The notes below the pieces were generated by a model. That model saw only the letters and a program-made list of their open reading frames with translations. It had not been told where the DNA came from and ran no database searches. Positions 1-64,000 of a DNA stretch of 64,000 nucleotides are shown here, one piece after another. The number at the start of each line of letters is the position of its first letter. The first letter of the stretch is position 1. The stretch is taken from the sequence record MT366760.1, one strand, 5' to 3'. Both the position numbers and the translations under genes were made by a program.

Positions 1-1
1 A

Positions 2-721
2 GGTTCATCCAAACTAGGTAAGCTTGGTAAGATGGCGGGTAAGCTAGGTGGTAAAGCACTTAAAGTACTCGGACCTTTGGGTATGCTCGCCTCAGTTGGT
101 ATGGATGCTTTTTCTGGATGGGACGACGCTTCAGCTATCTCCGGTAAAGAACAAAAGGACTTATCATTCGGTGACAAAGCTCAAAGTTCATTAGCCTCCA
201 TTGCTTCCGGTCTTACTTTCGGTATGGTAGACCCCGAAACCATGTTTAAAGGGATGGACTTCTTTACCAACAATTCTATGTTTGGAACAGAAGACAAACC
301 CGCTACCATGAAGGAAGCAAACTTAGAAACTTCTAATGTGGTAATCAAAGCTGACTCACTAGAACCCATCGAACCCATCGCTGCTGTTGACCAAGGAATG
401 ATGACTCAATCAATGAGGACACCTAAAGCTAAAGCAACGATGACTTCGATAGAAACTCCTAGTACAGCTCCACCGATGTCCGCCAATCAAATTGAAACTG
501 AATCTAGGTCAGTACAACGACAGGCTAGCATGGCAGCAACTACCGCTCAGGTTACCGCTTCACAACAAGCGGGTAAAGAAGCAGCCCAAGCAACGAAAGA
601 AACACCACCTGTTATCATGCAGGGTGGTAAGAAAGACGATGGTGGCGCAGGACTGGTACGTGCTAAACCACAAGTTGACGACATTTCAATTGCGGTTATG
701 AATTCCGCCAATTATACATAG
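2..721 (+). CDS. 5'-truncated C-terminal part of a tape-measure / baseplate-hub (T4 gp29-like) protein
   Basis: Frame is open from position 2. Gly/Ala-rich amphipathic GKLGGKALKVLGPLGMLASVG segments, then a low-complexity tail, directly upstream of tube-initiator and baseplate genes. Confidence 0.55.
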   Translation, partial: GSSKLGKLGKMAGKLGGKALKVLGPLGMLASVGMDAFSGWDDASAISGKEQKDLSFGDKAQSSLASIASGLTFGMVDPETMFKGMDFFTNNSMFGTEDKPATMKEANLETSNVVIKADSLEPIEPIAAVDQGMMTQSMRTPKAKATMTSIETPSTAPPMSANQIETESRSVQRQASMAATTAQVTASQQAGKEAAQATKETPPVIMQGGKKDDGGAGLVRAKPQVDDISIAVMNSANYT

Positions 722-730
722 GGTAACATT

Positions 731-1366
731 ATGGCTGCATTCGACTTAGAATCCTTAAAGGAAGATCCCAACAAACAGGTGATACTAACAAACGGTAGTC
801 TAACCGTAACCGGATATCTCGAACAGGATTTTGAGGTAGGGGGATCTGCTGTGTACGACAATCCTTTCGAACAATTTTTGGATGATAAATCAGCTAAGCT
901 CCAACAGGCTGCTGCTATTGGTAATCAGTTTGGTATGACAGACATGAGTTCGTTTCAACTTAAATCTAGGTTGAACACAATATCATTGTGGACGGGTTCA
1001 GAAAGACCAACATTTAATATACCTTTCACACTTGTACGTAAGAGAGCAACTGACCAACCAGTAACAGCCGTTACAAGTCAGCTAACATCCTATCTATATC
1101 CAATAGCCGAAAGCGGATTAGAAGGTTTACTTTCCGCCCCAGGTGGTTACGCTACTGCCGAAGGTGGTAGTGCAACTGGTACGTGGACACTGAAGATTGG
1201 GCGTTGGTTCCGAGCAACAGGGTTAATACTACTTAACGCTAGTTTCACCCATAGCAAAGCTGTCACTACAGATGACTCCCCTCTTTACGCAACGGGAACT
1301 GTTTCAATGCAACCCTACCGTATGATTAGTGCATCTGAATTCCGTAACTACTTCCTAATCAAATAA
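731..1366 (+). CDS. Tail tube initiator / baseplate protein (T4 gp48/gp54-like)
   Basis: 211 aa, beta-rich, tube-fold-like C-terminus (F-T-H-S...P-L-Y-A-T-G-T-V-S-M); position in the baseplate module. Confidence 0.5.
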   Translation: MAAFDLESLKEDPNKQVILTNGSLTVTGYLEQDFEVGGSAVYDNPFEQFLDDKSAKLQQAAAIGNQFGMTDMSSFQLKSRLNTISLWTGSERPTFNIPFTLVRKRATDQPVTAVTSQLTSYLYPIAESGLEGLLSAPGGYATAEGGSATGTWTLKIGRWFRATGLILLNASFTHSKAVTTDDSPLYATGTVSMQPYRMISASEFRNYFLIK

Positions 1367-1378
1367 AGGGGTTATACT

Positions 1379-1762
1379 ATGGCTTTTGTAATCAATGCTT
1401 CACTTAAAACTGAAGAACGATATGCCTTTGAAAAGTTCATGGAGAAAATAACTTCATCGGATAACTCACAGACGTATGACCCTTTTACATCACTGTTTCT
1501 AGCTAGACTACTTAAACTAGAACCTAACGGTGAAAGGTACGTAGGCGCTGTAGCTGAACAACGACCAGACCTATTATCCTACGAGATTTATAGGGACAAC
1601 CAATATTGGTCATTGCTACTCTACTACAACAACATATCAGACTTCAGGACACTGACAAGTGAATTACGGATAAGACATTTCGCCCTGAACGATTTAGAAA
1701 ATTTGTACTTCCGACTTCAAGCACTTAAGAAGAGTGATGTACCTCAATCAGTAAGGTTGTAA
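1379..1762 (+). CDS. Baseplate wedge protein, gp53/LysM-like
   Basis: Motif RPDLLSYEIYRDNQYWSLLLYYNNISD is typical of gp53/tail-X proteins. Confidence 0.7.
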   Translation: MAFVINASLKTEERYAFEKFMEKITSSDNSQTYDPFTSLFLARLLKLEPNGERYVGAVAEQRPDLLSYEIYRDNQYWSLLLYYNNISDFRTLTSELRIRHFALNDLENLYFRLQALKKSDVPQSVRL

Positions 1763-1763
1763 C

Positions 1764-2918
1764 ATGATAGGAACTGAAGGTCAATGGTTGATGACTTTCT
1801 CAATTGGTGAAACACTAACTGATTTCATTAAAGGTGAAGACTTAACAGAATTCACACTGATTGAGAACGCGGGTGGTGGTCTACCAACATACGAATTAGT
1901 ATTTCAAACAAGTAACCCACTAGTTTTAGGTTACTTGAATGAGGGGCAAATAATCACAGTGTCCTATGGTAAGAATGCTAATGACTTGGTAGACTCATCA
2001 CTTAAGATATCCAAACCACAAATAAACAGATTGGGTGAGGGTGGCTTTATAGTGTCACTAGTTGGTTTTGAACAATCAACTGGTTACCTGTCATCCCCTA
2101 AATCTCAAATAACATCCGCTCAGAGCGGGTTAGCCACTATCATAGCTGTAGCGAATACCTACTTTGATGTTGAAGCTGACGTTACAACATCATCTGATTC
2201 AATGCGGTGGATACAGCCTTATCAACCAGACAGAACTTTCATAACTCAATGTTGGTTACATTCTGACTTAGGTGATGGTAACACACCGCTGATTGGTATC
2301 ACCAGTGAGGGTGCCTTTAGGGTTAGATCTTTGAAAGCTATGATTGCACAAGAACCTGTGCACATCTTTTCGTATGAAGGTGAAGGTGACAACATAGTAA
2401 TTGAAGGTGACTATAACATTACACTGTCAAATGGGTTATTAAACCAATTTGCAGGTTATGGTATGAAGCAAGACATCTACGATTTGAACGCGGGAACTAT
2501 ATCATCTGCTGAAACACAAGTTGAGCCTTTGATGGCATTCACTGATGTGCTTAACCGTGATACTACTATAGAACCCAAACGGTTACCAAACGGAGCTAAG
2601 AACGACAACGTTCACTCCCGCTACAATGAGGCTTACAACAACAACATTGCAATGCTTGCCACGTTCTCGACTACTAAAGTTCAACTAAACTTCACTAATG
2701 CTTTCAAGGGTGTGCGTGTTTTGGACTTGGTTATGTTTAAGGACGACGCTTTACGTGTTACATCCGACACAATGTCTTCACATAAGTCAACACAGGATTT
2801 CTACACAGGTTTATACGTTGTAAGCAAGGTAAGTCGCACTGTAAAGAACGGAACTTTAGCTACTTTCGTTGAGTTAGTACGTGAATCTCCTAGTGAAATG
2901 ACCGGAAATCTTAGATAA
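1764..2918 (+). CDS. Baseplate hub (T4 gp27 / GpD-like)
   Basis: 384 aa, located between the gp53-like and spike genes; C-terminal GLYVVSKVSRTVKNG-T-F-V-E-L-V-R motif is typical of hub proteins. Confidence 0.65.
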   Translation: MIGTEGQWLMTFSIGETLTDFIKGEDLTEFTLIENAGGGLPTYELVFQTSNPLVLGYLNEGQIITVSYGKNANDLVDSSLKISKPQINRLGEGGFIVSLVGFEQSTGYLSSPKSQITSAQSGLATIIAVANTYFDVEADVTTSSDSMRWIQPYQPDRTFITQCWLHSDLGDGNTPLIGITSEGAFRVRSLKAMIAQEPVHIFSYEGEGDNIVIEGDYNITLSNGLLNQFAGYGMKQDIYDLNAGTISSAETQVEPLMAFTDVLNRDTTIEPKRLPNGAKNDNVHSRYNEAYNNNIAMLATFSTTKVQLNFTNAFKGVRVLDLVMFKDDALRVTSDTMSSHKSTQDFYTGLYVVSKVSRTVKNGTLATFVELVRESPSEMTGNLR

Positions 2919-2934
2919 GTACGCTTATTAACCA

Positions 2935-2950
2935 CTAATTTAATGTAGTA
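2935..2950 (+). promoter_or_regulatory. Putative late promoter CTAATTTAATGTAGTA
   Basis: Matches CTAATTTTATGTAGTT at 41211 at 14/16 positions; intergenic, upstream of a structural-region gene. Confidence 0.5.
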
Positions 2951-2981
2951 TAGCACACAGCTAAATTACAGAGGTATTACT

Positions 2982-4031
2982 ATGAAAACAATGACAATCG
3001 GGACGTTGGTGGTACCTGCGAGTACTAAGGTCGTACACCAATCCGAGACTAAAACATCAAAAACTTTTGCGGGTACTTACGAAGAATACTTCGAATACAT
3101 GATGGAAAAGTGGGGTATCAAGAGCCCCGACGAACTACCCGATGCCAAAAAAGACGACTTCTTTGAAGCAGTTGATAAAGGGTGGAATTCTAAGAAAGAA
3201 AGTGGCGACGATGGTAAAGTTGAATCATCCGTATCCTTAGAAGAAGCAGCACTTATCGACAACTACAAAAAGGGTGACCGTGTTATCGTAAACATTAACA
3301 CGGCTAAAAATCCAGAATACTATGTGGCAACTGTAACCAAAAAATCTCCACAACAAAACTTAGTTTACGTATTGTTCGATGACGGAGAACGTTGGCAATA
3401 TAAAGCTACTAGCTCTCAAGTTGGTATCCTAGGTCATGCTTCTAAGAATAAGAAACGTGCAACCGCCATCAAACCCGCTAACTTGAATAAGTGGCTTAAG
3501 GGTCACCCTGATGCACCATCAACTAAGAAGGTTGTTGGTAAGGGAACTATCAAACGTGTAGACCCTAAAAAAGCAAAAGTAGGTAAGAACAAGAAAGCCC
3601 CCGTTGTACCTAATAAAAAGGTAAATACAAAACCACAACCACCTAAAACTCAAATTGAGAAAGACGGTGACAAGGTTAGTGTTAAACCCCAAAAACTTAA
3701 AAAATCTAAAGAGGGTGTTAAATTGACAGTTACAAAACCAAACCCTGATAAAGTTGAGGAATATAAAAAGACTTACCGCAGGTCGTATAAGACTCAACTA
3801 GAATTGCACATGTTGGGTAAATACAGTCCTCGCACTGATACTTCAAAGTTGCAGAAGAAACAGCAAGAACTCCAACAAAAATTGAATGTCCTAGAACGTG
3901 AATCAGGTGACCCCGCTGCATGTAACAAAGCACGTAAGAGTATCATCGTATACGAATCACCTAAGATCACTGAAAAACTAGAAGAGAAATACGCAACCGA
4001 AATCAAAAATTACACCCCAAGTTGGATGTAA
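2982..4031 (+). CDS. Lys-rich protein with a Tudor/SH3-like domain, possibly an internal virion protein
   Basis: N-terminal YEEYFEYMMEKWGIKSPDELPDAKKDDFFEAVDKGW helical motif; KKGDRVIV...YVLFDDGERW Tudor-like barrel; very basic C-terminal half. Confidence 0.4.
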   Translation: MKTMTIGTLVVPASTKVVHQSETKTSKTFAGTYEEYFEYMMEKWGIKSPDELPDAKKDDFFEAVDKGWNSKKESGDDGKVESSVSLEEAALIDNYKKGDRVIVNINTAKNPEYYVATVTKKSPQQNLVYVLFDDGERWQYKATSSQVGILGHASKNKKRATAIKPANLNKWLKGHPDAPSTKKVVGKGTIKRVDPKKAKVGKNKKAPVVPNKKVNTKPQPPKTQIEKDGDKVSVKPQKLKKSKEGVKLTVTKPNPDKVEEYKKTYRRSYKTQLELHMLGKYSPRTDTSKLQKKQQELQQKLNVLERESGDPAACNKARKSIIVYESPKITEKLEEKYATEIKNYTPSWM

Positions 4032-4120
4032 TACTTTTGAGGGATTGTGGCTCAAGGATGAGCTATTTTGGGGATTAGGAAATGTCCCCTTTTCTCTACT
4101 TATCTCTAAGGAGTTTACCA

Positions 4121-4921
4121 ATGCTTTTCTCAGCAGCAGAAATAATGCGACCACAGAGACTGTTCGACAAACCACTGAAAGGTATTGTAGTTGATAACGA
4201 AGACCCCTTAAAAATAGGACGAGTTAAATGTACAGTCCAACCATTCTTAGTCGGTGATACTGCTTCGCTACCTTGGATAATTCAGAAATCAGGAACTGGG
4301 TTAGGTGGTACTAGTGATGATAGTGCCTTTGCTGTTCCCGTAGTTGGTAGTGAGGTTTGTGTAGAATTCCCCTTTGGCATTTACATGCCCGTGTATAGTG
4401 GGTTCTGGCAAAGCCAAGCTACACACCAAACGCATTTCGACGAAGACTATCCTAACACTTATGGGTTTAAGGATGCAACTGGTACTTATTGGAGAATTAA
4501 TAAGACCAAGTTACACACTGAATTTCGACATGCCTCCGGTTCATACATCCAATTTGATAAGGACGGGAATGTCTTCGAACACACTGTCAAAGACCGCACT
4601 GAAACTATCGACGGTAACCGAACAGTAACAGTTAAAGGTAATGAAACCTACACCGTTGAAGGTAACCGCGTGGGTAACATACAGGGCACCGAAACATTTA
4701 CTTACGACCAAACACGAGACGTAACTGTAACACAGCTAGACTCACTAACTGCCCCCGCCGGTATTGTCATTGAAGGTGACACTGCTCAGGAAGGTAACTA
4801 CAGTGCTACGCTTGAAGTTTCCGATGGCGTTCGTAGTATGTCGGCAGACCGTCTCATCTACAATGGACACGTCCATATTCATGGTGTACCTACAACAACC
4901 CCACCAACATCTAAGCAATAG
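4121..4921 (+). CDS. Baseplate central spike (gp5/gpV/VgrG-like)
   Basis: OB-fold motif DPLKIGRVKC...VPVVGSEVCVEF, beta-helix repeats (ETIDGNRTVTVKGNETYTVEGN), C-terminal HVHIH metal-binding apex. Start moved to the ATG after AGGAG. Confidence 0.88.
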   Translation: MLFSAAEIMRPQRLFDKPLKGIVVDNEDPLKIGRVKCTVQPFLVGDTASLPWIIQKSGTGLGGTSDDSAFAVPVVGSEVCVEFPFGIYMPVYSGFWQSQATHQTHFDEDYPNTYGFKDATGTYWRINKTKLHTEFRHASGSYIQFDKDGNVFEHTVKDRTETIDGNRTVTVKGNETYTVEGNRVGNIQGTETFTYDQTRDVTVTQLDSLTAPAGIVIEGDTAQEGNYSATLEVSDGVRSMSADRLIYNGHVHIHGVPTTTPPTSKQ

Positions 4922-4930
4922 GACTACATT

Positions 4931-5659
4931 ATGACGTTACCTACTGTACCCCATGTACCTACGCTAACATCGAATCAGATAAGCGTTATTACCGAACTAG
5001 GTAACTCGGGTTCATTTTTGCCACCAGTCAACGGCAAGATATCCGAGACTAATGCAAAGATAGGTGAACTCCGCACTCTTCTTACCACCATAGAAAGTGC
5101 ACCCGTCGGTACTGATCTTAGACTAGACTCTGGTCAGATAACTACGATACGTGCTAACCTAGATAGCTTAGAATCCTCCGGAACAGCTACTCTAGATTTT
5201 CAAGCGTCACTCATCCCCGAGGGTGGTACAACACGCGACATCATGCAGACGATGACTACAGTCAACAGTGGCATGGTCATTGCCAATGAGGTTAACTCAT
5301 CGTTGAATGCGTGTACAACAACCGTATCCGCATTTGGTCCTTTGCTAGCTCAGGGCACTCAGCTTTTTGAAGAGGGTCGTTCTCAGGTAGATACATTAAT
5401 CACCGAGCTGAATAATTTAACTCTAACAACTCCGATTGATACAACTACCCTGAACACTATCAATAATGCAGTAACTTCAGCTACGTCATCCGTCACCTCT
5501 GGTGTATCCTCAGCAACGGCAGCGGTAGCTGAATCCATTGAAATGCTTCACAGGTATGCAGACACGATACTCCTAGATACACTATCTAAAGATCCTTGTA
5601 TGCAGACCGTAGTTGACCAATGTGCCTCAGCACAAGTGAAAACTTTATTGGGTCTCTGA
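4931..5659 (+). CDS. Hypothetical alpha-helical virion-associated protein
   Basis: 242-aa ORF with RBS, within the baseplate cluster. Confidence 0.5.
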   Translation: MTLPTVPHVPTLTSNQISVITELGNSGSFLPPVNGKISETNAKIGELRTLLTTIESAPVGTDLRLDSGQITTIRANLDSLESSGTATLDFQASLIPEGGTTRDIMQTMTTVNSGMVIANEVNSSLNACTTTVSAFGPLLAQGTQLFEEGRSQVDTLITELNNLTLTTPIDTTTLNTINNAVTSATSSVTSGVSSATAAVAESIEMLHRYADTILLDTLSKDPCMQTVVDQCASAQVKTLLGL

Positions 5660-5828
5660 CCCATTCACTGCAACGTAAATAAAAACACCTATAAGGCTAG
5701 TCTATGATATATAAACCTATTGGCACTAAAACCCGTGACACTCGTGATGCTATTCCAACACAGGGTCACTCAACAGCGACCCTTCGCTATAGCAATATAA
5801 GCGAGAGCCCCTAATGGGATAAATCACT

Positions 5829-6272
5829 ATGAACGAACATGAAAAAACACCGTCAGACCGTAACAGATTAATCGACATATCTAATCTAAAGTTTTCCACC
5901 ACGCAAGTCCTCGCTATTGTGCTCACCCTTTGCACGGCAGTATATTTCGTTGAGGACAGGTTTGCGAATAAAGCTGAAACTGATGCTGATATTGACGCCA
6001 TCAAACAGGCAGTTGTTAATCACATTGCTCAACAAACTAAGTTGAACCGTGAGATAATTGATACTGTCCAGTGGATGCAGTTTCGGCAGGACGCTATTGA
6101 AGGTATTAAGAATGGAGAATCTAGTGCCCCAAAAGCGAACGCCTCTCGGACAAACGCTAAGGCTTCAGAGCCTCCGGCGTTGGAACTTCCTGATGAATTA
6201 GCTTTACCTGAGAGGCTATTCATAGACAGCGCGGGGAATCCTATCATTAAACCTATTAGTTATCCGAATTAA
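5829..6272 (+). CDS. Hypothetical single-pass membrane protein with a coiled coil
   Basis: Hydrophobic QVLAIVLTLCTAVYFV segment followed by a heptad region. Confidence 0.5.
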   Translation: MNEHEKTPSDRNRLIDISNLKFSTTQVLAIVLTLCTAVYFVEDRFANKAETDADIDAIKQAVVNHIAQQTKLNREIIDTVQWMQFRQDAIEGIKNGESSAPKANASRTNAKASEPPALELPDELALPERLFIDSAGNPIIKPISYPN

Positions 6273-6344
6273 TGTGCTACCGTAAAGAAAAATGGAAGGC
6301 TTCCTTTGCGGTTGACCTTCCATTTTTCATTTGAGGACTTACCT

Positions 6345-6731
6345 ATGCCAGAGATTACAATATATAGTGATGTAAATGATAGACCTTTGGATTCTACCCA
6401 AAAAGTTGAAAATATACAATCAGTTTATCAAGCACTAGATCACTTATTCAACACAAAGAAAAAAGAAAGATTGTTCCGTGAAAATATTGGAATCGACTTA
6501 GAAGACTTGTTATTCGAACCAGTCGATGAGATAACTAGTGAAGCAATCTTTACTATTCTAATCGATGGTATTGCAGCATCAGAACCACGCGTATCCCTAA
6601 ACTTAGCAGCAACCAAAGTCATCCCTGATGCAACTAACCATCGTTATGACATTGAAGTAGTCTTCACTATTAAGGGTTTCGAAGACGAATTATCCTTTAA
6701 AGGTGAAATTCCGGCTGCTACTAAAAACTAA
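6345..6731 (+). CDS. Baseplate wedge / sheath initiator gp25-like
   Basis: YSDVN...VYQALDHLFNTKKKERLF...G-D-L-E-D-L-L-F-E-P...EPRV gp25 signature; start at the ATG after GAGG. Confidence 0.9.
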   Translation: MPEITIYSDVNDRPLDSTQKVENIQSVYQALDHLFNTKKKERLFRENIGIDLEDLLFEPVDEITSEAIFTILIDGIAASEPRVSLNLAATKVIPDATNHRYDIEVVFTIKGFEDELSFKGEIPAATKN

Positions 6732-6781
6732 GTCCTAGCTAATTACATACAATGATGATAACTAACGTATAGGAGCTTAAG

Positions 6782-8257
6782 ATGGCGGGAAATACATCTT
6801 CAACCATACTAGACCCCACCACAGTATCGAGGCTATCCATACAGCAACAGTTAGACACCTTTTTAGCAGGTACTGCTGATGCTGACAAATGGAAGGACTA
6901 CTTTGCGCTTGGTGCGGGTACGACAATTAAAGAACTACTAGCTGTTATTGGTGCATTCCTGAAGTACAACTCATTAACCGCACTTCGAGAAAACTCCATC
7001 TTAACCGCTAAACTTAAATCAGTAATCTATGGTATTGCCGACACTCTTGGTTACCCAATAAACCGAAGTTTAGCTCCCAGATTTAAATTGGGTATTAATG
7101 TAACAGTTGCAACTTACTGGGATAGAACAACACCTTTGGGTTACATCAACGGGCAAGCAATATCCCTAGAGACATCACAACTCATTCCAGTTGGTGCACA
7201 GACTCTTAATGTTGTACTAGGTAACTGGGTAACTAGCTCTAAGGTAGTTGACAACGGAGCAGACTTCGCATCCATTGACTTCGCACTAGCTGACATTGAC
7301 CTAGTAGATAATGAGTTACTGGAAGTGTACGTAAATAGTTCACCTGCTGCTAATTCTCGCAACGCTGAAGATATCTACACTGGTTCCCTTATAATAAAAA
7401 CTCTAATTGATTCCCTCTCACTATTAAGTGGTAACGCACTTATAGGTCGAAACATTGGTGTAGGTGATACCGTTGAGATACGTTACCTACAACTAGATGC
7501 TAATCAGTTAACCGATACATCGACCTATGTTGTTGGTAACGTAAACCTAGCTAACTCAGGGATGACTGCAACTACACTCGAAGTAGTCAGACCGTACGCA
7601 CAACCTGACTCACTTGATAAGATTGTGGCACTAGCTCCTGCTTATCATTCAACTGCAAGACGTATGGTTACTATCGCAGACCACATTGCTATCGTTAAAT
7701 CATATGTGGGTATGCGTGATGCTTCTTGGCACGGCGGTTTGTGTTCCGATGAAACGTATAGAACACAGGCAACATGTGAAGCAGCAGGTGAAACGTGGAC
7801 TAGTGGTAAAGTAGGTTGTTGTTTAGTTGGTATGTCTTACCTCTTTGAGGACGAACATCATTTTGGTTCCGACGAAGAAGTAACCATGCTTGACTACTTG
7901 GAAAACTATAGACTGCCTCCAGGTGGCATCTTATTCCGAGACCCCGAACCCGTACTTGTCCACCCTGAAATAACTATCGTCATCCAGACTGGTGCGGATA
8001 CTTCAGCTATTGAAACAAGTATTAAGAACTACATCGCAACCATAACCCATAAGTTATCAGGACGATTCATCGTAGGTGACCTTAGCAAGCACATAGACAC
8101 TATAAGCGGGGTGGTTCGTAAATACATACAGAAACCAACAGCAGACAACCAATTAGTATTCTACAAATACTTCAAACTCGGAAACCTTAGCCTAAACTTC
8201 GTTGATGAGACGTCTCTTAACTCACTAGGTGACGGTAGCGATTCTGGTTATAGTTAA
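6782..8257 (+). CDS. Baseplate wedge protein gp6 / baseplate-J-like
   Basis: ENSILTAKLKSVIYGIADTLGYPINR and APAYHSTARRMVTIADH motifs; follows gp25. Confidence 0.85.
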   Translation: MAGNTSSTILDPTTVSRLSIQQQLDTFLAGTADADKWKDYFALGAGTTIKELLAVIGAFLKYNSLTALRENSILTAKLKSVIYGIADTLGYPINRSLAPRFKLGINVTVATYWDRTTPLGYINGQAISLETSQLIPVGAQTLNVVLGNWVTSSKVVDNGADFASIDFALADIDLVDNELLEVYVNSSPAANSRNAEDIYTGSLIIKTLIDSLSLLSGNALIGRNIGVGDTVEIRYLQLDANQLTDTSTYVVGNVNLANSGMTATTLEVVRPYAQPDSLDKIVALAPAYHSTARRMVTIADHIAIVKSYVGMRDASWHGGLCSDETYRTQATCEAAGETWTSGKVGCCLVGMSYLFEDEHHFGSDEEVTMLDYLENYRLPPGGILFRDPEPVLVHPEITIVIQTGADTSAIETSIKNYIATITHKLSGRFIVGDLSKHIDTISGVVRKYIQKPTADNQLVFYKYFKLGNLSLNFVDETSLNSLGDGSDSGYS

Positions 8258-8259
8258 TA

Positions 8260-9480
8260 ATGGCTAACCATATTGACTTCAATTCGATAGACTTTCTACC
8301 CAAAGATTTACGGGATAGACCTCTATACGAAAAAATATGTAGCATGATTGACTATGTTACAGAGACTAACCACTATTCATCTATGGAAGAATTACTTGAC
8401 CACTACCAATTCGGACATACGAATTATAGTAGTCAAAAGATAATTAATGAATTAGGTGGTACAGAAATACAAACAGTGCTGAGGGATACGGGTGCACGTT
8501 TCGATGATACATCGCTCCCCCGATTCCTTAGCCTACTGTATTCCATTAAAGGTACAGCACCTGGCATCGTCGGTATTATGTCGCTACTAGGTCTACGAGT
8601 CACCATACTCGACCATTACCGTGTTTCTCGGGAGATAGCGCTTGGTACTGCGAATGGTCTTGAATGGGCAGCCGACCCCGACCTGAATGGTTTACAACCT
8701 TGTGAAATGTTACTTGATATTGAATCAACTGACTTCGATGCTATACAAGAAGGTGTCGAACAGAAGATTCAACAACTAGCTGAAGCATTCTTTTGGGTTT
8801 GTGGTAATCTAGTTGGTATCAAGGTTGGTCTACGCTTCATCAACACCGCAACAATTACTGAAACTCTTGAAGTTGATTTCGATGAAGACTTCTTCATGAC
8901 TTACGGTGTTGGTCACGGCAGCATACCTGTTAACAACCAGATTGGTACATTTACCATTGGTGCGTTCACTATATCTGGTAATACATTTACCAGTCCTCTC
9001 AACCACGTTGATGAAGGTTACTGGGACGAATTCGAAATGGATGATTCCTTCGAGTTGTCTACACGTTGTCCTATAGATGGCTACACTGAAACTGGTGCAG
9101 GTCCATTCTTGACCATCGGTGGTTTCACTATCGGTGACGGTTCACTCATTGAATACCCTGGGGTTTACCCTAACAGTGAGATGGATACAATAGAAATAGA
9201 GGTGGAAATAATGACTTCTGCTTCTAACACTGACGAATTTATTGTTGATGAAATAGAGGGTTCCGCTGAAGGTGTACAAACACAAGTCACTACGACTAGC
9301 GCACTAGAACTCGATTATGAATCAGATGATTCCTCAGCTTTCTATATTAACTCACCAGATCGCGGTATGGATCCTTTATTAATTGGTGACATGACCATCG
9401 GTGCTTCTATACTCGGCTTCAATGAAAGAAGTGTACTTGACGTAACTTCAGAAGCTGATGTTGAAGAAGACGACACATAA
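8260..9480 (+). CDS. Baseplate wedge protein gp7/gpI-like
   Basis: LLYSIKGTAPGIVGIMSLLG motif of P2 gpI / gp7-like proteins; follows gp6. Confidence 0.6.
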   Translation: MANHIDFNSIDFLPKDLRDRPLYEKICSMIDYVTETNHYSSMEELLDHYQFGHTNYSSQKIINELGGTEIQTVLRDTGARFDDTSLPRFLSLLYSIKGTAPGIVGIMSLLGLRVTILDHYRVSREIALGTANGLEWAADPDLNGLQPCEMLLDIESTDFDAIQEGVEQKIQQLAEAFFWVCGNLVGIKVGLRFINTATITETLEVDFDEDFFMTYGVGHGSIPVNNQIGTFTIGAFTISGNTFTSPLNHVDEGYWDEFEMDDSFELSTRCPIDGYTETGAGPFLTIGGFTIGDGSLIEYPGVYPNSEMDTIEIEVEIMTSASNTDEFIVDEIEGSAEGVQTQVTTTSALELDYESDDSSAFYINSPDRGMDPLLIGDMTIGASILGFNERSVLDVTSEADVEEDDT

Positions 9481-9505
9481 CACTTGGTGAATTCCTGAGT
9501 GTATA

Positions 9506-9515
9506 CTAATTTTAT
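9506..9515 (+). promoter_or_regulatory. Putative late promoter CTAATTTTAT
   Basis: Same core as at 2935 and 41211; intergenic, before a structural gene. Confidence 0.45.
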
Positions 9516-9553
9516 ACAAGTAATAAACATTAAATCTAATTAGGAGAACTAAC

Positions 9554-10117
9554 ATGGGACACGCTGTTAGTAGAGTTTCACCAAAGTCATCAGGTGGTAT
9601 GGAGCTTGGTGAAGACATTAAGAACTTCATTGAATTACGTGGTTCTGTAGAATGTATCGTAGAAGAGAATGGCATTGAATGGGTAGCTCACCACAAACCT
9701 AACTTAATCGTTAAGCTAGGTGCTAAAGCTTTAGCACACTTACTCGCTGAAGGTGACGCAACCTACGCTATCTCTAAATTCCGTATTGGTACTCAGGGTC
9801 ATAACGGCACTGACATTACATCACCAGTAGCACCTACCGTGGATGATACTGATCTTAACGATACAACCAACTTCTTTGAGAAAAACTTCGTTAAACCAGA
9901 CGACCTGACTTATTTACCTAGTACAGATGAAACACAAATTCAGTTCACTCTTGTAGTTGAGAAAACTGAGGGTAACCCAGGTTCCGGTAGTCGTGCCTAT
10001 ACTGAAGCAGGCTTGTATTCAGCGAATGGTAACTTATTCGCCCGTGAAACATTCCCCGCTGTGGTCAAAACCGACCAACGTAAGATTACTTTTCGGTGGA
10101 CGATTCTGTTCGACTAA
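9554..10117 (+). CDS. Baseplate / tail-fibre attachment protein (P2 gpH N-terminus-like)
   Basis: HKPNLIV...YTEAGLYSANGNLFARETFPAVVKT...FRWTILF motif. Confidence 0.7.
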   Translation: MGHAVSRVSPKSSGGMELGEDIKNFIELRGSVECIVEENGIEWVAHHKPNLIVKLGAKALAHLLAEGDATYAISKFRIGTQGHNGTDITSPVAPTVDDTDLNDTTNFFEKNFVKPDDLTYLPSTDETQIQFTLVVEKTEGNPGSGSRAYTEAGLYSANGNLFARETFPAVVKTDQRKITFRWTILFD

Positions 10118-10164
10118 ACACCACTAGTACATCTATTCTTATTAATTAATCGGAGTTCCATAAA

Positions 10165-11673
10165 ATGGCAGACATAGTAAGAGCATTAAGTTGGTTACGT
10201 AACGGTGAACCTGGTTCGGGTTCCACAGCAGATCCTGCGGGTTTTGATGGGGTTTTAAACCGACCACTTAAAGAACTATTAGATAACGACATCCTGATGG
10301 CTGACTTAATCGCAGCCGTGAGTGGTGTTAAAGAACAAATTAACGTAGCTGTACTCAATTCACCCGTATCAGGTGCTATTGAAACACTATACAATGTTAA
10401 TGTAGATGGTGCTATTACCATCAACTTCCCATCAGGACCATCTCATGGTGACACACTACGTGTAAGAATGGTAGATGGTGACATCGTAGCTAACACAGTA
10501 ACCCTGAATGGTAACGGTAAGACAATAGGTGGTAACGCTACTCAACTGTTAGACCAACCGTTCTTTGACTTTATATACGCCTTTGATACTACGGCAGCAA
10601 GTGGCGCAGGGGATTGGGTAACTGTATCCGGTGGTAGTGGTGTGGGTAGTGGAATTGGTATTCCTGCCCCCGTCGTAGTAACGGCAAGCGCAACACTAGA
10701 GAAAGATAAACCTGTCATGGTTGACCGTTTGACAACCTTTGAGTTCACAGGTCTATCTACATCTAAATTTAATGATGTAACTCTGACAATGACCGCACTA
10801 TCAGATTCAACAGCAGTAACACTACCCGCTGCTTACCATGATGGTTCTACCGTCGGTTCAGTTACAAACATGTACGCACGTTGGACAGGTGGTAACTTCC
10901 ACGTTGTTAAGAACCCTACTAACTCCCGTTGGATGCTGTTTGATTCAACTGATAGCAACGGTCTTGGTGGTTGGTATATCCAATCGGATAATGCTGATTT
11001 ACCTAACCCAGGTTTAGTTGATTCATGGTCTAAGGTTACTGGTGCCATCACACTTGCACCCGTTGTAGAACCAACAGCAGAAATTAAGAAACCTGCAATA
11101 ACTATCACGTTCCCCACATCACCCTCTAACGGTGACTCAGTTTACATTGGGGACTTATGGCAGGTAGCCGGTAACATGCCGTGGAACCTAAATGGTAACA
11201 GCGAACCAATTGAGAGTGTTCGTGACGAAATTCTATTCGACGTATCTGGTGCCTCTGCTGAGTTTACTTTCATCACAGGTTATGGTTGGGCGTTAGTTCG
11301 CGGCTCAGGTGTGGCTTCTGACGCATCCTCAAACAATACGAGTGGTGCGACATCCCTAATCTATTTTGATACATTTAAGTCGGTTAGTGAAACAGGTTCC
11401 TACACACCTAAATTAACAGAAGCAAACATTCAACACTTCAACCTATCAGGTGCACTTGAATTATTAGCACCCGATAAAGGTGCAGCAACTGGTGGTACTT
11501 GGATATTTAAATTCATTCAGGATGCTACAGGTGGTCACGACGTTACATGGGCTGCTAACTACCACGTCAATCAAGGTGTAGTTGGTGGGTTACCTAACGA
11601 GGTATCTATCGCAACTGTAGTAAACACAGGCGACGACCAGTACGACGTTTCTATCCAGAACCGTAGACTATAA
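10165..11673 (+). CDS. Proximal tail-fibre hub with two T4 gp9/gp10-like domains and a C-terminal QDxxGG adaptor domain
   Basis: N-terminal GVLNRPLKELLDND anchor; two ITIxFPxxPSxGD...LNGN domains; C-terminal GGTWIFKFIQDATGGHDVTW. Confidence 0.65.
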   Translation: MADIVRALSWLRNGEPGSGSTADPAGFDGVLNRPLKELLDNDILMADLIAAVSGVKEQINVAVLNSPVSGAIETLYNVNVDGAITINFPSGPSHGDTLRVRMVDGDIVANTVTLNGNGKTIGGNATQLLDQPFFDFIYAFDTTAASGAGDWVTVSGGSGVGSGIGIPAPVVVTASATLEKDKPVMVDRLTTFEFTGLSTSKFNDVTLTMTALSDSTAVTLPAAYHDGSTVGSVTNMYARWTGGNFHVVKNPTNSRWMLFDSTDSNGLGGWYIQSDNADLPNPGLVDSWSKVTGAITLAPVVEPTAEIKKPAITITFPTSPSNGDSVYIGDLWQVAGNMPWNLNGNSEPIESVRDEILFDVSGASAEFTFITGYGWALVRGSGVASDASSNNTSGATSLIYFDTFKSVSETGSYTPKLTEANIQHFNLSGALELLAPDKGAATGGTWIFKFIQDATGGHDVTWAANYHVNQGVVGGLPNEVSIATVVNTGDDQYDVSIQNRRL

Positions 11674-11684
11674 GGAGTGACCTC

Positions 11685-14600
11685 ATGGGTTTTCCCTTTG
11701 CAGATTTAACACATACAACTCGGAAACTACAAGGGGACTTAAACGATAGGTCTCCTTCGGTTTACGATATGGGTGGTAGTCTAATATTTGATGGTGCCGA
11801 GAGGACTTTTCTCCGTCACAACCAAGTAGATGGGAACAGACACACCTACACCATTTCTATGTGGGTACGTAGGCATGGTCCTGTCGATACAACTTACCAT
11901 TCAGAAACGGTAATCGGTCATAATGTAGCGGGACCTACTGCTGCTTACGGTGGTATAGGCTTCGACTCTAATAACAATCTAGGTTGGTTCATATCCGATG
12001 GTACTCCATCTCAATGGGGTATCACTACAACTATGAAGTTTCTTGATACTTCAGCGTTCTACCATATTTTGTGTGTTCACGATACAACACAAGCCTCAGC
12101 ATCCGAAAGGATGAAGCTTTACATAAATGGTGAATTAACCTCAGGCAATTACACTGCACCGCCACAAAACACCCAAGGTAAAGTTAATAATGCTGCCTAT
12201 CCCTTCACCATAGGTATATACGAGGGTCTAACTGACCCCCGTCATGGTCAGAATGTTTTTAATGGTGAAATTGCAGACATTGGTTTATGTGATGGACAAG
12301 CACTCGGACCTGAACACTTTGGTTGGTTCGATTCCCAAGGTGTGTGGCGACCCAAGAAAGTTGATACCTCAACGTGGACGGGTGTGAATTCGTTCTTCCT
12401 GAACTTCGCCCAAGATATTACCCAAGAAGGTAACTCAATCGTTGAATGGCAGAGCACAAATACAACCAATGATGCATCCTTAACTAGAAAGATACCTACT
12501 ACTATAGCACCCGACCTGACTATCGTTGGTGGTGTTGATTATCCGTCTACATTGTTTACTTCCTTGTTCGACAGTAAACGCCAAGGTTACGTCAGTGCGA
12601 CTAGTGATACTACTAAACGTAACTTTAGCGACCCTGGCATAGTGACAATAGATGGTGAAAATAAGTATCTAGAAACAGCCATATGGTATAACAACCTTAT
12701 AACTAGTGGTGTTGCTTATGAATCTATCGCCTATAACTTTGAAGCATCCCCAGATTACGGACTCGAAATCCTAGAATGGTCTGGTGATAGTACGAATCGT
12801 AGCCTGCCTCATAGTTTGGGTGAACCCGTAGACATCCTGATTGTTAACAAGACATCAGACCCTAACACCGCTTTCCACTACCATGTTTATGCTAGGGGTA
12901 TAACGGATAGCGACACCAAAACTCTGTGGTTTGATTCAGCCGTAGGTGTCCAAGATTTCCCTAGTAACAAATATTGGTCTAATTCCCTATTTAGTTCTAC
13001 AATTATTGGGCTAGGTAACCACAACGCCACCAATGGATCTGGCGAAACATATATTGCATATGCCTTCACTGCTAAAACTGGTTACAGCCACTATGAGGCG
13101 CTAACCTTAGCAGCAGGTGCGAACACAATAACATGTGGTTTCAGACCAAGAATTGTTCTGTGGAAACAAACATCCGCGACAACCAGTTGGCACTTAGTTG
13201 ACCTTTTGACTAAGAAGGCATCAACACTAGATTCAAACTTAGGTACAGTCTCAGACGTATCCGCATTGTTCACAAACGTAACTGATACTGGATTTGATAT
13301 TTCATACGCAGCAGGTCAACAACAAATACTCTTTGCATTTGCAGATACATCTCAGGCGCGGGACGTATTTACAAGCCTAGTTGGTTCTAAGAGCTTACAA
13401 CCCGTAAACTTCAACTGGGGATATGTACTATCAGATTCAAAACCCCAGAAACCCTCATTAAAGTTAGACTATGCTGCTTCCACTGCACTAGGCGACTCAG
13501 GTGTTACTAGCAAGACTCAAATAGTTCAAGGTGGATACCGATTAGTAAAACCCACTTCTGGTTCAGGGCGGGATGAAGCTACGTTGACACACGAGATACC
13601 TCTAGAGGGTAATTGGTACTTTGAAGTAGATTCTTGTCAATCAGTAGGGTTCGCAGATCCGGATGTACCCGCAAGTTTCCACTGTCAGGACTCGTACACC
13701 GCAGGTCAATATTGGATGGGTGGTTACTTCGGTGGTTCACACAGTAGGCGTAGAATAGCTTGCCTAATAAATAACACTGAGGGCACAATTGAGTTCAAAT
13801 GCTCAGATGGTTTCTCTATAAAGAAAACGTATAAACCTATCAACCTTAGAATATTTAGCGGATTAGCTGCAACCAATGTACAAGCAACAGACGCAATTGT
13901 CAACTTTGGTCAAAGACCTTTCGTCGACCCAATGCCTCAAGGTTACCGCCCGCTTAAGGACATAGTTGATACGTATCCTACGGTTATCGACCCAAGCAAG
14001 TTCTTCAGGGCTACTAGCTATGTCGGTGATGGTGTTGACGGGCGTGAGATTACAACGGGTGTTGATGCAGATTTAATTTGGGTTAAAGCCACTACAGCAG
14101 CTAACTGGCACATATCAACTGACACCATAAGACCAGTAAATGAAACTCTGTATCCTAACGCCACGACAGCGGGAACTGTACAAGCTACACCACCCCTGAA
14201 GGAAATCAGTGACACAGGATTTACTGTTAGTAACGATGGTAACGTTAATAAATCAGGTGACACCTACATAGCTTGGTCTTGGAAGAAGTCACCACAGCTA
14301 GGATTCGATGTAGTTAAATACACGGGTACAGGTCACGCGATGAGCCTAAGCCATGAGTGTGGGGGAACACCCGACTTAATACTTGTCAAGAACATAGACG
14401 AAGCTAGACCTTGGCAGGTACACCTAAGGGGTATTACCACACTGGACACTAATACATTAGAGTTAAATACCTCAGGTACCCTGTTAACAACATCATCAGC
14501 CATCTGGGATGTATCAAGCATGTCCCCTAAAACATTTGGTGTTGGTGTTGACTCCACTACAAACTGGGCTACAAAAGAACACATAGCTTATTTATGGCGT

Positions 14601-14954
14601 TCAGTTCCAGGGTTCAGTAAGATTGGTACTTACATCGGTAACGGTAATGTAGATGGTCCTTTCGCAAGCTGTGGATTTAAACCTGCTTGGGTTATGATTA
14701 AGGCATTAGACACCGTAGCTAACTGGTATATCTTGGATACCACACGCACACCTATCGGTGAGAGTGGTCGTACCCTAGCCGTTAACTCACCGTCAGCTCA
14801 GGATAATGGTTGGCCTGCTAATGAACCACTGCTAATTCATTCTAATGGATTCAAGATTACCCGTGGTAACGTATCCGACGTAAACCAATCTGGTATACGC
14901 TACATGTTTATGGCGTTTGCTGAAAAACCTCAATTTAATACTAATGCCCGTTAA
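11685..14954 (+). CDS. Receptor-binding/tail protein 1: LamG (ConA-like) + SPRY-like + YTGxG repeat domains
   Basis: GSLIFDG...TYTISMWVRR...FYHILCVHDTT...LYINGE LamG; GNWYFEV SPRY-like; repeated SYVGDG/YTGTG/YIGNG modules. Confidence 0.75.
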   Translation: MGFPFADLTHTTRKLQGDLNDRSPSVYDMGGSLIFDGAERTFLRHNQVDGNRHTYTISMWVRRHGPVDTTYHSETVIGHNVAGPTAAYGGIGFDSNNNLGWFISDGTPSQWGITTTMKFLDTSAFYHILCVHDTTQASASERMKLYINGELTSGNYTAPPQNTQGKVNNAAYPFTIGIYEGLTDPRHGQNVFNGEIADIGLCDGQALGPEHFGWFDSQGVWRPKKVDTSTWTGVNSFFLNFAQDITQEGNSIVEWQSTNTTNDASLTRKIPTTIAPDLTIVGGVDYPSTLFTSLFDSKRQGYVSATSDTTKRNFSDPGIVTIDGENKYLETAIWYNNLITSGVAYESIAYNFEASPDYGLEILEWSGDSTNRSLPHSLGEPVDILIVNKTSDPNTAFHYHVYARGITDSDTKTLWFDSAVGVQDFPSNKYWSNSLFSSTIIGLGNHNATNGSGETYIAYAFTAKTGYSHYEALTLAAGANTITCGFRPRIVLWKQTSATTSWHLVDLLTKKASTLDSNLGTVSDVSALFTNVTDTGFDISYAAGQQQILFAFADTSQARDVFTSLVGSKSLQPVNFNWGYVLSDSKPQKPSLKLDYAASTALGDSGVTSKTQIVQGGYRLVKPTSGSGRDEATLTHEIPLEGNWYFEVDSCQSVGFADPDVPASFHCQDSYTAGQYWMGGYFGGSHSRRRIACLINNTEGTIEFKCSDGFSIKKTYKPINLRIFSGLAATNVQATDAIVNFGQRPFVDPMPQGYRPLKDIVDTYPTVIDPSKFFRATSYVGDGVDGREITTGVDADLIWVKATTAANWHISTDTIRPVNETLYPNATTAGTVQATPPLKEISDTGFTVSNDGNVNKSGDTYIAWSWKKSPQLGFDVVKYTGTGHAMSLSHECGGTPDLILVKNIDEARPWQVHLRGITTLDTNTLELNTSGTLLTTSSAIWDVSSMSPKTFGVGVDSTTNWATKEHIAYLWRSVPGFSKIGTYIGNGNVDGPFASCGFKPAWVMIKALDTVANWYILDTTRTPIGESGRTLAVNSPSAQDNGWPANEPLLIHSNGFKITRGNVSDVNQSGIRYMFMAFAEKPQFNTNAR

Positions 14955-14981
14955 TTCGGGCATCCTCTAGGAGAACAAATC

Positions 14982-15407
14982 ATGGCAGTAAGATCACTTG
15001 GAAGTCTAGTCGGTGCTCAGAAACTAACTATGGGTATAACAGACGGAACGAATACACTTAAGTTCGATGGTGACAGCGCGTTACTCCTGTCGTCCGCTTC
15101 AGTTGGTAATGCTAAGGCACTTACTATTGGGGTTAACACACCTGTTGACCTGTCACTTTCCAACATCCTAACGTTGGACGTTACTCAAGATACAACTTTG
15201 GATAACCCGCCGTCTAACAAAGGCGGTACTTGGTACTTATACCTAAAACAAGATGCAGTAGGTGGTCACACTATTGGTACTGGTTCCGCCTATAAGGTTG
15301 TTAACGGTACACCACAGACAGCACCTAATTCTTGCACACTAATGACAATCATTTCCGCAGGTGACGGAATTTACGACGTATCCTACACAAGTGTAGAACC
15401 ACGTTAA
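14982..15407 (+). CDS. Fibre adaptor, paralog of the C-terminal domain of 10165-11673
   Basis: KGGTWYLYLKQDAVGGHTI...GDGIYDVS aligns by eye with TGGTWIFKFIQDATGGHDV...GDDQYDVS. Confidence 0.65.
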   Translation: MAVRSLGSLVGAQKLTMGITDGTNTLKFDGDSALLLSSASVGNAKALTIGVNTPVDLSLSNILTLDVTQDTTLDNPPSNKGGTWYLYLKQDAVGGHTIGTGSAYKVVNGTPQTAPNSCTLMTIISAGDGIYDVSYTSVEPR

Positions 15408-15417
15408 GGAGAAAAAC

Positions 15418-18400
15418 ATGCTTAACAAAGGCATATTCAACTTCGGTAACTCACTGAAAGTTCCTGGTGACGTATCCGTAGCACCTCCGGTTTACGACCC
15501 TCAAAGAAGTTTACGGTTTGACTCATCACTAAGTCAATACCTAACATGGTTACCAAAAGTAAATGGTAACCTAAAGCAATGGACATACTCTTTCTGGTTC
15601 AAGAGAACAGAATTAACTAACGGATTTAACGTTCCCCGCGTTTTCCAAGTATCACCTGCCTATAACAGTTATATCTATGTACATAATGGTGGCGTACTCT
15701 TGGCTTCTAGCCGCGCAGGTATATCTAGTGTAAATGTCTCATGGGAATATGATCTAGTAGATACTACAGAGTGGTATCACATCGTTATCAGGGCTGATAC
15801 CACTCAAGCGAACGCCTCCGATAGAATTACCCTGTGGCTAAATGGTGAATTGTTGCCTATAACAACAACCACCACAACACCCGCATTAAACTCCGATTTG
15901 AGTTTCTTCTCTACAGACCAAGAAAATACGTTTGGTATACTCAAGAATAATGCTACTACTGCACTATCGCAACAATATGATGGATACCTTACTGAACTAG
16001 CTATGTTCGACGGAGCTGCTGACCTTCAGATAGACAGGTTTGGTTACTTTGACAACTTGGGTGTTTGGCGTCCTTCAAATCTACGACTAACAATACCACA
16101 AGAATACTGGGTAGGTAACTCTTTCTACTTACCGTGTACATCACGTACAACCAGAACTGGTAACTCCGCTGACTTAGTTGTCTCTACCCCACGAGGCACA
16201 CCCGTACGTACTAAACTGAAACCTGACTTCCTTTTAGTTAAAGCAGTTGATGTATCAGCATTAGCAGGTATTTATGACCGCACACGTGGTACAGGTAAAA
16301 TACTGCCATTAAACGCTAATCCTGAAATTACTAACAACAACACACTAACCTCATGGGACGACGACGGGTACACACTAGGTTCAGATTTCAACACTGCTTC
16401 CAGATATGCATCCCTAACACTGGAAGATAACCCTGACTTCGGTTTCGACATTGTAACCTACACGGGTAATGGTCTTAATGGTCGTACCCTAGCCCACGAC
16501 CTTGGCAAACTGCCAGAAATGATATGGATTAAGAATCGAACTTCCACATCCAACTGGGTTGTTTGGCACAAAGATCTCGATGACAACAAGACATTAGACC
16601 TGAATAGAAATATTGCGCAAGCAGCCTCAACCTACATGGGTGGCGTAACTACAGAAAACTTCGTGATAAACGCTGCGGGTAACGTTAATGCAAATGAATC
16701 TGAATACGTTGCGTACATCTTCACGAGTGTTGATAACTTCTGCAAAGTAGGTAAATTCACTGGTACTGGTTCTTCTAGTACGTTATCTATTGAGTGTGGT
16801 TTCAGACCATCAGCGTATATATTCAAATCAATAAACCATATAGACAGTTGGTACACCACCTTCAGTGATTATTACTACCTGATTGAATCATTCAATGCTG
16901 CCGTTAACTTTAACACACCTCCTATGTATGAAACAGGGTTCCACGTAACAACAGGTTATGGTGCTGCCAACCCATTTATCTTTATTGCATGGGCGGACAC
17001 AACACAACTTCAAGACATACTTGAGTCAGATATTTCAGACATTCAGTTTGAATTCGTAGGTGCATCCGATATCGAGAGTGTTGTATCCCTCGATAATCCC
17101 GAGAACAATCTTGGGGTTCTAATGCAAAAACCGTCCTCAGTTAGTGCTGTATCACCTACTGACGGTGGTCGGGTATCTCGCTTAGGTCACAGACTACCCG
17201 ACGGTGTAATACCTGCCGTATGGTCAAAACCACTAACTGGCAAAGTATACTGGGAAATAGAATACCTTTCCGATACTCATCCAACTCAGAACACCATTCT
17301 GCTTACGGGTCTAGACTCTAGGCAAGGTAAATTAGGACATGCTAACCGCATAGCTGCCTACTATGCAGGTAATGGTCACCTCTACACGTCGATACCCTCT
17401 GAAGTTAATGAAGCTTACGGTGACACTTGGACAGTAGGTGATGTGATTGGTGTTCAATGTGACTCGGATAACAACACTGTCGAATACTTCAAAAATGGTG
17501 TTAGTCAGGGTATCTTTGATTATAGTACATATTGGACAGGGTTAGTATACCCACAGGGTCACTCTGCATCAACGACGGATACCGTACGTTTCAGAATACG
17601 TACTACCTATGAAGAATTCAAATATCCGTCAAGTAAGAGTGCTGACGCAATAACGTTAACTGAATCCGATATGCGCTATAAAAGAGCCGACGTTAAAAAA
17701 TCAGATATAGGCTTCACTGCTACTACTTACACAGGTTTCGGTGATTATCCTTATTCACAAATTATTAGTTCTTCTCGTGGTGCTGTGGGTTCTTTCTTCG
17801 TTGAAGTAGACGGTAAACTAGTTACACTCTATGAACAACATTACAGTGGTAGTACCTACGCAAACCCTGTTGAACAGTTCTATATGAACCCCGAAACACG
17901 TCAATTCGAAGTACTACCAGGTGCTGACTTTTTAAATATGAGTGGTGCTCTAGGATTCATGAAGTTCATCGAAGGTTCAGACACTTACGTAGTTATCCCT
18001 AACTACCGAAGTGACTCTACTCACAATGTAACTTCAAAAGTACTACGTTGGGACAGTTCTTCCGCAGATGACGGTCAATTCGTAGTACATCAGGAGATAC
18101 CTACTTCCGCCTGTACTGACGGTTCTATCTTAGAGATAAATGGTGACATCTTCATTGGTCTAAACCAATTCTCAAGCGAGGAATCCCTAACTAACTACGC
18201 ACACTCACTGAAACTGATGAAGTTCAACCACACTTCTAAGATATTCGAAGATATACCAGAGATAGCTACTCAAGGTATTCGTGGTAGTACAATGTTTGAG
18301 GTTGACGGTAAAGCCTACATCGCTGTATCTGAGATTGAAGGTGTAAACCGTGTTAGGTTGTTTGAGTTTAACCCAGATACCCATGTGTCTACTCTAATTC

Positions 18401-19791
18401 AAACTCTAACTGGTTCTACTAATGGTCGCATTGCTTCTACCGTTCATGAAGGTAAAGCCTACCTGATTACCTCAAACCAGACCAGTGACGTACCTGTTTT
18501 CTACACGCTAGACACATCAGTTAACCCTGCTCAGTTGGTAACCGTGGGCGATGGTAGTACAGGACACATCGCTACACACCATAAATTCCTGTCGTATTCC
18601 GACGACAAATTGTTGGTACTTTGTGCTCGTGCTCAGGCTGGTAGTAGCTACATTACTAACTCATACCTACGTGAGTTTACCATATCAACAGGACTATGGG
18701 CTACGATAAATGAATACCCTACTCGATCTGGATATTACCCAGATATGATTGAACACAATGGTCAGATTTATGGTTCAATTGGTTCCTACTTCAATGGTAC
18801 TAACTACGCTCAATATGTTGGATACCTCACGGTTAACGAAGATCCAAATACCCCAGATGACATAACGGGTGAGCGCGAAATATACCTAGGTGGTGAATAT
18901 GACCTTATATGGGTTAAGTCAAGGACTGGCTCAGCTAATTCCCACAAGGTATTTGATACTACCCGTGGTTGGGGTAAACAGATGTCAACTGATTTATCAG
19001 GACCTGAATCAGCTCAATTAGAGACTAACATGCGTGGGTTCACGAAGGACGGGTTCCTAGTAGGTGATGGTTCCTTGAATGCCAATGCAGTAAATTACGT
19101 TGCTTGGGGTTGGAAGAAAGATCCTAACCTTGGCTTCGATATTATAACATACCAAGGTGATTCAACGGGTGCTGCTCATCCAGACAGACTACTAACCCAC
19201 AATTGTGGTGGTGAGGTTGAATTCGGTCTGGTTAAAGCATATGACGCTAACATAGATTGGTATCCCTATGTTAAGGGTGTAACAACTGACCCTGGTCACT
19301 TCCTACAGTTTAACACTAATAACGCACTTAATACATCTGTTCGTCCATTGTGGGCACCATCTAAAATGTCACCAACTGAATTCGCCATAGGTAACAACGA
19401 TGGTATCAACCAGAACGGTACTAACTATATAGCATACCTATGGCGTTCAGTTCCAGGGTTCAGTAAGATAGGTACATATGTAGGTAACGGTAATGCGGAC
19501 GGTCCTTTCATCGACTGTGGCTTTAAACCTGCATTTGTTCTTATAAAATGTATAGATAGTGCCCAGAACTGGTATTTGACAGACAGTGCAAGATCACCAT
19601 ACAATAACATAACTAATCGACTAATCCCCGATTCTAGTAATCCTGAGGCTACTGTAGCCACTGATTCCATTACTTACTTATCTAATGGTTTCCAGATATC
19701 TGGTATTGGTAATATTAATAACATTGCTAGTCAGAAGTTCCTGTATATGGCATTTGCTGAGAATCCGTTCGAACATACAAGAGCTCGCTAA
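15418..19791 (+). CDS. Receptor-binding/tail protein 2: LamG + YTGNG modules + SPRY + EPTP-like beta-propeller
   Basis: RSLRFD...WTYSFWFKR LamG; KVYWEIEY...TWTVGDVIGVQCD SPRY; propeller repeats; C-terminus paralogous to RBP1. Confidence 0.75.
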   Translation: MLNKGIFNFGNSLKVPGDVSVAPPVYDPQRSLRFDSSLSQYLTWLPKVNGNLKQWTYSFWFKRTELTNGFNVPRVFQVSPAYNSYIYVHNGGVLLASSRAGISSVNVSWEYDLVDTTEWYHIVIRADTTQANASDRITLWLNGELLPITTTTTTPALNSDLSFFSTDQENTFGILKNNATTALSQQYDGYLTELAMFDGAADLQIDRFGYFDNLGVWRPSNLRLTIPQEYWVGNSFYLPCTSRTTRTGNSADLVVSTPRGTPVRTKLKPDFLLVKAVDVSALAGIYDRTRGTGKILPLNANPEITNNNTLTSWDDDGYTLGSDFNTASRYASLTLEDNPDFGFDIVTYTGNGLNGRTLAHDLGKLPEMIWIKNRTSTSNWVVWHKDLDDNKTLDLNRNIAQAASTYMGGVTTENFVINAAGNVNANESEYVAYIFTSVDNFCKVGKFTGTGSSSTLSIECGFRPSAYIFKSINHIDSWYTTFSDYYYLIESFNAAVNFNTPPMYETGFHVTTGYGAANPFIFIAWADTTQLQDILESDISDIQFEFVGASDIESVVSLDNPENNLGVLMQKPSSVSAVSPTDGGRVSRLGHRLPDGVIPAVWSKPLTGKVYWEIEYLSDTHPTQNTILLTGLDSRQGKLGHANRIAAYYAGNGHLYTSIPSEVNEAYGDTWTVGDVIGVQCDSDNNTVEYFKNGVSQGIFDYSTYWTGLVYPQGHSASTTDTVRFRIRTTYEEFKYPSSKSADAITLTESDMRYKRADVKKSDIGFTATTYTGFGDYPYSQIISSSRGAVGSFFVEVDGKLVTLYEQHYSGSTYANPVEQFYMNPETRQFEVLPGADFLNMSGALGFMKFIEGSDTYVVIPNYRSDSTHNVTSKVLRWDSSSADDGQFVVHQEIPTSACTDGSILEINGDIFIGLNQFSSEESLTNYAHSLKLMKFNHTSKIFEDIPEIATQGIRGSTMFEVDGKAYIAVSEIEGVNRVRLFEFNPDTHVSTLIQTLTGSTNGRIASTVHEGKAYLITSNQTSDVPVFYTLDTSVNPAQLVTVGDGSTGHIATHHKFLSYSDDKLLVLCARAQAGSSYITNSYLREFTISTGLWATINEYPTRSGYYPDMIEHNGQIYGSIGSYFNGTNYAQYVGYLTVNEDPNTPDDITGEREIYLGGEYDLIWVKSRTGSANSHKVFDTTRGWGKQMSTDLSGPESAQLETNMRGFTKDGFLVGDGSLNANAVNYVAWGWKKDPNLGFDIITYQGDSTGAAHPDRLLTHNCGGEVEFGLVKAYDANIDWYPYVKGVTTDPGHFLQFNTNNALNTSVRPLWAPSKMSPTEFAIGNNDGINQNGTNYIAYLWRSVPGFSKIGTYVGNGNADGPFIDCGFKPAFVLIKCIDSAQNWYLTDSARSPYNNITNRLIPDSSNPEATVATDSITYLSNGFQISGIGNINNIASQKFLYMAFAENPFEHTRAR

Positions 19792-19808
19792 TTCTAATTG
19801 ACTAAAAC

Positions 19809-19826
19809 GGGGTAGTTCGCTACCCC
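19809..19826 (+). other. Stable UUCG-tetraloop hairpin GGGGTAG-TTCG-CTACCCC
   Basis: Perfect 7-bp stem between RBP2 and the chaperone gene; no downstream U-tract. Confidence 0.55.
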
Positions 19827-19849
19827 TCAACATTGCATGAGGATAAATT

Positions 19850-20557
19850 ATGCACTACGCTAAAGTAATTAATGGTCGCTTCAATGGTTATCTACCCGAC
19901 TTAAATGCAAAGGGTGCTTCGGGTAAGACCTATGGTGACTGTTCTAAATTAAGTTTGGAACAACGTAAAGCGGAAGGTATTTACAAAGTACACAAGGTTG
20001 ATAATAAGCCCCAATACGTTGGCGAAGACGGTACAAAAGTAACGTATCCTGAATCGTTCTTAGTGCAAAGTGGTCACGAAGCACACGCTGACACGGCTAA
20101 TGCAGAATGGTTGATTACTACTACCTACATCCTACGACCAGTTGCTGAACTTCGCACTATGAAAGTTCAAGAACTTAAAGAACTTCGTAAGTCTGCATGT
20201 CTAAGTGGTTTCTACTACAAATCACACTTGATTGAATCAGGTAAGGACGAAGTAAACTCCGTAACTGCTATCCAATTGCAGTATGATAAGGGTACGCTTC
20301 CAGTTAACCACATCTATTCTTTCCGTGTAACTGATGCTATCTATGTAGATTGTAACATTGGTAAAGATGGTAATGAAACATCAAACGGTGCTGAAGGTTT
20401 CGAAGTCTTCGCAATGATGATGGCTAACTACGTTCAGCTAGAATGTTTCGGTCGTGAGAAAACAATCTCACTTGAAATCATGAAGATGACTGCTAAGCAA
20501 CTAGCAATGTTAGACTTACCGACAACGTACCAACCTGATTGCGGCACACCGTCATAA
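19850..20557 (+). CDS. Tail-fibre assembly chaperone-like protein (DUF4376-like C-terminus)
   Basis: ELRTMKVQELKELRKSACLSGFYYKSHLIES pattern; follows the fibre genes. Confidence 0.5.
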   Translation: MHYAKVINGRFNGYLPDLNAKGASGKTYGDCSKLSLEQRKAEGIYKVHKVDNKPQYVGEDGTKVTYPESFLVQSGHEAHADTANAEWLITTTYILRPVAELRTMKVQELKELRKSACLSGFYYKSHLIESGKDEVNSVTAIQLQYDKGTLPVNHIYSFRVTDAIYVDCNIGKDGNETSNGAEGFEVFAMMMANYVQLECFGREKTISLEIMKMTAKQLAMLDLPTTYQPDCGTPS

Positions 20558-20571
20558 CTGACTAATGAAAG

Positions 20572-20964
20572 ATGGGCACTTTTCTTGGAAAAGTAATACG
20601 AAAAGTTCTTTCGGCTTTCCCACAACCTGGGCGTAAGCTGACTGAACTTTCACCCTATAAATCATATCTCGTATTTAGCCCACCTAAATCTCTAAATGGT
20701 GTTTTACTCACGTTCATCTATGCCACACCTACTCAGGGTATTAAGATTTATCATCAAGACCACTTCTATTATTTCCGTAAGGGTACTTTCATAAAACTGC
20801 CAACACGGGATTCAATTGGTAAGTTTAAAAGGTCTTCATATACCTACAAGGAAGTAGAAGTCGATGAGACAGCACTAGAAAGGGAAGTAGGTTCAAAGTG
20901 GTCACTGCTCCATAATTGCTATTCTGTAGCAATGGCAGTATCCAAACCACTTGATAACAAATGA
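20572..20964 (+). CDS. Hypothetical protein
   Basis: 130-aa ORF in operon orientation. Confidence 0.45.
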   Translation: MGTFLGKVIRKVLSAFPQPGRKLTELSPYKSYLVFSPPKSLNGVLLTFIYATPTQGIKIYHQDHFYYFRKGTFIKLPTRDSIGKFKRSSYTYKEVEVDETALEREVGSKWSLLHNCYSVAMAVSKPLDNK

Positions 20965-21002
20965 TACTAGGGTAAAACATAACAACCAGTCGGAGACTCG
21001 TT

Positions 21003-21362
21003 ATGTTAGGACAAATTGAGGTTGCCTTAATAAAACCAGAGAGTTGGCGTGGAACTATGCACTACCAACTCCTACATGACTTAAACCATTGTGGTCACAC
21101 CATACCTAAGGGCTATGTAACTGATGGTGCAACTGTACCCAGACCACTTTGGAGTATTTTTCCACCAGTAGGTCTCTATTTTGAGGCGTCAACCCTACAC
21201 GATTGGCTTCTCGATAATGACTATGGTTGGTCATACGCAAACATGAAGTTCAAGGAATCCCTCGAACAATTAAACATTAAGCCATGGCGGATATTTCTGT
21301 TACATACTTCAGTATGCCTCTATGGTAAAATGAAAGTAGCTGTGTTCAAAGAAAAACCCTAA
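21003..21362 (+). CDS. DUF1353-family protein
   Basis: IPKGYVTDGATVPRPLWSIFPP-G-Y-EASTLHDWL signature. Confidence 0.85.
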   Translation: MLGQIEVALIKPESWRGTMHYQLLHDLNHCGHTIPKGYVTDGATVPRPLWSIFPPVGLYFEASTLHDWLLDNDYGWSYANMKFKESLEQLNIKPWRIFLLHTSVCLYGKMKVAVFKEKP

Positions 21363-21372
21363 TGGAGAACTT

Positions 21373-21837
21373 ATGGACTTATTAGTACAGCGAAAAGGTG
21401 AAACGGGTAACGCAACAATCGGTGACATCTTTGTGGATGGTCACTGGGAGGGTACTACTCTAGAAGACATTCACCGCGATGTTAAGATTAAACATCAAAC
21501 TCGTATACCCGCAGGACGATATCAAGTTAAACAACGTAAAGTCCTGAGTAACATGACACAGAAGTACCGTGCTAATTCAAAGCTTACTAACTTTGATTGG
21601 CATTTAGAACTTCAGAATGTCCCTGAATATACCAACGTTTACATTCACATTGGTAACACCGCTAAAGATACATCGGGTTGTATCCTAGTAGCAACATCGT
21701 CAGCACATAACCAACCCTCTATTGGTAATTCTACCCCGAGGTACAACGACCTTTATAACAAAGTTCGTAATGCCCTAAATAATGGCGAGGAAGTTTGGAT
21801 TGAGGTGCGCGATGAGTACTACAAACAACAGAACTGA
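21373..21837 (+). CDS. DUF5675-family protein, candidate endolysin (L,D-peptidase-like)
   Basis: TIGDIFVDG...TLED...TRIPAGRY...IHIGNTAKDTSGCILV; sits immediately before holin and spanins. Confidence 0.75.
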   Translation: MDLLVQRKGETGNATIGDIFVDGHWEGTTLEDIHRDVKIKHQTRIPAGRYQVKQRKVLSNMTQKYRANSKLTNFDWHLELQNVPEYTNVYIHIGNTAKDTSGCILVATSSAHNQPSIGNSTPRYNDLYNKVRNALNNGEEVWIEVRDEYYKQQN

Positions 21838-22126
21838 TTTAAATAAGAGCTTTAAATCTTTTGTAGACCATATAGCCTATTTCCAAGACGCAAACCGTAT
21901 CTTCCCTAAACTCATACTGCTGTTTTGGGGTTGGGTAGGGTACAGTTTGATTGATTGGGTCACAAACATAGATGATGTTTCACTTATTGGTGCAGGCATC
22001 GGCTCTCTTGTTACTGGTGTGTTCGCTTCAGGCGCAGCCTACGGCAAGTTCTATGTCGAGACAGGTCGTAATGGTAAATACTCGGACGGAAAAGGTGAAT
22101 CCCATGCTACGGGCGATAGTGGATAA
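21812..22126 (+). CDS. Putative holin (2 TM)
   Basis: Two hydrophobic helices (RIFPKLILLFWGWVGY; LIGAGIGSLVTGVFASGAAYG) and a charged C-terminus. Start moved to ATG 21812. Confidence 0.7.
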   Translation: MSTTNNRTDLNKSFKSFVDHIAYFQDANRIFPKLILLFWGWVGYSLIDWVTNIDDVSLIGAGIGSLVTGVFASGAAYGKFYVETGRNGKYSDGKGESHATGDSG

Positions 22127-22553
22127 ATACCTAACCCCCATTAAGATTGTTGGCTGTATACTTGTCGTAATTACAATCTTAGGCGGTGGTATCTATATCA
22201 AGATGCTACAAGCTGATAACAGAGCGTTAAGCAAAGACCTAACGCTAAAACAAATAGAAGTCGATGGTTTACAAGGTACGGTGGACTTGTTGAAGTTCCA
22301 AAGGGACAAAGACCAGAAAGCCTCCCTACTAATAGCACAGTCATATACTGACTTACGCACAGAAAACCAGAGGATAAGCGATGAACTTGCAACGTATAAA
22401 GGCAGGACTAGTACAGTTATTAAGAAGCCAACTCTTGTTGAGCGTCGTATTAACCGTGCTGTTGACAGGCTGTTCAAGTCCTTCAATTGTGACACAGGTG
22501 GAGAGTGCTCCACCGCAATTTCACCCGCCTCGACCAGACCCAGTGAACCTTAA
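22104..22553 (+). CDS. i-spanin (Rz-like)
   Basis: N-terminal TM helix IVGCILVVITILGGGIYI, long coiled coil, C-terminal Cys pair. Confidence 0.8.
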   Translation: MLRAIVDKYLTPIKIVGCILVVITILGGGIYIKMLQADNRALSKDLTLKQIEVDGLQGTVDLLKFQRDKDQKASLLIAQSYTDLRTENQRISDELATYKGRTSTVIKKPTLVERRINRAVDRLFKSFNCDTGGECSTAISPASTRPSEP

Positions 22554-22788
22554 AGATATACACTTCAAGGTTCTGACATATGACACTATTCAAAAGGTCA
22601 TAGAGAAAGAGGGCGTGGACACACTGTACATAGCCCTCACTTGGGAAGACTACTTAGCACTAGGCGACAACATGAACAGGTTGAGCGCTTATATTAAGGG
22701 AACTAATGCTTTATTGTGCTATTACCGTAAGGACGTTGATGAAGTAATGTGTAGCGGGGTAAAAACTGATGTCGAACAAGGCGATTGA
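22381..22788 (+). CDS. o-spanin (Rz1-like lipoprotein), overlapping the i-spanin
   Basis: Lipobox LLTG-C at Cys31, then Pro-rich PPQFHPPRPDP; overlaps the i-spanin in another frame. Confidence 0.85.
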   Translation: MNLQRIKAGLVQLLRSQLLLSVVLTVLLTGCSSPSIVTQVESAPPQFHPPRPDPVNLKDIHFKVLTYDTIQKVIEKEGVDTLYIALTWEDYLALGDNMNRLSAYIKGTNALLCYYRKDVDEVMCSGVKTDVEQGD

Positions 22789-23005
22789 ATCTAAAATCAA
22801 CATGGAAGAGGCGGTGCATAACCAAGACCGCAAATTTGGTGAGGCTCTTGAATATTACCCAGTAGTAATCGAGGTGGGTAACGGACTTAAAAAGAACGCG
22901 TTGTTCACTAAGTCTCAGTTAGAGCAAGCAATGTCGCGTGCTGATAACAATCCAGAGGACTGTCCTCCGGAAAAACAAAGTTGGTTAACTCGTCTATTCG
23001 GTTAA
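22769..23005 (+). CDS. Hypothetical protein
   Basis: 78-aa ORF ending before the terminator; C-terminal amphipathic WLTRLFG. Confidence 0.55.
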   Translation: MSNKAIESKINMEEAVHNQDRKFGEALEYYPVVIEVGNGLKKNALFTKSQLEQAMSRADNNPEDCPPEKQSWLTRLFG

Positions 23006-23015
23006 ACCCGAAAAC

Positions 23016-23043
23016 AAATGGGAGCTTAATTGCTCCCATTTTT
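23016..23043. terminator. Bidirectional rho-independent terminator
   Basis: AAATGGGAGC-TTAATT-GCTCCCATTT between convergent genes. Confidence 0.85.
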
Positions 23044-23052
23044 ATCTCTAAA

Positions 23053-24171
23053 TTACATATCGAACATACTATCTAGGTTAGTGATAACCCCTTCTAGTGC
23101 GGATACGTCTTGAATGTCTAGTAGTCTGTCACCTACTCTAAGTTCAAGACCAATACTTTTACCTAACACTACGTCCTTAAGGTTACCCATAACAGAATTA
23201 TATTCAACGGACATATTTCTAGTTACGACTTTAGCATCACACCTAGGAGAAACCCAACCAAGCGCAACACAATCCCTATACACTGATTCAGCAGCATCTT
23301 TAAGTATGGCTAACCCGTGATGGAAGTCGCGGTATTGTCTACCTTCGTTAACTTTGATACTCAACTTAACTACGTGACCAACCAACCTTAAGAACATTAA
23401 TTCGTCTAATGTCATTACATGTGGTGGTTTATTTTCTTCTAAGGTAACCGTAACCTTATTACCCCACAAGGCTAACGAGGGGTACGACTTGTCGGAAACA
23501 CGGGTATACATACCATATTGCTCCATACCTTTGAAGCAATTAATACCCGATTGATAGAATACATCCATTTCCCGCATAGTAAGACCGTTAGTCGCCTTAT
23601 AGCATTCATTCAATTTAATAATATCTTCAATAGGGATATCAGGGTGACAACCATTAACGGGATTCGGGTTAACTGAATGCGCTCCCACTACCAAACCTAC
23701 ACACCCGTTGTTCTCAAAACCATACGAAAATTTATCAGCTAGGTGTAAACTAATGCATCGTTTCCATACAGACTCTAATCCTTTATTTTCACCCATATAG
23801 ATATTGGGTAACCCAAAATGCATACCCTGAGTCTGAACATCGGGTGCATCATTACCCACACAATGAAGGTGTATACTATCAACTTTAAGTGGTTTACTTA
23901 AAACTGATTTGAGTTCAGACACCACATTAACTCTTGGTTCTAACTCTACACGGCTACCACTGATTCCCCCACCTATTACCTTCCATTGCATACCACCAGA
24001 ACAATACTCCCTAAAATGGTTATACAAATTTTGAACATGCTCATGTGATACTTCTACACAAATCTCAATAGGTACAACGTCTTCTTTTACTTTAACTGAA
24101 TACTCACTAATACCCAGACCCTTGATAGCAGAATGAACATCATTGATAGTTACTATTGGTTGCTTAAACAT
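23053..24171 (-). CDS. Hypothetical protein
   Basis: 372-aa ORF; no family recognised. Confidence 0.6.
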   Translation of the reverse strand: MFKQPIVTINDVHSAIKGLGISEYSVKVKEDVVPIEICVEVSHEHVQNLYNHFREYCSGGMQWKVIGGGISGSRVELEPRVNVVSELKSVLSKPLKVDSIHLHCVGNDAPDVQTQGMHFGLPNIYMGENKGLESVWKRCISLHLADKFSYGFENNGCVGLVVGAHSVNPNPVNGCHPDIPIEDIIKLNECYKATNGLTMREMDVFYQSGINCFKGMEQYGMYTRVSDKSYPSLALWGNKVTVTLEENKPPHVMTLDELMFLRLVGHVVKLSIKVNEGRQYRDFHHGLAILKDAAESVYRDCVALGWVSPRCDAKVVTRNMSVEYNSVMGNLKDVVLGKSIGLELRVGDRLLDIQDVSALEGVITNLDSMFDM

Positions 24172-24449
24172 TACCAGTTCTCCACAGTTGGTGTACCACG
24201 GCAGACTTGGTGGGGTCTACCCGTACGATTGTATAGGTCAGTTAAATCACGACCTTTAGAAATATGGAACCATTGTTCACTAGTTCCTGGGTTGTAATCG
24301 ACAAGCCACTTCTCCCATCGACCACCCTGACTTTTACGATACCATTGAAAGCGGTTAAATAAAGAATACATGATACTGCTAATCAATGTGTTAACCGCAA
24401 ACACAAACCTTATTGATTCTTCACTGGTTTGTACATTTTGTTTTTGCAT
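24171..24449 (-). CDS. Hypothetical protein
   Basis: 92-aa ORF whose stop codon overlaps the next start. Confidence 0.45.
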   Translation of the reverse strand: MQKQNVQTSEESIRFVFAVNTLISSIMYSLFNRFQWYRKSQGGRWEKWLVDYNPGTSEQWFHISKGRDLTDLYNRTGRPHQVCRGTPTVENW

Positions 24450-24667
24450 AACTTGTACCTTGTTAGATGCCGTGTATTAATCAAACAGAACTCACCGTTA
24501 GGGTGTACTAATAAATCCATCATACCCGCCAGAGAGCTTACTTTGGATTCACTGTCCTTCTTCGCTTGTTCAATCATTCCAATTATTATCTCTTCGAGAT
24601 CCTCCACGGGAAGCATCGAATTTTCCAGTTCTGGCATCAAGTGACTTAGATGTATTTTGTTTGCCAT
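24410..24667 (-). CDS. Hypothetical protein
   Basis: Likely start MANKIHL at 24667 with an AGGA RBS; overlaps the primase 3' end. Confidence 0.45.
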   Translation of the reverse strand: MANKIHLSHLMPELENSMLPVEDLEEIIIGMIEQAKKDSESKVSSLAGMMDLLVHPNGEFCLINTRHLTRYKLCKNKMYKPVKNQ

Positions 24668-25739
24668 TTTTATTTTTCCTATACTTAGGGGATTCCTTAC
24701 CAATATGCTTACTGCTAGTTTTATTAAGCTCCTGAAGCATTTTGATGAATTTTATTTTCATGTTTCCAGGGTCAACCTTTGCTGCTTTGACCGTAATACC
24801 TTTCTTATCAGCAATGCGTTTAGCTTCTTTATATAAGTTCATAACCATCACTTTACGTTCTGAACCCAAATCAGCTTTTAAATCACGTGTAGCACCGACG
24901 CCTGCAACGTCGCCGTCCATACATAAGACTATATCACAACCCAAGGACAGCAATAGTCGTTTCTTTTTCTCAGACCACGACTGTACACCCAACACGGCAA
25001 CGGCAGGTATGCCATACTGTATTAAGCGTAATGCATCCCGTTGACCCTCAACGACAACAACCCACTTATACTTCCCCTTCTTAAGCATGTTTCTAACTAA
25101 ATCAAAAGGGAATAGACCCTTGGTACGCAGCGGACTATCATCAGATATCACATAACTAGGTGAACCAGACTTCTTTTCAAATCGAGCTTTGATAGCCGCA
25201 ATAGTTTTACCCCTGACATCAACGGGCATTATAAGGAATGGACACTTCTCACGTCGGTCGATACCAACTTCACACTTGAGTTCCCTTATCAAGTCACCAC
25301 TAATACCCCGCCATTCCTCATTGATGAACGGTAACGCCATTGGCATCTGCCATGTGTCCATATAATCTTGTAGCGAAGTACCCGACGTCGATAACAAAGA
25401 CTTCTGGATTTTAGACATAGCATGTGATGAGAAACCTGCTGAATCACGCTTGTTCTCTTTTTGGTCAATCTTTTCTAAACCGTACTTTTCAGCGAGTACG
25501 TTCCATGGTGAGGAGTGACCACAACCTAAACAATAGACCCAACCAATAGGTGCCCTACCATCTGGAGCAACATATATACCACAAGATGGTGACGAATCAC
25601 CTGCGTGGAACGGGCATAATATCTCGATTGTCTTATACGTGTACTTTTTATACCCTGGAATCTTCTCTATTTCCTTGAGTATTTTTCGGTGTGCCTTACT
25701 GACACCTTCCGACACTTCATATACTTGTCGTGACATCAT
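24570..25739 (-). CDS. dnaG: DNA primase (CHC2-type Zn finger + TOPRIM)
   Basis: CPFHAGDSSPS...YCLGCG Zn finger; VVVVEGQRDAL and VLCMDGDVAG TOPRIM motifs. Start moved to MMSRQ. Confidence 0.88.
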   Translation of the reverse strand: MMSRQVYEVSEGVSKAHRKILKEIEKIPGYKKYTYKTIEILCPFHAGDSSPSCGIYVAPDGRAPIGWVYCLGCGHSSPWNVLAEKYGLEKIDQKENKRDSAGFSSHAMSKIQKSLLSTSGTSLQDYMDTWQMPMALPFINEEWRGISGDLIRELKCEVGIDRREKCPFLIMPVDVRGKTIAAIKARFEKKSGSPSYVISDDSPLRTKGLFPFDLVRNMLKKGKYKWVVVVEGQRDALRLIQYGIPAVAVLGVQSWSEKKKRLLLSLGCDIVLCMDGDVAGVGATRDLKADLGSERKVMVMNLYKEAKRIADKKGITVKAAKVDPGNMKIKFIKMLQELNKTSSKHIGKESPKYRKNKNGKQNTSKSLDARTGKFDASRGGSRRDNNWND

Positions 25740-25752
25740 TATACCTGCACAT

Positions 25753-25785
25753 TTATTGTAAATACATACGTATACTTTACAATAA
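25753..25785. promoter_or_regulatory. Inverted pair of TGTAAA promoter-like motifs between divergent primase and nuclease genes
   Basis: TTATTGTAAA (25753-62) and TTTACAATAA (25776-85) flank the palindrome ATACGTAT. Confidence 0.6.
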
Positions 25786-25801
25786 TAGCTGAGGTAAACC
25801 A

Positions 25802-26854
25802 ATGGCAGCCAAACGTGGCTTTGGTTCGTTGAAGGGTCAGCGCATTCCCACGGTGGAAGAGACATCGAAAGAAGTGCATGACGTCATTCAGGGATTCAAC
25901 CTACTCTTTGAAAATGCAAAGAAAACAACTGAAGTGCGTGTTATAGCAGAAACACGTGTAACTGAATTACACCCCTCGTCTTTCCCATTCTGTTCAACAT
26001 ACTACGCATTAGACTACCTGATGCACGGTGACGTATTCGAACGCGAACAGGAATGCTTGATGGGTAACTATTACACTGGCATAGGTACTGTCGTTCACGA
26101 AGTTATTCAGAACGCAATTGGTGAAGCACACATGCTTGACCCTAAGAAACCTCTAGACCATTACCTTATTGGTGATTACAAGTGTAACAAATGTGGTCAC
26201 GTCCACAAGTTCTCTTCGTACCCTAAGAAGTGTAAGAAGTGTAAGCAAAAGAAATGGCGGTTCTTCTATGATGAACTAGCTGTATGGTGGGGAAAGAAGA
26301 CAGTTGGTCACTCAGATGGTTTATACTACTTTGGTGGCAAATACTGGGTTATAGATTATAAAACCACATCGTCCTTTGCTGTGATGCAGCACACTAACTC
26401 TGGTGGTAAATACTTCCCATACGACCACAACGTTCGTCAGATAAAGTCATACTGTGCTATGCTTGAAGAGAACTACAACGTTAAAATAGGTGGATGGATT
26501 CTGGTTTACGTTCCACGCGACAACTATAATAGACCAGTCGCTGTAGGTGATGACATATCTAAGAAAGAGAAGTCGAGACTTAAAACAATGCTCGATGGTT
26601 ACGACCTAAACTTCCGTCGTGTACGTTCTTTCCCCGAACAAACTTCCAAAGCGGCTATAATGAAGCTTGCTAAGAAGATAATTAAAGACAAACCCTGTCA
26701 GTGTATGAAGACGTATGAGAAGAATATGAAAGACCCTTACTTCGATTGCCCATACGCTGAAAACGGAACGTGCTTCAACAAGCAGAAGCTACTTAAACAA
26801 TTCGAGAAGCATATCAAGAAAGGTGTTTTAATCGACGTTAAACAGCTTGATTAA
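25802..26854 (+). CDS. Cas4-like / PD-(D/E)xK exonuclease with a Zn ribbon
   Basis: HPSSFPFC, GTVVHE, GHSDG...VIDYKT, QIKSY motifs; CxxC pairs; C-terminal Cys cluster. Confidence 0.8.
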   Translation: MAAKRGFGSLKGQRIPTVEETSKEVHDVIQGFNLLFENAKKTTEVRVIAETRVTELHPSSFPFCSTYYALDYLMHGDVFEREQECLMGNYYTGIGTVVHEVIQNAIGEAHMLDPKKPLDHYLIGDYKCNKCGHVHKFSSYPKKCKKCKQKKWRFFYDELAVWWGKKTVGHSDGLYYFGGKYWVIDYKTTSSFAVMQHTNSGGKYFPYDHNVRQIKSYCAMLEENYNVKIGGWILVYVPRDNYNRPVAVGDDISKKEKSRLKTMLDGYDLNFRRVRSFPEQTSKAAIMKLAKKIIKDKPCQCMKTYEKNMKDPYFDCPYAENGTCFNKQKLLKQFEKHIKKGVLIDVKQLD

Positions 26855-26861
26855 GCAATCT

Positions 26862-26869
26862 TGTAAAGT
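26862..26869 (+). promoter_or_regulatory. TGTAAAGT promoter-like motif
   Basis: Intergenic variant of the TGTAAATA motif. Confidence 0.45.
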
Positions 26870-26907
26870 AATTTCGATTATTCACCACTTATGCAAAAGG
26901 TAACGAT

Positions 26908-27540
26908 ATGAATACTACCACTCAAGAAAATTCAAACGAGCGTAACGACCCGTTCAAAAATTGGGCTCCTGCGCAAGCAACACCAGAAGGCGAACGCCAA
27001 CTGACTTTCCGCGAAGCCATTTCACGTAATCAAGGTAAAGCGGGTACAACAGACGGTCACTACCGTCATAATATGTTTAACCGCACCGGTAAGATCTACC
27101 GTGCTACAAACTACCATTCTGCAATTGATGAGCACATGGAAGTTCAGACTTTCCTTAACTCAATTGCAAACCGTCGCTTTAATACCTACTTCCATATGTT
27201 GAAGGGTACCGCGTCGCGTGGTCTACTCGTTAAAGACTGCATCCGCCTAGAGGCTCACATTGCTGTACGTCACGATGAGAAGGGTCGAATCATTCCGCCT
27301 AGCTATCGCGTAGTAGACTCCCTTGAAGTACGACTAATAGACAACCGTATTGTCCCTGTTGACGCTCAGGGTAACGAACTAACTAACAATCAAATGTTAG
27401 ACCTATTCGTTACTAAATGCCGCAAGACTGATACACCAACTCAAGATGTAACTATTCATCTTATGGGTCGCTGTACTGGCGTTGGTACTAAACAGCTTAC
27501 ATCAGGTGAAGCAACTGTAGAGGTTCGTATCAATGAATAG
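26908..27540 (+). CDS. Hypothetical protein
   Basis: 210-aa ORF with RBS. Confidence 0.6.
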   Translation: MNTTTQENSNERNDPFKNWAPAQATPEGERQLTFREAISRNQGKAGTTDGHYRHNMFNRTGKIYRATNYHSAIDEHMEVQTFLNSIANRRFNTYFHMLKGTASRGLLVKDCIRLEAHIAVRHDEKGRIIPPSYRVVDSLEVRLIDNRIVPVDAQGNELTNNQMLDLFVTKCRKTDTPTQDVTIHLMGRCTGVGTKQLTSGEATVEVRINE

Positions 27541-28051
27541 TGATCTACTAATCGGTTGGAAAGAAAACGGTGAAGTAACCATCGGTCTATTAAACCCACA
27601 AGAAGACTTGCTTACTATAGATATCTATAATCCAAAGGGTAAGTCAGTAACTGAAGTAGCGCAGGTAATTACGGGTTGGCTACTAGAATCAACAGACTTA
27701 CTCAGCCACTACGGTCTAGACCAACACCTACAAGCATCCGTACCCAACACGGTGGAATACGACAAGTTAGTACCACCTACTGTTACAGGGTTCTATACTA
27801 ATTTACCCCAAGCCTCTCAGATTGCTCAATCTGAAGAAGAACTACAACGTATGGCTATCATTGTTATGCGTATGTTCTTTAAACGTTCCGAATTCGTGTG
27901 GGAAGGTCGCTGTACCAAATTCGCAGAAGCTGTATTCAACGCTGTATGCAGCGAAGTTAACTTTACCTATATCCCACGCGCTCTACAAATGATAGAGGGC
28001 ACTGATAATGGCGAAGACAAAGAACAAAAGCAAAGCGAAGACAAATCGTAA
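27533..28051 (+). CDS. Hypothetical protein
   Basis: 172-aa ORF coupled to its neighbours. Confidence 0.55.
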   Translation: MNSDLLIGWKENGEVTIGLLNPQEDLLTIDIYNPKGKSVTEVAQVITGWLLESTDLLSHYGLDQHLQASVPNTVEYDKLVPPTVTGFYTNLPQASQIAQSEEELQRMAIIVMRMFFKRSEFVWEGRCTKFAEAVFNAVCSEVNFTYIPRALQMIEGTDNGEDKEQKQSEDKS

Positions 28052-28565
28052 GGCTATTATAGTTGCCGGAGGTAGAAAGTTTGGCAACTATAAACTTGCT
28101 TGCAAAGAAATACGTAAGTTCGCTAAGAAACTAGGTGTACCCCTAGACAACCTAGAGATAGTTTGTGGTATGGCTCTCGGTGCTGACAACATGGGTAGAT
28201 GTTTCGCTATGGAGTTCTTAGATGGACGTGTAGTTGAAATGCCTGCTGATTGGAAGAATCTAGATGCTAAACCCTGTTTAATTAAATACAACAAATATGA
28301 AGAACCCTACAATGCTCTAGCGGGTACTAATCGAAACGAGGACATGGCTAATGTCCCCAACGTTGTCGGATGTTTATGCTTCTGGGATGGTAAATCCCCA
28401 GGTACACAAGACATGATGACACGTGCTGTTAAACGTCGTAGGACTATGCAGCTTAAAGTCGTCTACTACGATAAGAAATTTAAAAAGTGCAAACCACCTA
28501 AGTCTGGTAAACCAAAGAAATCCCTTTTTTCCAAATCGGGTCGCTCCCAAAAACACATAAGGTAA
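28008..28565 (+). CDS. SLOG-superfamily (DUF2493/YspA-like) nucleotide-binding protein
   Basis: IIVAGGRKF, VCGMALGAD, PADW, RNEDMA and FWDGKSPGT motifs. Confidence 0.85.
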   Translation: MAKTKNKSKAKTNRKAIIVAGGRKFGNYKLACKEIRKFAKKLGVPLDNLEIVCGMALGADNMGRCFAMEFLDGRVVEMPADWKNLDAKPCLIKYNKYEEPYNALAGTNRNEDMANVPNVVGCLCFWDGKSPGTQDMMTRAVKRRRTMQLKVVYYDKKFKKCKPPKSGKPKKSLFSKSGRSQKHIR

Positions 28566-28569
28566 CACC

Positions 28570-28905
28570 ATGGAACAACATCTAACTACACCGCAAGAAG
28601 TAACATGTCCTGAATTAGAAGGTCATCCACGTGCCTCTGAAATTAAACGTGCAGTATTTATTTCGGCAGCGGACATCACCAATACTCCAGAAGACGAATT
28701 AACTTTCGCTCACGAGACTCATAACTACACCAATGATAACCTAGACCTTAACTTCGACAGCCTTGATACTGTAGAATTCATTATGGCTCTAGAAGAAGAA
28801 TTAGATGTAGATATCGCGGATGCCGATGTAGATCGTATGCTGAACGAAGGTGGTTCGCTAACGCTTGCTAAATGGTGTTCTTACCTAACCACACTGCTCG
28901 ACTAA
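28570..28905 (+). CDS. acpP: Acyl carrier protein
   Basis: LDLNFDSLDTVEFIMALEEELDVDIAD contains the DSL phosphopantetheinylation motif and AcpP-like helix II; acidic. Confidence 0.85.
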   Translation: MEQHLTTPQEVTCPELEGHPRASEIKRAVFISAADITNTPEDELTFAHETHNYTNDNLDLNFDSLDTVEFIMALEEELDVDIADADVDRMLNEGGSLTLAKWCSYLTTLLD

Positions 28906-28908
28906 CAT

Positions 28909-29919
28909 ATGAAGTTTGAACGTCACGATTACCTGATTGTAAAAGATGAGAAAGACCGCAAGCATCTAATTCAAGTCACGGGTAATTCAAAAGCAGAAGT
29001 AACTGGCGCACTAGAAAAGTCGCGCCACATCGAAGGTAAAGAAACTGAGTACATGACAGTTGCCGTTGAAGACGTAATTATCAATCTGGGTAATAAACCC
29101 TATGTTGGTATGGTCTATGGTTGTCGGGTAAACCCGTTACAAAACCAACTATCCTGTAACTTAGGTGACATCTATATCTACCGTGATAACGTTAAGAAGA
29201 AAGAGAAAAAGGCACTAGTTAAAGCAATTAATAGCGCACAAGCCGTCTTGAAGAATCTAGGTCTACACCACTTTCAGGAAGAACTACGTTTTGAAGTTCA
29301 TCCCCAAAAAGGTAAATACGTTGGTTGGTATACGGTGTTCTCAGCTAAGTCTGAACGTTTTGATATGGTGACTCTTAAACCACACACCTTTGACCACCGT
29401 GAACTAATGAGTATACTCTATCATGAATTCGGTCATGGTCTAGAACATCACTTGTTCACCCCTGAGTTAACTGAAGCTTGGATTAAGCTTTACCATTCTT
29501 TCACTACGGTGACGATGGCTACTAAGAAACAAGTGGAAGAAGCCCGTAAAACAGTAATTGAACAGGGCTCACACGGATTGGCTCAACAAGTGATGGAAGA
29601 GTTTGAGTCATCACTAATTGATGTCTGTGTTGGTTACATTGCTGAGAACCATTACATTGACCCTAATCGTCTCGAAATATTAATTGAGCAGGGTCATGAC
29701 TTAGTTGGTTTATGGCCTGAAACACCAATGCCAGTTACTTCAATTCAGAGTCCTATCGGTGAATACTCGGAAACTAACCCGTCCGAGTTTTTCTGTGAAG
29801 CACTTCGTATCCATCTTGATGGTAGTGTTAAACTACCTAAGAAGATTAATAAACTCCTAACTAAAACACTTAATCAATTACGTGGTCGTAAACCACAAGT
29901 TGAAGAAGACGAGGAATAA
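28909..29919 (+). CDS. Zincin-type metallopeptidase domain protein
   Basis: LYHEFGHGLEH (HExxH) and EYSETNPSEFFCEAL. Confidence 0.65.
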   Translation: MKFERHDYLIVKDEKDRKHLIQVTGNSKAEVTGALEKSRHIEGKETEYMTVAVEDVIINLGNKPYVGMVYGCRVNPLQNQLSCNLGDIYIYRDNVKKKEKKALVKAINSAQAVLKNLGLHHFQEELRFEVHPQKGKYVGWYTVFSAKSERFDMVTLKPHTFDHRELMSILYHEFGHGLEHHLFTPELTEAWIKLYHSFTTVTMATKKQVEEARKTVIEQGSHGLAQQVMEEFESSLIDVCVGYIAENHYIDPNRLEILIEQGHDLVGLWPETPMPVTSIQSPIGEYSETNPSEFFCEALRIHLDGSVKLPKKINKLLTKTLNQLRGRKPQVEEDEE

Positions 29920-29924
29920 TCCTA

Positions 29925-30881
29925 ATGGCACTTACTAAAGAAAAAGCTAAGAAGATTTTCGATGAACACCTAGCAGCTCGCAAAGACGGTAATTTCATGA
30001 CTATTACTGAAGACGCCCTAGCTTTGTTAACCAATTCTCAACGTCTGAACTATTACCAACATGGTTACGACCATCTGGGTAAACAAATCGACGGTCTAGG
30101 CAACACTATCATGCAACATTTCTCTGACGAAATGGGAACTGAACTTGATGGTAAGACTATCGGTATCAACGGTGCTTGTGAAATGGCTAGTGACCTACTA
30201 GCTACACTACCCGCTCACCGTGAGAATACTAAGAAAATCGCTGAACTAAATGTATTCCTGCAAGAATCAACTAACGCACAAGTTGGTAAAGGAGTAGTTG
30301 CTGAAGTTATCCGACTACTCACGCCTAAAGACGACGAAACATTCGTTCTTAACGCAGGTGAAGCACTATTTGGTTTCGCAGGTTGGTTAACATCACGTGA
30401 CGAAGTATCTAAGTTTGGTTCTTCCATTTGGGCTACCCCTGCCGCTGATATGGTTGCTGAATTTATCAAAGCTAACAACCTATCAGACACGGAAATCCGC
30501 GATGAATGGTCGGAACATCTGGTTCACCCAACGTGGACATTAGCTGATTCAGGTTACCCAGAAGAATCAATTACAGCCTACTTCTCACGTGGTGACGAAG
30601 ATCTACCACTCCTACCACTAGCGTGTTACCTGTGGGGTATTATCGACGATATTGATACTGCCTTCGACGTTTGTAAAGATAACGACGTTGCACTACGTGA
30701 ATCAGTCCAACACCTACAGAATAAGCGATGGAAAACAGGTGTTACAACGGATGGTCACCGCCTGTTATTGGGTAACATTAACGTACCTAAACACTACGTG
30801 GAGGGTACTGACTACTCCCTATCAACGTTCCCCGAAATTGCATTAGAAGCTGAAACTCCTAGTATCGGCACTGAAGAATAA
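29925..30881 (+). CDS. Hypothetical multidomain phage protein
   Basis: 318 aa; AGEALFGFAGWLTSR and LWGIIDDIDTAFD segments look like small phage domains. Confidence 0.6.
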   Translation: MALTKEKAKKIFDEHLAARKDGNFMTITEDALALLTNSQRLNYYQHGYDHLGKQIDGLGNTIMQHFSDEMGTELDGKTIGINGACEMASDLLATLPAHRENTKKIAELNVFLQESTNAQVGKGVVAEVIRLLTPKDDETFVLNAGEALFGFAGWLTSRDEVSKFGSSIWATPAADMVAEFIKANNLSDTEIRDEWSEHLVHPTWTLADSGYPEESITAYFSRGDEDLPLLPLACYLWGIIDDIDTAFDVCKDNDVALRESVQHLQNKRWKTGVTTDGHRLLLGNINVPKHYVEGTDYSLSTFPEIALEAETPSIGTEE

Positions 30882-30889
30882 TGTAAATA
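30882..30889 (+). promoter_or_regulatory. TGTAAATA promoter-like motif
   Basis: Immediately after a stop codon, upstream of the TGT-like gene; a CTAATTTTAAT motif also occurs at 30936. Confidence 0.55.
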
Positions 30890-30970
30890 GTTGGTATGAA
30901 CGCTAGCCGAGGACGGATGAATGTTCTCGGCTTTTCTAATTTTAATAACCCGATAACTGAGGGAGCACTC

Positions 30971-32587
30971 ATGGCACGTAAAAAGAGTAGCACTCCGCAA
31001 CCTGGTGAATACAACTTAGTTCCCGCAGGATTGTTTAGTGTTAACCATAGCGGGATGGGGTTGTATGTTCGTTACTGTAAGAACCCTAACCGTATTGATG
31101 TTGTAGAGATGTCGCCACGACACGTTTATATCAAGTGTCCTGACCGAGACCTCTATTTGGTCAGTGCTGCACACCACGCATCACACCTACGACCATCAGC
31201 AGGTACATACGATAAGTATGTTAACCTTAGCCTATTCCACGATCTCAACGCTGTAGACCACGACATCCCTTACTACATGGTGAATTATACTCAGTCACTA
31301 GGTAAAGAAGACAAGTCCCATGGGAACCGCAGACTAGACCCACGACCAATCGGGGAAAAACAAAGCAAAATTATTTCGGACTCAGGCGGCTTCCAAATTC
31401 TAATGGGACGCACCGAATACATTGACCCTCTGCAGATCATCCAATGGTATAACGAAAACGTTGATGTCGGTCTAATTCTCGATATCCCAACATTCGTTAA
31501 CAAGGATGGGTTACTCGACCGTCTAGCACGTATCCAACAAAAGAATACCCAAATCATGTTGGACAACAAACGTGACACCCTTGAACTAATGAACATCTTC
31601 CATGGACACACACCGGAGGATGTACGTAAATTCCGTGAAATAACTGAACACCCTGACATCAACCGACTAGCGTTTGGTGCATCTTACTTGGATACCGTTA
31701 TGTCTAGTCTTGGTAAGATTGCTGAAATGATGCACACGGGTAAGAAGTATGACCAGTACCACATGTTGGGCGTTGCAAACCTGAAGCAAGTATACCCACT
31801 TATCTACATGGCTAAGAAGGGATTCGCTCCAGAAATATCTAGTGATGCTTCCACATGGCTACAGGAATCTACTTCAAAAGGCTACTACCACCAAGAGCAC
31901 ATTTCGGAACCACCTGGCTTCATTAAAATGTTCGACAAGGTAAATGCACCATCACCCTATAATACACTACCATGTAATTGTCCTGTGTGTAGCAACATTA
32001 AATACACAGATGCACTATCAGTGATTAATGGTAACGTGACAACATTCCTCATGGCTCACCATAACATGTATGCCTACAATAATGTCGTGCAAGCGATGAA
32101 AGGTATCATGGCGGAAGCATCCCTTAAGGAAATTAAGGAACTCGTTGCACGCCAATTCAGAACACGTAGTGGTAAGGATGAAGCACTCAAATCATTCGAC
32201 TTTATCGAATCTATTTCTGAACATGGTGTTGATTCCTCGTACAAGAAGTTCGGCTACTACTTGAACTCTATGAAGAGTAACATGTCTAGTAACAAGACAC
32301 TCTTCGGTAAGGAGGAAGAGGATGTTGGTGAAAACGGTATCGTTCAGATTGCTGATGACGACCCACGCCTGATTCGCACACTTGAAGTATGTGATATTTA
32401 CGAAGGTAAAACTGAGCGTAAACATGGTGCTAAAAATGCCAACGCGAAGAAAACGGGACACTTGAAAGCTAGCTCTGGTGCTAAGGGAACGGCGGGTAAA
32501 CGTAAGAAACCTAAAAAGGTAAAGGCGAAAGCTAAAGACACTAAGAAGGTGACTACCAATGCCAAAGCAAAGAGTACGAAAAAGTAA
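30971..32587 (+). CDS. tgt: Queuine tRNA-ribosyltransferase (TGT) / DpdA-like 7-deazaguanine transglycosylase
   Basis: SDSGGFQ, LILDIP, HMLGV and SSDASTW catalytic motifs; CNCPVC...H Zn site; Lys-rich C-terminal tail. Start at MARKK after GGAG. Confidence 0.8.
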   Translation: MARKKSSTPQPGEYNLVPAGLFSVNHSGMGLYVRYCKNPNRIDVVEMSPRHVYIKCPDRDLYLVSAAHHASHLRPSAGTYDKYVNLSLFHDLNAVDHDIPYYMVNYTQSLGKEDKSHGNRRLDPRPIGEKQSKIISDSGGFQILMGRTEYIDPLQIIQWYNENVDVGLILDIPTFVNKDGLLDRLARIQQKNTQIMLDNKRDTLELMNIFHGHTPEDVRKFREITEHPDINRLAFGASYLDTVMSSLGKIAEMMHTGKKYDQYHMLGVANLKQVYPLIYMAKKGFAPEISSDASTWLQESTSKGYYHQEHISEPPGFIKMFDKVNAPSPYNTLPCNCPVCSNIKYTDALSVINGNVTTFLMAHHNMYAYNNVVQAMKGIMAEASLKEIKELVARQFRTRSGKDEALKSFDFIESISEHGVDSSYKKFGYYLNSMKSNMSSNKTLFGKEEEDVGENGIVQIADDDPRLIRTLEVCDIYEGKTERKHGAKNANAKKTGHLKASSGAKGTAGKRKKPKKVKAKAKDTKKVTTNAKAKSTKK

Positions 32588-33023
32588 AAACCAAAAATCA
32601 GACGAGGGTTTGAGTGTTGCTAAACTAATACAGACCACTCGTCGATTCCGATACTTAGACGCATCATCAAGGGACGTTCGCTTATACCGACCACTTCGTA
32701 TGAAGGGCGAGAACGGGGTACGCATTGAGGCTTCAGCTAAATCGCGTATTTCGAAGCAAAATAGAAACCCACAAGTACACAGATGCTCTATGGAATGTAT
32801 TAATGGCTATGACCGCTTAACACATAAGAAAGCACGCGTTAAGGTTTCTTGTGATTGTGAGTTCTTTACATACACATGTGAGGTCGCACTATATCGCTAT
32901 GGAGCTGCTGATATCATCTTTAGTAATGGTGAATACCCGTACTCCACAAACCCCCGTGGTTTACCTATTATGTGTAAGCACCTTTTATCCATGGCTAAAG
33001 CTATTCAGAAGAAAGGGTTCTGA
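32559..33023 (+). CDS. SWIM-type Zn-finger protein
   Basis: KVSCDCEFF...TNPRGLPIMCKHL (CxC...CxH). Confidence 0.7.
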   Translation: MPKQRVRKSKNQKSDEGLSVAKLIQTTRRFRYLDASSRDVRLYRPLRMKGENGVRIEASAKSRISKQNRNPQVHRCSMECINGYDRLTHKKARVKVSCDCEFFTYTCEVALYRYGAADIIFSNGEYPYSTNPRGLPIMCKHLLSMAKAIQKKGF

Positions 33024-33028
33024 TTATT

Positions 33029-33976
33029 GTGTCAGACTCTATGAGCTACCTAAAGGCTAACGACCCCAATGAGATGCAGTTGTCATCTAATCAGATATTC
33101 ACATTGTTTGACGACCTGATTTATCGAGCAGTAGACTGCCTGATTGATAACTGCGACTTCGTTGACAAATCATTAGCCTCAGTATTATCTTGGTATAACG
33201 CCAACAAGAGAAGACGTTTAAGTAGATTAGTCCGACAAGAAGCTGTCAGCTTAATGATGAGCTACCTGATAACACCCGACCGCGAACTTAAGAAAGAAAT
33301 ACTCCGCGAGTTGATGTTAGAAAGGGGTTTAATGTTAGCTATACTAGAACAGTTCCTTGTAGTAACTAAGAACTACCAAACGTGTGTCCACCGAACAATA
33401 AATTTTAACTCTCGTTACTATAATTCGGTGTCCCAAGAACGCAGGTCTATTGAGAGACAAGTCGGTGTTCTAAAGGATGGGAACTTGTATTGCGCAATCA
33501 ACACTATTGACCTGTGGCATTCTACAGCTATAGATATGCGTAATAGGATAATGCGTAAACACACTAGATACATCTTTAGTAAAGTTCGTTCAGAAGGTAA
33601 TCGGGCAACCACGCCTATAGACTTGAATGACATGGCTCAGAATTATGTAGTCGCACTACTCAAGGCTATCTATAAATACTTACCTGAACGTGGTACTTTC
33701 CAATCGTACCTTGAATACTGGTTACTTGATGCTAAGACCAACAGTGGTTCCAAACACTATTATGGTTTAGCCTTTGATGTGCCCAGTATGGAAACTTTAG
33801 AAAAGAATTCACTCTCAAATTTATCTATCCCTCTATCAGCAGAAGAAGTTCAGATGGTGTCTACTCATGGCGTCGAACAGGAAGTTTGCGATAACTCGCA
33901 TATCCTTAGAATCCGTGAGTTAGCTTTATACGCAGATCCACTTGGATATGCACGTGAAGCGTTAAACATCGACTAA
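33029..33976 (+). CDS. Sigma70-like transcription factor (region 2)
   Basis: DLNDMAQNYVVALLKAIYKYLPERGTFQSYLEYWL resembles sigma region 2.2-2.4 (DLIQEG..GL.KA..KFDP.RG..F.TYA.WWI). Confidence 0.65.
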   Translation: MSDSMSYLKANDPNEMQLSSNQIFTLFDDLIYRAVDCLIDNCDFVDKSLASVLSWYNANKRRRLSRLVRQEAVSLMMSYLITPDRELKKEILRELMLERGLMLAILEQFLVVTKNYQTCVHRTINFNSRYYNSVSQERRSIERQVGVLKDGNLYCAINTIDLWHSTAIDMRNRIMRKHTRYIFSKVRSEGNRATTPIDLNDMAQNYVVALLKAIYKYLPERGTFQSYLEYWLLDAKTNSGSKHYYGLAFDVPSMETLEKNSLSNLSIPLSAEEVQMVSTHGVEQEVCDNSHILRIRELALYADPLGYAREALNID

Positions 33977-33982
33977 TGTTTC

Positions 33983-33990
33983 TGTAAATA
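33983..33990 (+). promoter_or_regulatory. TGTAAATA promoter-like motif
   Basis: Intergenic, upstream of SSB. Confidence 0.6.
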
Positions 33991-34028
33991 AATATCACAA
34001 CACAAGCTAAACTCAATTGGAGAATAAC

Positions 34029-35024
34029 ATGGCTGAAAGAAAACGTGGCTTTGGCGGTTTAAAGACTGGAGGCGACAAAGCTAAACGTCTAGAAGATCAG
34101 GTAGAAATGTTGACACTGCCGAAGGACGGTTCGTGGGTTACAGTTCGTATCATAGGTGATGTTCATTCCACCGCTATCCGTTGGATTGACATCATTACCC
34201 AGAAAGGTCAGATCTCAATTCCTAAAGTAGCGCTGAACTACGATGCGGATACCGACGACTTCGATTCAACAATTGAAGATCCGTACGAAGAAATTTCTAA
34301 CCCTCAACGTTTAAGTACAACGCACTACGTTAACGTTCTAGTTCGTGATCTTGAAGACACTGAACCTAAGAAGAACAAACCAACATCAGGTGAGAAAAAG
34401 TCGGGTTTCAAAGACAAGAACTCTAAGTCGTGGACGCCAATTCGTGTACTACGTGTTCCTAAAGGTCTTGCGGGTAAACTGGCTAGTCTTATCGCCCTTA
34501 ACAAGCACAAGACTAAGAAAGGTACTGAAGCATTCGAACTATCCGACATCGAGTATGGTTGTGATGTTCACGTATCCTTCGACGATAGTAAGTCGCCTAG
34601 TGAGAAGTACTCAGTTCAAAAAGCAGAACATACTCCGCTGTCTAAAGCTGAACAGAAACTACTAGTATGGGACATCGCAACCAATCTAACCCCACCTGAA
34701 TCATTGGAAGTAGCTCGTAAAGAAGCTGAAAACTTGGAAGGTAAAGCTCCAATGGACGAAGAAGACGACGGTGACGAAGACGATTTCGATGTCAAAGACA
34801 AAAAGAAAAAGTCTAAAAAGTCTAAGAAAGACGATGATAAGAAGTCTAAAGACAAAAAGTCTAAGGGTAAGAAAGACTTCGATATCGACGACGATTTCAA
34901 AGACGATAAAAAGTCTAAAAAGTCTAAGAAAGACGACAAAGCTAAGTCTAAGAAAGATGACGGTAAAAAGTCTAAGAAAGACGACAAAGCTAAATCTAAA
35001 GACAAAAAGAAAAAGAAGAAGTAA
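34029..35024 (+). CDS. Single-stranded DNA-binding protein (gp32-like) with an acidic then Lys-rich tail
   Basis: VTVRIIG, HYVNVLVRD, LSDIEYGCDVHVSFD...KYSVQ gp32-like pattern; lies upstream of the recombinase. Confidence 0.65.
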   Translation: MAERKRGFGGLKTGGDKAKRLEDQVEMLTLPKDGSWVTVRIIGDVHSTAIRWIDIITQKGQISIPKVALNYDADTDDFDSTIEDPYEEISNPQRLSTTHYVNVLVRDLEDTEPKKNKPTSGEKKSGFKDKNSKSWTPIRVLRVPKGLAGKLASLIALNKHKTKKGTEAFELSDIEYGCDVHVSFDDSKSPSEKYSVQKAEHTPLSKAEQKLLVWDIATNLTPPESLEVARKEAENLEGKAPMDEEDDGDEDDFDVKDKKKKSKKSKKDDDKKSKDKKSKGKKDFDIDDDFKDDKKSKKSKKDDKAKSKKDDGKKSKKDDKAKSKDKKKKKK

Positions 35025-35038
35025 CCCTTCACTAACAC

Positions 35039-35046
35039 TGTAAATA
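35039..35046 (+). promoter_or_regulatory. TGTAAATA promoter-like motif
   Basis: Intergenic, upstream of the acidic repeat gene. Confidence 0.6.
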
Positions 35047-35111
35047 TGTGGTGTGGCAACAACGTCACATCACACTCAATAAATTAAATCTCATTATTAG
35101 GAAAACCTATC

Positions 35112-35870
35112 ATGGCTAAAAAAGTAAATGTTGCTGAACTACTAGTTGAAGCTGTTACCCTTAACGTTACTCTTGGTGAACTTATCGGTGATGCTGATGA
35201 GAAGTGTGGTGATAAGAAGGTTACCAAACTACTTGGTAAAGCTGCTGAAGCTCAAGAAGAATTGAGCGAACTACTTAACAAACTAGCAGGTGACTCGGAC
35301 GCTGACGCTGAAGAAGAAACTGAAGTTGACATTGAAGAGCTGCGCGAGCAAGCTATCGAACTTGGCATGAAAAAGAAAGATGCCAAGAAAGCAGACGAAG
35401 ACGAGCTGCAAGAATTCATTGATGAAAACTCTGAAGAAGAGGAAGAAGTCGATGAAGACGAACTCCGTGAAGAAGCTATCGAACTTGGCATGAAAAAGAA
35501 AGATGCTAAGAAAGCTTCAGTAGAAGAACTCCAAGAGTTCATTGAAGAAAATGCCGAAGAAGAGGAAGAAGGCGAAGAAGAAGAGGAAGAAGTAGACATC
35601 GAAGATCTTCGTGAACAAGCAATCGCTTTAGGCATGAAAAAGAAAGATGCTAAGAAAGCGGATGAAGACGAACTTCAAGAATTCATCGACGAAAACGGTG
35701 AAGAAGAAGGCGAAGAAGAGGAGGAAGAAGATGAAATCAACCTCGATGAACTAGAAGACGACGAACTAATCGCACTAGCTGTCAAAATGAAACTAGGTAA
35801 GAAGAAAGATCTTGCTGACGTTAAAGCTAAGAAACTTCGTAAAATGATTGCGGAAGCTCTAGAAGACTGA
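35112..35870 (+). CDS. Highly acidic protein with three tandem helix-turn-helix-like repeats
   Basis: Three copies of (E/D)LRE(Q/E)AIxLGMKKKDAKKAxx(D/E)ELQEFIxEN separated by poly-Glu linkers. Confidence 0.75.
   Translation: MAKKVNVAELLVEAVTLNVTLGELIGDADEKCGDKKVTKLLGKAAEAQEELSELLNKLAGDSDADAEEETEVDIEELREQAIELGMKKKDAKKADEDELQEFIDENSEEEEEVDEDELREEAIELGMKKKDAKKASVEELQEFIEENAEEEEEGEEEEEEVDIEDLREQAIALGMKKKDAKKADEDELQEFIDENGEEEGEEEEEEDEINLDELEDDELIALAVKMKLGKKKDLADVKAKKLRKMIAEALED
35335..35700 (+). repeat. Three coding tandem repeats
   Basis: Identical 20-mer GGCATGAAAAAGAAAGATGC at 35364, 35487 and 35631. Confidence 0.9.
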
Positions 35871-36011
35871 AAGAGTAACGGTAAGTCGGGTGGTGTGAAC
35901 TACAACCCATCTTCAGGTGGATTCTTTAATGAAGCACCGGATGCGTTGGAAGACGGGAACCGCCCGTCAACCCCGAAGTCTTCTAAGAAGAAAAAGCGCA
36001 AGTAATAAAAC

Positions 36012-36041
36012 GGCAGGTTGGCGAAAGCTGCCTGCCATTTT
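36012..36041 (+). terminator. Rho-independent terminator
   Basis: GGCAGG-TTGGC-GAAA-GCTG-CCTGCC followed by ATTTT. Confidence 0.75.
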
Positions 36042-36066
36042 AGTTTTCCCTCAATAAGGATTAATT

Positions 36067-37578
36067 ATGGCACCTAAAAAGAAACCGGCAGGTAAAGCCG
36101 TGGACACTGAAGAAAAGCCAAAGAAAACTCCTAAGAAAGCAACGGCAGCAAAGAAAACGTCGCCAAGTAAATCAGCCTTAGCAGTATCCGAAGCACTTCA
36201 AGACACTTACGACTTACTTGGTGTGTCTAGCCTGTTAGACGATATGGAACGCGAGTTTAAATTGGCGTCGTCCTCGACTGATACGGATGCACGCTCATCC
36301 ACATGTGTATCATCTGGTCTACTTATGACTGACTTAATGTTGGCAGGCGGTATCTATGGTGGTGGTTGGTACACAATACTCGGTCCTGAGGGCTCATGTA
36401 AAACTACTCACCTAATGTGTTGGTTAGAACAGTTGTTTATGTCAGATATCCCAATCATTCAGCATTGGGATTACGAAGGTTCTACAACACCTGACTATAT
36501 GCAGTCTATCCTAGAAGGTCGTGGTTCTAAACTTGACGTTAAACGTCTATTCGGTTTACGAGATCCCGACCATCCAGAGAAATGGGCAGTTGAACCCCGT
36601 ATCCGTTACTATCCCGAATCAGAAGGTGAGCGTTTCTACAAAGCAGTTGGTAACCTGCTTAAACGTCTACCAGACAAACTATGTATCAATGGTATCTGGT
36701 ACTTAGGGTTCGAACGTACCAAACAAAACATCTCACGACTAAAAGGTAAGTACGATACTAAACTTAGCACTAAGTATGGTCGCCTAATGGTGGAGTCACC
36801 TAATGGTGGTCAGATGCAAGCACTATTCATCCTTGATTCGTTCCCTGCTATGACTGCCGAAATCGACGATGAAGGTGAAGGCTCTAACGGTCTAGCACTT
36901 GATGCACGTATGCATTCTAAGCACTACAAGAAAGTACGTTCCAAACTGAAACGTAAGAATGCTACATTGGTCGGTGTTAACCAAGTCCGTCTAAACCCAG
37001 GTGCTCGCTTCGGTAACCCTGAATATGAGCCGTGTGGTAACGCGATTAAACACGCATCTGATGCTCGTATTCGTCAAGCTCCTCGTGCAATTCCACACGG
37101 AACGGGTAGCATCGAAGAAGAAGACTCATGTCTAATCGAAGGTGGTACTGACCAATACAAATACATCCATATGCGTGCTGTTAAGAACAAGCTTGGTGTA
37201 GACAACCTAGAAGTTTGGCACCGTCTATGGATGGTTGATGGTGAGGGTAAAGGTCGTGGTATTGACCCCGTGTGGGACACATTCCAGTACCTTAAGTCAA
37301 CAGGTCAGTGTGACGGTACTATGAAGAAGATGAACATCACGCTTCATGACGGCTCATTCGAGATATCTAAACTTTCATGGTTCGACTTCAAGTGTCTAGT
37401 ACTTCTAACTGGCGCTGATCTACGCGCTCATTGTGAAGAACTTGGTATCGACAAAAATCCTAAACTTCGTGAGAAGTGTTTCAAGCAGATTGCTTCCGGT
37501 GACGGTATGAAACACTACTTCAACACCCTGAATGGCGCGTTGTACGACGAAGAAGAGGAAGACGAAGACGACCTCTAG
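36067..37578 (+). CDS. recA: RecA/UvsX-like recombinase
   Basis: Walker A GPEGSCKTT, FILDS Walker B, VGVNQVR..PGARFGNPEYEPCGNAIKH. Confidence 0.9.
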   Translation: MAPKKKPAGKAVDTEEKPKKTPKKATAAKKTSPSKSALAVSEALQDTYDLLGVSSLLDDMEREFKLASSSTDTDARSSTCVSSGLLMTDLMLAGGIYGGGWYTILGPEGSCKTTHLMCWLEQLFMSDIPIIQHWDYEGSTTPDYMQSILEGRGSKLDVKRLFGLRDPDHPEKWAVEPRIRYYPESEGERFYKAVGNLLKRLPDKLCINGIWYLGFERTKQNISRLKGKYDTKLSTKYGRLMVESPNGGQMQALFILDSFPAMTAEIDDEGEGSNGLALDARMHSKHYKKVRSKLKRKNATLVGVNQVRLNPGARFGNPEYEPCGNAIKHASDARIRQAPRAIPHGTGSIEEEDSCLIEGGTDQYKYIHMRAVKNKLGVDNLEVWHRLWMVDGEGKGRGIDPVWDTFQYLKSTGQCDGTMKKMNITLHDGSFEISKLSWFDFKCLVLLTGADLRAHCEELGIDKNPKLREKCFKQIASGDGMKHYFNTLNGALYDEEEEDEDDL

Positions 37579-37587
37579 GCTAAAAGG

Positions 37588-38109
37588 ATGGACAAGGATG
37601 TCCGTACGATTATGACTGATAATAACAAACTCTATATTTATCTAGCAGGTCTCCACGAAACTCGTATGCACATGCAGATGCATCAAAGCTTTATCCGTAA
37701 CCTAATCAAAGACACATTTGAAACTGATGGGTTCCAACCTGAAGTAGTATTTACTTGTGAAGATTGGATTAATAACCCTACTTACCAAGTGGTAGACGAA
37801 AGGGCTTCTACTGATTATTATGGTGTTAAAAACTGTGACATCTTTATTAGCTTTTCGCCACATGGTCTGGGTACTTCGAGTGAAATGGGTTATGCTATGG
37901 GTTTATCCAAACCCGCTATCCACTTGATGCCAGAAGAATATTATGACAAGGGTAACACTGACCTATTACCCCTAGGTAGATACAAGCACGTTACTAACAA
38001 CGATGATGTGTTCTTCGCTATAACGCACCATGAGTCCAGAATACTCACAACGGATGTTGAATGGTTTTCATACGCTCTAAGTCGCTTAGCTCGCGGGAAG
38101 TTCCTGTGA
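37588..38109 (+). CDS. Nucleoside 2-deoxyribosyltransferase / nucleotide N-glycosidase-like protein
   Basis: CDIFISF...GTSSEMGYAMGLSKP matches the NDT GT..E.GYA...KP motif. Confidence 0.7.
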   Translation: MDKDVRTIMTDNNKLYIYLAGLHETRMHMQMHQSFIRNLIKDTFETDGFQPEVVFTCEDWINNPTYQVVDERASTDYYGVKNCDIFISFSPHGLGTSSEMGYAMGLSKPAIHLMPEEYYDKGNTDLLPLGRYKHVTNNDDVFFAITHHESRILTTDVEWFSYALSRLARGKFL

Positions 38110-38603
38110 CTAACCCAACCCGTAAGGAAGTAACTGATGGACTAACCCTCGCGGGAATCGGTTACTTGACTAAGAAAGGCTTTGCTTGTGACACTGAACT
38201 ATCAGTAGTTCCTTGGGGAGACTTGAGGACTGATGTCTATGGTTTCAATATGCAAGGTGAAATCAACATACTTGAAATCAAATCATGTCACGCAGACTTC
38301 AAAGCGGATAACGATAGGGGCAAATGGAAAAACTATGTGAAGTATGCCCATAAGATGTACTTCCTAATACGTGATAAAGACCTTAAGTGGATGGAACAAT
38401 ACATCCCTGATTTAAAGGAGCAAGGTGTTGGCTTAATGTTGCTCAGCTCCTATAGCGGTCTTATCACAGTACACACTAATGCTAAGAAAAGACGAGTACC
38501 CGCACCTTGTCGTATTGGTAACCTGATACGATTCGCATGGCGTAACGCTCCGTTTTCCCGTAGAAAGGGTACAAAACGTAGACGTGTCTTTTTCCAAGAT
38601 TAA
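38106..38603 (+). CDS. MmcB-like PD-(D/E)xK nuclease
   Basis: RTDVYGF...ILEIKSCHADFKAD...KWKNYVKYAHKMYF; GTG start overlaps the upstream TGA. Confidence 0.75.
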   Translation: MTNPTRKEVTDGLTLAGIGYLTKKGFACDTELSVVPWGDLRTDVYGFNMQGEINILEIKSCHADFKADNDRGKWKNYVKYAHKMYFLIRDKDLKWMEQYIPDLKEQGVGLMLLSSYSGLITVHTNAKKRRVPAPCRIGNLIRFAWRNAPFSRRKGTKRRRVFFQD

Positions 38604-38611
38604 TGTAAATA
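38604..38611 (+). promoter_or_regulatory. TGTAAATA promoter-like motif
   Basis: Intergenic, upstream of dUTPase. Confidence 0.6.
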
Positions 38612-38641
38612 CTTTGCGTAAACCACAAAAGAGGAAATCTC

Positions 38642-39628
38642 ATGTTTTCACGCACACAAATTTCAATGGCACAGATCATTCTGATGTGTCGTATGCAAGA
38701 CCTAGTTAACAAAACTCAACACAAGATGGATTGGATTAATGAAAGTGATTTCAAACGTCCCGACCACCGTGCTGCCTACATCGAACTCGTTGAAGGTTTG
38801 ATTCACAAAGGTTGGGGTGAATGGTGGAAACAATCACCAGTACTAACTGAGAGCCAACTACATCAGGTTCGTCTAGAAGTCGTAGACGTTTTCCACTTCC
38901 TGATTTCGCTTGAACTACGTAGCACCCACGCTCTTAACGTTATTCACCCAGATCAAGCTATCGACCCTATCGAGTACGTATCTGGTGTCATCCATTCAGC
39001 TTTCGAAGAGACACCACAACCTGGTGCTGAAATTGACGAAGATCAAGACGACGTAGACTTTGATGTCAACACCTACTTCGACCAACTCGTTGGTGGTCTA
39101 GCACTAGATCAAACTATCAACTGGCAGGCATTCGTAAACATCATGGATATGTTGAACATGTCACCAGAATACTTATTCGCATGGTACGTTGGTAAGAACA
39201 CCTTGAATATGTTCCGTGGTTGTAATGGTTACAAACAAGGTCGATACGTTAAATCCGACTGGGACAAAATGACGGAAGGTTGCGGCTCAGTTGGGGCTGA
39301 AACTGATCTCCACCAATACTTCGGTGCTGAGGACAACATATTTTTAGAACACATCATAACTGATGCTTTAGCTAAGAGTGAAAAGCTCACACCGCAATAC
39401 GTCTACGACAGACTATCCGATGGTTACTATGAAGTACTAGGTGCACGTTTCATCAAAGACGGTCAAGGTAGTACTCTTTTCCTTGACGGTCATATTGCAT
39501 GGGCTGACACTGAAGATGGCATCCGTTGGGCTATTCCGCAACCTGGGGTTAACGTTGATGACCTAACTTACCACGACTACAATGGATGGTCTGGAGACAA
39601 ACAACCGCAGCTATTAACACTCGGCTAA
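38642..39628 (+). CDS. dut: Dimeric (all-alpha) dUTPase
   Basis: IELVEGLIH..W.EWWK, LEVVDVFHFLIS and YVGKNTLNMFR..NGYKQG motifs. Confidence 0.9.
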   Translation: MFSRTQISMAQIILMCRMQDLVNKTQHKMDWINESDFKRPDHRAAYIELVEGLIHKGWGEWWKQSPVLTESQLHQVRLEVVDVFHFLISLELRSTHALNVIHPDQAIDPIEYVSGVIHSAFEETPQPGAEIDEDQDDVDFDVNTYFDQLVGGLALDQTINWQAFVNIMDMLNMSPEYLFAWYVGKNTLNMFRGCNGYKQGRYVKSDWDKMTEGCGSVGAETDLHQYFGAEDNIFLEHIITDALAKSEKLTPQYVYDRLSDGYYEVLGARFIKDGQGSTLFLDGHIAWADTEDGIRWAIPQPGVNVDDLTYHDYNGWSGDKQPQLLTLG

Positions 39629-39637
39629 ACCACTACT

Positions 39638-39666
39638 AAATACCTCGGCTTAATGTCGGGGTATTT
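39638..39666 (+). terminator. Rho-independent terminator
   Basis: AAATACCTCGGC-TTAAT-GTCGGGGTATTT. Confidence 0.75.
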
Positions 39667-39672
39667 GCATCT

Positions 39673-39680
39673 TGTAAATA
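39673..39680 (+). promoter_or_regulatory. TGTAAATA promoter-like motif
   Basis: Directly after the terminator, in the context CATCTTGTAAATA. Confidence 0.6.
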
Positions 39681-39711
39681 CATGGTAGTTAATACAATAA
39701 AGGAAATGACT

Positions 39712-40290
39712 ATGGAACATAATAATTACCCCATGTCAGAAAAGAACAAGACTGCTTATATGTCAATGACACTTCTACTAGGTTCGCAGTCACACGCCAA
39801 GCGTAAAAAGGTTGGGTCACTAATAGTAAAGTCTCTATCCCACCACCGTTGGCAAATAATTTCAGATGGTGTTAATGGTATGCGCCCTGGTGAAGACAAC
39901 AAATGTGAATTACCTGATGGTACTACACACCCACTCTGCCGCCATGCTGAGAGGAATGCAATCGCTAAGCTCCATCAGGAGCCAGTTTCAACCAATACAC
40001 CACTGGTACTATTCGTTACATTCCAACCTTGCTTAGACTGCGCTACACGCATCGACGATGCAGGTATCAGCCACGTTTTCTATTGCTTTGACTATAAATG
40101 CCGTCAGGGTTTAGATTACCTTGATAAATGTAATATATCCTACTCAAAGATAGACTTCGAAAGTATCATTCACTTAATGCCAGAACACATGCAGACCCGA
40201 GTATATTTTGATGCTTCAGGTTCAGCACGCGATTCTGGTGTTGACGTAGACAAATTATTTGCAAAGAAAGGAAACATAACTAATGGCTAA
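39712..40290 (+). CDS. dCMP deaminase
   Basis: KRKKVGSLIV, HAERNAI and PCLDCA Zn-deaminase motifs. Confidence 0.9.
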   Translation: MEHNNYPMSEKNKTAYMSMTLLLGSQSHAKRKKVGSLIVKSLSHHRWQIISDGVNGMRPGEDNKCELPDGTTHPLCRHAERNAIAKLHQEPVSTNTPLVLFVTFQPCLDCATRIDDAGISHVFYCFDYKCRQGLDYLDKCNISYSKIDFESIIHLMPEHMQTRVYFDASGSARDSGVDVDKLFAKKGNITNG

Positions 40291-41053
40291 TCCAACAAAA
40301 TTCGTTGACCGTTATTTCGACCTAACTGACCATCAAGACTTTATGGGGGCTGTACGCAACCATCAGGTTGCCGTGGAAGCAACTAACAAACTAAGAACTG
40401 ACCTAGGGTGTTTACATAACATGGGTAACCCCGTGTATAAGGGTAGACGACTCCTAGGTTTCCTTAAGGGTGACGGTGAAGTTCCAAACTACATGAGGGT
40501 AGGTGGTGGCGCTGAAGACGGTTCTCAATATTACGTACCAAACACCAAATTTAAAATAGGCAAAGAACTTAAAGAAGAAATGTCCAAAGCTGAATACATG
40601 ACCGAGCATAAGGATACGCCTTTGGAAGTAATTGGGTTAAATGGTTGGTTAATGATGTTGCACCACCAGATAAGCCGAGTCCGACACGGAGAATTAGCAG
40701 GTCGTTACATCGTAATCGTACCCGAAACTAATTCCACCGAGGTAAACACCCCTAAAAGTAGTTGTGTTGAAAACGAAAAGTTTGAACCTAACCAACTTGA
40801 TATCGCGTCTGGTATGAAAGAAATAAAAGAAGAAGACTATCAATGTATAGTTAGAGCTTCGCGCATGGGTGTTAATCTGTCAGACCTAGCTTTCACCCCA
40901 TCTGCCATTCGTAACTTCTTGTTAGGAGCTGTAGAAAACTCAGATTATGACGCTGTTCAATTTCTAGAAAAGGTTGATTCACGTGCTATGAACAGCGGTA
41001 ACGATGACGAAGTAGTTAACAGCCTGATTAAATATATAAAGATCTTTATGTAA
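40283..41053 (+). CDS. Hypothetical protein
   Basis: 256-aa ORF. Confidence 0.6.
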   Translation: MANPTKFVDRYFDLTDHQDFMGAVRNHQVAVEATNKLRTDLGCLHNMGNPVYKGRRLLGFLKGDGEVPNYMRVGGGAEDGSQYYVPNTKFKIGKELKEEMSKAEYMTEHKDTPLEVIGLNGWLMMLHHQISRVRHGELAGRYIVIVPETNSTEVNTPKSSCVENEKFEPNQLDIASGMKEIKEEDYQCIVRASRMGVNLSDLAFTPSAIRNFLLGAVENSDYDAVQFLEKVDSRAMNSGNDDEVVNSLIKYIKIFM

Positions 41054-41064
41054 CACATCTAAAC

Positions 41065-41100
41065 AAACCCCTTGGGACTCTAAGTTCCTTGGGGTTTTTT
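41065..41100 (+). terminator. Rho-independent terminator
   Basis: AAACCCC...GGGGTTTTTT. Confidence 0.8.
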
Positions 41101-41124
41101 ATTCTCTAATGTCAATTCTCTGCA

Positions 41125-41165
41125 AAGTTTATGTCAGCCAACTGTTCGTTTATTGACATAAACTT
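41125..41165. repeat. 12-bp perfect inverted repeat with a 17-nt spacer
   Basis: AAGTTTATGTCA (41125-36) / TGACATAAACTT (41154-65). Confidence 0.85.
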
Positions 41166-41210
41166 GACAATGGATTGGGTCGAATACCCCGAGTCTATGC
41201 CCCCTCAGTA

Positions 41211-41226
41211 CTAATTTTATGTAGTT
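41211..41226 (+). promoter_or_regulatory. Putative late promoter CTAATTTTATGTAGTT
   Basis: Near-identical to the 2935 motif; heads the accessory structural cassette. Confidence 0.55.
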
Positions 41227-41251
41227 ATTAAATCAATAAAAGGATTTAAAT

Positions 41252-42684
41252 ATGACTACTGAAACAGAAGCAGTATTCGAATACTACGTTGGTCTCAGAC
41301 TAACTGGCATAAATGAACAGACCTACATTATACTAGACGAAATTTTGCAACAACAAAATTACGTTTACTTCACTATAGACGAACTAGATGCTATCATCAT
41401 TCAAGTTCGCAGACTAATGCGTCAGGGTATCATTGAAGCTACTGACAACATACTCGATGAAGACATATACAACAATCTCAAGAACTTAAGTAGTAGTGGT
41501 TCCGGTGGCGGGGCTGTATTGGGTACACAAGAACCTAATACTTTTGATTCGGGTACAGGTGACAAAGACGACGCTGAAACCCTTAGGGATACACAAGCTA
41601 CCGATGATGCAGCATGGTTATCCTACTACGACGCTAACCCTAATGTAAGTATTGCCCTGAAATATACGGATGGCGATGGTAATCGCGTTATAACTTTCCA
41701 GACACGTGTTGGTAGTGAATGGTTAGATTCATCTAGTGTCATAGCATTAAAAGGGCTGATGGCTCTGGCACTGATTTTTCCGGTATATCCTCAAACCATA
41801 TACCTGCAATTGGCAGTGATGGTAGACCCTATGATTCTGGTTTAGCTGTAACTGATAACATACTGGTGACGCCTAAGAGCATACAAGTAGGGCTTGCTAC
41901 ACTACTCCTAGGTAGGGGTGACACTGCAATCCACGCTATGTCATCCGTTGGTCAGAATATAGTTTTCGTTAACAGGGCTGACAAAATAGCATGGACACCT
42001 GGTAGTTGGAGTAATGCATTGGAGAATACCAAGTGGACTCCTTACACACGGGTTGGGGGTACATATCACTTAGAAGAAGTTGCTCAGAGTGTTGATTCCG
42101 ACGTGTTAATAAACCCAACGTGGACTTCAACTATAACGTCTAATAGACGAGACTACGTCCTTTATATAAAATTAGACCAAGCTCAAACAGGGGTTTATTT
42201 CTTGTGTTATACTGAAGACGATACCCCAATCTTTGAAAGTACACCAACGGATATGGAAGCAGGTGAAGTAACTATAGACCTACGGGCTGGTGCAAATGGT
42301 CCTGGCTTCCTTGATTTGAACGGTGGGATAGATTACAAATTCAGTTTACTTTCAGAAGATGGTGACGTTAGAGTATTAGGTAGCTCAAGCCTTGGGCTGC
42401 CCTACGTTAAACTTACGTGGCAAGAATGGGCTGATGTAGCTCAAGCAACCGTAGACGACATACCCACAGCAGAAGAACTTTTCATTAACCCATCCTTCGT
42501 TGCAATAGATTCATCCAACCCCGATGTTACCTATGGTGGTTTTTCAACAACGGGTAGGATACGTAAACGCGTAATTAGCACTAATACAGACACCTTCTTC
42601 CAATCGTCAGTAACAACACCAGTCACAGATGCTTCCACATGGACTGACTGGCAAAATAGGGAGAGCTTAACTTATGCCAGTTAA
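41252..42684 (+). CDS. Putative virion protein split by a -1 frameshift (ORFs 41252-41845 and 41866-42684)
   Basis: The -1 frame is open from 41737 and reads ADGSGTDFSGISSNHIPAIGSDGRPYDSG into the second ORF; the zero-frame tail after TTA AAA GGG looks like out-of-frame text. Confidence 0.6.
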
Positions 42685-45600
42685 CTACACGTCTGGGGAA
42701 CTAAGATTGTCCGGAACGGTAACTAATGCTGAGTTCTACGCTGCAACATCAACAGCGGGACTAAGCCGTAACACTGAAAACCAATATGAACTAGGTGCTA
42801 ATATGCGCGTTATGTCGGGTGCCGACGTATCCGGACTTAAGAACTTTATACTTGCTCTTAACACCTACGAGATCTATAGTGAAGACCCCTCAATAGTGTT
42901 CAACCAGATAACGTTCATCGAGAGTGAGGGGCGTACCACTGCCGACAGGGTAGTATTCAAAACAGCGGGTTCTGGTAAGAACCCTATACTTAATGACTGC
43001 CAATTCCTACACAACATAGTGGGTAACCCAGGGGGCGGAGACCCTAGATACTTGACCATGGCACACATTGGGGGTGCTTCCAACAGTGTTTTCCGCGCAT
43101 CTGATTTCTCGGAACAAGAAATAGACGGTGTCCAACTAATGGAGAGCGGTGTTTACCGTAACATCTCTGGCATACGTGTTAAACGCTTCATCGCCAGTTT
43201 AGACCCAGATGATAATGCTATACGAGTTATACTTAAAGACCTAAAACAAAGTTCAAAGTTATACGGGACAGGTGGTTTGATTTGTGCGTATTCTGGTTCA
43301 TCCGTAATGGTCGTAAACTGGGATAAAGAAATACTTAACTCAGGTGCAACTAACAACTGGTTGGATAACTACAACGGACACCTAAGCGCCCACTGGGTAT
43401 ACATATTGGGTTCTGCTGCGGATGAATATCAAAATAATGGTGCAGGAATTTCACAAAAGAAAAACACTTTACACGTAGTTAAAGGTGGATATAAATATTA
43501 CAAATTCATTAACGGCGAAGGTGGTACATTCTGCTACTTCGATAGTCGTGGGTCTTCCCCACAAGCGTGCTCCCCTACAACGACACGTTCAGATATGCTG
43601 GAAACCGATACAACCCTATCTATTCCAGCAGACGAAGAAATAGACTTCGTTACACAGACCTTAACGTACAACCGTGATACGGGTTCATGGGTACAAACCA
43701 ACATAACTGGACATAGATTTCTAGTTCGTAAATACGGTTACTTAGAAATAAGTCAAGACCTAGATAATCCGGAAGCCGTAGAAGGATCACCCGAAGCTTA
43801 TTCACCTTTCTTAATGGGTTTGGATGACTCTATTGGTGAAGTTGATTCAACGGTAGTAGCAGCGTATACAGGAATAACAATTAACAGCTCTGCTAAGACG
43901 ATAACTATTACTAGCGGGTCTTGGACACCACAAAAGATATACGACTACTGTAAGTATTGGTTAACCCAGAACATGGATGTGGGGAATTTTGTCACAGCAT
44001 CAGGGACTAATTATGAGTATACTTACAGATGGGTTTTAAATGGAAGCGCCAATCTACAACACGACCCCGATACCCACAAAGTAACTTTTAAAGATATTGA
44101 TATCGGAATATCACCTTTACATTTGATTGCGGGATCCTACGTGTACGGGGTGGAAACTGTTTCTGACGGTGTAACTACTTATTCCTCACGTGAGGGTCTA
44201 GTAAACGACGTAAGCCTAGGTAGTACCCATGGTTTCAACGCTACTTACCGTGAATCAGGTTGCCCAAAAATTGATGGAGGTACCTTTACATGGAACGGCG
44301 GTATTATAACTACACCTACTGCACTATCAGTTGAAGACGGTCAACTCTTACTACGTAAAGGTGAACTAGATGTGTCCTCCTATGATTCCTCAAATTCGAT
44401 AGGACCTACACTGTGGTTAGAATCCGCTGCTGATACACTGCAATTCGAAAACTTAATAGTAACTTCTAATTCTGCACGTGAGGGTCTAATAGTATTATTT
44501 TCTAAGGAACCAAATACATTTGATAATGTAACCATGTTGAATGGTGGTGGTTTAGGTTTTGGGGGTTCAACACTTTTCGAGACGGATGGTACAACGGCTA
44601 AGATAATAGAAATAAAAAACTATGAAGCAACTGGTGGTCAGGGTGCTGCGAGATTCTGGCGTCGTAACTACCTAAAACTTATTAACTATAATCTAGGGTC
44701 TGATATCGAAATTAGCGGTATGTTAACTGCGGGTAACTCGGAAAACAGGGGTATCATTGATATTTACCGTGAGGTTGACTTTCATGTAACGGATGCAACT
44801 GCCACCAATATTGAGGGTGCAAATGTCTATTGTATTGACACAGACGATGGTAATAGACCTGCCAACTATATGGGGCACTCATGGACAGCGGATAAAGAAT
44901 ACCTGCGGTCTACTGATTCCACAGGTCGGACTAGTACTATTGAAGTAAACTTAGCTAACATGGTTAAAACTGGTAATAATAGTGCAACTACAGGTATAGT
45001 TAGGTCATATAGGGGACTGGACGGGGACACTTCTGACAAATTCAAGTTCTACTTCTACCACTACAATTATCTGATTGCTAATACAGTTGGTACCCTGGGT
45101 GGTAAGGGTATACTTACGCTACAGCAAACTATGCAAGAAGACCCAGCTATAACGGAAACAGACTCCACAATAGTAGCGGCATATACGGGTATCGCCATTG
45201 ACCACAGTGCTAAAACAATAACTTTGACGTCAGGGACGTGGACATCCAACGTTATTTACGACTACGTTAAATATAATAAATGTTTGAGTGCGAATGTAAG
45301 TAAACCTTCTGTACTTGAGAGCGCAATAGAATTCAGTGAGGGTAGATTCATATCCCGCTACAGAATTCTAGTGAAGCACACTGCCCTTTTTGATATTGGA
45401 TCTGGTCATCCTCTAACGTTCACTTCAGACGTAGCAACTCCTAACTTGTCAGGTGAGGGTTCAATTACCTTTGGCTCCGAAACTACAGTTAACGGTATCA
45501 CTTCTTATGATTCGGGAACACTTGTTAATTTTGAAAAAAATAACACGTCTTGGTATCAGAATCCTGTTATGGTGTTGGATGGTACACTAGTGTGGAAAGG

Positions 45601-48448
45601 GGGTGAATTAGAAGTACAATCACCCCTGATAACTAGTCCAGACCTAAGCATGGTAGTTGACAAGGGTACCATAAAAGTTAAAGATCACTCATTGACGTCA
45701 CCTTACGAAATAAACTTTGGCTCTGATAACATCACACTTACAGACTTCACTATTGATGGTCGTGGTACCTTCATTATAACCAGTGACTTAGTAATCAGTA
45801 AGTTTACGGGTAAGAACTACGACGGTATATTCCCTTCCGGTAAATTCCGTGGGTCATCAACTGATTTCTTAGTGGTACGTGACTACGAAGGTATTGGTTC
45901 ATTTAAAGATCACACACTATGGCGACGAAACAAGATACAGTGGTACAACTCAGTTAATGGTTCTAACATAAAAGTACTGGGTAAAGAAACATCTAGTAGC
46001 ACACAACATACAGGAATATCTGAATTCTGGTCGGAGATAAAGATCCATGTGACCGACCCCGACAACAACGACCAAGAAAATGTTCGTGTGGCTCTAAAAG
46101 ATTATGATGATTCAAATAGGACTGATACTTCATCCCTTACGGGTTCCGCATCCTCAGGGCATTATAACACTGGTTTTGATTATACACCGGATAGGACGTA
46201 TACTGAAGTAACCGACGTCGAGGGGCTAACACCTATTATCCCCGTGTTATTCGCAGTGGTAGACAGGTCAGTGGGTGGTGCACAAGCTACACCTACTTCA
46301 GATTGGTCATACCGTTCTAAGAACGGTGATAACTCTGATGAATTCGAAGTCTTTGTATGGCAATATGGTAAGAACGTTGCGACATCTGTAATATCATTAA
46401 AAGGAGCGGGGGTAAAAGAAACTAAGTTAGTTACAACAACGGATATTAACGTAACAGAAACCGACAAATCAGTTGTCTCCGCCTACACGGGTATAGGTAT
46501 TGACCACACAACCAAAACAATAACCATTTCTGCACAACGAACGTTGGCAGAGATATACGATTATTTGCTTTATGACAAGACAACTATATCGGGTGTATAC
46601 CATCCTACGTTGGGTACTAAAGTAGCAGGTATAGTTGGTGCAACAATTGACATCAAAGACTACAATCTTATAGTTGATGGTGCAGACATAGTTGCGGGTT
46701 CAACAGGTTTTAACCTGTTGCAAACAACTGGTTTAATAACACTACAGAATACTGCAACGATTGACTTCAACTTCCTAGATCAAATAGGTAACGCGATAGT
46801 AACTATTGATTTACCCGCCAACTGGAACTTAGAAGGTGTATATCCTAGTCAAAATGATGCACTGGCAAAAACCAACAAGTTGCCAAATTCGAACATCAAC
46901 TATAAGTATCTTACAACATCCGAGGGTGGTAACACTATTTGGATGAGGATAGAGGACTCCGATGGTCAGGGTATAGCAGTTGATTCCTACGAGTTGCCTA
47001 TAACCCGAGGTGTGTATGAAACCGCCGCCGTTACTTCAACCGAAGATAGTTTATTAAACCAGATTCGTGCGATAGTTCGTGATACTAAAACCATTACGGA
47101 AGATATACAATCCGAAACTGGAGGGGGTCTATCACAAAATTACTTCGATGACTTCCAAAAGAGAAGTGGTTACAACTTAGCAACTGTTGAAGAAGCTATT
47201 AACGTGGACTTTTCTGGTAACTTGGCTGCCTATGTCAACATGGGTTTCCGTTGTCCAGTAGGTAAGAAAGGTGGTAGCTTAGTACCCCGCCGCGGTACTG
47301 CTATATCTAAGGTACGTTTCTATGTGGGACAGGCCTTCCACATAGGTACGAACACTTATATGGGTGGTACTGTTCAATTCAAAATATGGCGAACCAATGG
47401 CCCTGGTACACTAGCCGACGGTAACTTCGGGGATGTCGTGTGGCAGTCGCCAGAAACTTATCAGTTAGACGACCTGGAAAACGTCGGCTCTAATTCAGTA
47501 GTCGGATCTGGCTACAACCACGTCCACCGTTCTAAAGAATTCATCATGGAATCTTCCGGTATGATTCTAGAAGAAGACTATTACTTTGGTTTTGAAGTCA
47601 TCACGGGTGAAGCGCTAACACCGATAAACCTGAGTGATTCAGGTCATGACTACGGGGGTTTATACTATGAACACCATAGATTGAGTGGTTGGGAGTCTAA
47701 TAGCCCTGGTTACATACGGTACGCCGACGGTGGTAGACCTGTACCCGTGGATATAACGGAATACAACTACAACTTGATAACTCAGTATAAGCTTAAGGCA
47801 GACATCGACGACATTAAGGACGTAACGGATAAAGTATCATTCAACGCAGACAACGACATTATAGCAACTCTTGATAATGAACTCACAGATATCATGGATG
47901 TATCTAAACGCGCACCCTACGTTTATGTGGATGGATGCCCGACAGCAGAAGCCAACGGTGCATACAGATTATTGTCCACGGATGAAGTTGATTGGCTGAA
48001 CGCTAATGGTAACTTAGATTCTGATATTGCGGCAGGTGACACTGCTGTTTTAGATAGGTCACAACCCGTATATGGATTAGACCGGAATGAATGGGTGTTG
48101 GGTGCAATGGAAGGTGAATACGGTTATAGACTATTCCCTGTACAAAACACAACTACCTATTATTCTTCCAATAACGGTTTCTACGACCTAGCACAGGAAG
48201 TTTCTGGTGACCCCACCGTTGGTAAATCATGGTATGCCTTAGCAGGGAAATTCGACGCTGACAATTTAGTTGATGGTGCTAAAGTTTCCATAATGGTTGT
48301 ACTTAATACACCTACTATGTTGGATGACGTTAAAGACAGAACTGACCAACTACAATTCACAGATCAACGGGTTGACGCTAATGTACCAGATCAACTTACT
48401 GAATCAGAGTTTGATACAAAACGACTGGCTAAGAAAGGGTGGCGCTAA
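42674..48448 (+). CDS. Giant (1924 aa) putative virion-surface / fibre protein with internal repeats
   Basis: Thr/Gly/Ser-rich beta-helix-like segments; three AYTGIxI...KTIT...IYDY repeats. Confidence 0.65.
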   Translation: MPVNYTSGELRLSGTVTNAEFYAATSTAGLSRNTENQYELGANMRVMSGADVSGLKNFILALNTYEIYSEDPSIVFNQITFIESEGRTTADRVVFKTAGSGKNPILNDCQFLHNIVGNPGGGDPRYLTMAHIGGASNSVFRASDFSEQEIDGVQLMESGVYRNISGIRVKRFIASLDPDDNAIRVILKDLKQSSKLYGTGGLICAYSGSSVMVVNWDKEILNSGATNNWLDNYNGHLSAHWVYILGSAADEYQNNGAGISQKKNTLHVVKGGYKYYKFINGEGGTFCYFDSRGSSPQACSPTTTRSDMLETDTTLSIPADEEIDFVTQTLTYNRDTGSWVQTNITGHRFLVRKYGYLEISQDLDNPEAVEGSPEAYSPFLMGLDDSIGEVDSTVVAAYTGITINSSAKTITITSGSWTPQKIYDYCKYWLTQNMDVGNFVTASGTNYEYTYRWVLNGSANLQHDPDTHKVTFKDIDIGISPLHLIAGSYVYGVETVSDGVTTYSSREGLVNDVSLGSTHGFNATYRESGCPKIDGGTFTWNGGIITTPTALSVEDGQLLLRKGELDVSSYDSSNSIGPTLWLESAADTLQFENLIVTSNSAREGLIVLFSKEPNTFDNVTMLNGGGLGFGGSTLFETDGTTAKIIEIKNYEATGGQGAARFWRRNYLKLINYNLGSDIEISGMLTAGNSENRGIIDIYREVDFHVTDATATNIEGANVYCIDTDDGNRPANYMGHSWTADKEYLRSTDSTGRTSTIEVNLANMVKTGNNSATTGIVRSYRGLDGDTSDKFKFYFYHYNYLIANTVGTLGGKGILTLQQTMQEDPAITETDSTIVAAYTGIAIDHSAKTITLTSGTWTSNVIYDYVKYNKCLSANVSKPSVLESAIEFSEGRFISRYRILVKHTALFDIGSGHPLTFTSDVATPNLSGEGSITFGSETTVNGITSYDSGTLVNFEKNNTSWYQNPVMVLDGTLVWKGGELEVQSPLITSPDLSMVVDKGTIKVKDHSLTSPYEINFGSDNITLTDFTIDGRGTFIITSDLVISKFTGKNYDGIFPSGKFRGSSTDFLVVRDYEGIGSFKDHTLWRRNKIQWYNSVNGSNIKVLGKETSSSTQHTGISEFWSEIKIHVTDPDNNDQENVRVALKDYDDSNRTDTSSLTGSASSGHYNTGFDYTPDRTYTEVTDVEGLTPIIPVLFAVVDRSVGGAQATPTSDWSYRSKNGDNSDEFEVFVWQYGKNVATSVISLKGAGVKETKLVTTTDINVTETDKSVVSAYTGIGIDHTTKTITISAQRTLAEIYDYLLYDKTTISGVYHPTLGTKVAGIVGATIDIKDYNLIVDGADIVAGSTGFNLLQTTGLITLQNTATIDFNFLDQIGNAIVTIDLPANWNLEGVYPSQNDALAKTNKLPNSNINYKYLTTSEGGNTIWMRIEDSDGQGIAVDSYELPITRGVYETAAVTSTEDSLLNQIRAIVRDTKTITEDIQSETGGGLSQNYFDDFQKRSGYNLATVEEAINVDFSGNLAAYVNMGFRCPVGKKGGSLVPRRGTAISKVRFYVGQAFHIGTNTYMGGTVQFKIWRTNGPGTLADGNFGDVVWQSPETYQLDDLENVGSNSVVGSGYNHVHRSKEFIMESSGMILEEDYYFGFEVITGEALTPINLSDSGHDYGGLYYEHHRLSGWESNSPGYIRYADGGRPVPVDITEYNYNLITQYKLKADIDDIKDVTDKVSFNADNDIIATLDNELTDIMDVSKRAPYVYVDGCPTAEANGAYRLLSTDEVDWLNANGNLDSDIAAGDTAVLDRSQPVYGLDRNEWVLGAMEGEYGYRLFPVQNTTTYYSSNNGFYDLAQEVSGDPTVGKSWYALAGKFDADNLVDGAKVSIMVVLNTPTMLDDVKDRTDQLQFTDQRVDANVPDQLTESEFDTKRLAKKGWR

Positions 48449-49758
48449 TGGACGCAATAGCAGGTTTGCCTTTTATGGGCACATTTCGTTTACCTCCGAC
48501 TGAAACAGCAGATACCGCAACCGCAACGTTGCTACGTCACGATGATTCAGAAGTGGAAACAGGTATAACAATGACCAAGGTGGATGGTGGCTATTTAATT
48601 AGCCACACATTCAGCACTGAGGGTACGTATAAACTAAAAGTTGAAGGTGGTTCCGGTACGGAATACTTCGCTTCCTTAAATGTTATTGGCGAATTCCCTA
48701 CCAAGGAAGAAGTTGAAAATATACGTGACGCAATACTAGACACACAGGTCGTGGTAAAGGAGAAATATGTTTACATTAAGCAATTATTAACAGCCAACTT
48801 CGTCGCAGGTGGTCCTGTTGGGTTTGCATTTGGCTTTACACCAAATGCTAACGCCACACCAGATGAACAATCGCAACTATCCGGTACGTGGGATCAAGGC
48901 GTTAACAAACACTTTGACTCAGGGTCGTTTGATACCTCGGCAGTAGTCGGTTCTATTGTTACTTACACCAACGGTGTATTCTCTATAATAGCTACCAACG
49001 ACCCCAACGATATGTCGAGTAACCAAAACCAGAACGACGACTACAACTATCAATGGTTAATCTCAGATTATAAACATTCTGAGATACAAGACCCCGAAGA
49101 CGTGACTATTGATTCATCAAGCCGTGAAGACTTTTCTATTCGTAACTACACAGTGTCAACTGATTCAGGGGGCTTTATGTACTTGACCTCTGGTGACGTA
49201 TATAGAACTTTGTCTTCATATGGTTCCATATCTGATAGTGACGTCGTGATAGGTACAGTTGTGGGTACTGCACCTAGTGCACACGCACATATAGAATACA
49301 CCGTGACTACTACTAGGTCTTCTGATACCGTATCCGGTCATTTAGAAATAGTACATGGTGAATCGAGGTCAACCGTTCAGAGACTTCTTCACAAGTCAAT
49401 AATAACAGCGGTCAACAACCATGCTTCATTCAATCAGGGAATTGAATGGACATATGATGCAGCAGACGACCGTATAAACACGCATCAACCCTTCTTAGAT
49501 ATGTTTGATGTTACATTCACTATTAATAACACGGATGGTCAGGGTGGCTTAGGTACGAAAACAATCGAACTTGTATCCACCACTGCACTACTATCCTCAG
49601 GATTATCCGAAGAAGAAAGAACTGCGCTTTTCGAAGCAACCTCACTAGACGATTTAGCTACATTGAAAGCCGACCTACTAGCAGACACGTCACCACTTGC
49701 TAAACAAGATGTGGTGCTAGATATTCAAGATAAAGTTAACCGACCATGGTTAGATTAA
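48439..49758 (+). CDS. Putative virion protein with an N-terminal Ig-like domain
   Basis: GYLISHTFSTEGTYKLKV Ig-like motif shared with the next three ORFs. Confidence 0.55.
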   Translation: MALMDAIAGLPFMGTFRLPPTETADTATATLLRHDDSEVETGITMTKVDGGYLISHTFSTEGTYKLKVEGGSGTEYFASLNVIGEFPTKEEVENIRDAILDTQVVVKEKYVYIKQLLTANFVAGGPVGFAFGFTPNANATPDEQSQLSGTWDQGVNKHFDSGSFDTSAVVGSIVTYTNGVFSIIATNDPNDMSSNQNQNDDYNYQWLISDYKHSEIQDPEDVTIDSSSREDFSIRNYTVSTDSGGFMYLTSGDVYRTLSSYGSISDSDVVIGTVVGTAPSAHAHIEYTVTTTRSSDTVSGHLEIVHGESRSTVQRLLHKSIITAVNNHASFNQGIEWTYDAADDRINTHQPFLDMFDVTFTINNTDGQGGLGTKTIELVSTTALLSSGLSEEERTALFEATSLDDLATLKADLLADTSPLAKQDVVLDIQDKVNRPWLD

Positions 49759-49773
49759 ACTAAGGAAAATATT

Positions 49774-50166
49774 ATGCAAAAATACTCATATGCAGGTGAA
49801 GATCTGGTACTCATCGCCAAAGCTGACACAGGTGCAACAGTAGAGATTCAACATACCCTACCCGACAAAAGCGTTGTTGCTTCTAACGTAGCAATGACTG
49901 AGGACGGTACTACAGGTAACTTCTATCATACTTTTAACCACGCTGACGTGGGTACACACCTATTAAAGCTAGTATCAACTGACGACCCCGATATTGATGG
50001 GCACTCCCTATCAATTGTTAACTTCGCTACCTCAAATGCTGACCTTGCAATTGCTCTCACAGCAATGGATGGTAAACTTGATTCAATGGATACCAAACTA
50101 GACAATCTAGCTACCGCAGTCTCCGGAATCTCCGGCGCAGTAGAGAACACCGTTGGTTGGGTATAA
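49774..50166 (+). CDS. Small Ig-like + coiled-coil putative virion protein
   Basis: FYHTFNHADVGTHLLK; MDGKLDSMDTKLDNL heptads. Confidence 0.6.
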   Translation: MQKYSYAGEDLVLIAKADTGATVEIQHTLPDKSVVASNVAMTEDGTTGNFYHTFNHADVGTHLLKLVSTDDPDIDGHSLSIVNFATSNADLAIALTAMDGKLDSMDTKLDNLATAVSGISGAVENTVGWV

Positions 50167-50215
50167 CCTAACTTACTAGAAATTAAAGTAAATCAACACA
50201 TAGAAGGGACACATT

Positions 50216-50611
50216 ATGGCACTACGTGGCACTAAAGACGACGCATTAATTATCTCAGTTATCGCGGATACAACAGGTCTAACAGACCTGGAAGTAATCG
50301 TAACTAAACCTGATGGTACTGATGAAGCAACAAATGTAAGTTTAACAGAAGTAGGTTCCAAGAAAATCTATAAGGGTACTTATACACCCACCGCAGTTGG
50401 TGTATACTACCTTGAAATCGAGTCACCAACTGAGACGGGCTTAGACGGTAAGCGTAAGAGCTTACATGTACTAGAATTTGATGAGTCAGACATTGATACC
50501 AAGTTAGACTCAATGGACACCAAGCTAGATACACTAAGTACGGATGTCGCAGGTGTTAAAACAGCAGTTGACAGTCAAGCGGACGACCACCAAATCGGTT
50601 TCTTGGATTAA
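50216..50611 (+). CDS. Small Ig-like + coiled-coil putative virion protein (paralog)
   Basis: YKGTYTPTAVGVYYLE; IDTKLDSMDTKLDTL heptads. Confidence 0.6.
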   Translation: MALRGTKDDALIISVIADTTGLTDLEVIVTKPDGTDEATNVSLTEVGSKKIYKGTYTPTAVGVYYLEIESPTETGLDGKRKSLHVLEFDESDIDTKLDSMDTKLDTLSTDVAGVKTAVDSQADDHQIGFLD

Positions 50612-50629
50612 TAGCGGGGTAACTACTAT

Positions 50630-52684
50630 ATGGCACAGGCATTTGCAAATGTGCCGTATGAACAAGTGTTCGGTGTATCAGCAGGGGAATCTGCTGATAC
50701 ACTTACCGCAAAAGTGTATAGCCTAGATGCTAGTGGTAATCCCACCGAGATCGCTAGCGTTGCAACAAACAAGATAACCGTTAATTCCATTATAGTAGGT
50801 TATCTATTCGCGTACACTTTTAGTTCTACGGGCGCATACATCGTACAGGTTACAGAATCCACTAGTAATATAATCTCCGATTCTATAACAGTGACAAAGG
50901 CTTACGTTGACGAGGACGAATTCCATAACCTACTAGATTCATATGCTAACAAATCCGCCTACCACGCAGACATTTCTAGTCTGTTTACCCAAGGCAACAT
51001 GGAGTCTTTTACTAAGGCTAACTATTTACACTACTCACCCAATGATAAACAATTTACCCCCGCAAATATTAACACGAACTCACTTACGGGGTCATACGTT
51101 ATACCACCTGGGGAGAAAGCAGCCTACAAAATAAGTATATCTGAAGACGACAACAGACTGTTGTGTGGGGCTAAATTCTATATTGGAGGTCAACGTATTG
51201 TTGATAGCCCTGGTGGTGCAGCACTCCCCGGCGCATTCAAGGATACCACTGTAAAATTCAAAATATGGCGAGACCTCGGTAGTCCGAACACTGATGCTAG
51301 GTTTGGTGAAGTACTCTGGGAATCCGATGACACTAATCTATCTACGGGTACTTACTTACGTAGGGTACTAATAGAAGACGCGGGGTTACCTGGGTTCCAA
51401 TACATATGGGTTGACCACTTAGTGTTTACCTTCTCTGATATTACAGCACTACCTATTTCGGGTAACTTCCTCGTGGGATGGGAACACACTGGTACAGAAG
51501 GGGACAATAGTCCCGTTGTGATTAGACATTCAGCCTCCTCCATAAGTTCCGGATTTTTCTATGAGTGGTATTACCTAGGACGCACCAACGAGATACGTAA
51601 CAACTACTGGAATTATTATGGTCCTTATTCACAGCTAGAGACATATACTACTAATGAAAATGCTATAGCTCAAATCCAACAAACACTGGATTCACCCTTG
51701 GATTCTAACGTCGTATCAGTTACGGGTACAAGTGTATCTGATGTGGATGATTTTAAATCTGATTTAAATAGTATTAGTGATGATATAACTAACCTACTTG
51801 AAACGTCCCCTAGTGTATTCGATGTAGAGGAATCCGCACGTAAATCACTAAATGGTTTCTCTGGCTCAAAAGGGTTTGGTAATGATTCAGCGTTAACTAA
51901 TAATATTGTTTTTAAAGATCCACACCGGATATACTTCGGTGGTATCGGTAAGAAACTCGAAAATGGTCAGAGAGCTTTACGCTATATAGATGCTACGGAT
52001 AAAGTAATAACCCGACTACAAGTCTTGATTGGTATTGGTGTAGATGCTGACCAACCCGCATTAGTTGATACCTACAACTTCCGTGTAAAAGTATTCCGTA
52101 CTACTCGCGTACTTACATTTCCCTCAGATCCCACAGGATACAGTTATGCAGACGTAGTTAGTTCCACCATTGTATGGCAGTCTTCTAACCTAAGTTCTAG
52201 TGAATATCCATTCTTTTCCCGTGGAAGCCAGTTAGGGTCCTCCGGTAAGCGACAAGAAAATAGACTGGTTGACATTGAATTGCCAACACCCATATCTGGT
52301 GAATCCGGTCTTGCTATTGGATGGGAGGTAACGAGCACTAATAATCCTGGATTAGTCGTCTACGATATTTACGGTGCCTCCGGTACACCAAACACTGCTT
52401 CCGATATGGTATCCTTCTATTATGACGGTGATTCCTACAGGGATGGAACTAACGCTAACCCAAGGTACTTGACTAGTTTAGGTTCTAGCCCAATGGGTAT
52501 CCGTATATTCTATACTGAACCAAGTAACGCAATTATGACTAATCTGGTTAATGAGGTAACCGAAATAGGAACAAATGTAGATACCCTAACCACGAATGTA
52601 TCAACTGTGGATTCTAATGTGAGTTCAGTTAAATCTGTGGTAGACACTAACCAATTACTCCTACACAATCTACCAAAGTCATAA
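50630..52684 (+). CDS. Putative virion protein: Ig-like N-terminus, two repeated beta-domains, C-terminal coiled coil
   Basis: YLFAYTFSSTGAYIVQV; duplicated domain also present in the 1924-aa protein; LTTNVSTVDSNVSSV heptads. Confidence 0.55.
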   Translation: MAQAFANVPYEQVFGVSAGESADTLTAKVYSLDASGNPTEIASVATNKITVNSIIVGYLFAYTFSSTGAYIVQVTESTSNIISDSITVTKAYVDEDEFHNLLDSYANKSAYHADISSLFTQGNMESFTKANYLHYSPNDKQFTPANINTNSLTGSYVIPPGEKAAYKISISEDDNRLLCGAKFYIGGQRIVDSPGGAALPGAFKDTTVKFKIWRDLGSPNTDARFGEVLWESDDTNLSTGTYLRRVLIEDAGLPGFQYIWVDHLVFTFSDITALPISGNFLVGWEHTGTEGDNSPVVIRHSASSISSGFFYEWYYLGRTNEIRNNYWNYYGPYSQLETYTTNENAIAQIQQTLDSPLDSNVVSVTGTSVSDVDDFKSDLNSISDDITNLLETSPSVFDVEESARKSLNGFSGSKGFGNDSALTNNIVFKDPHRIYFGGIGKKLENGQRALRYIDATDKVITRLQVLIGIGVDADQPALVDTYNFRVKVFRTTRVLTFPSDPTGYSYADVVSSTIVWQSSNLSSSEYPFFSRGSQLGSSGKRQENRLVDIELPTPISGESGLAIGWEVTSTNNPGLVVYDIYGASGTPNTASDMVSFYYDGDSYRDGTNANPRYLTSLGSSPMGIRIFYTEPSNAIMTNLVNEVTEIGTNVDTLTTNVSTVDSNVSSVKSVVDTNQLLLHNLPKS

Positions 52685-52691
52685 ACCCTTT

Positions 52692-52717
52692 AGCCCTGAC
52701 TTCAGTTGGGGCTTTTT
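52692..52717 (+). terminator. Rho-independent terminator
   Basis: AGCCCTGAC-TTCA-GTTGGGGCT followed by TTTT. Confidence 0.8.
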
Positions 52718-52722
52718 CATCT

Positions 52723-52730
52723 TGTAAATA
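52723..52730 (+). promoter_or_regulatory. TGTAAATA promoter-like motif
   Basis: CATCTTGTAAATA, same context as at 39673. Confidence 0.6.
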
Positions 52731-52787
52731 TGCTTTATGGACACTACTTAGCTCAAGGAACTAGCATATCAATATGAGATACATAAA

Positions 52788-53096
52788 ATGCAAGAGATTT
52801 TAGATGCACTATTAGCATTCTTTTGGTCAATGATGGGTGATACACTCACAGATATGGCTATTCAAATATTCGGACTCGTAGGTACTCTATGTGTTGCACT
52901 ACCTTTCGTGCTTGGCTCCTCAATGGGTCGTGCCGATTGGCACCCGACTACGTGGAAGTTCATCTTAGTTAACTTCACTGGTGCCGTAATTCTACTTATT
53001 TCTCTGATGTGGCATCCCAATCTGGGTTCCATCGTCATCGAATTGTTCTGGATTAGTGGGGGTTTAATTGCCATCCGCAAGAAATTAAATTCCTAA
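52788..53096 (+). CDS. Small 3-TM membrane protein (CBU_0592-like)
   Basis: IFGLVGTLCVAL...FILVNFTGAVILLISL..HPNLGSIVIELFW pattern. Confidence 0.55.
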   Translation: MQEILDALLAFFWSMMGDTLTDMAIQIFGLVGTLCVALPFVLGSSMGRADWHPTTWKFILVNFTGAVILLISLMWHPNLGSIVIELFWISGGLIAIRKKLNS

Positions 53097-53111
53097 CAAG
53101 ATAACACCATT

Positions 53112-53136
53112 TAGGCGGCTTATGTCGCCTATTTTT
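53112..53136 (+). terminator. Rho-independent terminator
   Basis: TAGGCGGC-TTAT-GTCGCCTA followed by TTTTT. Confidence 0.8.
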
Positions 53137-53139
53137 ATC

Positions 53140-53147
53140 TGTAAATA
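53140..53147 (+). promoter_or_regulatory. TGTAAATA promoter-like motif
   Basis: Directly after the terminator, heading the SbcD-DnaX-SbcC operon. Confidence 0.6.
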
Positions 53148-53182
53148 AATGGTGATGATGACTAACATGTAGAGGACTACTC

Positions 53183-53437
53183 ATGACGGATTTACTTAGT
53201 ATATTCAGGGGCATCTGTAAGTTCAAAAGTTATAGTGTTGCTGACAATGCATCTGACGAAGTTGTAGAAGACTTCCTTCGCCACCAAGTATCCTGTCCGA
53301 TAGGGCTTTGGTCAGTTGATGGGTTACCAGAACAAGCGGAGACTGAAGCATTTCATTACTTTGAGCAATACTATTCTGATGGTGAATATACCGAACAGAT
53401 TAAAGAATGGGAACGTAAGACAAATGGCGAAGCTTAA
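53183..53437 (+). CDS. Hypothetical protein
   Basis: 84-aa ORF with a GAGGA RBS. Confidence 0.55.
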   Translation: MTDLLSIFRGICKFKSYSVADNASDEVVEDFLRHQVSCPIGLWSVDGLPEQAETEAFHYFEQYYSDGEYTEQIKEWERKTNGEA

Positions 53438-54488
53438 AAATAAAGATAAAGCCAAAAAGGGCGGGTCGTTAGACTACGTAGGTATTGGTGACCCACACCT
53501 TGATAAGCTATATAACAAATTCGGGGAGGAAGCTATACCCCTACAGATGGCTGAATTAAGAAAGCCCTGTGATTACGCCTTAGAGAACGGCATCAAGACA
53601 GTTATCTATCTTGGAGACACTGCTGACAATCCACGTTTGTCCTATCAAGCGCAAATAGCTTTGCAAGACCATTTATTCAAATATGATAAGAAGGGTCTAG
53701 AACAACACATCATACTCGGTAACCACGATGTTGAAGCTGAAGACTATCATGCGTTAGAAACTATTCAAAACTTGATTAAGAACGGTGCATTCAAAAATGT
53801 TGTTCTCTATGAAAAGCCAGAACAAGTTTGGATTGATGGTGTACCCTTCAACTTCCTACCATTCCCCGCTAAGGAACCATTGGATAAGACTAACGCTATT
53901 AATATAGCTCACATTGAACGTCCTGGGGCTTTACGTGATAATGGTATGCGTATTCAAAAGGGTGGTATCGAAGAGGACTCACGTGACGATGTGTGGGACG
54001 TAGGTCATCTACATACACCGCAGCAACAGGGTAGAACTGTATACGCAGGAACCCTATTCCAAACTAATTTTGGTGAATCCTTACCTAAATCATTCCTTCA
54101 TTGCTCAGCTAAATATGACGCTAAGAAAAACAAGATTAAGCGGACATTTCAACGTATCGCTGTTGACCCCGCATTCAAGTTCTTTAACTTAGAAGTCAAT
54201 GAACTAGCTGACCTGAAACAAATTGAGAAGAATCCATTATATTTATATAAGGTATTTGCGAATACTGAGATGGAACTCCCAAAAAACCTAATGGCTAAGT
54301 ACCCAAACGTTATACAGACTCTTGGTTTCTCATCTAAAGAGGAACTCAAAGACCTGATGGATACATCAACCGCAAAAATCACTCATGACGTGCGTGATGG
54401 CCTCGATGACTACCTTAAAGAAACTAGGGGATTCAACGAAGACCAAATTAAACGTGCTCACACCTTACTAGATGAAGCAGGGCTATAA
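53424..54488 (+). CDS. sbcD: SbcD/Mre11-like recombination nuclease (T4 gp47-like)
   Basis: IGDPH, YLGD, ILGNHD, VGHLH and YAGTLFQTNFGE metallophosphoesterase motifs. Confidence 0.9.
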   Translation: MAKLKNKDKAKKGGSLDYVGIGDPHLDKLYNKFGEEAIPLQMAELRKPCDYALENGIKTVIYLGDTADNPRLSYQAQIALQDHLFKYDKKGLEQHIILGNHDVEAEDYHALETIQNLIKNGAFKNVVLYEKPEQVWIDGVPFNFLPFPAKEPLDKTNAINIAHIERPGALRDNGMRIQKGGIEEDSRDDVWDVGHLHTPQQQGRTVYAGTLFQTNFGESLPKSFLHCSAKYDAKKNKIKRTFQRIAVDPAFKFFNLEVNELADLKQIEKNPLYLYKVFANTEMELPKNLMAKYPNVIQTLGFSSKEELKDLMDTSTAKITHDVRDGLDDYLKETRGFNEDQIKRAHTLLDEAGL

Positions 54489-54489
54489 A

Positions 54490-55659
54490 ATGGCAAAGAA
54501 CAAACCTTGGGATTTAAAATACCGTCCACGTGTACTAGAAGACACCGCAGGTCACAGAGCTGTAGTTAACCAACTTACTCAGATGATTCGTAACGCTGAA
54601 GACACACTACCTAATGCCTTGATGTTTGTAGGTGGTTCCGGTCGTGGTAAAACAACGCTAGCTCGTATGATTGCACGTTACCTTAACTGTGAAAAGGGTA
54701 CAAGTTGTGGTAAGTGTGATTCGTGTAAAGCTATTGATTCTGATTCACACCCAGACTACGCTGAATACAACGCTGCTGAACACCGTGGTATTGATGCTAT
54801 CCGCTCAATCACTGCCAAGGCTAAATTTAAGCCTCGCAACAAGGTTCGCGTAATACTACTCGATGAATGTCACATGTTGACCAAGGAAGCAGCGAACGCT
54901 CTATTGAAACCACTTGAAGAACCACCTGCGGATACAATATGGATCTTGGCTACTACCAACCCAGAAATGATTCCAAACTCTAAAGCGGTCTGTGGTCGTT
55001 GTGCTGTGATGAACCTAGCCGAGCCAAACCCTAAAGATATTGCTAGCCGACTAGCTGACATTGCCAAAGCTGAAAAGATCAAAGTGTTCACTGACGAAGC
55101 CCTACTCAAACTGGCTAGTGCATCTGGTGGTCACATCCGTGATGCAGTTAAGATGTTGGAAGCTGCATGGCGATTAATCGAACAGTCTGGTAAAGCCAAG
55201 AAGCTCAAGGATAAAGAGCTTAACAAATTCATTGATGACGTCACAACTAAGCTACAGGCTGACGACATCGAAATGGATGCGATTGCTATTAAGATCCTAG
55301 TGGGTATCTACACGGATGATGTCTCTATGATTATTAGCGCCATCATGGATACTAAGGACTACGTCCCACTAGCAATCAAGATGATTTACCTTAACAAGTA
55401 TCTCATGTATACTGCATCAGGTTGTACCAATTCTAAATATGTATGGCATACACCGACCAACAAGAAGTTCATTGGGCTTATCAACAAATCTGAGTCGTGT
55501 AAAGGTATCACCAAACGACCAGATGAAGTTGTTCGTGTACACGACGCAATCATCCAACTACGTCACGCACTTGTTACAACGGCGGGTGTAGATGGTTCAG
55601 ATCTATATATCACACGCCTTGGTCAACTCGGTGTTTCTACTAAGAAAAAGAAGAAGTAA
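54490..55659 (+). CDS. dnaX: DNA polymerase III gamma/tau-like clamp-loader ATPase
   Basis: LKYRP, GGSGRGKTTLAR, LNC...CGKCDSC Zn module, LDECHMLT..AANALLKPLEEPP. Confidence 0.9.
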   Translation: MAKNKPWDLKYRPRVLEDTAGHRAVVNQLTQMIRNAEDTLPNALMFVGGSGRGKTTLARMIARYLNCEKGTSCGKCDSCKAIDSDSHPDYAEYNAAEHRGIDAIRSITAKAKFKPRNKVRVILLDECHMLTKEAANALLKPLEEPPADTIWILATTNPEMIPNSKAVCGRCAVMNLAEPNPKDIASRLADIAKAEKIKVFTDEALLKLASASGGHIRDAVKMLEAAWRLIEQSGKAKKLKDKELNKFIDDVTTKLQADDIEMDAIAIKILVGIYTDDVSMIISAIMDTKDYVPLAIKMIYLNKYLMYTASGCTNSKYVWHTPTNKKFIGLINKSESCKGITKRPDEVVRVHDAIIQLRHALVTTAGVDGSDLYITRLGQLGVSTKKKKK

Positions 55660-55662
55660 TAC

Positions 55663-58044
55663 ATGCAGAACCTCGGTAAGTTAACTGTCGAGGATATGGT
55701 TTACTACAAACACGCTGAATTAGACTTAGACTACGAGGGGGTTACGTACTTATCCGGTCGTAACCTCAACTCTAAAGTTAAGGGTCGAAACAACGGCAGC
55801 GGTAAATCACTCTTGATGAGTCCGATAGTTAATATGATTAAAGCCGTGCTACCCTCTCATGAGAAGAACGCACGCGCCCTGAAACACAGCTTGTTCTCAA
55901 CGGGTACTAATGTTAGCCTTGAATATAATAATGGCAAACATAGTTACCTATTGAATAAGTCAATGCCTAAAAAGGGTATCAAGTGGAATATATCTGAAGA
56001 CGGTAAGGAACTTAATCACCCAACACCAACTAAAGCAGAGAATTTCGCTCAGTCACTATGTCCGTTAAACGAACAAGAGTTCTTTTCAACGGTATACCTT
56101 GATAGCCGTCGTCCGAATACTATGCATATTGGTACTAGTTCAGAACGTTTCAATTTCTTTTCTGACCTATTCCGACTACACGACTACGACAATATCAAGA
56201 AGTATTTCTCAACCCGTATAAAGGAGCTTGAGGAAGCTAGGGTTAAACGTGACAGCTACATAGAACAGATGGCGGACGTTGCATACACAACTAAATTCGA
56301 CCCTAAGACCAAGCGTAACATGATTAAAGTTGCTGAAGAATCCTCTAAGAAACTTCAGGAATCTATTGACAAGCTAACATCTGAAGTTAACTACATCCGT
56401 TTATTCCTTGCTAACGAAAAGTCACTAGGTAAAGTAGAGGGTACTTCTGCTGCTGAACTCAAGACGCACCTAAAGCAGTGGAAAGAAGATCTTAAACATG
56501 CTAAGAAGTATGAGAAGTATCTAGAAAAGTTGGATGAATACAACGATAAACTTACCAAGCTTAAGGACATACTTAAGCGTTGTTCTAAAGAAGGTAAAAA
56601 GCACGGGGCTAAAACACCTAAAGAGCTAGCAGCATTCATCAAAGAAAATGAGAAGAAAGTCGCTACACTTGAACAACGACGCAAAGAACTCAAGAAAGAG
56701 ATTTCAAAATCCGCTGATAAGTTGGGTGACATTGAGACCAACTTAGAAGCTATTACCAAACTTGAACACAGGATTGCTAAACACAAGACTCTGGATAAGT
56801 CGGGTAAATATGAGGCTCGTATTGAAGCTGCTGAACAACACGTTGATGCTATCGAGGAGTTTTTGGATGGCAAATCAAGTGGCACCTGTAGTGTCTGTGG
56901 TGGCGAGTTTACCAAGAAGCAAGCTAAAGCAAAACTCAAGGAACTAAGAGTTACTATTGAGAAGAATCGTGATTTGTTGAAGCTAGCACGTAAACAGGAG
57001 AAAGACCTAGATGAGAAAAAGTCATATGGCAAAACGTCGCTCGATGAACTCCAGAAGAAAGCTGAAAAACTCACAAAGGACTGCAAAGCGTATAAAAAGG
57101 AACGCGAATCTTTGGTTCTTCCAGACGTCAACTTAGAGTCCCTTGATGAACTATGTAGTAAATGGAAGCACTACCAAAAGATGTTAGACGATTTGACCAA
57201 ACCAGAAAAGGTCGCTGAATCAGTGGCATCCGTAAACACACTTGAGAAGTCGATTGATAAAGCTAAATCAAAATTGCAGATACTAGAAACACTAGACAAC
57301 ATGTTGGAAGACATCAACCGTGGTCGTAAGTTGTGTAAAGGTAAACCTGCAAAGAAAGCAGCTAAGTCACGTAAAGCTGAGATTGCCACACTTCAAGACG
57401 AAATTGGTAAGCTGAGCAATAGCATAACTCAATGGCACACTGAGATAACCAAGTATGAAACGGACAACGATCTGTTTAAGAAGCTAGATAAGAAACGTAG
57501 GAAAATTGAAGAGTCATTAAGTGACTTGGAAATATTCGATGCAATGGTAGACGCCTATGGTACTAAGGGTCTAAAAGTGTTGGCTATGAAGAACATCAAA
57601 GCTTTCATTGAAAAGAACCTTAACAAATACAGTTCACTATTATTCCCAGAGAAGTTCGAGTTCTACATCAATGTGGAAATCAATGCCTTTGACATTATGG
57701 TTAAACGCCATTCAAACGGGAAACTAGTGGAGAGTGACGTGCGTCATCTATCCGGTTCAGAATCTCGCTCGTTCTGTCTACTGTGGCTTATAAGCATACT
57801 ACCATTGATACCGCAAGAACGTCGTTACAACGTTTGTATACTGGATGAATACGAATCTAACTGTGACCATGTTACTAGAGAAATGATGTGTAAGGAATTC
57901 ATACCCGCATTAGCTGAGATAGTTCCCCACGTTATCTTTATCAGTCCATACGCTGACATCCCAATAGACCACCCTCACCTCAGGCACTTGGTAGTAGAGA
58001 AGGGTAAAGACGGGATAAGTCGCTTGAAGTCTAGAGGTGAATAA
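55663..58044 (+). CDS. sbcC: SbcC/Rad50-like SMC ATPase (T4 gp46-like)
   Basis: NGSGKS Walker A, long coiled coil with a CSVC Zn hook, LSGSE signature, ILDE Walker B. Confidence 0.9.
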   Translation: MQNLGKLTVEDMVYYKHAELDLDYEGVTYLSGRNLNSKVKGRNNGSGKSLLMSPIVNMIKAVLPSHEKNARALKHSLFSTGTNVSLEYNNGKHSYLLNKSMPKKGIKWNISEDGKELNHPTPTKAENFAQSLCPLNEQEFFSTVYLDSRRPNTMHIGTSSERFNFFSDLFRLHDYDNIKKYFSTRIKELEEARVKRDSYIEQMADVAYTTKFDPKTKRNMIKVAEESSKKLQESIDKLTSEVNYIRLFLANEKSLGKVEGTSAAELKTHLKQWKEDLKHAKKYEKYLEKLDEYNDKLTKLKDILKRCSKEGKKHGAKTPKELAAFIKENEKKVATLEQRRKELKKEISKSADKLGDIETNLEAITKLEHRIAKHKTLDKSGKYEARIEAAEQHVDAIEEFLDGKSSGTCSVCGGEFTKKQAKAKLKELRVTIEKNRDLLKLARKQEKDLDEKKSYGKTSLDELQKKAEKLTKDCKAYKKERESLVLPDVNLESLDELCSKWKHYQKMLDDLTKPEKVAESVASVNTLEKSIDKAKSKLQILETLDNMLEDINRGRKLCKGKPAKKAAKSRKAEIATLQDEIGKLSNSITQWHTEITKYETDNDLFKKLDKKRRKIEESLSDLEIFDAMVDAYGTKGLKVLAMKNIKAFIEKNLNKYSSLLFPEKFEFYINVEINAFDIMVKRHSNGKLVESDVRHLSGSESRSFCLLWLISILPLIPQERRYNVCILDEYESNCDHVTREMMCKEFIPALAEIVPHVIFISPYADIPIDHPHLRHLVVEKGKDGISRLKSRGE

Positions 58045-58046
58045 TC

Positions 58047-58424
58047 ATGAAACTAGCTGATTTAGAACCAAGGGTTAGACATTGCCCTAAACATGAGATG
58101 ACGGGTAGTCGTATACTACCCTATCCTGACCCACGAACTGGTGGATATTTCGTATCCGTTAACCACTACCGAGACCTTTTGGACATACAGGAGGAAATAG
58201 CTCGTAGACAAGGGTTAGCACATTTACACAACCCCGACCACCACTCTAAGGGAATCCTCGGTATGTTGAATGGTCACCCCGTTTACACTGATGCATACAT
58301 CCACAGGGATAAACAGTTTAATCTACAGTCGTCGGATACACCCGTAATTTATTCAATGCCTTGGCAACTGTCACACGATGTAGCCAACTATCTAGCGAGT
58401 ACTAATAATGATAGCAGAAATTAA
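58047..58424 (+). CDS. Hypothetical protein
   Basis: 125-aa ORF in operon. Confidence 0.5.
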   Translation: MKLADLEPRVRHCPKHEMTGSRILPYPDPRTGGYFVSVNHYRDLLDIQEEIARRQGLAHLHNPDHHSKGILGMLNGHPVYTDAYIHRDKQFNLQSSDTPVIYSMPWQLSHDVANYLASTNNDSRN

Positions 58425-58857
58425 ACATATAAAGGACATGTCGTCGGAACCAGACGTGTTGGTTATGGCAGCGTCAGGTTGGCGCGAACTAGTTAAATCT
58501 AGTGGGATATCTGCTGAAACTAGGTACACGTTCTACGGCAACATTGACTGTCTAGTTGCTTATGACGAAGAGGGTTTACCTATCGGTCTAATATCCTACT
58601 TCTCTAATGGTGAAGGTAAATGGTGGGTTAGCTTTTCCTACGTTGTACCCTCATTTCGTGGTAACGGTGTATGGAAGGAACTGTGGCATAAGCTTGTTGC
58701 GCACGCTCAACAATCATCTATTAAGTATTTGGATGGTGGTACACACATGGACAACGTAGCCATGCAGAAGGCTGCTGAATCAGTAGGTCGTGTAGCGGAA
58801 ACCATAACGTATACATTTAAAGTACCTGATGTAATACCTACAATAGACGGTGATTGA
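58408..58857 (+). CDS. GNAT-family acetyltransferase
   Basis: YVVPSFRGNGVWKEL acetyl-CoA motif A; NVAMQKAAESVG. Confidence 0.8.
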   Translation: MIAEIKHIKDMSSEPDVLVMAASGWRELVKSSGISAETRYTFYGNIDCLVAYDEEGLPIGLISYFSNGEGKWWVSFSYVVPSFRGNGVWKELWHKLVAHAQQSSIKYLDGGTHMDNVAMQKAAESVGRVAETITYTFKVPDVIPTIDGD

Positions 58858-59194
58858 TATGCGAATGCTGTTCTTGTTTATGCATAATCCAATCAAGAAC
58901 ATTAAGTGGATGTGGCGTGTTAAGCGTCACGCCCTTGACTTGATTGAGGGTTCTAACTTAAAGATAGAAGACCCCTTCCACCTATATGTGCGTACGGTTC
59001 GTAACAAGAAGACACCACCAACTGTCTATATGCAGGCGTGGTCTAAGCGTCAATGTGCGGATAAACTGCTTCAGAATCACATTGACCACCTATTGTACAC
59101 CGAGCGCGTAGAACGCAATCAACGGGAAGCACTCGCTCGTCAAGAGCGTTTGGCTAAGCGTAAGAACCAAACACACTTAAAGGTAGTATCATAA
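58850..59194 (+). CDS. Hypothetical protein
   Basis: 114-aa coupled ORF. Confidence 0.5.
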   Translation: MIDMRMLFLFMHNPIKNIKWMWRVKRHALDLIEGSNLKIEDPFHLYVRTVRNKKTPPTVYMQAWSKRQCADKLLQNHIDHLLYTERVERNQREALARQERLAKRKNQTHLKVVS

Positions 59195-59196
59195 CT

Positions 59197-59415
59197 GTGG
59201 ATACTAAATACAATGAACAACTAACACAAGACCACGTGGATAATGCACCAGAATGGGCTAACAGAATTTGCTTAGTCCAAGGCGTTATCGAATATGGATT
59301 CTTTGATATCCGCTGTAACATGGTATTCAATCAGCGTGACTGCATGAAGAGATATAGCTTAGGTGCACATGTAACCCTGATGGAGAAAAAGAAAGATGAA
59401 TGGTATACAGCCTAA
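59197..59415 (+). CDS. Hypothetical protein
   Basis: 72-aa ORF with an APEWA phage-type motif. Confidence 0.45.
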   Translation: MDTKYNEQLTQDHVDNAPEWANRICLVQGVIEYGFFDIRCNMVFNQRDCMKRYSLGAHVTLMEKKKDEWYTA

Positions 59416-59809
59416 AATTATTTCAACTGAGATTGATTGCACAGCTAGCATTGAGCTAATTTCAATTGAAACTGAAGTGAAATGGGGTCTGCCTACCGTT
59501 AGTGATATCAAAAGATTGATTAAAGATCCGACGATTAACGCTCAGGTGTGGTTGTATCCCACAAGTGAAAATCTCGCTAAGGATAAGTGGGCATTAAAAG
59601 TATTACAGAACTATGGACGGGATTATATGGATAGTCTTCTTGGTAATACTAAATACAGGGGTAACATGTATCTTTATAGCCGTGTAACCATTCTAGCTTT
59701 ACCTCAAAAGCTAGCGCACACCTCACATGCTAAAGAACAAGTTCGCCAACAATACCAAGATAGCTATAATAAAGCTCTATGTACCTCGTGGGTTCCACCA
59801 CGCATGTAA
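59396..59809 (+). CDS. Hypothetical protein
   Basis: 137-aa coupled ORF. Confidence 0.45.
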   Translation: MNGIQPKIISTEIDCTASIELISIETEVKWGLPTVSDIKRLIKDPTINAQVWLYPTSENLAKDKWALKVLQNYGRDYMDSLLGNTKYRGNMYLYSRVTILALPQKLAHTSHAKEQVRQQYQDSYNKALCTSWVPPRM

Positions 59810-59829
59810 TATAAATAGGAGAAAGTACA

Positions 59830-60054
59830 TTGTCTGTTCAACAAATAACCCGCTGCACACGTTGCGCTAACACAGGCGTAGCCCTATTGACTGATGACAC
59901 CTGTTGCCGCTGTCATCAATTGCTTTCTAAAGGTGTAGACCTACCCCATTACACCAAGCACGTGTTCGTTCAGAACAATGTGTTCCACGAGCAAATGCCA
60001 CCGCCTTCCATGACATCGGGGTATGATAAAGCCATTAGCCTGCTGACACCCTAA
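59830..60054 (+). CDS. Small Zn-finger-like protein
   Basis: CTRC...CCRC; AGGAG RBS before a TTG start. Confidence 0.45.
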   Translation: MSVQQITRCTRCANTGVALLTDDTCCRCHQLLSKGVDLPHYTKHVFVQNNVFHEQMPPPSMTSGYDKAISLLTP

Positions 60055-60155
60055 CTGTCCTCAATTATAAGCGTGTTTACCAATAGTCCAACGTAGTTAA
60101 ACGACCATTCAACTATCACCCGTTAAAACGCAGGACACGCAGCCTAAATTTAGAG

Positions 60156-60193
60156 AACAAAAAACCCCATTCCTAACGGTTTGGGGTTTTGTT
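60156..60193. terminator. Bidirectional terminator between convergent operons
   Basis: AACAAAAAACCCCA...TGGGGTTTTGTT. Confidence 0.8.
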
Positions 60194-60196
60194 GTC

Positions 60197-60721
60197 TTAG
60201 TTGCTAATAATAGAAATGGGTTTTGATTCTGTCTTGCCCACGCTTGCTACATCTGGATATTCAAAGCAAAGTACTTTACCCGTCTTAATCCAAATCTCAC
60301 CCTCATCAAACCAAGAGGCATCCGCCTCATCCCAATAGTAACCACCTAGCATCCTAACTAGCGAATTCAATACTGGGTTATGACCTACGAGTATTAATGT
60401 ATCCCTGAATGTAAACTCATCCCTGATTATTTCTAGTAACCTACCTATCGCGGCTCCATTCGTGGTTCCATGCATATCATATAAGAATCTATCTACACGG
60501 ATACTAGCACCACAACCACTCTGGATAGCTAAGCTAGTTTCCATAGCCCTCGTAGCATACGACGTTACAATAACACCTTCATTATCTATATTACGGAACA
60601 CCCTCTCCAATTCATCACACTGTTTGTAGCCCTTCTTAGCTAGGGGACGTTGGTAGTCCTTTAATTGGTCAGCTAATTTCCATGAGGACTTAGCGTGACG
60701 TACCACATATAACTTCTTCAT
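60197..60721 (-). CDS. sixA: SixA-like phosphohistidine phosphatase
   Basis: LYVVRHAKSSW, DYQRPL..KG, TSYATRAMET and LILVGHNP motifs. Confidence 0.85.
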   Translation of the reverse strand: MKKLYVVRHAKSSWKLADQLKDYQRPLAKKGYKQCDELERVFRNIDNEGVIVTSYATRAMETSLAIQSGCGASIRVDRFLYDMHGTTNGAAIGRLLEIIRDEFTFRDTLILVGHNPVLNSLVRMLGGYYWDEADASWFDEGEIWIKTGKVLCFEYPDVASVGKTESKPISIISN

Positions 60722-60730
60722 AATATTTCC

Positions 60731-61375
60731 TTAGTATGCTGCTACATAATTAAAGTCATCAGTAGCCTCTGGATAATGGTCTAAGTCTAATTCAGCATCA
60801 GCCCAACTTATCTTGTTGTGTGCACGGTAACGAAGGCGGTGCATTAACCCGTAGTATTCTAGACCGTTTATATACCACTTCGGTGGTCTGCGTTTAGTCC
60901 ACCGTGCCCATCGTGACTTATCCTGAATGTAGAACTCCCGATAGGACTTAGTAATCGTCACGATACCTTTCTCGTAAGCATCCGCCCACGTCCACAATTC
61001 CCACACTTTGTCAGGTTTACTAATAGCTGCTACAAAAGGTGTGCGGTCAATCAACGAGACACTCACTGACTTAGGTACTATTTTATAGACGTCGTCAACC
61101 TTGCGTGGCTTATCACCGAATCTATAGCGATACTCATACTGACATGCTTTTACGAATCTCAGCAACCACTTGTAATTCATCTGGGCTTGACGTACCCAAA
61201 TATTACAGGGATGATTAACGTGTGACGGTGAATATAGACCAACAAACCAACCTCCAGTTTCGTGTTGTGCAACACTACACATCTGAAGGGATTCAACTGG
61301 CATCTTTATTATGTGTTGGTCACAACAGTTTCTTGCTGCTTTCTCAGGACACTTACTAGTGATAAAAATGTTCAT
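60731..61375 (-). CDS. denV: Pyrimidine-dimer DNA glycosylase / endonuclease V-like protein
   Basis: MNIFITS.CPEKAAR..CDQHIIKMPVES.QM; SHVNHPCNIWVR. Confidence 0.75.
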   Translation of the reverse strand: MNIFITSKCPEKAARNCCDQHIIKMPVESLQMCSVAQHETGGWFVGLYSPSHVNHPCNIWVRQAQMNYKWLLRFVKACQYEYRYRFGDKPRKVDDVYKIVPKSVSVSLIDRTPFVAAISKPDKVWELWTWADAYEKGIVTITKSYREFYIQDKSRWARWTKRRPPKWYINGLEYYGLMHRLRYRAHNKISWADAELDLDHYPEATDDFNYVAAY

Positions 61376-61436
61376 ATGAATAACCTGATATTGTTACATA
61401 CTTCCATTATACCATAATCTCCCGTATGGCACAAAT

Positions 61437-61463
61437 GAAAATACCCCACCGAAGTGAGGTATT
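61437..61463 (-). terminator. Rho-independent terminator
   Basis: AATACCCCAC-CGAA-GTGAGGTATT; the flanking A-run reads as a U-tract on the minus strand. Confidence 0.65.
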
Positions 61464-61468
61464 ATGTA

Positions 61469-61999
61469 CTACATTAGTTCTTTAAGTTGATGCAATACAT
61501 CTTGTGCATCATAGGCATCGTCCTCCCCAACACATATTGCTTTACCACCTGCGGCAATAAAACCATTACAGTTCTGATAGTAGTCATCAATCAGGCAATA
61601 TGTTGGTTCAGCATACATAGCTTTATCCGCAGATTCGTCAACGAACACCATCTGAAAACGTGTGCTAGTACCATAACGCTTATCAATGTTTTCCTTAACC
61701 CAATTCCATTTATTGGACTTAACGCGTTCTGTATCACGGTGGTTTTGGTCAATAGCTGTTAGCCACCCTATTGGAAGACCTAGTTCACGTACACCCTCGA
61801 ATAATTCAAGGAAGTCTGGGATGATCTCTAAGTTTAGGAAAAAGTCAGGTTCCTTATCATAGATACTACGGATAATATTACCTTTGTCTGTATGCTTATT
61901 TAGCTCATCAATTGTCATGTGTGGTACATACTTATCTATGATGCGTGTACGCCACTTACTAGACAGACCATCCATATCAAACAACACTAACTCAATCAT
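61469..61999 (-). CDS. HAD-family 5'(3')-deoxyribonucleotidase (NT5C-like)
   Basis: LFDMDG, FFLNLEII, WLTA and LIDDYYQN motifs. Confidence 0.8.
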   Translation of the reverse strand: MIELVLFDMDGLSSKWRTRIIDKYVPHMTIDELNKHTDKGNIIRSIYDKEPDFFLNLEIIPDFLELFEGVRELGLPIGWLTAIDQNHRDTERVKSNKWNWVKENIDKRYGTSTRFQMVFVDESADKAMYAEPTYCLIDDYYQNCNGFIAAGGKAICVGEDDAYDAQDVLHQLKELM

Positions 62000-62231
62000 T
62001 TAAACCTTCCATTAACTCTTTGGCTTTTTCAGCCGCGATAGTAGATGCAACAACACATAAGCACAGCAGAGTAGTTAATGATACAAACGTTCGCCATACC
62101 TCACCTACCATATACTGAGTAAACATACCGGAAAAAGCAGCGAGGCTACTGAATACTAAGGTATATACTAAACACTGAACTAAGTCAGATTTCCAATTCC
62201 AATTGTCCATTACCAATGCTCCTCTGTCCAA
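61992..62231 (-). CDS. Small 2-TM membrane protein
   Basis: Two hydrophobic segments. Confidence 0.45.
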   Translation of the reverse strand: MDRGALVMDNWNWKSDLVQCLVYTLVFSSLAAFSGMFTQYMVGEVWRTFVSLTTLLCLCVVASTIAAEKAKELMEGLND

Positions 62232-62998
62232 TCTTCTGGTAGACCTATTAGTTCAATTGCCGTGAAGAAACCGAACTCAACTAACTTCTTCTTCATATCA
62301 ATCATTGTACCTTCGCACGCTTCAAGTTCTTCGATATCAAAGTTGATAGAACTTGTTGGGTCTAACACACGCTTACGGAATTGATCTATAGTATCATAGG
62401 GTGCCGGTTTAGAACTAGCCCAATCGTATTCAGCAATCTTGTCTTCTAAGAACTTAGACTTAACGACACCCAATGGTAGCGCTTCTCGTGGACGTCGTGG
62501 TAGCTTACCATACCCCTGAGGACTCCATTGTTCATGCTCCACAATACGGAATGCAGTCATACCTTTATCGCTTGGTTCATTAATACCAACTGCGATACCG
62601 CCTGTTTGTTCACCGTCAATCTCTTCTAACAAGTCCCAGTAAACCCCTTCACTGATGAAGGAACTGCTTAATGACATTGCACGTACTAACATGCTACCAC
62701 TCATAGTAACGGTGAAGGCACTATATTCCACTGTACCATTTGAGGAATCAAAGAATATACGCAGGACGGGTGCCACTACATTACTCGCCATAGATTTGTC
62801 TTCTGGAACTTCTATTCCCCTACGAACAGAACGTTGAGCTTTATCCTTCTTACCCGTAACCAAAACTGGTATATAGATAAGGGGTGTGCACGTAGCTTTA
62901 CCCGCGAAAATATACATAACACCCTTGGTGCGCGTATCAATCCATTCTTGCTCCTGACTGACTAGAGCTTGAAGTCCTAAGTGTTTTACTTTTTTCAT
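62210..62998 (-). CDS. Hypothetical protein
   Basis: 262-aa ORF with a GAGGGA RBS. Confidence 0.55.
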   Translation of the reverse strand: MKKVKHLGLQALVSQEQEWIDTRTKGVMYIFAGKATCTPLIYIPVLVTGKKDKAQRSVRRGIEVPEDKSMASNVVAPVLRIFFDSSNGTVEYSAFTVTMSGSMLVRAMSLSSSFISEGVYWDLLEEIDGEQTGGIAVGINEPSDKGMTAFRIVEHEQWSPQGYGKLPRRPREALPLGVVKSKFLEDKIAEYDWASSKPAPYDTIDQFRKRVLDPTSSINFDIEELEACEGTMIDMKKKLVEFGFFTAIELIGLPEDWTEEHW

Positions 62999-63067
62999 AC
63001 TAAATCCCTCAATTGGGTTGTTGGCTTTAATTAATATAAGGCACTCCGAAGAATGCCCTAGGGTTAA

Positions 63068-63214
63068 TTATTTGCGTTTGAGTTTACGTCGCGCTATTCG
63101 ATTACCCTCGAATGTTGCTGACCGCCTGAGCTGTAAGTACCGACAATTTGGTACAGGTTTGGTAAGTGGGTTTTTAGATCCTTGCCTTTTGTTCCGACCT
63201 CGGTGTTTTGACAT
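63068..63214 (-). CDS. Small basic hypothetical protein (MSKHRGRNKRQ...)
   Basis: AGAGGA RBS before ATG 63214; TGTAAATT motif upstream on the minus strand (63258-65). Confidence 0.45.
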   Translation of the reverse strand: MSKHRGRNKRQGSKNPLTKPVPNCRYLQLRRSATFEGNRIARRKLKRK

Positions 63215-63268
63215 ACAACTTAGTCCTCTTGCAAAAGTGGCGGATTGCCACATTACCAATTTACAGGA

Positions 63269-63673
63269 TTAATAATCGTCATCTACATCGTCTTCATATG
63301 GGAAGCGAACTGCATACTCTGAGTGCTCTAGACCAGACATATCAACCAAACAGATTGGTGTGTTGTGACACGTAGTAGCGTCCTTGATGCGACGAACCAA
63401 TGCATCAACCATAACAGTATTCGCTTCACCACCTTCATCAACCACAAGGATGAAGTCCATCGCACACTGACCACCATAAATATCAGTGAAGGTAGCACGT
63501 GCAGTAGCAACAGTACTGAAGGATTTCCATACTGCACTTGGCTCATCAAGCTCACTCTCTACCTCGATTTTAGTGTCCGTGGCTTCTGTCAAACCATGAA
63601 CCATATCAGTATTCTCGTTGTTAACGAAAGCTTGAAGGCGTGAACGAATAGCGTCTATTACATAAATTTCCAT
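63269..63673 (-). CDS. Hypothetical acidic protein
   Basis: Start MEIYVID at 63673 with an AAGGA RBS. Confidence 0.55.
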   Translation of the reverse strand: MEIYVIDAIRSRLQAFVNNENTDMVHGLTEATDTKIEVESELDEPSAVWKSFSTVATARATFTDIYGGQCAMDFILVVDEGGEANTVMVDALVRRIKDATTCHNTPICLVDMSGLEHSEYAVRFPYEDDVDDDY

Positions 63674-63683
63674 GATGTGTTCC

Positions 63684-64000
63684 TTAATGGTAGCTTGGTT
63701 CATCAATCTGAATGTGGTGGATATCACTATGACCTAAGTCAACGTGGGCTAGTTCCTCACCTTCTAACTCTTCGTCTAGGTGGGAATCAATCAACCATGC
63801 CTGTTGCTCACGAACTGACGCATACTCACTTGAGAAGTGGCAGCCGACCTCTCGACGAGCGGAATCAAGTGTTTCACGAATCTCTTCGAAAGTCATACAG
63901 TCCTTAACAGCTTTAACTACAGTTTCTTTAAGCTGTTCCAACTCGCGTTGTGCACACTGGTTACCCATAAGCTCTTTGTCTAGTTCACGGATTTGCTCAG
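63684..64000 (-). CDS. Hypothetical protein, 5' end truncated by the window edge
   Basis: The frame of ORF 63684-63968 stays open to the window end. Confidence 0.5.
   Translation of the reverse strand, partial: EQIRELDKELMGNQCAQRELEQLKETVVKAVKDCMTFEEIRETLDSARREVGCHFSSEYASVREQQAWLIDSHLDEELEGEELAHVDLGHSDIHHIQIDEPSYH

What the first reader, a model, noticed from the sequence alone, without database searches (positions are those of the whole stretch)
25802..37578. Lys-rich, NLS-like terminal tags on unrelated DNA-metabolism proteins
Seen: basic low-complexity ends on SLOG (MAKTKNKSKAKTNRK...KKCKPPKSGKPKK), TGT (GKRKKPKKVKAKAKDTKK...KSTKK), SWIM (MPKQRVRKSKNQK), SSB (...KDKKKKK) and RecA (MAPKKKPAGK...KPKKTPKK). 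Outside this span they also occur on SbcD (MAKLKNKDKAKK), DnaX (...STKKKK) and primase (KYRKNKNGK). The baseplate, fibre and 41-52 kb structural proteins lack them. Established: typical bacterial and T4 homologues of RecA, SSB, DnaX and SbcD have no such tags, and several have acidic tails. Inference: the tags may be a shared addressing or retention signal that concentrates phage proteins on phage DNA or in a replication compartment/condensate. This is my best candidate for an undescribed system in the window.
Basis: partly seen in the sequence, partly recalled or inferred. Interest (0 to 1): 0.72.

Follow-up and report, generated by a model that had tools for sequence, protein, structure and literature searches.

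The report
Basic DNA-tethering tails on phage enzymes
A jumbo Vibrio phage and its relatives carry floppy, positively charged tails on many DNA-handling enzymes; these tails most likely hold the enzymes on DNA by charge, a trick known from histones and some bacteria but not yet described as a lineage-wide habit in phages.

Summary
The window is Vibrio phage vB_VcorM_GR7B (record bases 124001-188000). The Lys-rich ends are real. Long low-complexity basic termini are 7-24 times more frequent than in 926 control phage proteins (p about 4e-4). Among proteins of known function they sit almost only on DNA-acting ones: 8/25, against 0/53 small-molecule enzymes and virion proteins (p = 5e-5).

They are not a base-composition artefact. 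The genome has no A bias, AAA/AAG usage in the tags matches the genome, and relatives with 37-55% GC keep the tags.

Conservation is in character, not sequence. Tags diverge, change length, switch ends (RecA, a helicase) or are lost (SLOG, SbcD and DnaX in phage Lauda). Of 112 RecA homologues, 44 have a basic N-terminus. AlphaFold models show the RecA and SSB tags as disordered flanks of confident cores.

Best reading: non-specific electrostatic DNA-binding tails of the histone H1 / Ku / Streptomyces TopA kind. This supports "retention on DNA". I found no shared motif, receptor, shell, tubulin or phage RNA polymerase, so a dedicated addressing system is not supported. A charge-driven replication condensate remains possible, because the SSB tail and the acidic protein g178 are blocky polyampholytes. 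Ordinary mechanism, new lineage: moderate interest.

The parts
24573..24746 (-). Basic C-terminal tail (58 aa, net +9) of DnaG-type primase (gene 24570-25736)
   Evidence: Basic tail also in GR11A (+17), Lauda and L010 (+6).
28008..28052 (+). Basic N-terminal tag (15 aa) of the SLOG/YAcAr protein (gene 28008-28565); overlaps the end of the upstream ORF by 44 nt
   Evidence: score 10.5. Kept in GR11A, absent in Lauda.
28473..28562 (+). Basic C-terminal tag (30 aa) of the SLOG/YAcAr protein
   Evidence: Kept in GR11A, absent in Lauda.
32411..32584 (+). Basic C-terminal tail (58 aa, 20 K + 2 R, net +20) of the TGT/DpdA-like protein (gene 30971-32587)
   Evidence: (score 20). Basic tail in 5 of 6 lineages (+12 to +20); only 7 aa in Motura.
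32559..32597 (+). Basic N-terminal tag (13 aa) of a SWIM-like protein (gene 32559-33023); its first 29 nt are shared with the TGT tail
   Evidence: Pfam gives no SWIM hit. Not independent of the TGT tail.
34029..34703 (+). gp32-type SSB core with a short basic N-terminal motif (KRGFGxLK at 34029-34076)
   Evidence: PHROG 15004, E = 3e-47. AlphaFold pLDDT >90 for residues 21-240. Foldseek match to RB69/T4 gp32 core, probability 1.00.
34704..35021 (+). SSB C-terminal tail, 106 aa: 73% charged, blocks of Lys and Asp, ending in six Lys; built partly of 24/48-nt tandem repeats
   Evidence: score 39.5; charge blocks z = 3.6 against shuffles; pLDDT about 50, no secondary structure. Family survey.
35112..35870 (+). 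g178: acidic protein (net -0.23 per residue) with 3-4 repeats of a short Lys-rich helix motif between poly-Glu linkers; a possible partner or counter-ion of the basic tags (inferred)
   Evidence: 123/144-nt repeats; blockiness z = 6.6. Orthologues in GR11A, Lauda and L013. Only sub-threshold SAP/HeH-like Pfam hits.
36067..36201 (+). Basic N-terminal tag (about 45 aa, 12 K, net +8) of the RecA/UvsX-like recombinase (gene 36067-37578)
   Evidence: 44/112 homologues have a basic N-terminus. RecA profile; pLDDT 46-72, no secondary structure before residue 35.
37537..37575 (+). Acidic C-terminal tip (13 aa, net -9) of the same recombinase
   Evidence: 37/112 homologues have an acidic last 40 aa; pLDDT 43-57.
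38553..38600 (+). Basic C-terminal end (16 aa) of the MmcB-like nuclease (gene 38061-38603)
53424..53459 (+). Short basic N-terminal tag (12 aa) of the SbcD-like nuclease (gene 53424-54488); below the strict threshold
   Evidence: Absent in Lauda and Motura.
55642..55656 (+). Five-Lys C-terminal end of the DnaX-like clamp loader (gene 54490-55659)
   Evidence: A basic C tail is also present in the L013 homologue; lost in Lauda.

Best explanation
The Lys/Arg-rich termini are intrinsically disordered, non-sequence-specific polyanion-binding tails. In this jumbo-phage lineage (GR7B/GR11A, the Lauda-like Pseudomonas phages, Motura, and uncultured relatives) they have repeatedly been added to enzymes whose substrate is the DNA polymer. 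Part of the addition arose by repeat expansion.

By electrostatic attraction to the phosphate backbone, the tails raise the local concentration, residence time or processivity of each enzyme on DNA. This also enriches those enzymes wherever phage DNA accumulates.

Shown here: existence, excess over controls, association with DNA-acting proteins, predicted disorder, conservation of charge without conservation of sequence or position, and independence from base composition. Inferred: that the tails bind DNA, and what that does for each enzyme.
For: 1. Excess: 7-24-fold over 926 control phage proteins and over internal windows of the same proteome.

2. Function: strict tags on 8/25 DNA-acting proteins against 0/19 small-molecule enzymes and 0/34 virion proteins (p = 4.6e-5). 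Lenient tags 13/25 against 1/19 and 1/34 (p = 1.7e-6). Tagged proteins include two helicases, HNH, a topoisomerase-like protein, GyrA-like, Rep, NADAR, TGT, SSB, RecA, MmcB and DnaX.

3. Not composition: genome A 28.4% and T 28.9%; AAA share of Lys codons 0.47 in tags against 0.51 genome-wide. Tags persist at 37-55% GC, and Arg partly replaces Lys in Lauda and L010.

4. Plasticity typical of composition-driven tails. The RecA tag is N-terminal in GR7B, GR11A, Lauda and Motura but C-terminal in L010. The helicase tag is C-terminal in GR7B and N-terminal in Lauda.

5. Family depth: 44/112 RecA homologues have net >= +6 in their first 40 aa. Some of these tails hold AT-hook-like RGRP/RGRK repeats, a known DNA-binding motif.

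6. Disorder: AlphaFold gives confident cores with low-confidence, structure-free tags for RecA and SSB.

7. Precedent: Lys-rich low-complexity tails of histones, Ku, topoisomerases and HU-like proteins bind DNA non-specifically (PMC6821194 and its references, including PMC5714199).
Against: - No DNA-binding measurement exists for any of these proteins.
- Several core DNA enzymes are untagged: the DNA polymerase, both ligases, the DnaB-like helicase, the topoisomerase II large subunit and RNase H.
- One small-molecule enzyme (Nudix NudI) is tagged.
- Tags are labile. In Lauda, SLOG, SbcD, DnaX-C, Rep, NudI and other tags are absent.
- Most SSB-family tails are net negative (105 of 137), so the SSB tail is not simply a DNA anchor.
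- A generic enrichment of K/R in the last and first few residues occurs in unrelated phages too.
Confidence: 0.6

Rival explanations
1. Electrostatic addressing to a membraneless replication factory. The basic tags, the blocky polyampholyte SSB tail, the acidic repeat protein g178 and phage DNA co-condense, and the tags act as client signals that partition enzymes into this phase.
For: - The SSB tail is 73% charged, with charge blocks more segregated than 500/500 shuffles (z = 3.6). g178 shows z = 6.6.
- RecA joins a basic N tail to an acidic C tip.
- g178 lies between SSB and RecA and is kept in GR11A, Lauda and L013.
- Several small, very basic proteins of unknown function exist, for example a 101-aa protein about 45% K/R with a Lauda orthologue.
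- Many unrelated proteins share the same kind of tag.
Against: - No observation of any compartment.
- No shared motif.
- Tags are lost or moved freely among relatives.
- Every feature is also explained by plain DNA binding.
- Blocky charge patterns are suggestive only.
Confidence: 0.15
2. Targeting into a protein-bounded phage nucleus of the chimallivirus kind, with the tags acting as import signals.
For: The phage is a jumbo phage (207,758 bp) and the tags look like classical nuclear localisation signals.
Against: - No RNA polymerase subunits or tubulin among 240 annotated products.
- Five of the ten large proteins scanned (512-766 aa) have no PHROG match at all, although phiKZ-like families are in that library.
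- The phage encodes a sigma-70-like factor, as does its supergroup (PMC7412058), which implies use of the host polymerase.
- From my own knowledge, import into chimallivirus nuclei is not reported to use simple basic tags.
Confidence: 0.03
3. By-product without function: A-rich coding, gene overlaps, ribosome-binding regions, or the known preference for Lys/AAA codons just after the start codon.
For: - The SWIM-like N tag and the TGT tail share 29 nt. The SLOG N tag overlaps the upstream ORF by 44 nt.
- 24/240 proteins start M-[AST]-K.
- K/R is enriched at positions 2-5 and in the last 5 residues in control phages as well.
- Tandem DNA repeats underlie the SSB tail.
Against: - The long tags (20-100 aa) exceed controls 7-24-fold.
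- There is no genomic A bias and Lys codon usage in the tags is normal.
- Tags are retained at 50-55% GC.
- The functional association is strong.
- 44/112 RecA homologues keep a basic N tail.
Confidence: 0.07
4. The tails bind another polyanion rather than DNA: polyphosphate made by the phage's own PPK1, RNA, or acidic membrane lipids.
For: - GR7B and GR11A encode a full-length polyphosphate kinase 1.
- The SSB tail resembles acidic-Ser-Lys tracts discussed as polyphosphate targets (PMC8345927 appeared; I did not read it in depth).
Against: - PPK1 is absent from the other tag-bearing relatives in the phage collection.
- Arg replaces Lys in some relatives.
- The tagged proteins are DNA enzymes, not RNA or membrane proteins.
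Confidence: 0.07

Closest known systems
Lys-rich low-complexity tails of bacterial DNA proteins (Streptomyces TopA C-terminal Lys repeats, mycobacterial Ku and HupB) and the histone H1 C-terminal domain
   Same: Terminal, disordered, K-rich, poorly conserved in sequence, attached to DNA-acting proteins. In Actinobacteria they are also a lineage-wide habit. They give non-specific DNA affinity or processivity (PMC6821194; PMC5714199 cited there).
   Different: Here the carriers are phage RecA, DpdA-like TGT, primase, helicases, clamp loader, NADAR and a gp32-type SSB. No repeat unit such as PAKKA is shared. DNA binding is untested.
AT-hook motifs
   Same: Some RecA homologues carry repeated RGRP/RGRK cores within the basic N tail.
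   Different: The GR7B tags contain no GRP core; they are plain Lys-rich tracts.
T4/RB69 gp32 (basic N-terminal domain, OB-fold core, acidic C-terminal domain)
   Same: The core fold matches. There is a short basic N-terminal motif and a long disordered C tail.
   Different: The GR7B tail is an alternating Lys/Asp polyampholyte ending in six Lys, not a purely acidic domain. In the family, 38% of representatives end basic and 46% acidic.
Bacterial SSB disordered linker with acidic tip (DDIPF type)
   Same: A charged disordered tail on an SSB. 27 of 147 family representatives end in an acidic-aromatic tip, Motura among the sequenced relatives.
   Different: GR7B lacks that tip, and the SSB fold is gp32-type, not the bacterial homotetramer type.
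Chimallivirus phage nucleus and its protein import
   Same: Jumbo phage; many replication proteins would need a common destination.
   Different: No shell, tubulin or phage RNA polymerase detected. Different supergroup (PMC7412058).

Membership tests
Lys-rich low-complexity DNA-binding tails (H1 / Ku / TopA kind) | Terminal, K/R-rich, low-complexity segment outside the catalytic core | tested here: met
   Alignments to homologues start after, or end before, the tags.
Lys-rich low-complexity DNA-binding tails (H1 / Ku / TopA kind) | Intrinsic disorder | tested here: met
   AlphaFold. RecA residues 1-34 have pLDDT 46-72 and no secondary structure. SSB residues 241-331 have pLDDT about 50. Not modelled for the other proteins.
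Lys-rich low-complexity DNA-binding tails (H1 / Ku / TopA kind) | Carried by proteins that act on DNA | tested here: met
   8/25 against 0/53 (strict) and 13/25 against 2/53 (lenient). One exception, NudI.
Lys-rich low-complexity DNA-binding tails (H1 / Ku / TopA kind) | Composition conserved while sequence drifts | tested here: met
Lys-rich low-complexity DNA-binding tails (H1 / Ku / TopA kind) | Non-specific binding to DNA | not testable with these tools
   Needs biophysical or structural description.
Classical nuclear localisation signal | Recognition by an importin-type receptor | not testable with these tools
   The K-K/R-x-K/R pattern is present trivially. No receptor is known in bacteria (my own knowledge). 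No candidate was found in the annotation.
Chimallivirus nucleus-forming phages | Shell protein (chimallin), PhuZ tubulin, split multisubunit RNA polymerases | tested here: not met
   None among the 240 annotated products. Five of the ten large proteins scanned are unknowns with no PHROG match. A sigma-70-like factor is present instead. The test is by sequence only; no fold search was run for chimallin.
RecA/UvsX recombinases | RecA ATPase core | tested here: met
   Pfam RecA, E = 1.8e-14. The family profile hits bacterial RecA structures at about 1e-42. The model has pLDDT 90.8.
gp32-type SSB | gp32 core fold | tested here: met
   Foldseek match to RB69 and T4 gp32 core: probability 1.00, E = 1.5e-4, TM 0.55 on target length. 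PHROG 15004. No sequence hit in the PDB.
TGT/DpdA | TGT barrel | tested here: inconclusive
   Pfam TGT scores 23.9 bits, below the 26.3 cut-off, and covers residues 359-421 only. Weak hit to archaeosine TGT, E = 9e-5. Annotated as TGT in three phages.
SWIM zinc finger | CxC...CxH domain recognised by a profile | tested here: not met
   No Pfam hit at E <= 0.01. Only a CxC...CxH-like spacing is visible in the sequence.
AT-hook | R-G-R-P core flanked by basic residues | tested here: not met
   Absent from the GR7B tags. Present in the N tails of some RecA homologues.

The most novel reading that the evidence does not exclude
In this non-nucleus jumbo-phage supergroup, the basic tags, the polyampholyte gp32-type SSB tail and the acidic repeat protein g178 form a charge-coded, membraneless replication and recombination factory. 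A simple compositional 'address' would then decide which enzymes are clients. This would be a phage counterpart of nucleolar or viral-factory condensates, and an alternative to the chimallin shell.
Probability: 0.12. Interest if true: 0.7.

Novelty: new member of a known kind. Interest (0 to 1): 0.36.

Why it matters
If the tails are DNA tethers, their presence becomes a cheap annotation clue in these poorly annotated jumbo phages. It predicts that tagged enzymes work on the DNA polymer rather than on free nucleotides. Examples are the SLOG protein and the NADAR protein, plus several proteins of unknown function.

It also shows that a viral lineage can tune many replication and repair enzymes at once through a compositional trait. 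That is relevant to how large phages organise replication without a shell.

The SSB family has two alternative end states, an acidic tip or a poly-basic end. This offers a natural comparison for how SSB tails recruit partners.

Tried and rejected
- A-rich strand bias: rejected (relatives at 37-55% GC).
- Shared sequence motif in the tags: none beyond composition. KPKK occurs in four tags, but about that number is expected from tag composition (my estimate).
- Polyphosphate link: PPK1 is confined to GR7B and GR11A.
- Programmed frameshift at the DnaX Lys run: the sequence is not a proper slippery heptamer, and the -1 frame adds only a few residues.
- Chimallin, tubulin or phage RNA polymerase: nothing found.
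- SAP/HeH assignment of the g178 repeats: only sub-threshold Pfam hits.
- Literature: no paper on GR7B, on the Lauda phages, or on basic tags in phage replication proteins was found.
- My first simple gene caller mis-set several starts, so I used annotated starts for N-terminal statistics.
- Rfam and tRNA scans of the window were empty.

The gp32 comparison in this report rests only on the Foldseek hits.

Full report
**Identity of the window.** The finding's span (window 25802-37578) is 100% identical to Vibrio phage vB_VcorM_GR7B, MT366760.1. Window coordinate = record coordinate - 124000, and the assembled record's bases 124001-188000 are identical to the whole window. The phage is a 207,758-bp myovirus of Vibrio coralliilyticus. 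The nearest relative is GR11A (77% nucleotide identity over a third of the span). By RecA similarity, more distant relatives are the about 200-kb Pseudomonas putida phages (Lauda and others), Achromobacter phage Motura, and the Erwinia/Dickeya phages Alexandra, Yoloswag and AD1. The literature places Motura and those Erwinia/Dickeya phages in or next to the PaBG/Lu11 group. That group has a sigma-70-like factor, Pol III gamma and beta subunits, and a Cas4-like nuclease (PMC7412058).

**The observation.** Translating the annotated genes shows every quoted terminus, and each start is preceded by a plausible ribosome-binding site.
- Confirmed identities: DnaG-type primase, SLOG/YAcAr, RecA, clamp loader, metallophosphatase (SbcD-like), MmcB-like nuclease, and SSB (PHROG 15004).
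- TGT is below the Pfam cut-off but is annotated as TGT in three phages. 'SWIM' is not confirmed by any profile.
- The SWIM-like N tag shares its first 29 nt with the TGT tail, so it is not independent evidence.

**Is it more than chance?** I rebuilt the whole genome and its 240 annotated proteins.
- Terminal 20-residue windows with net charge >= +7 number 6 (N) and 14 (C) of 235 proteins. The rate for internal windows is 0.57%.
- A T4-like control (Aeromonas phage 44RR2.8t) also showed mildly basic C termini. The mean K/R profile of the first and last residues is the same in GR7B and in controls. Simple counts therefore overstate the case.
- I then scored low-complexity basic prefixes and suffixes: K/R rewarded, acidic and hydrophobic residues penalised. 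I compared GR7B with 926 proteins from the T4-like region and from 38 unrelated viral loci fetched around NrdD.
- Scores >= 10 at the C terminus: 9/240 against 5/926 (odds ratio 7.2, p = 4e-4).
- Scores >= 14 at the C terminus: 6/240 against 1/926 (p = 4e-4).
- Scores >= 10 at the N terminus: 3/240 against 0/926 (p = 0.009).
- The unusual feature is a minority of long tags: 14 proteins by the strict criterion and 35 by a lenient one.

One of these is a 101-residue protein that is about 45% Lys/Arg.
- Among proteins of known class, strict tags occur on 8/25 DNA-acting proteins, 0/19 small-molecule enzymes or chaperones, and 0/34 virion-module proteins (p = 4.6e-5).
- Lenient tags occur on 13/25, 1/19 and 1/34 (p = 1.7e-6). 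The virion class is partly assigned by position in the tail/baseplate modules, which is an inference.
- Untagged DNA enzymes exist: the polymerase, both ligases, the DnaB-like helicase, the topoisomerase II large subunit and RNase H.

**Composition artefact?** No.
- The genome is 28.4% A and 28.9% T.
- Tag DNA is A-rich because it encodes Lys, but AAA makes up 47% of Lys codons in tags against 51% genome-wide.
- Relatives with 50-55% GC keep the tags, partly swapping Lys for Arg.
- Tandem 24/48-nt repeats in the SSB tail show one way such tails grow.

**Conservation.**
- In GR11A every tag of the span is kept in character but not in sequence.
- Across seven lineages (GC 37-55%), the TGT tail is basic in 5 of 6 (+12 to +20). 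The primase tail is basic in all 4 lineages where the gene was found. The SSB has a long, highly charged tail in 7 of 7.
- The RecA tag is N-terminal in GR7B, GR11A, Lauda and Motura, short in L011, and replaced by a basic C-terminal end in L010.
- In Lauda the large helicase carries its tag at the N rather than the C terminus. The L013 clamp loader keeps a basic C tail.
- Many tags are lost in Lauda: SLOG at both ends, SbcD, DnaX-C, Rep and NudI.
- Of 112 RecA homologues from public data, 44 have net >= +6 in the first 40 residues, 39 reach the tag score at the N terminus and 3 at the C terminus, and 37 end in an acidic tail. Some N tails consist of AT-hook-like repeats.
- For the SSB core, 352 cluster representatives match at E <= 1e-10. 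Among the best 147, tails have a median length of 154 residues and a median charged fraction of 0.61. The last ten residues are strongly basic in 38% and acidic in 46%. 27 of them end in an acidic-aromatic tip.

**Structure.**
- AlphaFold models built on these alignments give a confident RecA core (mean pLDDT 90.8). Residues 1-34 and the last 13 are low-confidence and lack secondary structure.
- The SSB model has a confident core (residues 21-240) followed by 90 disordered residues.
- The SSB core matches the RB69/T4 gp32 core by Foldseek (probability 1.00), although it has no sequence match in the PDB.

**Interpretation.** Five observations fit the known class of Lys-rich low-complexity tails that bind DNA electrostatically, as in H1, Ku, Streptomyces TopA and HU-like proteins (PMC6821194):
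- association with DNA-acting proteins;
- predicted disorder;
- charge kept while sequence, length and even terminus vary;
- occasional AT-hook-like repeats;
- independence from base composition.

A dedicated addressing system is not supported. There is no common motif and no candidate receptor. No shell, tubulin or phage RNA polymerase was found, and a sigma-like factor points to cytoplasmic transcription by the host enzyme.

A charge-driven condensate cannot be excluded. The SSB tail and the neighbouring acidic repeat protein g178 are blocky polyampholytes (z = 3.6 and 6.6 against shuffles), and RecA pairs a basic N tail with an acidic C tip. That is suggestive only. A polyphosphate link via the phage PPK1 is unlikely to be general, because PPK1 occurs only in GR7B and GR11A.

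**Novelty.** I found no paper describing this trait in phages. The mechanism is ordinary, but the lineage-wide use on phage RecA, DpdA-like TGT, primase, helicases and a gp32-type SSB appears undescribed. I class it as a new member of a known kind, of moderate interest.

Noticed in passing
window 25802-25849 and 34029-34076: The Cas4-like PD-(D/E)XK nuclease (g167) and the gp32-type SSB (g177) begin with nearly the same peptide (KRGFGxLK, 8 of 10 residues). Only 4 [KR]GFG occur in the proteome, about 1.2 expected. The core K/R-G-F-G/A is kept at the N terminus of both proteins in GR11A and Lauda, and of the SSB in L010 and L013. 24/147 family representatives have GF[GAS] in the first 45 residues. 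It may be a shared docking peptide on the SSB filament.
   Followed up: partly
window 35112-35870: g178 lies between SSB and RecA. It is a strongly acidic protein with 3-4 repeats (123/144-nt DNA units) of a short Lys-rich helix motif that resembles SAP/HeH DNA-binding motifs. Only sub-threshold Pfam hits support this (Slx4, Fan1_SAP; Ish1 for a similar motif at the C end of RecA homologue P0005). In Motura and L011 a similar acidic region is part of the long SSB tail, with no separate gene.
   Followed up: partly
L008:6070-8073 (-), record 193070-195073, outside the window: The phage encodes a full four-domain polyphosphate kinase 1. Among phage records it is found only in GR7B and GR11A, apart from metagenomic or doubtful records.
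   Followed up: partly
L006:21295-21600 (-) and L006:37100-37246 (-), outside the window: Two small proteins (101 aa and 48 aa) are almost entirely Lys/Arg-rich and have no family match. The first has a 49%-identical orthologue in Lauda. They are candidates for phage histone- or protamine-like DNA-coating proteins.
   Followed up: partly
L008:9247-9915 (+), outside the window: A NADAR-domain protein (Pfam E = 6e-22) carries the strongest N-terminal tag in the genome, 12 K/R in the first 20 residues. This suggests it works on the DNA polymer.
   Followed up: partly
window 2982-4031: A 349-aa protein in the baseplate/tail module is 17.8% Lys, with an internal Lys/Pro-rich stretch, and has no Pfam match. 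It is an exception to 'structural proteins lack such tracts'.
   Followed up: no
whole GR7B record (L005-L007) and window 30971-32587: A full 7-deazaguanine set is present: two QueC-like genes, a radical-SAM QueE-like gene, GTP cyclohydrolase I, a PTPS-like gene and the TGT/DpdA-like gene. A lysine 2,3-aminomutase and an acyl carrier protein lie near the SLOG gene. This suggests that the phage DNA carries a modified guanine.
   Followed up: no
proteins P0014, P0024, P0085, P0096, P0100, P0102; Erwinia/Dickeya phage hits in two pieces: Several RecA homologues of this family are 627-881 aa long and carry intein (PF14890, PF14528) or homing-endonuclease-type domains. In the Erwinia/Dickeya phages the gene matches in two pieces.
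   Followed up: no
SSB family, proteins P0113-P0262: This viral gp32-type SSB family has two alternative ends: an acidic tip, often DDIPF-like, or a poly-basic end (46% against 38% of 147 representatives).
   Followed up: partly
window 1-64000: No tRNA gene and no Rfam family at gathering threshold anywhere in the window.
   Followed up: yes

Follow-up and report, generated by a model that had tools for sequence, protein, structure and literature searches.

A short N-terminal peptide shared by a gp32-type SSB, a Cas4-like nuclease and an RNase HI of Vibrio phage GR7B

Two genes with the same N-terminal peptide

The window investigated here comprises 64,000 nt out of the 208-kb genome of Vibrio phage vB_VcorM_GR7B (GR7B; MT366760.1). 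The relevant features are:

24570-25736, minus strand: DnaG-type primase, divergent neighbour of the nuclease gene (Toprim Pfam, PHROG 47, annotation)
25802-26854, plus strand: Cas4-like PD-(D/E)XK nuclease, 350 aa, with a Zn-ribbon insert and four conserved Cys (PHROG 1706/298, AF2, Foldseek)
25811-25834, plus strand: nuclease motif KRGFGSLK, residues 4-11, in a disordered tail
28909-29919: conserved HExxH peptidase between the nuclease and SSB genes (PHROG 17197)
34029-35024, plus strand: gp32-type SSB, 331 aa (PHROG 15004, AF2, Foldseek)
34041-34064, plus strand: SSB motif KRGFGGLK, residues 5-12, in a disordered tail
36067-37578, plus strand: UvsX/RecA-like recombinase, two genes downstream of the SSB gene and a candidate alternative partner (PHROG 97, annotation)

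The translation of the window gives MAAKRGFGSLKG as the N-terminus of the nuclease and MAERKRGFGGLKTG as that of the SSB; the octapeptides KRGFGSLK and KRGFGGLK are identical at seven of eight positions. This likeness had been claimed in an earlier note on this DNA and proved exact when both coding sequences were re-read. Both starts agree with the GenBank annotation, and each ATG is preceded by a GGAG/GAGG Shine-Dalgarno sequence. The claim that the two carriers have unrelated folds is also corroborated by Foldseek, namely a gp32-type OB fold for the SSB and a Cas4/PD-(D/E)XK fold for the nuclease.

The SSB consists of an N-terminal peptide, an OB core (residues ~25-240) and a Lys/Asp-rich tail (~241-331) and thus displays the three-part layout of gp32 with a short basic N-peptide, core and charged C-tail. 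Its AF2 model (pLDDT 89 overall, below 50 for residues 1-14) best matches the RB69/T4 gp32 core (2a1k, 1gpc, 8gme) with a probability of 1.0, E-values of 3e-5 to 9e-4 and TM-scores of 0.45-0.57; judged from the model, the core of this SSB adopts the fold of T4 gp32. The gp32 B-domain spans residues 1-21 and contains the “LAST” motif KRKST. The GR7B peptide differs in sequence (GFGxLK), and (Lys/Arg)3(Ser/Thr)2 is absent from its N-peptide ERKRGFGGLKTG, which exhibits a K/R pair and K-T only. Another difference is that the GR7B SSB lacks the structural zinc site (His/Cys3), reading IEDPYE versus C..CPYC of PaBG-like orthologues. The N-peptide resembles a conserved internal block of the SSB (K-[ST]-G-F-K-D) at three of ten positions, and we gave no weight to this pair as an analogue of the two LAST copies of gp32.

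The AF2 model of the nuclease (pLDDT 74.6 overall, below 50 for residues 1-11) matches Cas4 SSO0001, MGME1, RecE and lambda Exo as well as 4ic1, 7mi4 and 8d3l. The residues D172, D185-Y-K187, Q213, Y217, C64, C299, C316 and C324 are invariant in its orthologues. The Cas4/RecB-like signature of D..[DE]xK, QxxxY and four cluster-type Cys is present, which marks the protein as a predicted nuclease with a putative Fe-S cluster. PDB sequence searches with the nuclease and with the SSB returned no match.

The divergent arrangement of the primase and nuclease genes is also annotated in GR11A, Aura, Lu11, PaBG and HRDY3. Not only GR7B but also Aura and PhiXhv-12 encode the PHROG 17197 peptidase at a position between nuclease and SSB. 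The SSB gene is immediately followed by the recombinase gene in NCTB, BcepSauron, Lu11, PaBG, RSL1, SNUABM17, HRDY3 and Motura; in GR11A the recombinase gene comes two genes after the SSB gene, as in GR7B.

A third carrier of the peptide is encoded outside the window, namely an RNase HI (PF00075) with the N-terminus MAGFGKINP in GR7B and MGFGKIK in the sister phage GR11A. Within the 38-residue extension that precedes the PF00075 match, only GFGKI is conserved; it is identical in both phages, followed by a poorly conserved linker. Among the best 40 of 768 phage RNase HI records (GR7B and GR11A aside), all alignments start at residue 4 or later, most at about 23-44 and none at the start of GFGKI, indicating that the tag was added to a generic domain. 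The RNase H of Aura lacks an N-terminal tag.

Each of the three carriers works on ssDNA or replication intermediates. The [KR]-G-F-G-x-[LI]-[KN] peptide is a short linear motif in their flexible N-terminal tails: it lies in disordered segments outside the folded domains of SSB and nuclease, forms a conserved island with diverging flanks in the RNase HI of GR7B and GR11A, and occurs on three unrelated folds. We found no earlier description of this shared N-terminal peptide in the literature. A Tat signal (RRxFLK plus hydrophobic h-region) was rejected, as the nuclease continues with GQRIPTVEETSK and the SSB with TGGDKAKRLED, neither of them containing a hydrophobic stretch; for the same reason the membrane, which the earlier note had listed among the possible partners, is excluded. 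A true Tat-type N-terminus elsewhere in the genome is an unrelated look-alike of different appearance (MTRRGFLGVLTAAAV, record position 200538).

Rarity, conservation and co-variation of the motif

A six-frame search for [KR]RGFG.[LIVM][KR] in the window and in the whole 208-kb genome retrieved two sites only, the N-termini of nuclease and SSB. The scan of the proteome and of related phages for [KR]RGFGxLK, which the earlier note had proposed, shows the strict motif to be unique to these two genes within the GR7B genome and retained in GR11A. An identity of at least 7/8 within the first 16 residues was observed for 2 of 29,403 gene pairs, compared with 0.025 expected from composition (greedy gene calls of the GR7B proteome). 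The second pair, MA[TN]PLKQLK, is not kept in GR11A, for which reason the composition null is too optimistic.

In GR11A, the motif is present on both nuclease and SSB with synonymously changed codons. This retention of the residues across synonymous codon changes documents selection on the peptide rather than on the DNA, and at the level of sequence comparison the conservation is the decisive evidence that the motif is real. A DNA- or RNA-level signal was rejected, because the 14-nt identity AAACGTGGCTTTGG of GR7B is lost in GR11A and synonymous codons differ between the genes; judged by the codons, the 14-nt match between the GR7B nuclease and SSB genes is incidental.

The SSBs of the jumbo-phage clade around PaBG, Lu11, NCTB and Aura bear an N-terminal peptide of the [KR]GFGx[LI]K type, and the nucleases of the same clade have MxxFxxLK versions that follow the SSB of their own phage. 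Related N-termini are thus carried by orthologues throughout the clade. The SSB family consensus is phi-x-x-phi-K-[TP] and has F and K at +4. The Phe is near-invariant in both families, with F7 of the nuclease conserved in at least 90% of the orthologues (consensus MxxFxxLK). Phage-specific parallels between the two families are found in Aura (MKGFGKANIG / RKGFGATNAG) and in the lineages G006 (MFKNLKPKVG / KGFKGLKPKTG), G020 (VFKELASRIKT / VFKGMGSIKT) and L048 (RGLDDISP / RGFDNIDP). In a permutation test on start-agnostic windows from 31 lineages, the phages' own SSB-nuclease pairs outscored shuffled pairs (z 2.6, p 0.007), a modest effect from a statistic that ignores phylogeny. The two families largely stem from one set of phage records.

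The correspondence is looser elsewhere. The branch of BcepSauron, RSL1 and Motura combines an acidic SSB peptide (GxDFDxVKT) with a nuclease that starts with M-x-I-L-K-P, which reduces the likeness to phi-x-x-phi-K. A clear nuclease motif was not found in several lineages (L022, L041, L051, G004), and the SSBs of Aura and PhiXhv-12 harbor the motif 14-25 residues in from the terminus.

When proteomes were scanned for an N-terminal GFG-type motif, the hits in GR7B were confined to the three carriers RNase H, nuclease and SSB, and those in NCTB to the nuclease and the SSB. When the N-termini of ~220-245 genes each of GR7B, GR11A and Aura were ranked by the 10-mer of their own SSB, the nuclease was the top non-self hit. 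This BLOSUM ranking missed PaBG, where the SSB motif begins at the initiator Met and greedy calls are poor in the GC-rich genome; by eye, its MFANLKPKK fits the GFxxLKPK type of SSB. Three matches to looser patterns were treated as chance: a 259-aa protein of GR7B (MFTPIKG) without homologue in four relatives, its sigma factor (MSYLK[AT]ND) and a 547-aa protein of GR11A (MALPNGFSSLK) whose motif is absent from GR7B.

Proposed docking on the SSB and alternative explanations

The earlier note had proposed a docking motif for a common partner such as a clamp, helicase, scaffold or membrane. The docking part is sustained by disorder, three folds, island conservation and partial co-variation, but the list of partners is not: the SSB itself is likelier, because it is gp32-like and the N-peptide of gp32 binds a neighbouring core. 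Our tentative preference, held at somewhat less than even chances, is that a gp32-type cooperativity peptide has been copied onto partner enzymes, which would dock them on SSB-coated ssDNA.

Considering fold and layout, the SSB peptide may be the counterpart of the N-terminal “B-domain” of gp32. It would reach the neighbouring ssDNA-bound SSB and make binding cooperative. Nuclease and Vibrio-phage RNase HI appear to bear a copy of the same peptide and would therefore be able to occupy a free acceptor site on the SSB, in the core or the acidic tail, at the end of or within the SSB-ssDNA filament. The nuclease might thereby be placed at resected ends and recombination intermediates, and the RNase H at lagging-strand RNA primers. 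The T4/RB69 system provides the precedent of a short basic unstructured peptide followed by a gp32-fold core and a charged C-tail. The B-domain attaches to the core of the next gp32 molecule on the DNA (PMC12893549), which creates cooperativity (PMC12893549, PMC3012046); its removal unmasks a site on the core, and gp32 without N-peptide binds T4 RNase H tightly, which means that the same site of the core serves both partner enzyme and N-peptide (PMC3012046). In contrast to T4, GR7B has one peptide on the SSB and on two enzymes. T4 RNase H contacts gp32 by its folded C-domain, and we know of no T4 partner enzyme with a copy of the gp32 N-peptide.

Several observations count against docking on the SSB, namely the dissimilarity of the motif to KRKST, the acidic SSB branch, the lineages without a clear nuclease motif and the modest co-variation statistic. 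The AF2 monomer of the SSB, whose own N-peptide is not docked in cis, was also entered on this side, an observation that is by itself uninformative.

A more specific version, which we consider doubtful, is that the enzymes plug into the vacant acceptor at one defined filament end, i.e. filament-end capping by peptide mimicry.

A different common docking hub for the three proteins, such as the phage-encoded beta-clamp, the UvsX-like recombinase, the helicase or primase, or a host protein, is rather unlikely. In favour of such a hub are the hydrophobic F...L spacing, which is typical for pocket-binding peptides, and the gene order, in which the primase gene is next to that of the nuclease and the recombinase gene follows the SSB gene at a short distance. 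With regard to the clamp, GR7B, GR11A, Aura, NCTB and PaBG encode a divergent beta-clamp, and T4 RNase H contacts its clamp by an N-terminal PIP-like peptide (PMC3012046); both facts also weigh against docking on the SSB. Clamp-binding peptides (PIP box, QL[SD]LF) are likewise terminal hydrophobic short motifs common to unrelated replication and repair enzymes, and in T4 a phage RNase H is already known to bear one at its N-terminus. However, the GR7B motif lacks Gln, has a different spacing and fits none of the consensus sequences QL[SD]LF, QLxLxL and Qxxhxxaa. Conventional clamp-like C-termini occur elsewhere, on the Aura RNase H (KNSLF) and a 251-aa protein of NCTB (SDSLF). The DNA polymerase is an obligatory clamp client, but the motif is present neither at the N- or C-termini of pol A in GR7B, GR11A, NCTB and PaBG nor at its N-termini in 16 of the 18 IMG/VR lineages examined. 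The polymerase was rejected as a fourth carrier: that of GR11A starts with MFGKLDY, but the pattern in 16 other lineages is M.K..[HY]V[DE]F.YK[YF], which forms the first strand of the folded domain. Finally, the gp32-type N-peptide has a known self-binding role; to our knowledge, an SSB is not a clamp client, and there is no precedent for a gp32-type SSB that binds the clamp via its N-terminus.

The peptide is improbable as a nucleic-acid-contacting arm without protein partner, in which the Gly-flanked Phe would stack on a base and Lys/Arg bind phosphate, giving each carrier extra grip on ssDNA or ss/ds junctions. [KR]GFGx[LI] recalls RNP1 (K-G-F-G-F-I) of cold-shock OB domains, and all three carriers work on ssDNA or RNA-DNA hybrids; RNP1, however, operates within a folded beta-sheet and not in a free tail. 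The lysines of the gp32 N-peptide are thought to touch DNA (PMC3012046), but in the RSL1 branch the SSB peptides are of an acidic DFD type that would repel it, and phage-specific parallel variation of SSB and nuclease is unexpected for a generic DNA contact.

We give still less credence to a regulatory tag, i.e. a protease site or N-terminal modification that would time the abundance of the three proteins, with the HExxH peptidase or host ClpXP/Lon as candidate proteases. The motif is terminal and disordered, and the conserved peptidase is encoded between nuclease and SSB in GR7B as well as in Aura and PhiXhv-12, but no evidence connects it with these substrates and the gp32 analogy accounts for the SSB peptide without a tag. 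The internal position of the motif in the SSBs of Aura and PhiXhv-12 disfavours N-end recognition. A coincidental short match without shared function is highly improbable: the MA[TN]PLKQLK pair demonstrates that such pairs arise and several lineages lack a clear nuclease motif, but the conservation in GR11A despite codon changes, the third carrier, the near-invariant Phe of both families and the parallel variants in distant lineages speak against it.

A possible wiring of an SSB hub by a shared peptide

SSBs are organising hubs for replication, recombination and repair, and their known mode of recruitment is an acidic C-terminal tip that fits into pockets on the partners. The bacterial SSB-Ct (DDDIPF) is, like the GR7B motif, a short terminal peptide in a disordered tail, and it gathers many genome-maintenance enzymes around the SSB, including RNase HI and exonucleases. 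In contrast to this acidic C-terminal peptide, the GR7B motif is basic and N-terminal, and it is shared by the SSB and its putative partners, which implies one acceptor site. The C-tail of T7 gp2.5 is another terminal peptide of a phage SSB that serves both self-interaction and partner recruitment, but it is C-terminal, acidic, a DNA mimic and not copied onto partners.

A peptide common to the SSB and its likely clients would hence represent a different wiring of the hub, in which clients compete with SSB-SSB contacts. If filament-end capping were true, it would amount to a polarity-specific delivery of the resection nuclease and RNase H to ss/ds junctions that evolves by simply adding an eight-residue tag. 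Because the tag is that short, it could be used as bait, as competitor peptide or as a signature for further phage clients, and it would offer a testable handle on the assembly of the replication and recombination machinery in the poorly studied PaBG/Lu11/RSL1-like jumbo phages (group 2.2).

The shared N-terminal peptide in phage GR7B

The genome of Vibrio phage vB_VcorM_GR7B (GR7B; MT366760.1), which infects Vibrio coralliilyticus, comprises 207,758 bp and matches the window with 100% identity; its record position 124,001 corresponds to window position 1. Its only close relative in the phage collection searched is the sister phage vB_VcorM_GR11A (GR11A), with ~74% nucleotide identity across the matching parts. 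The earlier note had drawn attention to a match between the N-termini of a Cas4-like nuclease and an SSB, and we confirmed seven of eight identical residues (KRGFGSLK, residues 4-11, versus KRGFGGLK, residues 5-12). Both start codons agree with the deposited annotation and are preceded by a Shine-Dalgarno-like GGAG/GAGG.

Carriers of the peptide and the genes between them
Window 25802-26854, plus strand: Cas4-like nuclease, N-terminus MAAKRGFGSLKG
Window 26908-33976, plus strand: intervening block with genes for a YspA/SLOG protein, an acyl carrier protein, an HExxH peptidase (PHROG 17197), a TGT/DpdA-like protein and a sigma factor
Window 34029-35024, plus strand: gp32-type SSB, N-terminus MAERKRGFGGLKTG
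Record 110821-111471, outside the window (L094:10821-11471), plus strand: RNase HI of GR7B (PF00075, E 2e-30), N-terminus MAGFGKINPDQGK
L100:8637-9296: RNase HI of GR11A, N-terminus MGFGKIKEGCK

The pattern [KR]RGFG.[LIVM][KR] occurs in the six frames of the window only at the nuclease and SSB sites, and a degenerate DNA pattern retrieved the same two sites from the whole GR7B genome. In the greedy GR7B proteome of 243 genes, two of the 29,403 gene pairs share at least seven of eight residues within the first 16 positions, compared with 0.025 expected from composition-matched random N-termini. The second pair, MA[TN]PLKQLK (8/9; record 36918 and 53699, both on the minus strand), is located in two non-homologous proteins, namely, an acidic protein of 512 aa and a 170-aa protein adjoining the clamp and polymerase genes, the latter of which is itself conserved in the related jumbo phages Aura, NCTB and PaBG. 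The GR11A orthologues do not retain this motif, and the pair probably reflects chance; the composition null is thus too optimistic and the argument must rest on conservation.

Both GR11A orthologues of the nuclease and the SSB retain the peptide (MSGKRGFGSLKG and MANRSRGFGGLKTG). The two GR7B genes have 14 identical nucleotides in common at the motif, and the same residues are encoded in GR11A by differing synonymous codons (CGC/CGA, TTT/TTC, GGC/GGT, CTG/CTT, AAA/AAG), which rules out a DNA-level signal and documents that the conserved object is the peptide, with selection at the protein level. The GR7B proteome contains five GFG.[LIVM] matches, of which three are at the extreme N-terminus of their protein, and a moderately strict N-terminal pattern retrieved only RNase H, nuclease and SSB in GR7B and only nuclease and SSB in NCTB. 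A 157-aa protein (record 200538-201011, plus strand; N-terminus MVNNAKMTRRGFLGVLTAAAVSTTL) is a phage-encoded predicted exported protein with a typical twin-arginine (Tat) signal, unrelated to the motif.

Three carrier proteins and their gene neighborhood

The 350-aa nuclease matches PHROG 1706 (Cas4-like) and PHROG 298 (exonuclease), and its AF2 model (pLDDT 74.6) matches Cas4 SSO0001, MGME1, RecE, LHK-Exo, lambda Exo and the Cas4 subunit of Cas4-Cas1-Cas2 complexes. Orthologue alignments revealed invariant residues (D172, D185-x-K187, Q213..Y217 and the four cysteines C64, C299, C316 and C324) as well as a CxxC..CxxC insert. The motif lies within residues 1-11 of the model, where the pLDDT is below 50.

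The SSB of 331 aa matches PHROG 15004 (annotated as SSB) and lacks a sequence-level match in the PDB. The top PDB structural matches of its AF2 model (first 255 residues; pLDDT 89, pTM 0.82) are the gp32 cores of RB69 and T4 and the gp32-Dda-dT17 complex, all with a probability of 1.0. The GR7B protein exhibits the gp32 layout of a short N-terminal peptide, a core and a long Lys/Asp-rich tail, and the motif is located within residues 1-14 (pLDDT <50). PaBG- and NCTB-like SSBs (L013, L008) have C..CPYC cysteines where gp32 has its zinc site, and those of GR7B and GR11A do not; the Vibrio-phage lineage has apparently lost the site. The SSB of Motura (L020:571-2085) ends with DDDIPF like the bacterial SSB-Ct, those of PaBG (L013), Lu11 (L012) and HRDY3 (L018) terminate in W-D-D-D(D)E or WDD, and the GR7B protein has a poly-Lys C-terminus but an internal DFDIDDDF. 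The C-terminal tails of these SSBs thus seem to bear their own putative acidic-aromatic docking tips.

The third carrier was found when the GR7B and GR11A genomes were assembled from fetched pieces and their N-termini scanned. The catalytic domain of this RNase HI starts near residue 40 after an N-terminal extension of 38 residues, in which GFGKI alone is well conserved between both phages (55% identity overall). Homologues were retrieved from 768 phage records; apart from GR7B and GR11A, none of the best 40 aligns from the GFGKI start, as all alignments begin at residue 4 or later, most of them at ~23-44. One of them, the orthologue of Aura-like Pseudomonas phages, begins directly with the domain. 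This absence is indicative of a tag that was added to a generic enzyme within the Vibrio-phage lineage.

In GR7B, a DnaG primase gene is followed by the nuclease-to-SSB block and by the gene of a UvsX-like recombinase at window 36067-37578, two genes downstream of that for the SSB. In several relatives, the primase and nuclease genes are likewise neighbors, and the recombinase gene closely follows the SSB gene. The genes of the intervening block are also annotated in GR11A, and in Aura and PhiXhv-12 the nuclease and SSB genes likewise flank those for the peptidase and the sigma factor. A 372-aa protein adjoining the primase (window 23053-24171, minus strand) terminates in NLDSMFDM, which recalls the clamp-binding tail of the RB69 polymerase; it matches no PHROG, and the six-frame ORFs of GR11A, Aura, NCTB and PaBG contain no homologue.

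Parallel variation across the jumbo-phage clade

A scan of the proteome and of related phages, as proposed in the earlier note, located the motif in both GR7B proteins and both GR11A orthologues, and related N-termini throughout the clade. According to tblastn, the nuclease and SSB families are both present in the same clade of jumbo phages, namely, Aura-like phages of Pseudomonas putida, Xanthomonas PhiXhv, NCTB, BcepSauron, Motura, Lu11, PaBG, HRDY3, phiRSL1 and the Erwinia Alexandra/Y3 groups. This clade corresponds to "group 2.2" of Iyer et al. (PMC7824862) and the "Lupandier" group of the PaBG paper (PMC7412058).

SSB N-termini were sampled from 12 GenBank phages and 67 IMG/VR loci, with start codons on metagenomic contigs picked by rule and greedy gene calls that are rough for GC-rich genomes. 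They represent a basic GFG type ([KR]GFGx[LI]K, KGFxxLKPK, VFKGMGSIKT, SGFGxLQPR) and an acidic DFD type (GxDFDxVKT, MDLDDAKT) with the common skeleton phi-x-x-phi-K-[TP]. The nuclease consensus is MxxFxxLK, with a Phe that is at least 90% conserved in one alignment. The two peptides of one phage resemble each other in a manner specific to the lineage.

N-terminal peptides of nuclease and SSB from the same phage or IMG/VR lineage
Aura: nuclease MKGFGKANIG, SSB RKGFGATNAG
NCTB: nuclease MRNFGTIK, SSB GRGFGSID
IMG/VR L048: nuclease RGLDDISP, SSB RGFDNIDP
G006: nuclease MFKNLKPKVG, SSB KGFKGLKPKTG
G020: nuclease VFKELASRIKT, SSB VFKGMGSIKT
G014: nuclease MFGDLNP, SSB GFGNIQP
PaBG: nuclease MFANLKPKK, SSB of the GFxxLKPK type

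When all N-termini of a genome were scored against its own SSB 10-mer, the nuclease ranked first among non-self proteins in GR7B, GR11A and Aura. For the 31 lineages retained after deduplication at 60% SSB identity, a start-agnostic permutation yielded a score of 515 for own pairs versus 462 +/- 20 for shuffled ones (z 2.6, p 0.007, uncorrected for phylogeny), a modest signal that blends clade-level and fine-scale effects. In the DFD-type branch, as in several divergent contigs, the resemblance is faint or missing. In lineage G009, a motif-like LFTVLRPKK closely precedes the first canonical start codon of the nuclease (L156), which indicates either an unusual start or a miscalled one, and the nuclease frames of G022 (L162) and G002 (L164/L165) are broken by in-frame stops (TGA and TAA).

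Candidate partners of the peptide

The N-terminal domain of gp32 binds to the core of the neighboring ssDNA-bound monomer and thereby confers cooperativity (PMC12893549). When this peptide is removed, gp32 binds T4 RNase H with high affinity, suggesting a shared region of the gp32 core for the peptide and the partner enzyme (PMC3012046). Given the gp32 fold and layout of the GR7B protein, the simplest reading is that its N-terminal peptide would be a cooperativity element, too, of which the nuclease and RNase HI would carry a copy. Both enzymes could then dock on SSB-coated ssDNA, and their substrates would be SSB-covered.

As a different common partner, a clamp is a serious alternative, because a divergent beta-clamp is encoded by these phages, in GR7B at about record 55360-56511 on the minus strand, and because the RNase H of T4 contacts its own clamp via an N-terminal PIP-like peptide (PMC3012046). 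However, the motif fits neither clamp consensus, and it is missing from the N-terminus of the phage DNA polymerase in the lineages examined and from its C-terminus in the four complete genomes checked. Moreover, conventional clamp-like C-termini are present elsewhere in the clade.

Proteins with a C-terminal [ND]SLF
L107:1363-2025, minus strand: RNase H of Aura
L118:4061-4816, plus strand: 251-aa protein of NCTB (PHROG 19006)

Both ends look like the beta-clamp-binding tip QL[SD]LF, suggesting that conventional clamp motifs operate in the clade. The peptide also resembles the cold-shock RNP1 motif KGFGFI and might alternatively represent a direct DNA-contacting arm, but this would leave both the acidic SSB variants and the phage-specific parallels between nuclease and SSB unexplained. 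A protease or modification tag is a rather improbable alternative, and pure coincidence is unlikely because of the conservation of the motif, its third carrier and the family-wide pattern.

Full-text searches and published analyses of this phage group yielded mentions of the Cas4-like nuclease and of the gp32-type SSB but none of the shared N-terminal motif. Recruitment that centers on an SSB and relies on a short terminal peptide is as such known; GR7B differs in that the peptide is present on the SSB and its putative clients alike, which we rate as the new element.
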